Positions 1 through 64,000 of a DNA stretch of 64,000 nt are shown here, one piece after another. The stretch is from assembly GCA_002269645.1 (NCBI GenBank), contig NIVC01001464.1, positions 62,001 to 126,000 of the forward strand, read 5' to 3'. Position numbers and translations under genes: made by a program. This stretch comes from Macrostomum lignano. Its lineage: Eukaryota. Each line of letters begins with the position of its first letter. Position 1 is the stretch's first letter. Below the pieces are notes generated by a model. That model had not been told where the DNA came from and did no database searches. It saw only the letters and a program-made list of their open reading frames with translations.

Positions 1-692
1 CAGCAACAGGAAATGACTGGCTGCTTGATTTGACTTTCTGTGCGCCAAATTCAATCGGGATAAGCAGATAAATTTAAACTGGGACTGAGTGAGCAGGAGG
101 CCGTGCTGTGTACAGCTGCTGGGGATAAAGTGCATTGGCTGGTAGCGCTTATTGAGAATTTCACTGGCAGCTCAAGTTGATGGCGTGACAAAATGACAAG
201 ATGGAACTGGGCGCTTAGGGCCTCGCATTCACAGGCAAAATACACCAATAAATAATATTTTAAGAATGATGCAATGAAACAAAAATTGAGCATCATAAAC
301 GATCACCTCCATTATCCCCATGCTTTGCAGTCTTTTTTGTTGCCAGCACTTGGCAAAAGCTGGAACGCTACAAAAATACGCAATATTTGAGTGAGCTCAG
401 GACAACAGAAATGTAACGAGCACCGCACATTTGTGCAATCAAAGTCCATAGAGTCATCGAATTCTACAGCAAAGCATTTTACTGGAAACACAGCAAGATG
501 CAGTGCAGCAAAGATTCTGCAGTATTTTCTGAGTAGATCGGTAATTCTGCCATGGATTCACAGCTTCAGTTGGACTTCATTTAAACAGCAAAGTCTATGC
601 AGAATCTTTGCTACACTGCAATTAATGCTGACAAACCATCATGCGAGTCTGTTTGACAGAAGCCAGTTTGGATGAATTTTAGCAGCAAGCGG

Positions 693-3600
693 TTAAACAT
701 AGCTCAAATTTGGATCTTCCTCAGAGTGACTTCCCACCGAGGTGCTTTGGGACGCCTGCAACTGCAGAGGATGCACCAGAGGCGGCGGCGGCTGTGGTGC
801 TGGAGGTGACGGCAGCGGAGGCGGTGGCGGCGGCGGAAGCTGTGGAAACGCATCATCAGCTTCTTCGCCCTGATTCGCCGGGGGTAATTCTGTCGCAATG
901 TTGTGATACTGACGACGGCTGGCGTTAAAAAAGTACTCTGGATTTTGCACAGTCGATGTGTTGTGCGGCACTGTATTCGACTGCGTCTCCGGTGATCTGA
1001 GGGCTTCGTCCTGACTGCTGCTGGAATTCGCTCGAATCGGTCTCAAGTAGTCGTCATCAGATGTAGCAGCAGATGGCTGGTCATTCAGCTGAGAGAGCGG
1101 CTGTCCCTCTGCAGAGGCTTTGCATGGATCCGATGTATACTTGTTGTCAGAGTGCGAAGATAGTCGAGACTTTGCGACATTTACGTAGAACTGAGGGTCT
1201 TTCGGTTGAGCTCGAGGCTGCCTAGAAGCGATGCCACTAGCCCCGGCAGCAGCGGCGGCTGTTGAAACGGGTGGAGCTGTGGCGTAACCACTGTCACTGC
1301 CGATAGTCGGATGCGGCTGGGAAGTTGACGGCATTGATGTCTGCAGAAGACTTGGTTCGCCCCGAAACACGTCATTGTCCATGTCAGCTGTATCTAAAGC
1401 AGAGTAATTGCAGTCTTCAACTTCACCAGTTGGATTGAGCTCTGTTGAGTGAAGATGATTGATTGACGGCGATTTAGAACTCTCCGATCTGTGCTCAGTT
1501 GATCCGCTCTCATTTGATGGATTGCGAGCGTACTTGTCGCCTCTGATATAAACGTAGCGGCCAGGATCGTGATACATCTTCTTAAAGCTAGACTCAAGAT
1601 CATCAAATGTTGGTCTTTGCGACTCGTTGAGCATCCAGCATTTGATCATCAAAATGTATACATCAAGAGTACATATAGGCGGTTGAGGAAGACGCTCTCC
1701 TTTTTCTAAGTAGTCAGCAAGATCAGTTGGCTTAACGTTAACGTAAGGCGTATCACCAAACATGAAGATCTCCCACAATGTTACGCCATAAGCCCAAACA
1801 TCAGACTTATGAGAGAACTTCCGGCTAACTAAGCACTCAAGTGCAAGCCATTTTACAGGCAGTTTGCCTCCGGATGCCCTGTACTCTTCGTTTGGGTTAT
1901 CAAGCAACTTGGCTAATCCAAAATCTGTGATTTTGACGCACTTATTCGATGCGACAAGTACATTTCGACAAGCTAGATCGCGATGAATAATATTGCGTTG
2001 CTCGAGATAGCTCATTCCGCTAGCGATTTGAGAAGAATATCGAAGCAAATGGCTGCTTCCAATCTGGTCCGTGTCTTTTCGTGCTCGTAAAAAGTCTCTT
2101 AAGTTTCCGAGTGGCATGAACTGTGTTATAAGCTGAAGCGGCTGTGTCATGCATATGCCAACAAGCCTAACACAATGAGGATGCTCGACTGAAGCCATTA
2201 TTCGACTTTCTTCCAGCAGTTCACTGGATACATTGTTGTCTCCAATGGAATCAGATAGAATTTTAATAGCAACAGAAACTCGCTGATTATCTCCATCGGG
2301 AAACCATTCTCCTCTGAAAACAGTTCCGAAAGCACCGGATCCTACTTCTTGACCTCGGGATATTTCTTTTTCTGAAATAGTGCGTAAAACAGCAACGTTT
2401 GGTGCTGCGTCTGTGACATTCAATGGTTCCATGTCTTCATCCCAAACGCCAATAATTCGCGGCTTTTTCTTTGAATGTTGGCTACGCTGCCTGCACCAAT
2501 AAAACAATATTAGGATGACCAGAATAAGTAATAGCGTCGCACAGATTAGAACCCCAGATATAACTGTTGCTTGTTTCTCGTTTCTGGCATTTTCTCGGTC
2601 AGATATAGCAGTGAGTGGGTTGCTAGAGCAGGTCATTCCGAGATCAGTGGCTAGAAACGCATGTGGCTGTGAGTCTGGACAGCTTCTTAGACAGACAAAT
2701 TCGTTGCTTTTATTGAACCCTAATGGAAAGTATGTGAAAGCATGTTTGTCACATTTTGAACAGTCCGAGCTACTAGGTCCAGAGCATTCAGAGCAATGTT
2801 TTGCACACGGTTTACATACTTTTTCTTCTGCTACCGCAAAATAACCGTTAGGGCAGTTCGAACTGCACTTTAATCCAGCGTGTGATGGTGTCTTTTCATT
2901 TGACTCAATGTTGAAGCGCCAACACTCTGTACAAATGTGCGCAGCGCCCTGACATTTTTTACACTGATCGGCGCATGGCAAACAGATGGAAACGGACAGA
3001 GTTGTCGAACTAAGAACTTCAGATAAATCCGGAAATTCCGAAAGATGACTTTGATCAAGAACGGTTACGTAAAAACCATCAGGACATGTTTGTCTGACAT
3101 CTAAACATTTTAAGATTCTCTTTCCTGTTAAGTCAAGTTCAGGGAGAACTCTAGCACAAAACTGGCATCCTCCACGACCAACAAACGATCCGTTTCCGGA
3201 GCACGTTGGAACATTCTTTCTTGGATTGAGACATAGTTTTGAGCAATTTTGACATATTCGACTTGAATCAGCGTATTGTGACGAAAAAGAACATGACTTT
3301 ACACACTTCGTACCATCGCGGAATGCAGAGCTAACACAGTCTGTACAATTGTTTTCATTTGGGCCGTAGCACCTGGAGCACAGCAGAGAACATCGACTGC
3401 ATTGTTGCTGTACAATTGACGTTGTAGGACTTACTGATGTAATAAGAAATTTATCAAACCACCAACCACTTGCAGCACTGCAGTTTGATAAACATTGCGT
3501 TCCCGCTTTGACATGGGAGCACTTTACACAGTCGCTGGACAAAGGCCCCCAACAGCCGTACCTTGGGTCGCATTCTACGTGACATCTGTTGAGATCAATG

Positions 3601-5231
3601 GGGCACGTTTGCCTGAAGAATCCGTTACGTATCTTGTTTATAAAATTATCTGTAACTTTACTTGATAGGCTGCCAGAGGAAAATATGATACCATCCGTTG
3701 TAGCATTTTGTTTAGGAAAAAGATTGGGGCAAAACTGAACACTGGTGCTTTTTAATTCTTTTTGATTTCTTACGGCTGAAGATAGGATGTGGATTGAGCC
3801 AGCAACACTCTGCAATGATGACAGTCCCAAATATTGAATGTGTGGCGATATTACAAGAAGATTGCCAGAGTCGCGAATTTTAGGAGCGCTATCCAGTCTT
3901 TTTAATTTGGACATAAACGAAAGATTTGTCAATAGTAGAGGTTCCTTTATAGTGACGTAGATGCTCCCTCGAACAACGGTAAGCCTGCTAAATATATATT
4001 CCATATCTTGTAGACTTAAAATTTTCTGGCCTGGAAAAGGAATGCCCTTAAGGCAACTGTCAAGTATGCTAATATCTCCGGTAAACTCAGTACACGGCAT
4101 AACAGAAGAATTGAAAAGCGGAGTTAATAGTGGGTTGGAATTCCCACATAGAATGCTTGACGTAACAGCCTCACATTGTCTAATAGCCTGCATTTTGATG
4201 CAGGTTCTATTGCTGCTGGCTGAGTAACCAGTAGTGCATTTGCTAACGCAGGAATCTTCTTCGACAAAAAACGATCTTGGACATTGCGAGACACAAATAG
4301 GACCCAATGGGAAAACCTTCTCTCTAGGTTCGACGAAACGCGCACTTACGGTGTCGTACACTTTAGAAGTGCTGCAAGCACCAACGCAGGATCCATTTTT
4401 GTTAAATCGCGTACACCCAAAACATTGTCGCGATGACGTACCATAGCAACCACCTAGACAGTTTTCAGAGCAGCAATTCTCAACACCGTTGCTAATGTAG
4501 CACCTGTTGGATACGCAATCTTGTATACTGCGACACTTGGATCTTGCCTGGCATTGATCAGACCCGGGCCCCCAGCAGTACTTTTTTGAATCGGGCCATA
4601 CAGGACAACTTTCATGACAAGCTGATTCTTTCTCTTCTAAGCAATCAAGTTTGGACTCAAATTTTTGATTGGCTGCATCGGAGAATAGTTCGTCGTAGTT
4701 AATCCGCTTTTCTAAGTAACAATTCTTTAATCCGCCAACAAGAACTCCACCTTTTCCAATGTAGCGCAAATTTCGAAAATCAACAGGCGGTATTTGCATT
4801 TTGCAAGTGCTCATAAAGTGCATGGTGATTGCTTCACCATCGCATTTTCCACGAATGACTTCTAGGCTTTTAAATGATATCGGCGTATTGAAGCAGCTGT
4901 CAATTATCTGTATGCAACCCGTCACTTCACGAATGGAGTCTAGAAAAGACAAGTTGAACGGTTTACCTTGGTCAATAAATTCCTGCTCGTTGATTTTAAT
5001 AATGTGAACATCGCCGATAATAAACTGACAATCAGCTAGTGAGTTGTGCAGAACTTCAACTAGCTTTACTGAGTTGCTCATAGTGAATTCCGAACGTCGC
5101 GTACCAACGCAAGCTGTAGGTTGATCTGGGATCACAGCGTCTACAGGCATTTTCCGCTCAAAGTCCGGCAGTAGAAATAGAAACGCGACTAGGCAAAGTT
5201 GGACAAACTTGCGAGTAGAATGCGAGCTCAT
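693..5231 (-). CDS. EGFR: EGF receptor family tyrosine kinase, single exon, 1512 aa
   Basis: Uninterrupted ORF; first ATG at 5231 (the ORF-track start at 5273 is TTG). Signal peptide, L1 (ACVGT..CQFIIGDVHI..IREVTG), furin-like CR1, L2 (CTEFTGDI), extended CR region (CHVECDPRYGCWGP...), TM (VISGVLICATLLLILVILILFYWC), kinase (GSGAFGTV, VAIK, HRDLACRN, DFGLAKLL, GKLPVKWLALE, SDVWAYGVT), tail with Tyr motifs. Confidence 0.97.
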   Translation of the reverse strand: MSSHSTRKFVQLCLVAFLFLLPDFERKMPVDAVIPDQPTACVGTRRSEFTMSNSVKLVEVLHNSLADCQFIIGDVHIIKINEQEFIDQGKPFNLSFLDSIREVTGCIQIIDSCFNTPISFKSLEVIRGKCDGEAITMHFMSTCKMQIPPVDFRNLRYIGKGGVLVGGLKNCYLEKRINYDELFSDAANQKFESKLDCLEEKESACHESCPVWPDSKKYCWGPGSDQCQARSKCRSIQDCVSNRCYISNGVENCCSENCLGGCYGTSSRQCFGCTRFNKNGSCVGACSTSKVYDTVSARFVEPREKVFPLGPICVSQCPRSFFVEEDSCVSKCTTGYSASSNRTCIKMQAIRQCEAVTSSILCGNSNPLLTPLFNSSVMPCTEFTGDISILDSCLKGIPFPGQKILSLQDMEYIFSRLTVVRGSIYVTIKEPLLLTNLSFMSKLKRLDSAPKIRDSGNLLVISPHIQYLGLSSLQSVAGSIHILSSAVRNQKELKSTSVQFCPNLFPKQNATTDGIIFSSGSLSSKVTDNFINKIRNGFFRQTCPIDLNRCHVECDPRYGCWGPLSSDCVKCSHVKAGTQCLSNCSAASGWWFDKFLITSVSPTTSIVQQQCSRCSLLCSRCYGPNENNCTDCVSSAFRDGTKCVKSCSFSSQYADSSRICQNCSKLCLNPRKNVPTCSGNGSFVGRGGCQFCARVLPELDLTGKRILKCLDVRQTCPDGFYVTVLDQSHLSEFPDLSEVLSSTTLSVSICLPCADQCKKCQGAAHICTECWRFNIESNEKTPSHAGLKCSSNCPNGYFAVAEEKVCKPCAKHCSECSGPSSSDCSKCDKHAFTYFPLGFNKSNEFVCLRSCPDSQPHAFLATDLGMTCSSNPLTAISDRENARNEKQATVISGVLICATLLLILVILILFYWCRQRSQHSKKKPRIIGVWDEDMEPLNVTDAAPNVAVLRTISEKEISRGQEVGSGAFGTVFRGEWFPDGDNQRVSVAIKILSDSIGDNNVSSELLEESRIMASVEHPHCVRLVGICMTQPLQLITQFMPLGNLRDFLRARKDTDQIGSSHLLRYSSQIASGMSYLEQRNIIHRDLACRNVLVASNKCVKITDFGLAKLLDNPNEEYRASGGKLPVKWLALECLVSRKFSHKSDVWAYGVTLWEIFMFGDTPYVNVKPTDLADYLEKGERLPQPPICTLDVYILMIKCWMLNESQRPTFDDLESSFKKMYHDPGRYVYIRGDKYARNPSNESGSTEHRSESSKSPSINHLHSTELNPTGEVEDCNYSALDTADMDNDVFRGEPSLLQTSMPSTSQPHPTIGSDSGYATAPPVSTAAAAAGASGIASRQPRAQPKDPQFYVNVAKSRLSSHSDNKYTSDPCKASAEGQPLSQLNDQPSAATSDDDYLRPIRANSSSSQDEALRSPETQSNTVPHNTSTVQNPEYFFNASRRQYHNIATELPPANQGEEADDAFPQLPPPPPPPLPSPPAPQPPPPLVHPLQLQASQSTSVGSHSEEDPNLSYV

Positions 5232-6834
5232 GATGAACCCTGACTGTGGATACTGTTCGGCTTGATTTGTCAACAGTAGAATAAATCAAGCAGACAGACG
5301 TTAAAAACAGCGATGTTGCCGGCTGGCAACTAGTTGGGTTCAGGCGATCGCTCAGGTGGATATTCCGACTAGCCTGTTTCCGTAGTCGGATTTATGGGAA
5401 ACGGCAACTAAGGGCAGTTGCTATTTTAAGCGCACGAAGGAAGGCCAAGTCCGAGGCGAAGAATGCAGTACACAAAAATGCGCAGATGCACAAAACCGGT
5501 GACGCAAAGATGATGAACGAACAGCGATTGTATGCAGGCGAACAAAAATAGACTGGGTAATGCGGGTATGCGAGTTGCAGAAACCCTTTTTGCCTTTTGC
5601 GTTTTAAACTACCAAAAACGGGATCTCTCTTATTTCTTTCCTACGTGCCCAGTCCCAATGTAGCCATGATTAAATGGCAAAGAGTACACTCTCTCCGAGA
5701 TCCACCTCACCTCCGCCTCTGTATTAAAGGAATTCACAGTGGAGCCAAACACATGCGCAGAGGGGCGGATGAAAGAGATAGGGAAGGAGGGCTGGATTGG
5801 AGTGAAGGCCGCGACAGCAAATCCCCGCTGAACCACGAGGAGGGGGGGGGGCGCATTACGTTGGAATAGAAACTGTACAGTGAAGCAGGGGCTGCGTGTG
5901 GGAGGCAGGCTCAACCCCAAGGACCCCCTATCCACTTCTATACGGCCTATACAAAACTCCAACTGTGAAGAGTGGTGTGGAGTGTGGGCGCAACGACATG
6001 GAAAATTGGGAAAGAGAGGGCAAACTATGGAACTGGAACTTGGTGGGCTGCATTAGGGCATGGTCTGAGTTTTTTGGAGAGATTCACACTTGGGGAGACC
6101 AATGAAAATGTTTGGGGGACTTGGGGTGAAGACAGTGGGCCAAAGGCAATAATTTCCACCAGGTCCTGTTTTGTGCCCGATCACTTACTACAATGGAGAA
6201 TGGTGATAAAACCATTCGTCCTAGGAATACAACTATGGAACCTGGAAACAAGTTTAAAAGCCAGATGCAAAGAGGAGAAAAATTGGGCTTTGATGTTTTA
6301 GATTTTTTACGATTTGTTTCATAGAGGAGAGAGCAACACGGGCTAAAAATTAAAGTGGGGAAAGAAAAAGACGTGGGTACGAAGCAGAAGCCTAGAGGCG
6401 TGACTCACCCCAACAATCACGTGGGCATCAAGTCCTTTAGGTGTAAAAAGGCTGGACATGAACTACGAGTATGAAGGAATGAGTGACGGGAGTTGGAAAG
6501 GGGGCAGTCACAATCAAGAGCGCTAAGGGAAGAGAGTGGAGTGGAGAGCGAGAGGGAGCCAAAGCAAACAGGATTAATATTTCAAAACTAGAGGAATTAA
6601 CCCAGGAAACTTGATAGAATCACGAGCTTAAAAACGAGCACATATTAACTTTATACTACAACACCTAATTCTTGAATTGATGCTTCTAAGAGAATAATTT
6701 TTGAAATCGCAAGACATATGCGAGACACGTATATATAAGCACAATGACACGCACAGGGGACAGATTGATGAATGACTCATTCGATTGATAACACACGCTA
6801 GCAGAACACGTTCAGACTCTTACAAACTTTAGAA

Positions 6835-6983
6835 CTGGAGTCGGGAAACTTTTTTTACCTCGATGGGAGAGGAAAGGGAGGAGAGAGGAAATTGAAATGG
6901 GCATAAATTTTGAGTAGGCCGGATTGCTACTGGGAACGGGAAGTTTCAAAGGACCCGGTGGGGCCTGAGTTTGCCGAACCCTG
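6835..6983. mobile_element. Degenerate hAT-type MITE (~150 bp)
   Basis: Right end ...agtttgccgaaccctg (reverse complement cagggttcggcaaact); left end ctggagtcgggaaact. Flanking 8-mers ctttagaa and ctatagat match 6/8, consistent with a decayed 8-bp TSD. Confidence 0.5.
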
Positions 6984-8123
6984 CTATAGATTAAAATTCA
7001 TCACAATTCTATAATAACGGCTCTAGATATTTATATACAAAATATTAATAAATAAGTCAAGAGAGACACAAACTAACAAATAAAATAGCATAATAATCCC
7101 TGTTCTAGGTAAACAGTATGTATGCATACAAATATATATATTTGTTGTGACGTCATCCAAAAATAAGGAATGAACTAATAGACAAAAGTAATAGATTATC
7201 TAGAATTGCCGTTTATGCATAAGCGAGAAGATACTCAGCGTACGCAACAACCTTTCTCCTGCAACTAAAAATGAAATTAAAATATTCATATGTATAATAA
7301 TTAGATTGAGTCAGAATGAGAACAGATTGAACGGAAACGATAGCAATAATATTTTATACTGATTGACATATTAGTTATACAGACACCAACGGCTTGGCCA
7401 AAATAATATTAGCACTACTAACTCAGATCAGAGAGACACGCTATGCACCAATAATATTTCTTTTTTTGCGCTAGATATTAACGGAAAGAATTCTCAGCGC
7501 GAGAGATTAGATCTTTTATAACTAGAGCAAATTGCGGAACTCACAGTCCTTATTAAGATTAAGATATTAATATATCTTATTAGGATAAGATTAAGACAGA
7601 GCCACACTTGGACAGTGGTGCAAGGTGCAAACTTTAAAACTTTTGTTAATAGTCTAAATATTATTTAGCAGCAATTAAAACAATCGAATGCCTGCACCAA
7701 AATAATAGAACATATTGTGCGCTTTAAAACGCTCGCGCGCACACACACAGACAGAGATCGATATAAATAAACAAGCCAATAGAAACATATGAGTGCAAGA
7801 CTGGCATTTCACACAAATAAATTGTATTAATGCTTGATTACTTAGAAATGAATTACAACTGAAAGAATAATTATTGAAAAAATTGAAAGGAACGCGTATT
7901 ACCCGGAGTATATGAAAATCACAAAATGTTTGTCAGCAAATTAAAAAAAAGTATTATATACTACTAGCAAGGAAAAGTAAATCAAATTAAAAGTGCAGGA
8001 AAATCCGGGACAATGAGTCACCGAAAAACCAAGTAAATTATAATTTTAATTTGACAGTAGATGTCAAAGATTTGCATTTGTTAATGGTTGACTAGGGCTG
8101 AGGGGTTTGACGGAATCCTGGTG

Positions 8124-8396
8124 TATACTCAGCAACATTGAAAAGTCGCCAGTGAGCAGTGTCTCTTGGACTATTCTGCAATAAGAGACACGAGAAAACT
8201 GATTCGGGGTAGCTTTAATCCGTCCAACCCTCGCACACCGCTCCACCTCACTTCATTCCTCAACTCAAGCCTGCCGCGTGGCGTAGCTGAGTTGCGTCAG
8301 TCGCAAGATTGAGAGACTTTACCTGCTCTCTCAAAAGTGGCGACAACAGACGGAATCTTCTGTGATGGCGACTTTTCAATGTTGCTGCTGAGTATA
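8124..8396. mobile_element. MITE with ~28-bp TIRs, TA-flanked (Tc1/mariner-like); family copy 1
   Basis: tatactcagcaacattgaaaagtcgcca at 8124 and its reverse complement (with a 3-bp insertion) ending at 8396. The interior is shared with 30032-30187. Confidence 0.75.
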
Positions 8397-9221
8397 AATA
8401 AACAAAAATATTTATCAATTAAGGCTCTATTTTAGTAATTAATTAGAATCTACTGTTGTTAAATTAAATAATAACAATGAATAAGTTTTATAGAATACTA
8501 CTGCTTGGCTGTTGACCTTCATTTGTGCAGACAAAACTTATTCAGAATAATAATACGATACATAAATTTAATACATTTCTAACTTTAAGTTAATAAAAAC
8601 GATAATTTTTTTCTTTTTGGAAGCACACATAACTCAGGATAGATAACAGAAGTTAAATTGAAATTCATGAGTATTGTGAGAGCAGTCCAATCAGCATAAT
8701 AAATACATTTAAACACAACAGATCTAGTGACAGAAAATAATTGATAATAGAAAACGATTGGCCTCTTAACAGGGAGACTATAACTGTCACAATGTTAGAT
8801 AATATAGAGAAGTTTAAATTCAACTCAGTGGATGACATTAAAAAAATAATAAAAAAATCAAAACGCTTTTGTTGTGTGAAAAGAACACAATTCAGTGGTT
8901 TTAAGCAGAAATTATTTCATATTTATTTATGAGCATTTAATCTAGTTAAGTAAAGCCTCAGAATTACGTCTAATAGCCAATCGAAGAAAGACAATTATAA
9001 AACAATTAAAACAAAAGTAAACAGAATACAAGTAATGAAAATAATCATGGCAACAGGTTTCTATTTAACCTTGGCTTTCTATAGCCCCCCCCCCCCAGCG
9101 CTGCTACTGACAGACAGGCAAGTTTTGACGCGAGTGAAAGCCAACTGAAAAGTCGTCTATCCATTTTTGAAAACAAAGCATAAAGTTCTCAAGCACAAGG
9201 CAGATGCTCAATTCAGGTTGA

Positions 9222-20459
<11,238 letters not shown>

Positions 20460-20841
20460 TTAATTTAGTTAAAAACGCTAGTGAGTGTTGATAAGAGTGC
20501 CTTAGTTGTTAGTTTTGGGTACAGGGCTAGGCATGCAAATAGGACAAAGGTTATTATTTTAGGCAAGCTTCATCCGAAGCATGGCATATAACTAGTATTT
20601 TCATAATCCATACTTTTTCTCTGCACTAAGTTAGATCACTAAGAAAACTGTGAAATAAAAGTCATAAGGAAAACAATTATTAAGTATTATTTATTTATAG
20701 CATAATTATGGCAACTATTACATACTGTTAGATAATGTTTATGAATTAAAATGGCACATCTTGAAAGACATGCACTTGTACTAAATACTCGGAACATACA
20801 AGGAGGGCCGTCATTATCAAGACAGATATATAAGAGTGAAA

Positions 20842-22699
<1,858 letters not shown>

Positions 22700-22842
22700 T
22701 TAAGAATTTAATTAATATTACTTTATAAAATATTACAAACATATAAAGTAATCATAAACATAGGGGTCATATTTTATCTTACTATTTATCTTCTATACCT
22801 ATAAAAATGAAATTTCTGTCTCTGCGTGTGTACAAAGGGGAG

Positions 22843-23781
22843 GGCCTGTCAACTTAAGCTTATAAAGTAGAGCCTGAGTAACCTACGTACACAAATGATA
22901 CGGGGTCATTCTGCTCACAATGCTTGCTATCTGGGGGATGCTTGCTATCTGGGGGATGCTTGCTATCTGGGTGATGCTTGCTACCTGGGGGATGCTTGCT
23001 ATCTGGGTGATGCTTGCTACCTGGGGGATGCTTGCTATCTGGGGGATGCTTGCTATCTGGGTGATGCTTGCTACCTGGGGGATGCTTGCTATCTGGGGGA
23101 TGCTTGCTATCTGGGTGATGCTTGCTACCTGGGGGATGCTTGCTATCTGGAGGATGCTTGCTATCTGGGGTGATGCTTGCTATCTGGGGGATGCTTGCTA
23201 TCTGGGGTGATGCTTGCTATCTGTGGGATGCTTGCTATCTGGGGTGATGCTTGCTATCTGTGGGATGCTTGCTATCTGGGGGATGCTTGCTATCTGTGGG
23301 ATGCTTGCTACCTGGGGGATGCTTGCTATCTGGAGGATGCTTGCTATCTGGGGTGATGCTTGCTATCTGTGGGATGCTTGCTATCTGTGGGATGCTTGCT
23401 ATCTGGGGTGATGCTTGCTATGAGCATTAGGGGATGCTTGCTATCTGCGGTTGCTTACTTTTGGAGGGGGTGCTTGCTAGCTAGGGGGATGCTTGCTGTC
23501 TTGGGAATATTTTTTTATTTAGGGGTAGCTATATTTTGTTGTCTGTTTGTTAATTTTTGAGAAAAAGTGATTCATAGCAAATATCTTTGTCCATGTCAAT
23601 TTTACACGAATAAGCTGATTTTTAAAAGTGAAGAAGAAATTGGTTCTTAATAAAATTTGCTTTTTTTAATTGTTTTCAATGAACTATTTTTGCTCCTTGC
23701 TTATTGGGCGCCCCGAAGTGGGGCCGCACTAGATTGCTAGTTATCCCAATAATGTAACTTATAGAATTAAGTTGACAGGCC
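22843..23781. mobile_element. Possible MITE with 15-bp TIRs enclosing an 18-bp minisatellite
   Basis: ggcctgtcaacttaa (22843-22857) and ttaagttgacaggcc (23767-23781) are perfect reverse complements. No TSD is evident. Confidence 0.45.
22921..23450. repeat. 18-bp minisatellite (gatgcttgctatctgggg)n upstream of TTC1
   Basis: Tandem array; explains ORF calls at 22895-23560. Confidence 0.97.
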
Positions 23782-25484
23782 TTCTTTTGCTATGGACTCC
23801 CAAATCGCTCAACCAAATGACACCAGGGAAAGAAAGTGTCATAGGCTACCTTAAAATTTCCTAAATCTATTCAAGTATTCCTACCTAAAAGTGCAAAAAA
23901 CTCCTCCATAGAGCCATAGAGGCATAGTTTGACATAATAAAAAGGAACTCAAGAAGAACCAGTAATTGTTTTTTATACTGGCCAGACAAGGTGCGCAGAT
24001 CTGACAGACAGTCACGCACTATATATGCAGGTGTATTTAAATAACTAAATCAAATAGGATCGTCAAGGGTCGGTCAGAGACTGATATATAAAAATAAGCT
24101 ACACAGACAAATAACAATTGTTGATTTTTAATTCGAATTGCAAACAAGCGCGACATAGGCTGTTTGGTGTGACATTATTTTAAAAGCGCTTAAAGCGAAA
24201 AACAACAAATATTCTATTAATTACACTTACAGAAATTAAATTAACAAAGCAAATACACTTATAATTGCTGTGACACAGAAATAGTAGTTATATATAAAGT
24301 TCAAATTAAAAATTATTGAGGCAGGGGGCAAACAATAGGTCTCTATTTATTAACAACAACAAAACTTGCTGGCCAGCAACTACACCAAGGCGAGGCGAAA
24401 GAAAGCGGATTGCATATTTATAGTTATAGAAAAATAAAACGGGGCATAGGGCAATGCTTTTATTAACGATAAAAAAATAGTTGTACACAGATAGATAATA
24501 GAAAACTTGGTCGCTAATCCGAATAACTCAGCTGATGGCATCAAAGCCCGGGGATAGGTGTACACCGCCCCGTTCGGACTCAACCGCAGGGACATCAGTG
24601 CGATGATCATGACCCTCACAGTAAGGAATACCCATTCTGCCTCTCCAGTGGTGTTAAGAAAGCTCGGAGCACTTTATTTGCGACTGCTCAGTCTTTACTT
24701 AGGACAGGCTCATCTACCCCCGGAGCCGCCTGCAGCAGAGTCAAATCACTATAATAAACTTGCCATAATCTGTACTAAAAAAACCTTTCTTAACAACAAA
24801 AGCATTCTCTTTGAAAAAAAACATTGAAAAACTAAACGAAAATGACGCATTATAATCATACTTATATTTCTGTTAACAGAATTCAAGCTTATTGCCAAAA
24901 AAAGTAAAAATATAACAAATTTTCTAGGAAGAAGACAAAGCTAAAATTATCTACATAAAATATGATAGGAGTTTTGATTTCTATATTAAATATACACACA
25001 GAGAGTGACTAATATGACGATAGATTATATCGATTTTTCCTCTTTCTTTTTTGTACTCTGTGACGGCTTACAAAATCCCAGGCATGCTGAACATTCTTTA
25101 AACCACCGATAACATACAAAACTGAGGTTGTTAACAATTGACGAAGCTATATATACACAAACAATAAAATAAGCAAGGCTAAAGAAGTGAATTAAAGCAT
25201 GACCATACAATATATAAGCTACGTACGTGTAGAGACAAAACCGGGACAAAAAGCGAAGCGAGCAAAGCGAAAAAAGCGAACAGATTAAACGAATCTTAAA
25301 AAATACATTTTGTTTCACCTCACCTTCAAATGAACACCTATCAATTGTTTGATACAAACTTATTAGTGAAGAACACACTGAACTACAGCAGAAACTTGTA
25401 TCAATTTATTCTTACGCTCGTTCAAAACAATCAGAAACCTATTATCTCATAAAACTGTTGACTCAACATATCGGTCAGTCTGTG

Positions 25485-28400
25485 TTAGGCAACCACTGTG
25501 CCAGTTTCCTTATCAGCAGCCAGCAGCTCATTAGCAGAGTGCAGCATTCGAGCTGTTTGATCTTTCACTGACATGGCCTCCAGTCGGGCGGCTGGAGACT
25601 GGTACCAGCACTCAGTGAGCACTTGGCACAGTCTGCTCAGCACCGGGTGCTCATGCCAGATCGGCAGAATTGGCGGCCGAGCATTGGCTGGCGGACAGAC
25701 AACGGCTTGCATCTCTTCCAAAGTTGGATTGTTGGGCACCAGATCGTGATAGGGTTGCTGGTATTCTGGCTCAGCCGTGATGCCTCTGCAATGTGGTTTT
25801 GTTATAATAATTGGATCTGGGATGCTGGCCTAATCTGGTTACTGCATTGAGAATCTGGGATGCTGGCCTCATCTGATCAGTGTATTGGGGATCTGGGATG
25901 CTGGCCTCATCTGATCAGTGTATTGGGGATCTGGGATGCTGGCCTCATCTGATCAATGTATTAGGGATCTGGGATGCTGGCCTCATCTGATCAGTGTATT
26001 GGGGATCTGGGATGCTGGCCTCATCTGATCAATGTATTAGGGATCTGGGATGCTGGCTTCATCTGATCAATGTATTAGGGATCTGGGATGCTGGCTTTAT
26101 CTGATCAATGTATTAGGGATCTGGGATGCTGGCTTCATCTGATTAATGTATTGGGGATCTGGGATGCTGGCCTCATCTGATCAATGTATTAGGGATCTGG
26201 GATGTTGGCCTCATCTGATCAGTGTATTGGGGATCTGGGATGCTGGCCTCATCTGATCAATGTATTAGGGATCTGGGATGCTGGCTTCATCTGATCAGTG
26301 TATTAGGGATCTGGGATGCTGGCCTCATCTGATCAATGTATTAGGGATCTGGGATGCTGGCTTCATCTGATCAATGTATTAGGGATCTGGGATGCTGGCC
26401 TCATCTGATCAGTGTATTAGGGATCTGGGATGCTGGCTTCATCTGATTAATGTATTGGGGATCTGGGATGCTGGCCTCATCTGATCAATGTATTAGGGAT
26501 CTGGGATGTTGGCCTCATCTGATCAGTGTATTGGGGATCTGGGATGCTGGCCTCATCTGATCAATGTATTAGGGATCTGGGATGCTGGTCTCATCTGATC
26601 TGTTTATTGGGGATCTGGGATGCTGGTCTCATCTGATCAGTTTATTGGGGATCTGGGATGCTGGCCTCATCTGATCAGTGTATTGGGGATCTGGGATGCT
26701 GGCCTCATCTGATCAATGTATTGGGGATCTGGGATGCTGGCCTCATCTGATCAATGTATAAGGGATCTGGGATGCTGGCTTCATCTGATTAATGTATTGG
26801 GGATCTGGGATGCTGGCCTCATCTGATCAGTGTATTAGGGATCTGGGATGTTGGCCTCATCTGATCAGTGTATTAGGGATATGGGATACTGGCCTCATCT
26901 GATCAGTGTATTGGGGATCTGGGATGCTGGCCTCATCTGATGATCATTAACTGTATTGGGGATCTGGCTGGATGCTGGCCTTATTTCATCAGTATTGGGA
27001 ATATGGGATGCTGGCATCTTATCATCATTGACTGTATTGGGGATCTGGGATGCTGGTCTTATCTAATCTGTTTATTGGGGATCTGGGATGCTGGTCTCAT
27101 CTGATCAGTTTATTGGGGATCTGGGATGCTGGCCTCATCTGATCAGTTTATTGGGGATCTGGGATGCTGGCCTTATCTGATTAGTGTATTGGAGATCTGG
27201 AATGCTGGCCTCATCTGATCAGTGTATTGGGGATCTGGGATGCTGGCCTTATCTGATTAGTGTATTGGGGATCTGGGATGCTGGTCTCATCTGATCAGTT
27301 TATTGGGGATCTGGGATGCTGGCCTCATCTGATCAGTGTATTGGAGATCTGGAATGCTGGCCTCATCTGATCAGTGTATTGGGGATCTGGGATGCTGGCC
27401 TTATCTGATTAGTGTATTGGGGATCTGGGATGCTGGCCTCATCTCATTATTTGGATGCTAGCCTCATCTCATTATTTGGATGCTAGCCTCATCTCATTAC
27501 TGGGATGCTGGCCTAATCTTATCATTGGGAGATGCTGGCCTCATCTCATCAATGTATTGGGGATCTGGGATGCTAAAACTACCTGAGACGATACCAAAAT
27601 GCAAAAGCAAAAGTACAAAAACATGGCAATTACCTATTCGGATCATGGCACCTGACGGCAAGCTCCCAAAACACTAATCCAGTAGCATAGACATCAGCCT
27701 TGCGGAGAGCGGTGAAATCCCTGGCATCCTGACTGGCATTCAAGCATTCCGGACTCAGATAGCGCCTGGTACCAACTAGTCCATTGTTAGCCTCTCCAAT
27801 GCCGCTATCGCTGCCGCCTACAACTCCGAGTCCGCCGCTGCCAAATCCGATAACATTGCCGCAGCCGGGTTGCAGAGCTACGGCTAAACCAAAATCAGCA
27901 ATACAGCAAGACAGATCGGATTTCACCAGGATATTGTTAGATTTGATATCCCGATGCGCAATAGCTGGTTTGCATTTCACGCCGGTGATTTCGCTGTGGA
28001 GATGAGCCAGACCGCTGGCAATGCTGTGCAGCATTCGAGCCATGGTGTGCTGATCTACTGTACACCTGGTCAGGTAGCTCTGCAGAGATCCATTAGCGTG
28101 ATAGTCTGTAATGAGCCACAGCTGAGTCTCCAGTCCAATATCGATATTATCAATAGCAATGAAGCCCAGGATGGAGTCGTGTCGCATGCCGGGCAGTTCG
28201 TACATGTGACCTTCGGTGGACCAGGAGCTCTCCGCCCGGCTGCTGAATATCTTCACCGCCACGGGGTCGTTGCGCCACTCGGAACGGTACACCTGAGGTG
28301 ATTTAGGGAAATTTTTGGGGAGATTTGCTGATGAAAATCGAGCGTCACTAGGTTTAAAGCTTAATGAGAGCACGGGGACCAAATACCAGACTTTTCACAG

Positions 28401-31400
28401 TCATTAATAGATGGGATTACTGACGAGTGCGCTTATGAAGTGATTCATAATTAGTTATGTAGACTATGTAGGGCTTTTTAACTGCTGATGAAGTACTTGA
28501 TAAGGTGGTCATAGGGTATTTGATAGTTGGTCATGAAGTGTCTGATAGGTGGTCATGGGGCATTTGATAGTTGGTCATGGAGTGTCTGATAGGTGGTCAT
28601 GGGGCATTTGATAGTTGGTCATGGAGTGTCTGATAGGTGGTCATGGGGCATTTGATAGTTGGTCATGGAGTGTCTGATAGGTGGTCATGGGGTGTTTGAT
28701 AGGTGGTCATGGGGTGTTTGATAGGTGATCATGGGGTGTTTGATAGGTGGTCATGGGGTGTTTGATAGGTTGTCATGGAGTGTCGGATAGGTGGTCATGG
28801 GGTATTTGATAGGTGGTCATGGGGTGTTTGATAGATGGTCATGGAGTGTCTGATAGGTGGTCATGGGGTAGTTTCAGATAAGTGGTCATGGAGTGGTTGA
28901 TGAGTGGTCATTGAGTGGCTGATGAGTGGTCATGGATTGGCTGAGGAGTGGTCATGGATTGGCTGAGGAGTGGTCATGGATTCGCTGAGGAGTGGTCATG
29001 GATTCGCTGAGGAGTGGTCATGGATTGGCTGAGGAGTGGTCATGGATTGGCTGACGAGTGGGCATGGAGTGCTTGATAAGTGGTCATGGAGTGCTAGATA
29101 GGTGGCTATAGAGTGCTTTATGAGTGGTAATTTAGTGATTGCTGAAATGTTCGTTAATGATTTATGTGGATCAGGGTCTCAATGACTGATTTATCTGGCT
29201 AATGGAGTGAGTCATTAGGGCGTTCCCCAGATCCGCGAACAACAAACAAACAAACAAAAAGCACAAACCTGACCAAACCGCCCCTGACCAATTAGCTCGC
29301 GATGTTCAATCTCCCTAGCAACAGTCCTAGGCAACAATATTGGCAGACCGGATCCGCTGCCAGTTTGAGAATGATCAAACACCGGAGCGGTATCAACGCC
29401 ACTGGTATTCTGATTCGGCTGCTGCTGCTGCTGCTGAGTCGATGGCAGTGAGTCGCCATTACAGACACCGGTACTGGAGCTGCCACCGCCGGCGCTTCCA
29501 CGCGAACGATTATTAGGCACAGCCAGCATCTTCTGCTGCTGCTGGCTAACATTAGGAGCCGGACAGACAAAAGCAACAGCAGATGACGAATTGGAAGAAT
29601 TCGAAGCAGTTAGAAGTTTTTCAACTGCGCCAGTTGAATCCAACTTCTGGCGATGCTGACCGAAAGCGAATGACGAACCGGAGGCTGATGATAAAGCTGG
29701 CTGTTGATGATGTTGCTTCTGCTGATGCTGAGGTGGCGGCGAAGGTGACGAAGAGCCGGACGACTTCAATAAAGAGTCCGACTGGTCCAGCCGTTGGCTC
29801 TGCTGCAGTTTCAATCTGCGCCAATGAGAATAGCAGATGCCTAACAGGCAGGCCAGGAGAGCCAGACAGGCGAAGGCCATGGCGCCAACTGTGGCAGCCA
29901 CAATAGCACTGCTGTTTGGCTGCGGATGAAGGGAAGATTCTTAGCATTTATGAGTCATCGTAGGACGAGGTACTACCGTTTCTTATAGCTCTATTAATTA
30001 CGATTATATGTTTATAATTTAATATCCTAGGTATACTCAGCAACATTGAAAAGTCGGCATCACAGAAGATTGGACGGATTAAAGCTACCCCGAATCAGTT
30101 TTCTCGTATATTTTATTGCAGAAATAGTCCAAGAGAAATTGCTCACTGGCGCCCTATACTGGCGACTTTCAATGTTGCTTGAGCATACATTTTCTGTGTC
30201 TAAAAATCATAACGGCACAACTTAACTCATACAAAAATGACAATATATAGAGTCCTAAATTTATAAACAAAAAAGCTCTATAAAAATATCAACGAATCTA
30301 TAAGAAAGACAAAGTATATAAAAACTTTTTGTTTTCGCTAAAACCTGTTTGTCTTCATTCTTAAGTTTAGTCCTTGTTGTAATGTAGTTATGTAGACATT
30401 TGTAGGTCAAAAACCCCACCCTCCTCTTAACAGGTTCTGACATTTTGTCAGAATCGGATGGCTCACCCAAGACTCGTTATCAGCTCTGCGGTGACTAGCC
30501 ATACCAAGCGCTGATCCATCATTCTCGCTAGCCGGATGCTGTACACCATAGAATCCAGACAGCGAAGTCAAGTACTGCTGCAGATAGCCATCAGTAGCAT
30601 ACGCGTCCATCATCTCTTTAGCTCCAATCTGAGCAAAGAATGACGTCTGATTCAAACTCTTAGGCAAATTACAGCCAGACGGTTCTGAGCAGCAATTCCC
30701 ATCCGGAGTTTTTGAGCACATCAGATTGCCAATAAAATCCACCGTGTCTTGATTAAGCCGATTGCTATTGCTGTTACGTAGCGAGTGAACATCACTGTAG
30801 CGTCTGTTAAAATTGCAAGTTTGTTGGGGTCGGGGATAAAACGTTTTAAAAATAAGCTGGCACAAAATCAAATTAGACAGAGCATACAAATACAGACTGG
30901 GTTATGGACATGTATATTTCCCATGTTGTATAGTTCCCTCAACTAGGAATATTGGTCACTCACTAAATGAGACTTAAAACACCATGAAATTATTGATATG
31001 ATGGGAGGATGGGGTACAATAGTAGAAACAAATTAATTTTGAGGTTACAGACTTGAGCAACATAGATTTTTTCTGTCATATGCCCAATGTGTACTAGAGG
31101 CTAGTAGAGGCTAAAGTTGAGATGAATGTTTTTTTACACTCAATGTGAGGGAGCTCTAAATAAACCTAGGATTCAAGCAACATAATTTTTGACACTACAT
31201 TCAAATGGTGTGGTTTGGGTAATAGGGGTTAAAGTAAGTTAAATGCAGTCCTAGACATTGTTCTAATACAATAAATGAATAATATCTATTAAACAAGCAA
31301 ATAGTAGACATAAGCTAGTTATAGGGAATAAGATCATTCAATTCAAAGGCTTTGATCAGATAATGTTATTTTAATTTTTTATGTATGATTAAAAATAGCA

Positions 31401-34400
31401 CCTATATTAAAGTTTTTTAATCTATGTGAGCTACCAATTATTAGTATGTTTAGCAATTAACAAAATATGCCATCATTTTGGTGATACAATATTGAATTTG
31501 ATCTGATAGCTTTTATACACTAATGGTCAGAAAGTTTTTTATCTATTGTATGTTTAATATATATATATCTGTAATTTAATATCTACAAGCAATCTAACCT
31601 GCTTTAATTATATATGCAATTTAGCTTAAAAATGAATGAACAAATAAAAAATTGTTTTTTTTGTAATAGCTATCATTATTGAAATGAATGTATTTTTTAT
31701 ATAGATATCAATTGATAAACTAGTTCATTTTTTTTCAATTTAAACAAATTGAAAAAAATGAAAATCAACAAAGGTTGCCTTAATATCTATTTTATTTTAT
31801 GAATATAAGACTTAAGTATATATATAACGTGGCTAAAAGATATTGAGGTAAAATTTAAGATGTCATAGCATCTATAAAACATAAAAACCTAGAGGAATAG
31901 ACTGCTAATCAATGAGTCAAATAACCTTATCACTATTTTGCCAATAGTCTTACCCTTTTGCCAGTTAAATAAGCTTGTCATAAGACTTAAAGCTAGACAT
32001 AAACATATTTAAGTATTTTTTTAACTTTTATTTTTTGTCCATATTTGCATTTTTACTTAATGTTGCAGAGTTATAGATTTATAGAAAATCCTTTAAATTT
32101 TTTGTTTTATTAAGGACTTTGCCAAGATGCCTTTAGAAGGTAACCCGATGGAAAATCTGGAGGGGTGTTTGAGGCTCACTTTTTGGCGCTAGCCTCTAAT
32201 GATTTTTTTTATTTGGTTACACTAAACCAATGGGAGGCTAGAGGCTGGGTTAGAGGCTCGACTCTTGGGTGTCGCGGCCTCTAAAAATGACCCAGATTTG
32301 ATGCTTGCAATTTGAGGCTCGTATTGGAGGCTCAATTAGAGGCTGGCGATTTGATGCTCAGTTAGAGGCTGAATTAGAGGCTGAATTAGAGGCTGGCGAT
32401 TTGATGCTCAGTTAGAGGCTGAATTAGAGGCTCAATTAGAGGCTGGCGATTTGATGCTCAGTTAGAGGCTGAATTAGAGGCTCAATTAGAGGCTGGCGAT
32501 TTGATGCTCAGTTAGAGGCTGAATTAGAGGCTCAATTAGAGGCTGGCAATTTGATGCTCAGTTAGAGGCTGAATTAGAGGCTCAATTAGAGGCTGGCGAT
32601 TTGATGCTCAGTTAGAGGCTGAATTAGAGGCTCAATTAGAGGCTGGCAATTTGATGCTCAGTTAGAGGCTGAATTAGAGGCTCAATTAGAGGCTCAATTA
32701 GAGGCTGGCGATTTGATGCTCAGTTAGAGGCTGAATTAGAGGCTCAATTAGAGGCTGGCGATTTGATGCTCAGTTAGAGGCTGAATTAGAGGCTGGATTA
32801 AAGGCTGGCGATTTCGAGATTGTCAATGAGAGGCTGACCCAGCAACTGGGGATCTGGCTAGTAGAGTAAAATTTACTAAAAAATGGAAGAATCAAAAATT
32901 TGTACAGCACAGCAACGGCCGCGCTCATTGAGAACAGTAATAACAGTAACAGCAGTAATTAAGCATGCAGTTATTGGAGCAAAGACAGCATATTTACAAT
33001 GTATTTACATTCGCATAAAATTTTAAATATAACACTGCTTGGTGCGCCAGCTAGCAAGAAAAAGACAAAAAACGGAGAAAGAAAGCGAGAAAGATAAAAA
33101 GACCACTAGCCTACGAATAATTCAGCTGCGAGAACGGCATCAGAGCAATATGCGTTCTGCTCACAAGGCACGTGCCCAGGATTTTGTCGGTGCCGACTGT
33201 GTATGCAGCAGCGTCCGATTCATCGTCACTGCAGAAAGGATCCTCCATCAGGCGCACGACATCAGGCGACGGGTCCCAGCGGAATATTCCAGCCTCTAAC
33301 CCAGTCTCTAATACAGCCTCAAATTTAGCCTCGAATCCTGCCTCAAATTTAGCCTCAAATCCAGCCTCAAATTTAGCCTCGAATCCAGTCTCTAATCCAG
33401 CCTCTAATCCAGCCTCAAATTTAGCCTCGAATCCAGTCTCTAATCCAGCCTCTAATCCAGCCTCTAATTGAGCCTCGAATCCAGTCTCTAATCCAGCCTC
33501 GAATCCAGTCTCTAATCCAGCCTCTAATTCAGTCTCTAATACAGCCTCGAATTTAGCCTCTAAATTAAAAATCAAATTCAGGCTCAAATAAAGCCTCTAA
33601 TCCAGCCTCGAATTTAGCCTCTAAATTAAACGTCAAATCCAGGCTCAAAAAAAGCCTCTAATCCAGCCTCGAATCTAGCCTCTATCTCAGACTCTAATTT
33701 GAACCTCTGCTCTAGCCTCAAATCCAGCATCAAATACAATCTCTTTTGAGGTTAAAGATTATTTTTGAGGCTAGCATCAAACCAGCCTCAAAAAATCCAC
33801 TTTGAGGTTCATTTGAGGCTGCGTTTGAGGCTAGGGTAAAAATTAGAGGCTGCCCTTTTCCCATCGGGTAAATTCTAATAAAACATATTTTTTATAAATC
33901 AATAGCTCAGCAGTATAGTTATACAAAGCCATTGGCATTAGTAGATTCAGAACTTATATAAAAGTCAATTTTAATAAATAGGTTGGCTTTATTGTGCCTA
34001 GTCAAGAAACAATTTAAATATGCTAAATGATGATTATTACAAAAGAAAAAAAGAATTTTAAAACATATTAGTAATAATAGTAATATAGCAAAAATTATAA
34101 GAAAAAGTTTTCTTTTGTTAGCATGTATGTTCTACCATTTATGCCTTTGAGCCATCTTGCCTATTCCCTAGACATTTTGTCTCCTAGGCATTCTGGCTTT
34201 TCCATTCAGATTTCCAATTAGACAATAGATTTTTTTCTTAGGAGTAATATGTACCTAATTTTGTAGGCAACTCTGATCCATTGCAAAACCCTATCTAGAT
34301 TAGAATAAAATAGTTTAGGCTCATTCCATATAAGATGGACATATTTGGAAAATAGAAAAAATTCAATATTTTTGCTTGCCATTGCCTAATTAGCCTATTT

Positions 34401-37400
34401 TTTTACCAAATGTTTATATTGTGCAATATATACAATCTAAGAATAAAGGAATGGTAAAATGTTGGATTAGTATGTTATCAATTGGCAAAAAGTCATTTTT
34501 GTAAAAATTTGGACATTTTTCGAAGCAAAAGACATCATTAAGATTTTGTACCTTTTAAAAACAAATAGAAAGCTTTTGAAGGTTGAAACAAACTATAGAT
34601 AAAAGTATAGTACTTACATCATCAGATAAAAGCATTGGTGACCAAATAATCTATTATATTTTTAATGTATTAGTACCTCAAAGTTACTGAATTGACAGAA
34701 AAAAATATGTTACGACCATAATGTTACGACCATAAGGCTGCCTTTTCTTTTGTATCTTTGTTGCCTTTTGAGTTTATATATTCTAATAAAAGAGTATGAT
34801 TTCTAAAGATGTTCTTAGTCAAATTTTAAAAATGTATTGCAAAATATCAAAAATGAAAAATGTTATAAGACTTTTACCTTTTAGTTTCTATATGTCAAAA
34901 ATCCTGTCGTTACGACCATAAGTGTCATTTAAGGTTTAATAGCATCTATACTAATGATGATATCTATATGAAACTCTATAAATATATTCTAGACAAAATA
35001 ATCTTTCATTTAAAATATTGGTTTAGTATATTCTATTTTTAGATTTCATTTTATAAGTAAAAATAACCTGTCATGTTACGACCATGCTTATATGGAATGA
35101 GCCTTTAGTTAAATAATATATTATCACTTAGGCACTAAACACTATCAGAGTGTCAATAAAGTATATTTGCTAAAGTTGTTTATAAATAGAAAGCTTTTTT
35201 AATTCTAAGGAATCTGGCTTTTTTGTGCGAATGGGTGCAAATAGCATCTTGGTCTTAAAAATTGCACCTTGAAATTTGACTCAGGGTGCAAAAAGCACAC
35301 TAGAATTTTTTGCAAGGATGTGATACAGATTTCACAATTTAGTGTTATGGATATGCAGCGCATCTTGGTCTTGAAAATTGTACCTCTAAATCTAGCACAG
35401 GGTGCGAAATCGCACCCAAGTTATAGACGAAAAAAACCCAGCAAGGAATTGTCTAATTTCTAATAGCTTAACAAATTTGTTAGCTTAATAGCAAGATTGA
35501 AATAGACCTAGCACTATAAATTTGGTATTAGCTACAATATAATTAAATAGCTAGGAACCCCTAAAACTATAGTTGCACTTTATTTATTTTTTAAATATAT
35601 AAAATCCAACTAAAAAAGAATAACTTATTTTTAAAGGCATTACTTAAGACAAAAAATATTTTTAAAGCTAAAATGATCATAAATGCCTAAGGAATAGACT
35701 ATATTATACACATACATGCGCAACCTTGGGAATCACTTGGCCATTTCTATTGGCAACATATACATGTAAGTTGCTATTGGCTGAGAGCAGTCATATGCCT
35801 ACTATTCTATCTAATAGCGACTTATATGTGTGTGTTACCAATAGAAATGGCCGGTGAATCCCTAGGTTATGCTCAAGCATGATTGTACAAATGATAAAAA
35901 ATACTGAAACATATATCTTTTCAATTCCTAATAGGACCAATAGGTTTATATTACGATTGGCAAATGATAGGGCTAGTAATATTGTTTGCTGTGTTAGGTT
36001 AATTTTAAGTTTTTTATATATACACACTTAAATAGATAGAATACAAGAAGTAAGCATTGTTTGATTTTAGATAAATATTAGATCAGTTATAGTGTTATAT
36101 GAATAAGCTATTTAAAAAAGGAAGTTTTTAGACTTTTCCTAGAAAAAAGTGGCACCATATTTGTTGGTTTTTTCAAATAAAGTTTTTAAAAGATAGTTTT
36201 TTTTATAGTCAACACTTTATGCTTGGGCACAAACTAGGGATTCACCTGGCCATTTCTATTGGAAACACACACAATATAAGTCGCTATTGGATAGAATAGT
36301 AGTCGCATGATTGCTCTTAGCCAATAGCAACTTACATGTCTATGTTGCCAATAGAAATGGCTGAGTAATTCCCAAGGTTGTGCATGTATGCAACACTTAA
36401 AACAAAGGCAGTTGTTATTGTTTTAGTAACTATATAAATGATAAGATGGTTATTTTTTAACTTGATATATAAGACAAATATTATCTTAATGAAATAACAA
36501 ACTTGCACTGTAAATTTTAAAAAGTTATTTAAAAAATAAAGAAATACATTATTAATAAATACATTGAAACAATAATAACTTCTAATAGTGGCTTACTTTA
36601 GACAATTGTTAATTATCACTTATAGTCTAGAAGGTGGCATTTAAACTAGAAAATTTCAATATATATTTGTTTTTGATAACAATCTTAGCATACACTTGGT
36701 ATATAAAAAGCCAAGTTTAAAGCTAATATAATTGTATAATTAAATAGCAACCAACAAAAGCTTTTTAAAACATAATTAGAAACTAAAATAGAAAACATTA
36801 CAACTTATGAGAAAAACAAAATTAAAACAAAGAATATCAATTTTTAGCAAACACAGCTATTTTAATATTTATTTTTATTAAAACTCATGTTTCTAAAAAA
36901 TGTACTTTCTAAAAATTGGCATATGAACAACTTTGCATTTTGAATAACTTCTAAATTTTATATTGGCAAAAACATGCAAAAAATGAATTCTCATTCTATT
37001 TCTATTTAATATATTTACCATGATCTTGACTATGGATTACCATATAATAATTTAAAAGTTTTTCCACATGACCATAAATTAAAAATAGCCATGTGCCTTT
37101 TATGCCAGAATTTTCCAGCATATTTTTGCTTTCACTAACAATCTTGATATACATTAGATATATAGAATTTTCAGGTTCAACATGAAGTGTGTACACATTC
37201 GGCATACAAAAAATAGCCAAGTTCAAGGCTAATATAATTGTGTAGTTGAATATCAATCAATGTTGAAAGCTTTTTTTTTAAAATAATCAAAAATTAAAAT
37301 TTCAAATATTAAATCATAAAAAATCAAAATTAAAAAAAAGAATATCAGTTATTAGCAAAAGATAGCCTTTCCCAAGATAGAATTCTTCCTCAGAAGTAGG

Positions 37401-39996
37401 AAAATGTGCACTGTAAAAAAGTCATAATGTAGATCATAGCAGGTCTATGCACTAAAAAATGAAATTTATAGGTTTTTCAATTTTTATGCTGAAACAAATT
37501 AGAAAGTTGTACTTTAAGTGTAAAGTAGCTTGAACACTAATTTTTAGAGGAAATATTCTTTAAAAATTATAAGAGTTTTACTGAACTTTAAAATAACTGT
37601 TTTTGCTAAAAAATATTATTCTTTGTTTTACTTTTGTTAAAAATTTTCCAGCGTAAAAACAACCTTCTGGACTATGAAAAGTAGGACTTAAGCGCACATA
37701 TACTACATGGTATATAACTATGTTGAATGCATGTAAAAGTCAAATCCTATCTGACTATTCTGTGGCAAACAGCTTCTTTGCAAGCTTCTTTGATGGAGCA
37801 CGCGCATACCTTCTTTTAGGGCACACAAATAGGCTTGTGCAAGAATTCTATCTTGGAGTCTTTCTAAAGTTTAGTAAAAGTTTTGAATTGCTAAAAGTAT
37901 ATTTTTATTAAAAATGGCATATAAACAATTTTAGTCTTGGTTAAGGGTCGACGATATTGAATTTTTGAGATTTTTGAGATTAGCCTCTTTGAGATATTCG
38001 AGATTCAATTGAGATTCGAGACATATAGTGGAACAACAAAAAATATTTAATATGTGAAATAAAGTAAATCCTCTAAATCTGCTACTGGTGGTAGGTCTAT
38101 TAGACAAGCTCCTGGGATTCCAAGAACCCTCTCCGAAGGCACAGAATTCAAAATGATAAAAAAATTTTGCCAACCCAATAAAACAAAGTATTGCTAACTA
38201 TCATTAGCAAACAAAAATACAACTCATTGAAATAACTGGATTACACATTAAATATTCCCATGCGGATACGAGGTACCTAACTGACAAACTAGCGAGACAA
38301 AAGAAACCATCAATGTCACATGTTGAGTGACGTATGAAACATTTGCCGACACTTATTTAGACACTTTAGTTTCTGTCATATGAATTGTAGGAACAAGCAT
38401 TAAATTTGTTTATTCCTCACAAACTACCAGTAAACTGCTTTATTTTAAGCTTTTTTTGCTTTATTTTATTAAATATGAATTAGGAAGTGTCCTGGACAAA
38501 TTTAACATTCTTCTTCACATGAAGAGAATCTAATCTATATAGAATAACAAATTTCATGATTCATATTTAATAAAATAAAGCAAAAAAGCTTAAAATAAAG
38601 CAGTTTACTGATAGTTTGTTAGGAATAAACAAATTTAATGCTTGTTCCTACGATTCGTATGACAGAAACTAAAGTGTCTATAAAAGTGTCTGAATAAGTG
38701 TTGGCAAATGTTTAATGAGTTGAGTGTTGAACTTGGACATCAACTTCAAGTAGCTGATGAATTGCTGGAACATTAATTGTTTGAAGCAAAAATGCATTAC
38801 ATTACAAATAAATTGAAAATAGTAAATATATTGCTCAAAACAGTGCGCATTCTCTAATGCAAGCCATGACCATCGGCATCTATATGCCATGCAGCTATTT
38901 TATTTATAAACTATACATTCTTTGTAATATGCAAAATTTAAACAAAATATTGACATTGACACCATCAGGCTTTATGATATAATACTTCATGCTTCTTATA
39001 TAGATCAAAATGTTTTTTTGAACATTTAATTTTTATCTCGAATCTTGACATTTTTTCAAGATTATGAAGTTGAGATTGAGATTTTGAGAAAACCCCGAGA
39101 TTTTGGATCTTGAGATTGAGATTGAGATCTCATCCAACCCCTAGTCTTGGTGTAATTTCTTTTAAATTTTACACTGGAATTAAATTGAAATAAACATGAA
39201 TTATCATTCCAGCATACGCCTGCCATGATCTAGACTATGGTAGGCCCTACCTAGCATGATCTAGAATATAGTTTAGGCCTAGATAGTATCTTATATAAAA
39301 ATTGTAAAATAAACATTTTGCTATTTATATGATTGATATAACAATAATAACAACTACCTTCTAAAAATTAAAAAATATTTTGGCTAGGCCTAGCATTTAA
39401 AAAACATTATAATATAAAGCTTGATAATATATTTATATTAGGCCAGTAATCAATTGTAATAACAAAAGTACTTACCCAGCTGTATAGTAATGCAGATACT
39501 TAACATCAAGTCCCATTAATTTCAGTGATCCCTTTAGTCCTTTTAACCACTCTTGTCCTTGTAATTTAAGCTTGCAAAGCAAAGATAAAATGTTCCCTTT
39601 AGGACCAGCTCTTTCACCAGTTAAACAAGGATTAAGAGAATCAAAAATACAAGCCATTGAAGTATCTCTTATAGCAGCTTCACGACAAAGAGGATTGTTG
39701 AACAAGGGTTGAAATGTCGTAACTATATTAGCAATGCAGTCGTTCGAAGTAGTTTTTAATTCAGTGCCATCAAAAATTAAACATTGTTGCAGGGTGAGAA
39801 AGTTAACTTGTGACTTTACGAACTCATTCCAAAGTGCGGTAGAGTTGGGGTTCATAGATTTACATTCATTTTCGGCGATGGTGTCATTGCTGATTGTCGA
39901 GTAAGAAATAAATTCTCGGGGAAAATAGATGCACTGAACTGCACAAACCGCTTTCACAACAATGAGAAGCACAGTAAGTTTAATAAGGAATTGCAT
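25485..39996 (-). CDS. TGFBR1: TGF-beta/activin type I receptor Ser/Thr kinase (ALK4/5/7-like L45 loop), 5 exons, 822 aa
   Basis: Exons 39996-39476 (signal peptide, phase 2), 30803-30467 (CCSEPSGCN Cys box), 29919-29269 (TM, GS box TGSGSGLP, IGQGRFG), 28292-27634 (VAVKIFSS, L45 DNIDIGLE, HRDIKS, DFGLAV, VGTRRY), 25785-25485 (PYHDLVP, ECWY). All junctions are GT-AG and phase-compatible. The exon 1 link spans an 8.7-kb intron and is the least certain. The symbol denotes the clade, not strict orthology. Confidence 0.88.
25812..27572. repeat. 38-bp minisatellite in receptor intron 4
   Basis: Unit ggggatctgggatgctggcctcatctgatcagtgtatt, ~46 copies. Confidence 0.97.
28497..29120. repeat. 22/21-bp minisatellite (gataggtggtcatggggtgttt to gaggagtggtcatggattggct) in receptor intron 3
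   Basis: Tandem array whose unit changes gradually along its length. Confidence 0.93.
30032..30187. mobile_element. Shorter, inverted copy of the 8124-8396 MITE in receptor intron 2
   Basis: Same TIR (tatactcagcaacattgaaaagtcg ... gcgactttcaatgttgcttgagcata). The interior is the reverse complement of 8150-8228. Confidence 0.75.
32143..33869. mobile_element. Foldback-like non-autonomous element with short TIRs and inverted subterminal tandem arrays
   Basis: ACCCGATGGAAAA at 32143 and TTTTCCCATCGGGT ending at 33869. The left arm is rich in TAGAGGCT (50-bp unit, 32330-32800); the right arm is rich in AGCCTCTA (33293-33720). There is a unique ~460-bp core. Confidence 0.7.
34317..35104. mobile_element. 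MITE with 18-bp perfect TIRs
   Basis: aggctcattccatataag (34317) and cttatatggaatgagcct (ends 35104); internal gttacgaccat motif repeated four times. Confidence 0.65.
35711..36390. repeat. ~170-bp inverted repeat pair (35711-35880 and 36219-36390)
   Basis: Arms are reverse complements with scattered mismatches. Each arm also has an internal gccatttctattgg/ccaatagaaatggc inversion. Confidence 0.85.
37942..39143. mobile_element. hAT-type non-autonomous element with an 8-bp TSD
   Basis: Perfect flanking direct repeat GTCTTGGT (37934-37941 and 39144-39151). Imperfect TIRs taagggtcgacga / tcatccaacccta; subterminal gagatt repeats. Confidence 0.7.
38337..38713. repeat. ~145-bp-arm hairpin (38337-38482 and 38557-38713) nested in the hAT element
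   Basis: aaacatttgccgacac...aaatatgaat pairs with attcatattt...gttggcaaatgttt; ~75-nt loop; one short insertion in the right arm. Confidence 0.88.
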
Positions 39997-40970
39997 GTTT
40001 GCAGAGTAGGGCTACTTCAAAGATAGGCCTTTAAGTTCACATTTGTCAGTAAAAATTTGTTGGCTTTGTAGTAATTAAAAAATATATTTATTTACAGAAC
40101 AACTCCTCTGCTTCTTGAAATAAATTGGAATATTGAAATGCGCATAATTTTTTGCCTTAAAATAGTACTATTATCAAATTGTTCAAAGCAGAAACCAGCA
40201 ACATAGTAAAACAAATCATTTGACTAATAGATTGTTCTATTTGTTTTCTTTAACTGTATGAATTGAGGTGATTTATTACTTATTTACCAAACTTTCCACT
40301 TTTAAAAGAAATTATTTTGCTTTGTTTACAGTGCCTTGGCAACAAGTTAATAAAGTGAAGCATGCCAAGCAATGGAATGCCGAAATTTTTTTCAAAAAAC
40401 GCTTCAAAGCAAATTTGGCACGCGCCTTACTGATTATTGTTCAAATGCGCCAATACTACGAAATGGCTGCAAAAAACTTTTTGCAACCAAATTAAGCCAA
40501 CTTAATTCTACTGCTCAGATTAGTGTGGAATAATGCATGCATATATGCCAAGGGCATTTGCATAATGGATAAATATTGAAAAAAAATATTTTTGCAATTA
40601 AGATAGTGCTATAAACCAAAATCCAACTTTGTGTATATATTTGTCTACTTTGTGTACATATAACATGTGCATGTACCACTTTTGCATCTGTATGAACTAT
40701 AGTGAAAACAATAATTCACTAGGCCTAATATATAAAATATTATGTAATGTAGGCCTTATTGATATACATAAGCAAGTGCTGCAATGCATAGTGCCAATAA
40801 CATGATATGATGGTTTTTCATTTGACTGATATCTAGATCCTAGGCCCCTACCTCTAGGCTTAGCCAATGCTAAGTGGGCAGACAATAGGCTAAGGCATTG
40901 TCTGCCCTCTTTTTCCCTTTGACTTGCTAAGTTGCTACTTATTTTTATTTTTGCCTTTGGTTTTTTACTT

Positions 40971-41354
40971 CGAAGAGCTTGCGTGCATGGCAGCCGTTCA
41001 CGTAAGCTCAGAATTGCGTGCACTGCACGGCGGCTATCTACCTAGTGCTTTATTTGCATGTATGGCAGCCATTCATCTAGTGTTGAAATTGTGTGCATAG
41101 CAGCCGGTAAATGGCCAGGACTGGGGCCCTTAAATTAAACAATAACTAATTAAAAAGTTATTGTTACTATATTGTTTTATGTTTTATCCCACGTACACCA
41201 TGTACACCCAATGTAATCTTAATTCATTGCTTTTTTGTTAATTTGAATATTATTCGAATAGCTATGACTTACTGTATAGGCCTATAAGATACAGCTCTGC
41301 CGTGCATGCAATTCTGAGCTTACGTGAACGGCTGCCGTGCACGCAAGCTCTTCG
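40971..41354. mobile_element. Mutator-like MITE (~55-bp TIRs, 9-bp TSD)
   Basis: cgaagagcttgcgtgcatggcagccgttcacgtaagctcagaattgc... at the left end, with its reverse complement ending at 41354. Both flanks read TTTTTACTT. Confidence 0.8.
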
Positions 41355-43161
41355 TTTTTACTTAGCTTAGGATCAATGTGTCTATAAATATCAAGGTGGC
41401 ATTGCCATCTATTTTGCTAATATCTGGCTGGCAACCATGGGTAGCTAGTGCTACAGTGTTATGCAGTGATGCAGGGAGTTCTAACTAAAGGTGCTAGTGT
41501 TCTGTGTGTCCAAAGTGCAGTAGGCGTAGTCCCCCTCTGGAGAATCTAGGAAATAGATTGTTGTTCACCCAAATAGCCTTTAAATAATAGACAAGTCACA
41601 AACTTGCCTTTCGTTTTGGTTAGAGTTTTTTATTAGAATTGGCCAATGGCCCTTTTATATAGGCCTAGTTGCAATAGCCCATAGCCAGGTTAGGCAAGTG
41701 TTTGCATAAGATAGGCCTAGGTAAGGCAAAGCCTAAAATGCTCTATCCTACAAATATATCTATCATATATAGGCCTATTATATGCTAGAATCATACATGC
41801 GCAACAGTTAGCCATTCTGGCTGACCGATTTGGCAACCAACCAACATAAGTTGCAAAAATGCCCATCCGAATAAATACCCAAGTAGTACTAAGTAGATGA
41901 CAAGGAATTTTACCTTAATAAGACAAGTCATAGTTACTCCTGCTGTTTACCAAAGTAGCATTATTTTGCTTTAGGGTTTTTTTACATGTAAGTCACATTT
42001 TTGGCCAAAAACCATATTGCATTTTTGGTAAAACTAAGTGCATAAGCAGCATGGCATGTATGGCTAGAATGTTTATCTATATAAAATGTCTAAAATTGTT
42101 ATTAAGAAATATAATAAATATATTCTTATGACTTTATTAAAGAAATTTTGATTAAAAGCAACCAAAATATTTACCAAGATCAATATTAAATAATAAAACA
42201 ATATTTTAGGCAATCATTTTTCTTTTGGCTTTTTGTAGAATAAGAGACTGAAAAAATGACAAGGTTGACAGACCTTGACAAGATCAAGCACACGAGATAT
42301 TTCTTTCATGCCCCTTCCCTTTGGGTTTTTACCTTCCTCTACCTTCCCCTTCAACAATTTTTTAGTTATGCCAATGATTTGTAGCTAATTAATTAATCTC
42401 TTTCTTAATTTATAATGGTATAATGATATATAATCCAATGATAATAGTTCTTTTTTTTCAATCTAACCCAACTAATAGTCCTAATTATAGAGCAAATTGT
42501 ATACCAATAAAAATCTATATTGCTTGAATCTCTAACCCTAAAGACTTAGAGTTATCCCTATAAAAGTTTTAAACTAGCAATATTCATTTATTAATATTGT
42601 TTTATCATTTCTTATCAATTAAATCAATGGATCAATGGCTTTAACAATATTTAATATTTTGTCTAGTTATTTAGTGGCCAATATTATTAATATTAGATCT
42701 AAGAATGAGTTATATAAAATATGCATTTCTATAATTACTGCTATATCTATTTTATTTAAAACCTCCATATCTAAAACTATTATAAAATCTTAATATAGTA
42801 GCTATTAGTTCTGTTTTTATAAATCTCATTCTAATGAATTTATTAAAATACTATAAAATTTTACCTAAGATAATAAAAAAAATTTCTTAAGCCAAAAAGT
42901 AAAAAAATCCGGATATTTAAAGTTCCAAATCATATTTTTTACTTTTCAACTATAATCATAATCTTGTAAATTAATTAGTTAGGTTTGATATTAACCTTAA
43001 GTTGTTATTATCAATGCTCCTAGACTATTTAGAAGTTATTTATACTTTTTTCAGACCATAGATTTTTAAGACCCAGGTGCATTTTAAGCAGCATTGTCAC
43101 ACAGCTAGCAATGACCATAATTGCCCATTCTATCAACACCCCTAAACAGGAACTCACATAG

Positions 43162-43175
43162 GAGTCTATAGCAAC
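43162..43175 (+). promoter_or_regulatory. Candidate RFX X-box (strong 3' half-site) upstream of DNAAF1
   Basis: GAGTCTATAGCAAC ~145 bp before the ATG. The 3' half matches RRNRAC; the 5' half has two mismatches. Ciliary genes are typical RFX targets. Confidence 0.3.
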
Positions 43176-43317
43176 CCTAACTTTATTTGTTATAAGGCTT
43201 GTACGCTCGAAAGTCGACCTTCCAAGGCATTTGTTACATGAGCAGACCCAGGCCAATATTCCAATTTAGCCCTAAATTAATGTGACTGCACTTGGAATTT
43301 AATTGCAATTTCATGTT

Positions 43318-46300
43318 ATGGCAGCAGCAGTTGCAGAAACAGCATTGGTTCCCACTGTGGCCACTCAACAGCAGCCACCAGCAGAAGATACTCAACCAAA
43401 AGATGACTCAAATCTGTACTCATCTCGCCTGCCTCGAATGACCAAAGAGGAGCTCAAGCGAATCTGCAAAGAGCTCAAACTGTACCTGACCCCTCACCTG
43501 AATGACATTCTCTATCTGCACTATAAAGGCTATGCTCGCATCGAGAACCTGGAAGAGTACACCGGCCTCCGCTGCCTCTTCCTCGAGTGCAATGGAATTC
43601 GTAAATTAGAAAACCTGGACGCCCAGACAGAGATGCGCTGTCTTTACATGGCAAAAAATCTGGTTGAACGAATTGAAAATCTTGACTCAATGGTCAACTT
43701 GGACACCATCGATTTGAGTCACAATAGTCTGGAACGCATTGAGAACTTGTCTAACTTGACTAAACTGACTAAAGTGATTTTGGCTCACAATAAAATCTCC
43801 AGCATCGAAGATCTCAAAGGATTGCTGGATTGCCCATCGCTAACCGTGGTTGATTTGCAGCACAATAAAATTGAAGATGCTCAAGTTATTGATGAGATCT
43901 TTGTTAAGATGCCAAACCTGAGGGTGCTATACCTGCAGGGCAACCCAGTGGTCAAGCAGGTAAGGATTTTGGTTTATCTTCTTTGACCCATCTATCTGTT
44001 TATCGTTCCGCGTGCATCTATATCCCACCCGTCTTCCCAACTCTTCCCATCATCCAACCCATCCTCCCATTCCCACCCGTCTCCCCATCCTCTCCCATTC
44101 CCACCCGTCTCCCCATCCTCTCCCATTCCCACCCGTCTCCCCATCCTCCCATTCCCACCCGCCCCCCATCCTCCCATTCCCACCCGTCTCCCCATCCTCC
44201 CATTCCCACCCGTCTCCCCATCCTCTCATTCCCACCCCATCCTCTCCCATTCCCACCGTCCCCCATCCTCCCATTCCCACCCGCCCCCCATCCTCCCATT
44301 CCCACCCGCCCCCCCCCCCATCCTCCCATTCCCACCCGCCCCCCCCATCCTCCCATTCCCACCCGTCTCCCCATCCTCCCATTCCCACCCGTCTCCCCAT
44401 CCTCTCCCATTCCCACCCGTCCCCCATCCTCCCATTCCCACCCGTCTCCCCATCCTCTCCCATTCCCACCCGTCCCCCCATCCTCCCATTCCCACCCGCC
44501 CCCATCCTCCCATTCCCACCCGTCTCCCCATCCTCCCATTCCCACCCGTCTCCCCATCCTCTCCCATTCCCACCCGTCTCCCCATCCATTCCAACTTGTC
44601 TCCCCATCCTCTCCCCTTCCCACCCGTCTCCCCATCCATTCCAACTTGTCTCCCCATCCTCTCCCATTCCCACCCGTCTCCCCATCCATTCCAACTCGTC
44701 TCCCCATCCTCCCCCCATTCCCACCCGTCTCCCCATCCATTCCAACTCGTCTCCCCATCCTCTCCCATTCCCACCCGTCTCCCCATCCATTCCAACTCGT
44801 CTCCCCATCCTCCCATTCCCACTCGTTTCCCCATCCTCTCCCATTCCCACCCGTCTCCCCATCCATTCCAACTCGTCTCCCCATCCTCCCATTCCCACTC
44901 GTTTCCCCATCCTCTCCCATTCCCACCCGTCTCCCCATCCTCACATTCCAACTCATCTCCCCATCCTCCCATTCCCACTCGTTTCCCCATCCTCTCCCAT
45001 TCACACCCGTCTCCCCATCCCATTCCAACTCGTCTCCCCATCCTCCCATTACCACCCGTCTCCCCATCATCCCATTCCCACCCGTCTCCCCATCCTCTCC
45101 CATTCCCACCCGTCTCCCCATCCATTCCAACTCGTCTCCCCATCCTCCCATTCCAACTCGTCTCCCCATCCTCCCATTCCAACTCGTCTCCCCATCCTCT
45201 CCCATTCCCACCCGTCTCCCCATCCTCTCCCATTCCCACCCGTCCCCCCATCCTCCCATTCCCACCCGTCTCCCCATCCTCTCCCATTCCCACCCGTCTC
45301 CCCATCCTCCCATTCCCACCCGTCTCCCCATCCTCTTACAATTTCTTCTTAACCTCCATCCTACCGGTCTACCCACAGCCTCTCTATCTGTTCCCAAAGA
45401 ATCATATTTTACCCCCCCTACATATCTACGAGCTAACACCTGAAATCTACCCCAACATTTACAGATAAAATTCTACCGCAAGACGCTGACCCACAAGCTG
45501 CCCAACCTCACTTACCTGGACGACCGTCCGGTGTTCCCCAACGACAGGCGCTATGCTGAGGCCTACTTCTCCGGCGGGGCGGAAGCGGAACGAGCCGAAC
45601 GGAAACTCGTGCAAGAAGAAGAGCAGCAAAAGACCATGGCTAGCGTGGAGTGGCTGCTAAGGAAGCGCCAGAAAAATGAAGTGGCCACCGCTCAGGTGGG
45701 GGGGACTTAAAACATCCAATCAGGATAATTGTGAAATCCATTTAAAAGTCACTAAAAAACGTTAAAATGAGAATCATCCCCAAATCTAACCTGAGAATCC
45801 TCTAAATCTCACCTGGGAATCGTCCCCAACTATCACCTGAGAATCGTTTTTAAATCTCACCTGAAAATCGTCCCCAAATATCACCTGAGAATCGTCCCCA
45901 AATCTAACCTGAGAATCGTCTAAATCTAACCTGAGAATCGTCTGAATCTCACCTGGGAATCGTCCCCAACTAACACCTGAGAATCGTTTTTAAATCTCAC
46001 CTGAGAATCGTCCCCAAATATCACCTGAGAATCGTCCCCAAATCTAACCTGAGAATCGTCTAAATCTAACCTGAGAATCGTCTAAATCTCACCTGGGAAT
46101 CGTCCCTAACTATCACCTGAGAATCGTCTTTAAATCTCACCTGAGAATCGTCCCCAAATATCACATGAGAATCGTGTTAAATCTCACCTGAGAATTGTCC
46201 CCAACTATCACCTGAGAATCGTCCCCAAATCTCACATGAGAATCGTCCCGAAATCACACCCGAGAATCGTCCCCAAATCTCACCTGAGAATCGTCCCCAA

Positions 46301-47272
46301 ATATCACCTGAGAATCGTCCCCAAATCTAACCTGAGAATCGGCTAAATATAACCTGAGAATCGTCTAAATCTCACCTGGGAATCGTCCCCAACTAACACC
46401 TGAGAATCGTTTTTAAATCTCACCTGAGAATCGTCTCCATATCTCACCTGAGGATCGTCCCCAAATCTCACCTGAGTATTGTTCCCAAATCTTACCCGAG
46501 GATCGTCCCCAAATCTCACCTGAGTATTGTTCCCAAATCTTACCCGAGGGTCGTCCCCAAATTTCACCTGAGAATCGTCTCCATATCTCACCTGAGAATC
46601 GTCTCCAAATATCACCTGAAAATCGTCTCCAAATCTTACCTTGACAATCGTTCCCTAATCTCACCTGAGAATCGTCTCTAAATCTCACCTAAGAATCGTT
46701 CCTAAATCTACCTTCACCTGTCCTCATTGTACCCTCAGGCAAAGGCGGAGGCTGCCGCGGTGTCGCGAGGCGAAGACCCCGCCTCCGTGCCTCCCGTGGA
46801 TCCCGCCAAGTGCGACTGGCTCTACGGCGATCACGTGACCTCCGACACCAACAGCGATGGCTTCGTTGACGTGATCGAAGCCGACCCACCCACCGGCGAT
46901 GCCGGAGACGCCGTCGACAACCTGCCAATGATTGCTCCGCGTCAGAATGACGGCGGTGGAATTTTCTCCTCTGTCGCCAAGGATGCAGAAGAGCCGGCCG
47001 CGGATTCCAGCATCCTGTTGCTAGGCAACTCGCAGCCGTCTGAGGACAGGGATGCCGCTGCGCCCGCTGTGAAGAAATCTCCGCTGATTGTTGAACTGGA
47101 TGACATTCAGCCGACTGTTGACGAGCAGATCAGCACCACCAAGGAGCCGGCGGCTGCTCCAGTTGAGAGCAGCTCGACGCTGTCGATGACTGAAATTCGC
47201 GACGCTCTCGAGGTGGCGGCGACTGCGGCAACTGAGGCTGCTAAAAGTCAGCTGGACGATGAGCTGGATTGA
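43318..47272 (+). CDS. DNAAF1: Dynein axonemal assembly factor 1 (LRRC50/ODA7), 3 exons, 468 aa
   Basis: Exons 43318-43959, 45465-45695, 46739-47272 (all phase 0). [56 protein letters not shown], LRRs, LRRcap [25 protein letters not shown], acidic low-complexity tail. Confidence 0.96.
44020..45335. repeat. C-rich minisatellite (cccatcctcccattcccacccgtctc)n filling DNAAF1 intron 1
   Basis: Degenerate tandem array; explains the long Pro-rich and Gly-rich ORF calls at 43983-45468. Confidence 0.95.
45770..46712. repeat. 24-bp minisatellite (ctgagaatcgtccccaaatctcac)n in DNAAF1 intron 2
   Basis: Tandem array; same family as 49262-49915. Confidence 0.95.
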
Positions 47273-47625
47273 TTTGTTGATTGACTAATTTATTGATTGA
47301 TTTACTGATTATCGATTGATTGATTCATTGATTAGTTGATCGATTAATCGATTGATTTATTGATTAATTTTAGATTTATTGATTAATTGATTAATTTATT
47401 GGTTGATTGATTAATTAATTGATAGACTGAATATGATCGATTGATCGATTGATTCATTAATTGATTGATCGATCGATATATTGATTAATTAAATTGTTGA
47501 TTGATTAATTAATTGATCGATCGATTGGTTTATTGATTAAGTGGTTGATTGATTAATTAATTGATCGATCGATTGATTAATTGATTGACTGATTATGATC
47601 TATTGATTGATTGGTTGATTAATTT
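47270..47625. repeat. ATTG/GATC/TTAA low-complexity tract immediately after the DNAAF1 stop
   Basis: gattgattaattgatcgat-type motifs. Confidence 0.85.
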
Positions 47626-48064
47626 TCTTATTCAAAAGTTATTGATTCAGACTGTGATTTTTCTGTTTTTTTTTCTAATTTCTGTTATTCCGTCCAAAAA
47701 TGTGTGTGTGCTTTTTTAATATAAACTATTCGAAAAAAACAAGTGCACTGTTTAACTACTGTTCAGGGTGAATTTAAGTAGTACGAGTAGCGCTGGGATT
47801 CGCTAAATTTATTATTAATTATAATCGTTTTCTTTACTTTTTTAGTTTACCTATATTGTTTTTGTTTGATGGCAACGTTACAAAATACACTCCAGCTTAC
47901 TCACAGAGCCCTGGCTCTTTACGACAGGTTAAACAGCGAGTTGCTATCAGTGTTAGTGTTCTAGTGTGCATATAGCATTGCTTTTTTAGGAATTTAGCGT
48001 GGCAATATCAAATAGGTGCATTGTTATTCCCACCTCTACCTTATTTGGTCTCTGCCATATCTGT

Positions 48065-48245
48065 GCCCGTCTAGCCCATCTACTTTAACTCCCCATCTAC
48101 CTCACTTCATCTACCCCACATCCTCATCTACCCCACATCCTCATATATATACCTCATAGATATACCTCATCTCCCCATCTACCCCACCCTCCTATCCACC
48201 CAATCTACCGCACTACCCTCTACCCTACCCTGTTATCTACCATCT
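48065..48245. repeat. C-rich (catctacccca)-like tract upstream of MRPL54
   Basis: Degenerate tandem motif. Confidence 0.7.
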
Positions 48246-48343
48246 TATAAATCGTTTCCAACATAATGAATTATTAAAGTTTAAAGCCAACCAGCGACTT
48301 ATAATATTAGCTCAAATGACGCTATCATCCACCCGCTCTATTC

Positions 48344-48922
48344 ATGCATCCCTCGCTCGTCATCCTAAGCCGCCTGTCCCGGGCGCATCGGCTGCCATCC
48401 CGCCAGCCCCTCAGCCAGATTGTCCGCAGCTTCGCCGCCCCGCCTCCCGGAGGCGCCGCAGGCAAGAAGCTGAAAGGCAAAGGCGTGGCAGCGATTTCAA
48501 CCAAGAAGGAGCACCCAGTGGAAACCGATGTCAACAAACTGGCTACTCACCTGTGCATCAACTACTACGTCGACGGAGAGTACATACCATTGAAGCCGAA
48601 GGATTCTTACCCAGACTGGCTATTCGAACTCAGCACGGAGATGGAGCCGCGACCTCTGGAAGATCTCGAGCCAGACTCCGAGATCTACTGGCGTCACGTG
48701 ATTCAAGCTAAAATGAAAGACGTGTTCAAGCTTGGCAAAATGGATGGCTGGATTAAACCGGACCATGTTCACGAGACCAACCAGCTGGAGAGGTTCTATG
48801 GTGAAACCTATCACGAGGTGCTTAGTCACGAAGCTTCCAAAGTTGGATTGCCAACGAAATCTAGCAGCGCTGATCTGCTTGAAACTGCTGATGACAGGGC
48901 AGCAATCAAGCGTTTAACCTGA
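48344..48922 (+). CDS. MRPL54: Mitochondrial ribosomal protein mL54, single exon, 192 aa
   Basis: Arg/Ser/Leu-rich presequence-like N-terminus, then PVETDVNKLATHLCINYYVDGEYIPLKPKDSYPDWLFEL...LEDLEPDSEIYWR, matching the mL54 core as recalled. Confidence 0.9.
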   Translation: MHPSLVILSRLSRAHRLPSRQPLSQIVRSFAAPPPGGAAGKKLKGKGVAAISTKKEHPVETDVNKLATHLCINYYVDGEYIPLKPKDSYPDWLFELSTEMEPRPLEDLEPDSEIYWRHVIQAKMKDVFKLGKMDGWIKPDHVHETNQLERFYGETYHEVLSHEASKVGLPTKSSSADLLETADDRAAIKRLT

Positions 48923-49261
48923 AACCTGATGCAGTCAGTATCTAACTCACTGATATCTGAAGTAGTCTTTGTTCATTCAATTGTCTGCAAGTATACTGTG
49001 CAATTAAAATATAACAGCTTCCAATTACAAGCTTTTGTCATCAATTACTTTTAGTAGTCCAGTTGTGTTGTAGAACATTATAAATTTTATACACATGATA
49101 CTACAAATTCTTATCAATTAAAGTCAATGGTATGTTATGCATTGTTTAATTGTTTAATATAGGTAAATAGCAAAATATGTTTACAAAGTTTTCAGCTTAT
49201 TTTAATTGATTGTTGCTTCTAATCTATATGATAGTTTACAGAGAAACTTTCCAAAAAACCC

Positions 49262-49915
49262 ACCTAAAAATCTAAGAAGCATCCCCAGATCTCACCTAAG
49301 AATCGCTTTCAAATCTCACATCAGAATCGTCTCCAAATCTCACATGAGTATCGTCCCCAAATCTCACCTGAGAATCGTCCCCGAATCTCACCTAAGAATT
49401 GTCCCCGAATCTCACCTGAGAATCGTCCACAAATCTCACCTGAGAATCGTCCCCAAACCTCACATGAGAATCGTCGCCAAATCTCACCTAAGAGTCGTCT
49501 TTAAATCTTATCTGAGAATCGTCCCCGAATCTCACCTTGAGAATCGTTTACAAACCTCACTTGAGAATCGTCCCCAAATCTTACCTGAGAATCGTCCCCA
49601 AACCTCACATGAGAATCGTCGCCAAATCTCAACTAAGAGTCGTCTTTAAATCTTATCTGAGAATCGTCCCCAAATCTCACCTTGAGAATCGTTTACAAAC
49701 CTCACTTGAGAATCGTCCCCAAATCTTACCTGAGAATCGTCCCCAAATCTCACCTGAGAGTCGTCCTTAAATCTCACCTGAGAATCGTCCCCAAATCTCA
49801 CCTGAGAATCGTCGCTAAACCTCACCTTAGAATCGTTCCCGGACATCAACTGAGAATCGTCTATAGGTCTCAACTGAGAATCGTCCTCAAGTCTTGCCTG
49901 GGAATCGTCCGTAAC
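49262..49915. repeat. 24-bp minisatellite between MRPL54 and NUDT14 (same family as 45770-46712)
   Basis: ctgagaatcgtccccaaatctcac units in the same orientation. Confidence 0.95.
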
Positions 49916-50023
49916 GTAGTTTTATGCTAGAAATATTCTCTGAAACTATTTTAAACTACTCAAATCTTTCAGGTCAGCAAACAAAATAAGCTCGTCAATT
50001 AGGTCAAGAACGAAAGGTTTAAA

Positions 50024-50719
50024 ATGTCTTCAGACTCGGCACCGAAGCAGTTATTAACAAAGTTTGTCGTGTCCCCGCTGACCGGACCGTCGCCCTACAT
50101 CAAGCCCTACTGCGTTGAATTTGTGCTTGACGGTGTCAATCGCAAGTGGCACTGCATGCGCAACCATGATGCAGTGGTGATCATTGTGTACAACACAGAT
50201 CGCAAAGCTCTAGTGTTAGTTCGCCAATTCAGACCAGCAACTTACTTGCAACGCTGTCTAGAGACTAACGGTGGCAATCTGGAGTCCTTAATGTCAGTTG
50301 AGACTGCTCCGCCTTTGCCAGCAGAAGCTGGCGATGTACTGGAAGCCTGCGCTGGCATCGTTGACAAACCCGACAAGAGCCTAGCAGAAATTGCCGCGGA
50401 AGAAGTGCTGGAAGAGTGTGGCTATCGAGTTGAACCGGATAAACTTGAACTGGTTGGCTGCTGTCGGTCTGGTGTCGGGGTGTCTTCTGCCAAGCAGACA
50501 ATCTACTATGCTGAGGTGTCAGATTCTGTGCGAGTCAGCGAAGGCGGTGGAAACGCTGCCGAAGGTGAACGCATTGAAGTTGTACACTGGCCTGTTGACC
50601 AGATCGATGAACTGCTGCTTGGAAATGGCGGTGGCACCAGCGGTAGTTGTAATGAAATTTACATTGGTCTGCAATTCTGCCTTCTCTGGTTCAAGGTTAA
50701 CAAGATGCAGTCTTCGTAG
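50024..50719 (+). CDS. NUDT14: Nudix hydrolase, UDP-glucose pyrophosphatase NUDT14-like, single exon, 231 aa
   Basis: SPYIKP, HDAVVIIVYN, LVLVRQFRPA, EACAGIVDKP, EEVLEECGY (Nudix box), GVSSAKQTIYYAEV, GGGNAAEGERIEV. Confidence 0.92.
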   Translation: MSSDSAPKQLLTKFVVSPLTGPSPYIKPYCVEFVLDGVNRKWHCMRNHDAVVIIVYNTDRKALVLVRQFRPATYLQRCLETNGGNLESLMSVETAPPLPAEAGDVLEACAGIVDKPDKSLAEIAAEEVLEECGYRVEPDKLELVGCCRSGVGVSSAKQTIYYAEVSDSVRVSEGGGNAAEGERIEVVHWPVDQIDELLLGNGGGTSGSCNEIYIGLQFCLLWFKVNKMQSS

Positions 50720-50904
50720 CCGCCAACGTTTTTAATATAGGCTGTTAAACTGCTATTGTTTTGCAATTTGTTTATTTTTCTGTTTAAAAGTAAATTTAGA
50801 CTTTAAAAAAATTTTCTTTAGCCAAATGCCACGTAAACTTTGCAATTTGTACTTTTCGGATAAAATTTTTTGGGATTAGAATTTCATTTCAGGGACTTAG
50901 GATT

Positions 50905-51730
50905 CTTATTAGGCATCAGGGATTCTCCTTTGTTGAAGAGGGATTCTCCCTGGGCATCTGGGATTCTCCATTGTTAGTGAGGGATTCTCCCTAGGTATCT
51001 GGGATTCTCCATTGTTAGTGAGGGATTATCCGTGGGTATCTGGGATTCAAGATTATTAATGAGGGGTTCTCCCTGGGTATCTGGGATTCGTCCTGGGTAT
51101 CTGGAATTCCCTCGTGGTATCTAGGATTCCCGTTGGAAATCTGGGACTCCCTTGGTTATTTGGGATTCCCCTTGAGTATTCGGGAGTTAGCTTGGGTATC
51201 TGGGATTTCCCCTGAGTATCTGGGATTCCCCCTGGGTATCTGGCATTCCTCGTGGGTATCTGTTATTCCCCTTGGGTATCTGGGATTTCTCTTGTGTTTA
51301 GTGGGATTCCTCTTGGGTATCTGGGATTCTCTTCGATATAGTGGGATTCCTCTTGGGTATCTGGGATTCTCTTCGATATAGTGGGATTCCTCTTGGGTAT
51401 CTGGGATTCTCTTGGATATAGTGGGATTCCTCTTGGGTATCTGGGATTCTCTTCGATATAGTGGGATTCCTCTTGGGTATCTGGGATTCTCTTGGATATA
51501 GTGGGATTCCTCTTGGTATCTGGGATTCTCTTGGATATAGTGGGATTCCTCTTGGGTATCTGGGATTCCCCTTGGGTACCTGAGATTCACCTTGGGTAAA
51601 GTGGGATTCCACTTGGTATCTAGGATTCTCTTAGGTATAGTGGAATTCCCTTGGGTATCTGGGATTCCTCTTGGGTATAGTAGGAATCCTTTTGGTTATC
51701 TGGGATTTCCCTTGGGTATCTGTGATTCTC
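50905..51730. repeat. ~20/40-bp minisatellite (ctgggattcctcttgggtat)n between NUDT14 and TTC21B
   Basis: Tandem array; explains ORF calls at 51133-51612. Confidence 0.93.
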
Positions 51731-51823
51731 TAATTTCTCTAATTTTCTGTCTCCTTAGGGATCATAAATAATTCATACATATCCCCTACTGGTTGCTGCT
51801 CTCCCAGCAACCGGACAGCAACC

Positions 51824-54800
51824 ATGTCCGAAGCGGATCGCGAGTTCTTCTCCCTGGCATTCTATTATTTCCGCGAGCGCTACTGGCGTCACGTGATCAC
51901 AGCCTGCCAGGACGCCGGCAGGCGATACGGACCGGCCGACCCGCTGGTGAAGCTGTGGGAGTCCTGCGCCCTGATAGAGGAGGACCGGGTGCAGGAGGCC
52001 CTGCGGGAGTTGGAGAGCCTGAGGTCCAAGCCGGATATGAATGTGGCCGCCCTGCTGTCCATGGCTCACGCGCACCGGAAGTCGCGTCAGCCGGATCTGC
52101 AGGCCATCAAGGAATGCGAGTCGGCCATGAGAGAGGAGAGAAAGCGAGCCGGGGAGAGAGGTCTGCTGTATGGCGGGCTGGTTGTGGTGCTGCAGGACCG
52201 ACACGACAAGGCTAAGGAGTACATTGACCGGCTGCTCAAGATGAGCCCCGGATGTGTGAGTAAAATCGCAGCTGAACTGTACATGATCCCTCAATTTACA
52301 TGTACATGCTCCTTAAGAATTTACAATCCCTAAGAATGTGCAATCTATAATAATCCGTATGAGTCCCTGATGATACATGATCCCTAGGAATATGTAATGC
52401 CTGAGAATGCATCATCCTTAAGATTACATAATCCTTAAGAGTACATGATCCTTCAGAGTACATGATCCTTAAGAGTACATGATCCCTCAGAATACATAAT
52501 CCCTCAGAGTACATGATTTCTCAGAATACATAATCCTTTAGAGTACATGATCCCTCAAAATACATGATCCTTCAGAGTACATGATCCTTAAGAGTACATG
52601 ATCTTTAAGAATACATAATTCCTCAGAATGCATGATGCCTAGGAGTGCGAGAACATAATCCCTAAGAATGCATGATCATGATTCCCTAGAATACGATCCC
52701 TAAGATCCTCATTCGCACATTAATCCCGAAATCACAGGTAACCACAAATTATCCCTAAATCACACACCTGATCCCCATTCGCACCGCCCAGGTGGAAGGC
52801 CAGGCACTGCGGGGCTGGGCGGACCTGCACTCAAAAGACGAGGCTGTGCGCAAATCTGCAGGCGCCAGCTTCGACAAGGCTGTAGAAGCCAGCAACGGCC
52901 GGTTCCCGGATGCCCTGCTGGGCAAAGCGAAGAGCTTGGAGGCGCGCAGAAATTTCAGCGCCGCACTCGAGGTGGTGAATCAGCTGATTGTGGCTTTCCC
53001 GAGATTCCTGCCTGGACTGATCGAGAAAATGCGAGTGCAGTTGGAACTGCAAGACTGGGACCAGATGCTGGATACCGCATCCAGGTGCCTGGACTCCGAT
53101 CCCAGCTGCATTCCTGCTATGGAGTTCCAGCTGCTAAACTTGCTCTGCAGGGAGGGGAGCTATACTCAGGTGAGCGCGTTTGGGAGAACTAGAATTTCCT
53201 TGTTGTTTTTACGGTTTAAGTATTTTCCTGTCGTTTTGGGGAATCTTGGGATTTCCCTGTAGTTGGGAATCTTGGGATTTCCCTGTAGTTTAGGAATCTT
53301 GGGATTTCCTGTAGTTTAGGAATCTTGGGATTTCCATGTAATTTAGGAATCTTAGGATTTCCATGTAGTTTAGGAGTTTTGGGATTTCCCTGACGTTTAG
53401 AAATCTTGGGGTTTCCATTTAGTTTGTGAATCTTGGGATTTCCCTGTAGTTTTGGAATCTTGGGTTTTTCATGTAGTTTAGGAATCTTGGGATTTCCCTG
53501 TAGTTTAGGAATCTTGGGATTTCCCTGTAGTTTTGGAATCTTGGGTTTTTCATGTAGTTTAGGAATCTTAGGATTTCCCTGTAGTTTAGGAATCTTGGGA
53601 TTTCCCTGTAGTTTAGGAATCTTGGGATTTCCCTGTAGTTTAGGAATCTTGGGATTTACCTGTAGTTTAGGAATCTTGGGATTTACCTGTAGTTTAGGAA
53701 TCTTGGAATTTCCCTGTAGTTTAGGAATCTTGTTGGGATTTCCCTGTAGTTTAGGAATCTTGGGATTTCCCTGTAGTTTAGGAATATTGGGATTTCCATG
53801 TAGTTTAGGAATCTTAGGATTTCTATGTAGTTTAGGAATATTGGAATTCCCCTGTAGTTTAGGAATCTTGGGATTTCCCTGTAGTTTAGGAATCTTGTTG
53901 GGATTTCCCTGTAGTTTAGGAATCTTGGGATTTCCCTGTTGTTTGGGACTCTTGGGATTTCCATGTAGTTTAGGAATCTTGGGATTTCCTTGTAGTTTGC
54001 GAGTCTTGAAACATCCCTGATGTTTGGGAATCTTAGAATTCCCCTGTAGTTTGAGAGTCTTGGGGTTTCCCTATAGTTTAGGACTCTTGGGATTCCCCTG
54101 TTGTTTGGGACTCTTGGGATTTCCCTGTATTTTAGGAATTTTGGAATTTTACATAAAGTTTGCGAATCTTGAAACATCCCTGCCGTTTGGGAATCCTAAA
54201 ATTTCCCTGTAGTTTGAGAAGCTTGGGATTTCCCTGTAGTTTGAGAATCTTGGGAATTCCCTGTAGTTTGGGAATCTTATGATTTCTCTATTTTGAGGGA
54301 ATCTTGGGATTTCCATGTAGTTTGGGAATCTTAGTATATCCCTGTAGTTTTGATAATCTTGGGATTCCCATGTAGTTTGTGAAGGTTGGGATTTCTGTGT
54401 AGTCTAGGAATCTTGGAGTTCCACTGTAGTTTGGGAATCTTGGGATTTCCCTGTCTGGCAGTGTTATAGTTCAGGTCAATTGCTTATTATGAAGCATTGG
54501 TGCAAAGACTCGTAATTTCAAAGCATTATATAATAAGTTTGTTATCAATTCCAATCAGGCCACATCCTCAGTAAGCGATCTGCTGCAGGCCATGGACCGA
54601 TACGAGCCCAAGAATGTCTATCAGTACTCTCGACTGGCAAGCCTGTTCTCCAGAGTGGTGAGGGATTCTGAAGCCAAGTTTTTGTGTGTTTTGATTTGTT
54701 TAGTAGTTTATATTATGCCAATTAAAATCATTTTTCAGGTGCCGCCCAATAGTCTTGTAAATATTTTTGTCAATAAAAATCTGTTTTTTTATTTGAACTC

Positions 54801-56353
54801 GCAATTTTTTGTATTTGCTTTTTTGACAATCTTCCAATCTTCTATTATTTTTGCTGATTAATTTTTGTTTGATAAATTTTATTGCTTCCATCTTGTTAAA
54901 GTGACCTGCTTTAATTTAAACTATCCTGTTTAGTGCGGTTAACTAAACCCTATTAAAATCCGCCCCCGCGAAGTTGAAACCCTCCGTAAACCCACCCTGA
55001 AAAACCTCTATAAATCCGCCAATCCGCCCCTGTCGCTATCCATAAATCCGCCCCTATCACTATCCATAAATCCGCCCCTGTCACTATCCATAAATCCGCC
55101 CCTGTCACTATCCATAAATCCGCCCCTATCACTATCCATAAATCCGCCCCTGTCACTATCCATAAATCCGCCCTATCACTATTCATAAATCCGCCCTGTC
55201 ACTATCCATTAATCCGCCCCTATCACTATCCATAAATCCGCCCCTGTCACCTCATCCATAAATCCGCTCCTATCACTATCCATAAATCCGCCCCTGTCAC
55301 TATCCATAAATCCGCCCCTATCACTATCCATAAATCCGCCCCTATCACTATCCATAAATCCACCCCTATCACTATCCATAAATCCGCCCCTGTCACCTCA
55401 TTCAGAAATCCGCCCCTATCACTATCCATAAATCCGCCCCTGTCACTATCCATAAATCCGCCCCTATCACTATCCATAAATCCGCCCCTGTCACTATCCA
55501 TAAATCCACCCCTGTCACTATTCATAAATCCGCCCCTGTCACCTCATTCATAAATCCGCCCCTATCACTATCCATAAATCCGCCCCTATCACTATTCATA
55601 AATCCGCCCCTATCACTATTCATAAATCCGCCCCTGTCACTATCCATAAATCTGCCCCTGTCACTATCCATAAATCCGCCCCTATCACTATCCATAAATC
55701 CGCCCCTATCATAGTTTAGAAACAATTTCTATTCACTGTTTAAAAAATCAGCCCCTCTATCCGCCCCCCTCCCAGGCGATCCGCCAGCCCACCATCCTGC
55801 AGCAGACTGGCTACCTTCAGGAGCGAGCCCTGGCCCTGGACAAGGACAACGCGGAGCAAATCACCCGCATGGGTCACCAGCTGCTCATGCAGGCCAAAGT
55901 TCGCGATGCTATCAAAACATTTCGCCGGGCTCTGGACCAGGATGAGAGCAGTGTGACCGCCCTGCAGGGCATAATCCGCTGCCAGCTGGCTGAAGACCTG
56001 CTGCAGGAGGCCGCCTCTCAGCTGGACTTCCTCAAAGAAGTTCAGAGCAGCCTGGGATCGACCGGGGTAAGTGGAGATTTCCATTCGCGATTCTAAAATT
56101 GCTTTTGAGTTTTCGCGTGCTCAGTTCGCTTTGATTGATTGACAAAATTTTCTCGTGTCGATTTCGCTGTTCGAACAGGATTCGAGCAAGGCGGATGAAG
56201 CGGTAACTGGATGCTGGCTGGCGATTTTTTGATGCCAGATTGATATTTTATTTTTGTTTCTTTTCCTCAATTGCGTGTCTTCTGCTTTTTTGTTGGGCAG
56301 CTCTAACTGCTTCTGTCTGTTTGTCTTTCTGTCTGTCTGTCTGCCTGCCTGCC

Positions 56354-56402
<49 letters not shown>

Positions 56403-59400
56403 GCCTGCCTGTCTGTCTGTCTGTCTGTCTGCCTGTCTGTCTGTCTGTCTGTCTGTCTGCCTGTGTGTCTATCCGCCTCTATCTCCTTACTAACTGTGAA
56501 CTGTCAGTTGCACAGAAGCATTCAGCAAGTGTCACACACTTTCATTAGCAAAATCATTCGACTCATAATATAACTTTTATTCAACGACAATTTTGCTTAT
56601 TTACTGAGAATTTTTTCATGCTTTGATGTTGTTTGGTGCTTTATTAAAATATAAAGTACATGTTGAATGCGGTGCAACTACTTATAGTAGCTTGCCTTTT
56701 TGCCTCTGCTTCTTGTGATTGTCAGTGGAACTTCAGTGTCACGTGAGACATTTTCATAAGTAATTTCCTCTTTTTTAAGTAATACTGTTAAGATTTTTAT
56801 TAACTAAATTAAGAAAAAATATTTGAATGCAATTTTTATTGACTAATACTTGTAAAGAATAACCAACTACAGCTTCTGTTATTACGTGTTTACTCAAATT
56901 TCAGGACTCAGTCGCAAAGGTAATTATAGACAGAAAAATGCTCGTTTTAATCAGGTTGGGGGTCCTTGAAAAAGTGTTGTCTTCCTTGAGAGCGCTTACA
57001 TAAATAAATCATTTGCACAGTATATGTGTATTTTTCTACATCTTGTAGTACATTGTGTCCTGTTGCTTTTGTCTCTGTCAGCCTGTGTCTTCTTCCAGGT
57101 AGATAATATTGCTATGTAAACTATCATAGAATTTGAAGTCTTTTTTGAAATTATTATGCCAGCCTGTGATCTATCATCATCTATGTTTCTCTTTTATAAT
57201 TCTTAATTGTGTCATATTTTTACTAAATTACTTTAATTTTATACTCTAATTCTATTTTTAAATACTTTGTTATTTTTTAAGGATCTGAGCTTTCTATTGG
57301 CTGTGCTGGCTAGAAAGCGAGGTGCTCCGCCTAATAAAATGCTGGCTCACCTGGATGATGCAATTCAGCAGCATTTTGCCAGCTTCAAGGTGAGGCTTTA
57401 AATTTTAGAATGTACAGTCGCTGTTGAGAATTCCCTGGATTTATAAGTGCACATAAGCAGTATTCCCTTGAATTTCCCAGTGTACTCGTACATTATAGGA
57501 ATTCCCTGGGATTTCCCAGTGTACATTATAGGGATTTCCTTGGATTTCCCAGTGTACATTATAGGAATTCCCTAGGATTTCCCTGTGTAAAGTTTAGGGA
57601 TTCCACCACAGGATTTCCGGGTGTACGATATATGGGATTCCCTGGGACTTCAAAGTTGACAGTTATAAGAATTCCCTAGATTTCCCAGGGGAATTTCCCT
57701 GTATACAGTAGGGATTCTAGTGCGGAATTGCAGTGCGGAAATTAGCGTCAATTAGTCTTTTTAGGTCGTCATCAATTTTTTTATTTTACAGTCCCCTACT
57801 TGACATCCCCACCTGCAGGGCCTGGCTCTCGGCCCGGACTACTATCACTCTCTCAACCCGGACTTCCTCATCCAACTGGTGCACGAGTATCTGGTCCACG
57901 CGCCTCAGAAGCCGTCAGCAGCTGGTGGCGGTCAAGTGATCGATCCGGTTCTGCGCCGGTGCACCCAACTGCTGGACCCGCTGACCAGAGCAATGCCCGG
58001 CCTGCTGGAGGCTCTGTACCAGATGGCCAAGATCCGCTACCTGCTGGGCGACAATGAGTCAGCTCTGGCCAAGCTGGAGACTTGCATCGACAATGACCCG
58101 GCGTTCAGTGCCGCATTCCTGTTGAAAGCCCAGATCCTGGTGCACCAGGGTAACCTGAGACTTGCCGAGCAGGCACTGGACAATGCACTGAGTCACAATT
58201 TCGAAGTTCGAGAGTCGCCTCTGTATCATCTGACATTGGCCAGGGTGTTGAAAGGCCAGAAACGGCTTGATGAAGCTATCCAGAGTCTGCAAGCCGCTGT
58301 TAAACTGATTAGCAGTGCTCAGCAGGTAAACTAAATGAGAATATGTGGTACTATTTAGCGTGAATGTAGCAGTAGTATAAGTGACTATTGGCAGAGATCT
58401 CTGCTCAGTTCATGTGTACTTACAGGGAATTCCCTAGCTTTCATGCGTACACTAAGGAAATTCTCTACATTTATCTGAACAGTTGGGCACAGTTGGGGAA
58501 TCCCTCAGAGTCATGTACAGATAGGGTATCCAATTAGATTCATGTATTTATGTACAGTAAAGGAATTCCCTAGATCCCAATGTACAGTGAGGGAATTCCC
58601 TTAGATTCAAATTTACAGTGAGGCAATTCCCTTAGATTCAACTGTACAGTGAGGGGACCCCATTAGATCCAAATGTACAGTAAGGGAATTCCCTAGCTTC
58701 AAATATACGGCGAGGGAATTTCCTTAGATTCAAATGTACAGTGGCAGAATTCCCTTAGATTCAAATGTACAGTGGGGCAATTCCCTTAGATTCAAATGTA
58801 CAGTGGGGCAATTCCCTTAGATTCAAATGTACAGTAGCAGAATTCCCTTAGATTCAAATGTACAGTGAGGGAAAACTCTAGATTCACATATGCGGTGGGG
58901 AATTCCCTAAAGTAAAGTTTACAGTAAAGGAATTCCTTAGATTTAAATGTACAGTGAGGGAATTCCCTTAGATTCAAATGTACAGTGAGGGAATTCCCTA
59001 TAAATTCAAATATACATCAAAGGAATTCCTTAGCTACGCAATTAACCCCAGATTTTCCAGACTCCACTCAAGCATCATCATACCTATCTTAAATAAAATA
59101 TCTCGCACCACTAGGCGGCCGCTAAGAAGGGCGCTCAGCAACAGCAGCAGCAGCAGTCGCAGCAATCTCAACAGATGACCAGCGCCGATAGACTCAGCGT
59201 CTACTTAGAGCTCGCCGAGGTGTACCGCCTCGCCGATCGGCCTCACGAAGCCACCAAAGTGCTGCAAGATGCTCAGAACGATTTCGCTGGCAGTCCTGAG
59301 GAGGTCCGCGTCACCATCAGCAACGCTGACTTGGCCCTGCAGCGAGGCGACATTGAGATGGCGCTGGGCACCCTGCGGACCGTCACGCCTGACCAGGCCT

Positions 59401-62400
59401 ACTTCACCGAGGCCAGGAAACGGATGGCTGATATCTACCTGCAGCATCGCAAGGTGCGCGTTTGATTGTCTGGAATCTTGTCAGACTTGTCTGGAATCTT
59501 GTCAGACTTATCTGGAATCTTGTCAGACTTATCTGGAATCTTGTCAGACTTGTCTGGAATCTTGTCAGACTTATCTGGAATCTTGTCAGACTTGTCTGGA
59601 ATCTTGTCAGACTTGTCTGGAATCTTGTCTGACTTATCTGGAATCTTGTCTGACTTATCTGGAATCTTGTCAGACTTATCTGGAATCTTGTCTGACTTAT
59701 TTGGAATCTAGTCAGACTTATCTAGAATCTTTTCAGCCTTATCTAGAATCTTGTCAGACGTATCTAGAATCTTGTCAGACTTTAAGGTATCTAGAATACA
59801 TATATGGAATCTTGTAAGACTTATCTGGAATTTCGTCAGGCTTTTCTTGAATCTTGTCAGACTTGTCTGGAATCTTGTCAGACTTATCTGGAATCTTGTC
59901 AGACTTGTCTGGAATCTTGTCTGACTTATCTGGAATCTTGTCAGACTTATCTGGAATCTTGTCAGACTTGTCTGGAATCTTGTCAGACTTATCTGGAATC
60001 TTGTCAGACTTGTCTGGAATCTTGTCAGACTTGTCTGGAATCTTGTCTGACTTATCTGGAATCTTGTCTGACTTATCTGGAATCTTGTCAGACTTATCTG
60101 GAATCTTGTCTGACTTATTTGGAATCTAGTCAGACTTATCTAGAATCTTTTCAGCCTTATCTAGAATCTTGTCAGACGTATCTAGAATCTTGTCAGACTT
60201 TAAGGTATCTAGAATACATATATGGAATCTTGTAAGACTTATCTGGAATTTCGTCAGGCTTTTCTTGAATCTTGTCAGACCTAACTTTAAATATGGTTAA
60301 ACTTATCTGGAATCTTGTCAGACATATTAAAAATCTCGTCAGACTTATCTGGAATCTTGTCATGCTTGTATGAAATCTTGTCAGAATTTTTTGGGATATT
60401 GTCAGTCTTTTCTGGAATCTTGTCAGACTTATCTAGAATCTTGTCAGACTTATCTAGAATCTTGTCAGACTTATCTAGAATCTTGTCAGACTTATCTAGA
60501 ATCTTGTCAGACTCATCTAGAATCTTGTCAGACTTATCTAGAATCTTGTCAGACTTATCTAGAATCTTGTCAGACTTATCTAGAATCTTGTCAGACTTAT
60601 CTAGAATCTTGTCAGACTTATCTAGAATCTTGCCAGACTTATCTAGAATCTTGTCAGAACTAATTGAAATCTTGTCAGACTTATTTTAATATTGTCAAAC
60701 TTATTTAGAATATTGTCAGACTTTTCTCAAATATCGTCAGACTTATTTAGAATCTTGTCAGACTTATCTAGAATCTTGTTAGACTTATCTAGAATCTTGT
60801 CAGACTTATCTAGAATCTTGTCTACCCCATCATGACCCCGCCAGGACAAGCGCCTGTACGCCGCGTGCTACCGCGAGCTGGCTGAGAAGATGCAGACCCC
60901 GGAGACCGACCTGCTGCTTGCAGACGCCTACATGGCCATCCAGGAGCCCGAGAAGGCCATCGAAATCTACGAGAGCGTGCTCAAGCGGAACAGCCGAGAC
61001 GCAGCTTTGGCCACAAAGATGGGCCAGGCTCTGGTGAAATGCCACAGCTACAAGAAAGCCGTCACCTACTATGAGCACGCGCTCAAATCTGGTCAGACTT
61101 TTTTAAGATTCGATCTTGCTCAACTGCTGCTCAGGCTGAAGCAGTACGATAAGGCTGAGAAGACTCTGGCCCCTGCTGAGGAGACCAGTTCCGAGGATCC
61201 GGTGCTTGCCGCCAAGCTGCTGCATCTCAGATCTCAGGTCTTTGTTCAGCAGGGTCGAACTCAGGAAGCCGCCGAGGCGCTCAACTCGGCCAAGACTCTG
61301 CTCACCAAAGCGCTGCGCCGGGGCGTTGAGAATGCCGATGAGGAGCAGGTGAGGCTGAAGATGGGGGAGAATTTCGGGTCCGATTCTGAAAAGCAAGGAA
61401 AGCCTATTCTGAATTTTTAACGACTCAAGCGCGTCACGTCAGTTTGTAAAGTCGTCCAAGAATGGTTTTGTTGGCGCTTAACTTTCGATAGAGATGCGAC
61501 TCAAATTCATATCTAGCGACGCAGATGTACTTTAAACACTACTCATTGTCTGCAGCGATTCTAGCACGCCTCAGATACGACACTGACGACTTCTGCCCCA
61601 TTGTCGCAGTAAATAAAACGCTTCAAAATTGACTTTGAGGCTAAATTAGAATCTCGGCTTGGCTCTGCTCGTGCAATTAACGGCCTTGATGGCCAACCCC
61701 CAAGGCGCAGTGAAGTGTACATGTCTAACGATAATATAAAGTTAGGGCCGCTGTACACTCCTGTGTGAGTGTGTGCCTGCGCGTTTGACTGCTCAGGGGA
61801 GTCGGCGGAATGGGCAGCAATGCCTCTCGCCGGTTGTGTGACAATGTCGCTTATAAAGTGCACCAGACTGCACACAGCCTCCTGCCTTTGAGTCTAACAA
61901 AGTCCACTCATGCCCCATCCCGCAGCTCCGGCAGCTGAAGGAGCGAATCCATCTGGAGGCAGCCCGACTGGCCAGGGACCGGGCAGACCTGGACTCCGCC
62001 AAGCAGCTGTACGCTGATGCCGGGCCCACAGGCGGCCTGGAGCTGGTGCGCCTGCTGATGTCTCAGGACGATTTGGACACCGCGCAGCAGCATGCGATGC
62101 GGCTGGTGGCGAAAAATCCTGAAGATGATCAGGCGGTGTTCCTCCTGGCTGAGCTGCTGTGCCAGCAGGGAGACCTGCAGCAAGCCGCCTATCACTACAG
62201 GTTGGTGATGCACAAGGTTCACAAAATCCCTAAATCCCCGGATTCACAAAATAATCCCTAAATCCCTAGATTCACAAAAATCCCCAAATGCCCAGATTCA
62301 CAAAAATCCCTAAATCCCCAGATTCACAAAAATCCCTAAATGCCCAGATTCACAAAAATCCCTAAATCCCCAGATTCACAAAAATCCCTAAATCCCCAGA

Positions 62401-62998
62401 TTCACAAAAATCCCTAAATGCCCATATTCACAAAAAATCCCTAAATCCCCAGATTCACAAAAATCCCTAAATCTCTAGATTCACAAAATATCCCTAAATC
62501 CCCACAATCACAATAATCCACAAATCCTCAAATTCCCAGATTCACAAAAATCCCTAAATCTCCATATTCACAATTATGCCGTCGCAGGCAGCTGCTGGAG
62601 TCCCGGCCGGACAACTACCCGGCCGTTGCCCGCCTCATCGACGTGCTGCGCCGTCTCGGCCGCCTCGAAGAAGCCGCCCCTTTCGTCCTCGCCCAGTCTG
62701 CGCGCGCCCGTGTCGATGGCGGCTTCTGCTACTGCCGCGGCCTCTACGAGTGGCACTGCGGCAACGCTGGCGAGGCGCTGCGTCAGCTGAACCGGGCCCG
62801 GCTGGACTCTGACTTCCAGCAGGAGGCCGTGTTCTGCATGGTGGAGATCTGCATCAATCCCGATAACAACACGCTGGGAGGGGAGCTGTTCGACTCCGGG
62901 TGAGCTGGGGGAGACAGCTGTCTGTCTGTCTGCCTGTCTGTCTGTCTGTCTGTCTGCCTGTCTGTCTGTCTGTCTGTCTGTCTGCCTGCCTGCCTGCC

Positions 62999-63031
<33 letters not shown>

Positions 63032-63061
63032 GCCTGTCTGTCTGTCTGTCTGTCTGCCTGC

Positions 63062-63092
<31 letters not shown>

Positions 63093-63178
63093 CCTGCCTG
63101 CCTGTCTGTCTGTCTGTCTGTCTGCCTGCCTGCCTGTCTGTCTGTCTGCCTGTCTGCCTGTCTGTCTGTCTGTCTGCC

Positions 63179-63239
<61 letters not shown>

Positions 63240-63290
63240 GTCTATCTGCTATCTATCTATCTGTCTATCTATCTATCTATCTGTCTATCA

Positions 63291-63330
<40 letters not shown>

Positions 63331-63331
63331 G

Positions 63332-63372
<41 letters not shown>

Positions 63373-63373
63373 A

Positions 63374-63410
<37 letters not shown>

Positions 63411-63438
63411 GTCTATCTATCTATCTATCTGTCTATCA

Positions 63439-63530
<92 letters not shown>

Positions 63531-64000
63531 GTCTATCTATCTATCCATCTATCCATCTATCTAATCTATCTATTCTAACCCCCAGCGACATGCCAGCCGG
63601 AGACGCAGAGTCCATGGGGCTGCGCACGGCGGAGCGCCTGCTGCACGAGTTGAAGCCCCGGAGCGGCCCGGGCGGCAACGCTGCTCGCCTTCGCGTGGAA
63701 TACCTCAAAGCGATGGTGCTGGTGGCAGGCAAGCAGAAGGCAGGCGCTGACAAGGCCGTCCAGATCTTCAACCAGATGCTGAGCCAAGACAAACTGTACG
63801 TACCGGCCATCTACGGCCTGGCGGCAGCGCACATGGTGGCCAAGAACAGCGCCAAAGCTCGCAGCACACTGAAGCCGCTGGTCACGGTCACTTGGTCGCT
63901 TGAGTTTGCCGACGAGCTGGAGAAAGGCTGGCTGCTGCTGGCCGATATGAGCGTCCAGTCTGGCGGGAGCCGGTCCGAAGGCGCCCAGGAGCTGCTGGCC
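51824..64000 (+). CDS. TTC21B: IFT-A subunit IFT139 (TTC21B), 11 exons in the window, 3' end truncated by the window
   Basis: Exons 51824-52255, 52792-53169, 54559-54657, 55776-56066, 57282-57389, 57819-58325, 59115-59453, 60845-61348, 61926-62200, 62588-62899, 63586->64000. All GT-AG and phase-consistent, 1220 codons so far. Motifs: [81 protein letters not shown]. Confidence 0.96.
52330..52710. repeat. ~18-20-bp minisatellite (agagtacatgatccctc) in TTC21B intron 1
   Basis: Degenerate tandem array. Confidence 0.85.
53235..54455. repeat. 27-bp minisatellite (gggatttccctgtagtttaggaatctt)n in TTC21B intron 2
   Basis: Tandem array. Confidence 0.95.
54955..55712. repeat. 24-bp minisatellite (ccataaatccgcccctgtcactat)n in TTC21B intron 3
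   Basis: Tandem array. Confidence 0.96.
56310..56470. repeat. (TCTG)n microsatellite in TTC21B intron 4
   Basis: Simple repeat. Confidence 0.95.
57425..57720. repeat. Degenerate gggatttcccagtgtacattata-type repeat in TTC21B intron 5
   Basis: Imperfect tandem units. Confidence 0.75.
58400..59035. repeat. ~31-bp minisatellite (gggaattcccttagattcaaatgtacagtga)n in TTC21B intron 6
   Basis: Tandem array. Confidence 0.9.
59465..60822. repeat. 21-bp minisatellite (gaatcttgtcagacttatctg)n in TTC21B intron 7, with a 418-bp higher-order duplication
   Basis: Tandem array; the same variant block occurs at 59733 and 60151. Confidence 0.97.
61639..61898 (+). mobile_element. 5'-truncated copy of the tRNA-derived SINE in TTC21B intron 8
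   Basis: ggctaaatt.gaatctc.gcttggctctgctcgtgcaattaacggccttga... is co-linear with 15215-15490. Confidence 0.85.
62218..62566. repeat. 26-bp minisatellite (aaatccctaaatccccagattcacaa)n in TTC21B intron 9
   Basis: Tandem array. Confidence 0.95.
62918..63573. repeat. Compound (TCTG)n to (TCTA)n microsatellite filling TTC21B intron 10
   Basis: Switches from TCTG to TCTA near 63222. Confidence 0.97.

What the first reader, a model, noticed from the sequence alone, without database searches (positions are those of the whole stretch)
27777..29313. Type I TGF-beta receptor with natural substitutions at gain-of-function sites and type-II-like kinase motifs
Seen: (a) the GS region reads [18 protein letters not shown] (codon 29311-29313); (b) the Mg-binding motif is DFG (27888-27896); (c) the activation segment ends ANNG-L-VGTRRY (Leu at 27777-27779); (d) Pro replaces Gln in the LVQRT helix. 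Known: the position after RTxAR is TGFBR1 T204 / ACVR1 Q207, where T204D, Q207D and the FOP allele Q207E activate signalling. The residue before VGT is the inhibitory Arg (TGFBR1 R372 / ACVR1 R375) that salt-bridges the DLG Asp; R375P is an FOP allele. Type I kinases normally have DLG and VGTKRY, whereas the constitutively active type II kinases have DFG and GQVGT(A/R)RY. Catalytic Lys, alphaC Glu and HRD are intact, and the L45 loop (DNIDIGLE) resembles the Smad2/3-specific DNKDNGTW. Inference: several changes converge on loss of autoinhibition, giving a ligand- or type-II-independent, FKBP12-insensitive Smad2/3 activator, or one controlled by a new mechanism. This is the strongest candidate for an undescribed system here.
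Basis: partly seen in the sequence, partly recalled or inferred. Interest (0 to 1): 0.72.

Follow-up and report, generated by a model that had tools for sequence, protein, structure and literature searches.

The report
Divergent flatworm TGF-beta type I receptor
This is a real, strongly conserved gene of the flatworm Macrostomum lignano for an unusual TGF-beta type I receptor kinase that naturally carries residues known as activating mutations in human receptors, but most of these residues turn out to be fairly common in divergent invertebrate receptors, so constitutive activity is possible but unproven.

Summary
All four residues are encoded at the stated coordinates and align to TGFBR1 T204/ACVR1 Q207, the DLG Leu, R372/R375 and Q198.

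The window is Macrostomum lignano. The gene is BOX15_Mlig028938g2, with five exons on the minus strand encoding 822 aa. Two other genomic copies carry identical codons, so assembly error is excluded. GS+kinase is under strong purifying selection: 0 nonsynonymous against 16 synonymous variable codons among the copies, and cross-species dN/dS of about 0.06.

- Pro, Glu, DFG, VGTRRY, KSNN and an activation-loop insert are shared by two transcripts from unidentified related organisms.
- The Arg-to-Leu loss is seen only in M. lignano.
- DFG is invariant in 21 insect Saxophone/ACVR1 orthologues.
- Among 116 diverse type I representatives, 25% have D/E at the T204 site, 34% have DFG and about 15% lack the basic lock residue.
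- Two unrelated sequences show the same triple combination.
- The GS-loop Ser/Thr, the RTxAR arginines, the Leu-Pro motif and its hydrophobic pair, and the L45 loop are all conserved.

I read this as a functional receptor with probably weakened autoinhibition that is still regulated through its GS region. The ectodomain is atypical.

The parts
39476..39996 (-). Exon 1: start codon, signal peptide (39940-39996) and an N-terminal Cys-rich ectodomain module of about 150 aa
   Evidence: The donor GG|GTAAGT at 39476/39475 joins in phase to exon 2. The junction ...HYYTAG|RYSDV... is reproduced in the related transcripts L002 and L003 and in the 822-aa annotated paralogue PAA67851.1.
30467..30803 (-). 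Exon 2: ectodomain with the Cys-box CCSEPSGCN (30668-30694) and a membrane-proximal spacer
   Evidence: Canonical AG/GT splice sites. The CC-X5-CN box is the only part that aligns to canonical type I ectodomains (hhalign).
29269..29919 (-). Exon 3: transmembrane helix (29830-29907), a long Ser/Gln-rich juxtamembrane region, the GS loop SQTGSGSGLP (29341-29370), helix alphaGS2 [11 protein letters not shown] (29308-29340; Pro 29329-29331, Glu 29311-29313) and the start of the Gly-loop
   Evidence: Pfam TGF_beta_GS scores 23.7 bits against a cut-off of 21.3. The annotated partial protein PAA67653.1 starts exactly at this exon.
27634..28292 (-). Exon 4: kinase core. Catalytic Lys 28251-28253, alphaC SWSTEGHMY 28200-28226 (Glu 28212-28214), L45 loop DNIDIGLE 28128-28151, HRDIKSNN 27933-27956, DFG 27888-27896, the Gly-rich variable activation-loop segment 27780-27878 (33 residues; 17 more than human TGFBR1), Leu 27777-27779, VGTRRY 27759-27776 and SPE 27747-27755
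   Evidence: There are zero nonsynonymous differences among the three M. lignano copies across GS+kinase.
25485..25785 (-). Exon 5: end of the kinase C-lobe and a short tail; stop codon TAA at 25485-25487
   Evidence: Acceptor cattgcag|A in phase 2. Aligns to the TGFBR1 C-lobe. Identical to PAA67653.1.
25813..27444 (.). Intron 4 minisatellite (38-bp unit, about 43 copies); similar arrays fill intron 3 (28497-29105) and parts of intron 1 (32295-32814, 33288-33735)
   Evidence: Tandem Repeats Finder. These repeats generate spurious ORFs such as 33111-33587.

Best explanation
The finding lies in exons 3-4 of an intact five-exon gene, BOX15_Mlig028938g2 of Macrostomum lignano (822 aa). [quoted passage not shown]

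The gene belongs to a divergent subfamily. So far this comprises three M. lignano copies, the M. lignano paralogue P0139, and transcripts from two unidentified related organisms. The subfamily has a non-canonical Cys-rich ectodomain and a shared set of derived kinase features:
- Pro and an acidic residue in helix alphaGS2;
- SWSxEG in helix alphaC;
- HRDxKSNN;
- DFG;
- VGT(R/V)RY;
- an activation-loop insert, present only in the close relatives.

M. lignano additionally lost the activation-loop Arg. In vertebrate type I receptors this Arg salt-bridges the HRD and DLG aspartates (the 'electrostatic lock').

Most likely mechanism (inferred, not shown): the inactive state is less tightly held than in ALK2 or ALK5. 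This would give a lower activation threshold or some basal activity. The receptor would still be switched through its GS loop, by type II receptor phosphorylation and FKBP12 release, and would signal to a Smad2/3-type R-Smad through its invariant L45 loop.

Shown: gene structure, residue identities, their fixation in three copies, strong purifying selection on GS+kinase, and the phylogenetic order of the changes.

Inferred: the consequences for activity, FKBP12 binding and Smad choice.
For: - Identity and organism: an exact match of a window ORF to GCA_002269645.1 contig NIVC01001464.1. The annotated partial protein PAA67653.1 equals my exons 3-5. An 822-aa paralogue confirms the full gene model.
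- Type I class: GS motif plus kinase; TGFBR1 2.9e-95, ACVR1 1.7e-89, type II 3.7e-63 or weaker.
- Not an error: codons are identical in three loci.
- Function retained: variable codons among the copies are 0 nonsynonymous to 16 synonymous in GS+kinase (p about 1e-10 against neutrality). Cross-species dN/dS is 0.055-0.067. The related genes are transcribed and spliced the same way.
- Order of changes: P0121 (85% identity) and P0122 (74%) keep Pro, Glu, DFG and VGTRRY, but have Arg before VGT.
- Weakened autoinhibition is plausible. ALK2 R375 forms inhibitory salt bridges to the HRD and DLG aspartates, and Q207E repels FKBP12 Glu55 (PMC3481300). Mutating the lock Arg gives leaky signalling when FKBP12 is removed (PMC5578689).
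- Still GS-regulated: the GS-loop Ser/Thr (S/T-G-S-G-S/A-G), both RTVAR arginines and the Ile-Leu pair after Leu-Pro are conserved across transcripts whose synonymous sites are saturated. That pair corresponds to ALK5 L195/L196, which insert into FKBP12 (PMC7911104). The L45 loop AIDNIDIGLETQLW is identical in all three organisms.
Against: - No activity data exist. Every functional statement is extrapolated from human ALK2 and ALK5.
- The same residues are frequent in divergent type I receptors, and DFG is the rule in Saxophone. They may therefore be neutral or compensated in their own context.
- One related sequence (P0121) has Gln-Pro instead of Leu-Pro, so FKBP12 binding may not be under constraint.
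- The alphaC changes (F243S, R244T, E247H in TGFBR1 numbering) have unknown effects and could even reduce activity.
- The cross-species dS is saturated, so those dN/dS values are rough.
- The AlphaFold model is only moderate (pLDDT 72) and the activation loop is unresolved.
Confidence: 0.55

Rival explanations
1. One reading: the combined changes abolish autoinhibition. The receptor would then be a constitutive Smad2/3 activator that needs no ligand or type II receptor and is insensitive to FKBP12, effectively a natural FOP-like or T204D-like receptor.
For: Glu aligns to the T204/Q207 site and the lock Arg is absent. Literature on Q207E/D and R375 mutants supports loosened autoinhibition (PMC3481300, PMC5578689). 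The activation segment scores best against ACVR2A/B. Among the three recent copies the ectodomain shows 13 nonsynonymous to 3 synonymous changes, compatible with relaxed constraint on ligand binding, against 0 to 16 in the kinase. [quoted passage not shown]
Against: The GS-loop phospho-acceptors, the RTxAR arginines and the FKBP12 anchor pair are conserved under strong purifying selection, which would not be expected if the switch were obsolete. In ALK2, lock-Arg mutants leak only when FKBP12 is removed, and Q207E is a weak allele (PMC5578689, PMC3481300). DFG is normal in Saxophone orthologues. The related transcripts with Glu and DFG still keep the lock. Between those two transcripts the ectodomain shows dN/dS of 0.31, so it is not free of constraint.
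Confidence: 0.15
2. The unusual residues are lineage-typical, functionally neutral or compensated variants. The receptor would be regulated like any other type I receptor, and the vertebrate 'gain-of-function' reading would not transfer.
For: D/E at the T204 site occurs in 29/116 diverse type I representatives, DFG in 39/115, a non-basic lock residue in about 16/105 and Pro in 8/116. The triple combination also occurs in P0209 and P0232. Three different M. lignano type I genes carry an acidic residue at this site. DFG and HRDIK are invariant in insect Sax/ACVR1.
Against: The survey sequences are uncharacterised cluster representatives of mostly unknown organisms. Frequency therefore says nothing about their regulation, and they may share the same relaxed control. 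Canonical arthropod, mollusc and vertebrate receptors are invariant at these sites, which argues the positions matter. Acidic residue and DFG co-occur more often than chance (14/27 against 23/87, Fisher p=0.019, not corrected for phylogeny).
Confidence: 0.25
3. Artefact or decaying gene: the variants are assembly or sequencing errors, or the locus is a pseudogene.
For: Only a partial 536-aa protein is annotated on this contig. The introns are full of minisatellites. The Arg-to-Leu difference sits in an indel-prone stretch.
Against: The reading frame is open across five exons with canonical splice sites. Three independent loci have identical codons at all four sites. GS+kinase shows 0 nonsynonymous to 16 synonymous changes. 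Related transcripts exist.
Confidence: 0.02
4. A kinase-impaired or non-canonical receptor, such as a decoy, a scaffold, or a receptor for a ligand outside the TGF-beta family. This would follow from the unrecognisable ectodomain and the altered alphaC helix and activation loop.
For: The ectodomain has no Pfam match, and profile-profile comparison aligns only the Cys-box (E=0.15). The alphaC residues F243, R244 and E247, which are invariant or nearly so in canonical receptors, are replaced. The paralogue P0139 has HCD instead of HRD.
Against: In the window gene every catalytic residue is intact: Gly-loop, Lys, alphaC Glu, HRD, Asn, DFG and SPE. The kinase domain is far more constrained than the ectodomain. 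The Cys-box and L45 loop are conserved.
Confidence: 0.05

Closest known systems
TGFBR1/ALK5, ACVR1B/ALK4, ACVR1C/ALK7 and Drosophila Baboon (activin/TGF-beta branch type I receptors)
   Same: Best whole-domain match (TGFBR1 322 bits; lepidopteran Baboon about 50% identity). Shares the GS loop, the Leu-Pro motif, the RTxAR helix and the kinase fold. The L45 loop shares D-N-x-D-x-G...TQLW with ALK5-type DNKDNGTWTQLW.
   Different: Glu in place of T204/Q, Pro in place of Q198, DFG in place of DLG, no Arg/Lys lock, VGTRRY, KSNN, a 17-residue longer activation loop, and alphaC SWSTEGH. The ectodomain is not recognisable as Activin_recp. In an NJ tree it falls outside the Baboon/TGFBR1 cluster.
Human ACVR1/ALK2 FOP alleles Q207E and R375P, and engineered TGFBR1 T204D / ALK Q-to-D
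   Same: The same two positions are changed. The alphaGS2 string RTVAREI is identical to the Q207E protein crystallised as 6eix. The lock Arg is absent, as in R375P/Q/E (PMC3481300, PMC5578689).
   Different: Here the changes are wild type, fixed in three gene copies, under purifying selection, and combined with many other substitutions. No activity data exist. The related transcripts have Glu but keep Arg.
Type II receptors ACVR2A/ACVR2B
   Same: IADFGLAV...PG...VGTRRY. The catalytic loop plus activation segment scores highest against ACVR2B and ACVR2A. No basic lock residue.
   Different: The window protein has a GS region and a type I L45 loop. Overall similarity to type II receptors is about 105 bits lower than to type I.
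Insect Saxophone / ACVR1 orthologues
   Same: HRDIKSKN and ADFGLAV are invariant in 21/21 sequences, so DFG and HRDIK are ordinary in a BMP type I receptor.
   Different: Sax keeps Gln at the 207 site (RTLAKQI) and the Arg lock (NPRVGTKRY), and has a canonical ectodomain.
Flatworm and nematode type I receptors reported to act without a type II partner (Echinococcus EmTR3; C. elegans SMA-6 and DAF-1)
   Same: These are precedents that invertebrate type I receptors can signal without a co-expressed or genetically required type II receptor (PMC10073696, PMC8819019).
   Different: Their residues at the four sites were not examined here. No orthology to the Macrostomum subfamily was shown.

Membership tests
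[quoted passage not shown] | GS (SGSGSG) region immediately N-terminal to the kinase domain | tested here: met
   Pfam PF08515 TGF_beta_GS scores 23.7 bits against a cut-off of 21.3. TGSGSGLP aligns to TGFBR1 and ACVR1.
[quoted passage not shown] | Kinase domain more similar to type I than to type II receptors, with intact catalytic residues | tested here: met
   TGFBR1 322 bits, ACVR1 303, BMPR1B 291 and ACVRL1 270, against ACVR2A 217 and TGFBR2 201. Lys, alphaC Glu, HRD, Asn and DFG are present.
[quoted passage not shown] | Signal peptide, single transmembrane helix, and an extracellular Cys-box CC-X5-8-CN (definition as in PMC10073696) | tested here: met
   By inspection of the model: MQFLIKLTVLLIVVKAVCA, the hydrophobic stretch AIVAATVGAMAFACLALLACLLGICY followed by HWRRLK, and CCSEPSGCN. 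No dedicated transmembrane or signal-peptide predictor was run.
[quoted passage not shown] | Canonical three-finger Activin_recp ectodomain (typical of the family, not strictly defining) | tested here: not met
   No Pfam hit even at E<=10. hhalign against 12 canonical ectodomains aligns only 14 columns around the Cys-box (E=0.15). The AlphaFold model is unusable (pLDDT 35).
[quoted passage not shown] | FKBP12 docking site: Leu-Pro followed by a hydrophobic pair | tested here: met
   The sequence G-L-P-I-L corresponds to ALK5 LP-L195-L196 (PMC7911104). Actual binding was not tested. The related P0121 has Q-P-I-L.
[quoted passage not shown] | Activation-loop Arg/Lys 'electrostatic lock' (called strictly conserved in human type I receptors, PMC5578689) and a DLG motif | tested here: not met
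   Leu precedes VGT and no basic residue lies in the ten residues before it. DFG replaces DLG. Neither feature is universal: about 15% of type I representatives are non-basic at the lock and 34% have DFG.
Constitutively active type I receptor (T204D / Q207D / FOP-like) | Acidic residue at the T204/Q207 position | tested here: met
   Glu489, GAG at 29311-29313.
Constitutively active type I receptor (T204D / Q207D / FOP-like) | R-Smad phosphorylation without ligand or type II receptor; reduced FKBP12 inhibition | not testable with these tools
   This requires cell-based or in vitro kinase assays.
TGF-beta family type II receptor | No GS region; kinase domain clusters with ACVR2, TGFBR2 or BMPR2 | tested here: not met
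   A GS region is present. Whole-domain scores favour type I by more than 100 bits. Only the 57-residue catalytic loop plus activation segment scores marginally higher against ACVR2A/B.

The most novel reading that the evidence does not exclude
Macrostomum, and perhaps flatworms more widely, may carry a separate subfamily of type I receptors with a new kind of ectodomain. Their kinase would have evolved towards the constitutively active, type-II-like state: an acidic alphaGS2 residue, DFG and a type-II-like activation segment. In this reading the M. lignano lineage took the last step by deleting the Arg lock. The result would be a naturally 'FOP-like' receptor whose output is set by expression or by a novel ligand or partner, rather than by type II phosphorylation.
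Probability: 0.15. Interest if true: 0.75.

Novelty: new variant of a known kind. Interest (0 to 1): 0.45.

Why it matters
The rules for type I receptor autoinhibition come almost entirely from human ALK2 and ALK5 and from disease alleles. These rules are the GS helix, FKBP12 and the Arg-Asp lock.

This locus is a wild-type receptor under strong selection that carries an FOP-type Glu, lacks the lock Arg and has DFG. Its close relatives differ at exactly the lock position, which gives a natural pair for testing what each element contributes.

The survey also shows that 'strictly conserved' regulatory residues are in fact variable. They differ in a quarter to a third of divergent type I receptor lineages, and DFG is the norm in Saxophone. 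Structural models of receptor activation should take this into account.

M. lignano is a laboratory model, so the question can be tested in vivo.

If the residues prove neutral, that is also useful. It would show that the effect of the human gain-of-function substitutions depends on sequence context.

Tried and rejected
1. A candidate 5' exon at 33115-33290 (FCSDDES...SQLNYS) was rejected. It had a phase-compatible GTAGGC donor, but related transcripts and the annotated 822-aa paralogue join exon 1 (39476-39996) directly to exon 2. The ORF 33111-33587 is mostly translated minisatellite.
2. The search for homologous proteins with the GS+kinase query returned only hits of about 50% identity. It missed M. 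lignano proteins identical to the query across the kinase domain, and also P0121. The exhaustive representative search and an ectodomain query found them. 'No close relative' was therefore a prefilter artefact.
3. Exact look-ups of window ORFs 21827-22696 and 39472-39996 found nothing, because they are parts of spliced genes.
4. The AlphaFold2 model of GS+kinase is only moderate (pLDDT 72) and the activation loop, residues 177-216, scores below 50. I drew no conformational inference from it and ran no fold search. The ectodomain model is unusable (pLDDT 35).
5. Pfam on the ectodomain gave no hit. hhalign to canonical ectodomains was not significant.
6. Literature searches for Macrostomum TGF-beta receptors and for the SRA run numbers found nothing relevant. 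The organisms behind L002, L003 and L004 remain unidentified.
7. Assembly error and pseudogene were rejected.
8. A type I/type II chimera made by exon shuffling was rejected. The type-II-like segment lies inside the single kinase exon, its score advantage is under 10 bits, and DFG/HRDIK also occur in Sax.

Caveats of the survey:
- The sequences are representatives of 50%-identity clusters, mostly of unknown taxonomy, and some are fragments or mis-assemblies.
- The lock residue was extracted with a pattern anchored on xxGTxRY.
- The counts are not phylogenetically independent.

Full report
**1. The observation.**
I read 27000-30500 on the minus strand. It gives [31 protein letters not shown] followed by a GT donor. 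After an intron full of 22/44-bp repeats comes a kinase exon containing HRDIKSNN, IADFGLAV and ANNGLVGTRRY.
- Glu, GAG, 29311-29313;
- Pro, CCT, 29329-29331;
- DFG, 27888-27896;
- Leu, CTA, 27777-27779.

phmmer against all PDB chains puts TGFBR1 first (2.9e-95, 322 bits). ACVR1 follows (303), then BMPR1B (291) and ACVRL1 (270), with type II receptors far below (217 bits or less). The printed alignments place Glu opposite TGFBR1 T204 / ACVR1 Q207, and the helix string RTVAREI is the same as in chain 6eix. Pro falls opposite Q198, Phe opposite the Leu of DLG, and Leu opposite R372/R375. Pfam finds Pkinase and the GS motif.

**2. Gene and organism.**
A neighbouring window ORF (50024-50719) matches exactly a gene on contig NIVC01001464.1 of assembly GCA_002269645.1. 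An ectodomain query then returned named Macrostomum lignano proteins.

The cluster holds three genes:
- BOX15_Mlig028938g1: PAA67851.1, 822 aa, another contig.
- BOX15_Mlig028938g3: PAA54711.1, 823 aa, a third contig.
- BOX15_Mlig028938g2: PAA67653.1, a partial 536 aa, on the window's own 130,954-bp contig.

PAA67653.1 equals my translation of exons 3-5 residue for residue.

The full model has five exons on the minus strand and encodes 822 aa. All junctions are AG/GT:

| Exon | Window coordinates |
|---|---|
| 1 | 39996-39476 |
| 2 | 30803-30467 |
| 3 | 29919-29269 |
| 4 | 28292-27634 |
| 5 | 25785-25485 |

The exon 1 to exon 2 junction is confirmed by intron-less Logan contigs that carry related genes (L002 from SRR28338163; L003/L004 from SRR30276804/12). 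I take these contigs to be transcripts, because each holds the complete coding sequence without introns. An exon I first proposed at about 33.1-33.3 kb is not used.

**3. Real and constrained.**
I extracted the coding sequences of g1 and g3 from their loci. All four codons are identical in the three copies.

Variable codons among the three copies:

| Region | Nonsynonymous | Synonymous |
|---|---|---|
| Ectodomain | 13 | 3 |
| TM + juxtamembrane | 3 | 4 |
| GS + kinase | 0 | 16 |

- Ectodomain against kinase: Fisher p = 3e-6.
- Kinase against neutral expectation: p about 1e-10.
- Against the two related transcripts, GS+kinase dN/dS is 0.055-0.067. dS is saturated, so these values are approximate.

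Assembly error and pseudogene are therefore excluded.

**4. Which features are old and which are new.**
The exhaustive representative search found two close relatives, P0121 (85% identity) and P0122 (74%). Everything else was at 56% or below.

Both relatives share these features with the window gene:
- PRTVARE(I/V);
- SW-S-x-EGH in alphaC;
- an identical L45 loop (AIDNIDIGLETQLW);
- HRD(I/V)KSNN;
- IADFGLAV;
- a Gly/Ala-rich activation-loop insert;
- VGTRRY.

Both still have Arg directly before VGT (..DNGVRVGTRRY and ..GAIRVGTRRY). M. lignano reads ..ANNGLVGTRRY, and the codon alignment shows an indel at this spot. So the Arg lock was lost only on the M. lignano lineage. The Glu, Pro and DFG package is older.

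A more distant M. lignano paralogue, P0139 (contig NIVC01000022.1), shares the atypical ectodomain (BLASTP 2e-6) and 47% of the kinase domain. It has RTIARD, KSNN, DFG and the same L45 type. It keeps the Arg, has HCD instead of HRD, and has a degenerate GS loop.

In an NJ tree:
- the window gene, P0121 and P0122 group at 100% bootstrap;
- adding P0139 gives 78%;
- adding P0205, which also has Glu and DFG, gives 89%;
- the group sits apart from the Baboon/TGFBR1 and Sax/ACVR1 groups.

**5. How unusual are the residues?**
Among 65 close canonical hits (arthropods, molluscs, vertebrates) they are very unusual: Q 65/65; Q/T/S with no D/E; DLG 63/65; R/K/H with no Leu; VGTK 63/65.

The picture changes among 116 type I representatives of 50%-identity clusters:
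- D/E at the T204 site: 29 (25%);
- DFG: 39 of 115 (34%);
- non-basic lock residue: about 16 of 105;
- Pro at the Q198 site: 8;
- GT-R-RY: 28.

Acidic residue plus DFG plus a non-basic lock also occurs in P0209, and in P0232 (STISREI, ADFGLAV, KFLVGTKRY). A third M. lignano type I gene, Mlig015953 (P0187), has RTIAKEV and PLVQGTKRY with DLG.

P0154, one of the DFG sequences, proved to be an insect Saxophone/ACVR1 orthologue. In 21 such orthologues, including 'sax [Drosophila busckii]' and several 'type I BMP receptor saxophone' entries, HRDIKSKN and ADFGLAV are invariant.

DFG and HRDIK are thus ordinary in a type I receptor. The catalytic loop plus activation segment, with the insert removed, does score best against ACVR2B and ACVR2A (60.8 and 60.1 bits, against 51-59 for type I). 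The margin is small.

**6. Mechanism.**
Established knowledge:
- In ALK2 the activation-loop Arg375 salt-bridges the HRD and DLG aspartates and hydrogen-bonds to alphaC.
- Gln207 hydrogen-bonds to FKBP12 Glu55, and Q207E creates repulsion there (PMC3481300).
- A basic residue at the lock is conserved in all human type I receptors and absent from type II receptors.
- Lock mutants leak only when FKBP12 is removed (PMC5578689).
- FKBP12 is anchored by the hydrophobic pair after Leu-Pro (PMC7911104).

In the window protein the lock is gone and the 207-equivalent residue is Glu, so a looser inactive state is a reasonable inference.

Everything needed for the classical switch is nevertheless kept, and kept under strong selection:
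- four Ser/Thr in the GS loop (SQTGSGSG);
- both arginines of RTVAR, which tie alphaGS2 to the N-lobe;
- Leu-Pro followed by Ile-Leu;
- an invariant L45 loop.

I therefore favour a receptor with weakened autoinhibition that is still switched through its GS loop (confidence 0.55). Normal regulation with neutral or compensated variants comes second (0.25). A decoy or otherwise impaired kinase (0.05) and an artefact (0.02) are unlikely.

The near-neutral pattern in the ectodomain among the three recent copies is the one observation that leans towards relaxed ligand control. The numbers are 13 to 3: p=1.0 against neutrality, and p=0.02 against the long-term ratio of 0.31. These are small numbers, and between the two related transcripts the ectodomain is constrained.

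Precedents for type I signalling without a type II partner exist in Echinococcus (EmTR3; PMC10073696) and C. elegans (SMA-6, DAF-1; PMC8819019).

**7. Ectodomain.**
Residues 20-286 contain 12 Cys, including a CC-X5-CN box. They have no Pfam match. They align to canonical type I ectodomains only at the Cys-box (hhalign E=0.15). The AlphaFold model was useless (pLDDT 35). The architecture is shared with P0139 and the two related transcripts.

**8. Verdict.**
- Observation: confirmed.
- Interpretation: partly supported.
- Classification: a divergent member, which I class as a new variant, of the type I receptor family. It is already present in databases only as an uncharacterised 'hypothetical protein / receptor protein serine/threonine kinase'.
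- Interest: moderate (0.45). It offers a clean natural experiment on type I receptor autoinhibition in a laboratory flatworm. Its 'gain-of-function' residues are not unique, and the regulatory GS apparatus is intact.

Noticed in passing
window 693-5273 (-): A single uninterrupted ORF of about 1512-1526 aa encodes an EGFR/ErbB-type receptor tyrosine kinase. Pfam finds Recep_L, Furin-like, GF_recep_IV and a Tyr kinase domain at 4e-90. It has no introns, unlike the neighbouring receptor gene.
   Followed up: partly
window 25813-27444, 28497-29105, 32295-32814, 33288-33735: The introns of the receptor gene are largely made of minisatellites (units of 38 bp, 22/44 bp, 50 bp and 24/48 bp, in 10-43 copies). 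These produce long spurious ORFs such as 33111-33587. The whole window is rich in such arrays.
   Followed up: partly
window 39476-39996 and 30467-30803 (ectodomain, aa 20-286): The ectodomain has no Pfam match, and only its CC-X5-CN box aligns to canonical type I ectodomains. Among the three M. lignano copies it shows 13 nonsynonymous to 3 synonymous variable codons, against 0 to 16 in GS+kinase. That is either relaxed or diversifying selection on the presumed ligand-binding part.
   Followed up: partly
L007 (M. lignano contig NIVC01000022.1), protein P0139: A distant paralogue of the same subfamily, sharing the ectodomain and the KSNN, DFG and RTIARD features. It has HCD instead of HRD, a degenerate GS loop (SSSGYGNP) and no activation-loop insert, and may be a kinase with altered or reduced activity.
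   Followed up: partly
protein P0187 (BOX15_Mlig015953g1) and cluster members: A third M. lignano type I receptor gene has Glu at the T204 site (RTIAKEV) and no basic lock residue (PLVQGTKRY), but has DLG. An acidic residue at this site seems to be a lineage-wide habit in M. lignano type I receptors.
   Followed up: no
window 27780-27878 (activation-loop insert): The insert is Gly/Ala/Ser-rich and varies in length and sequence between the three organisms. A short (G/S)SD(S/P)G core is kept in all three; its role is unknown.
   Followed up: no
window 43303-47272 (+), 50024-50719 (+), 51800-61420 (+), 21827-22696 (-): Other genes in the window: an LRR protein of 468 aa, a NUDIX-domain protein of 231 aa, a multi-exon TTC21/IFT139-like gene of 1323 aa, and a TPR-containing ORF.
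   Followed up: partly
tool behaviour: The word-prefiltered protein search with the kinase domain missed M. lignano proteins identical to the query across that domain, probably because its 8000 candidate slots were saturated by canonical receptors. The ectodomain query found them at once.
   Followed up: yes
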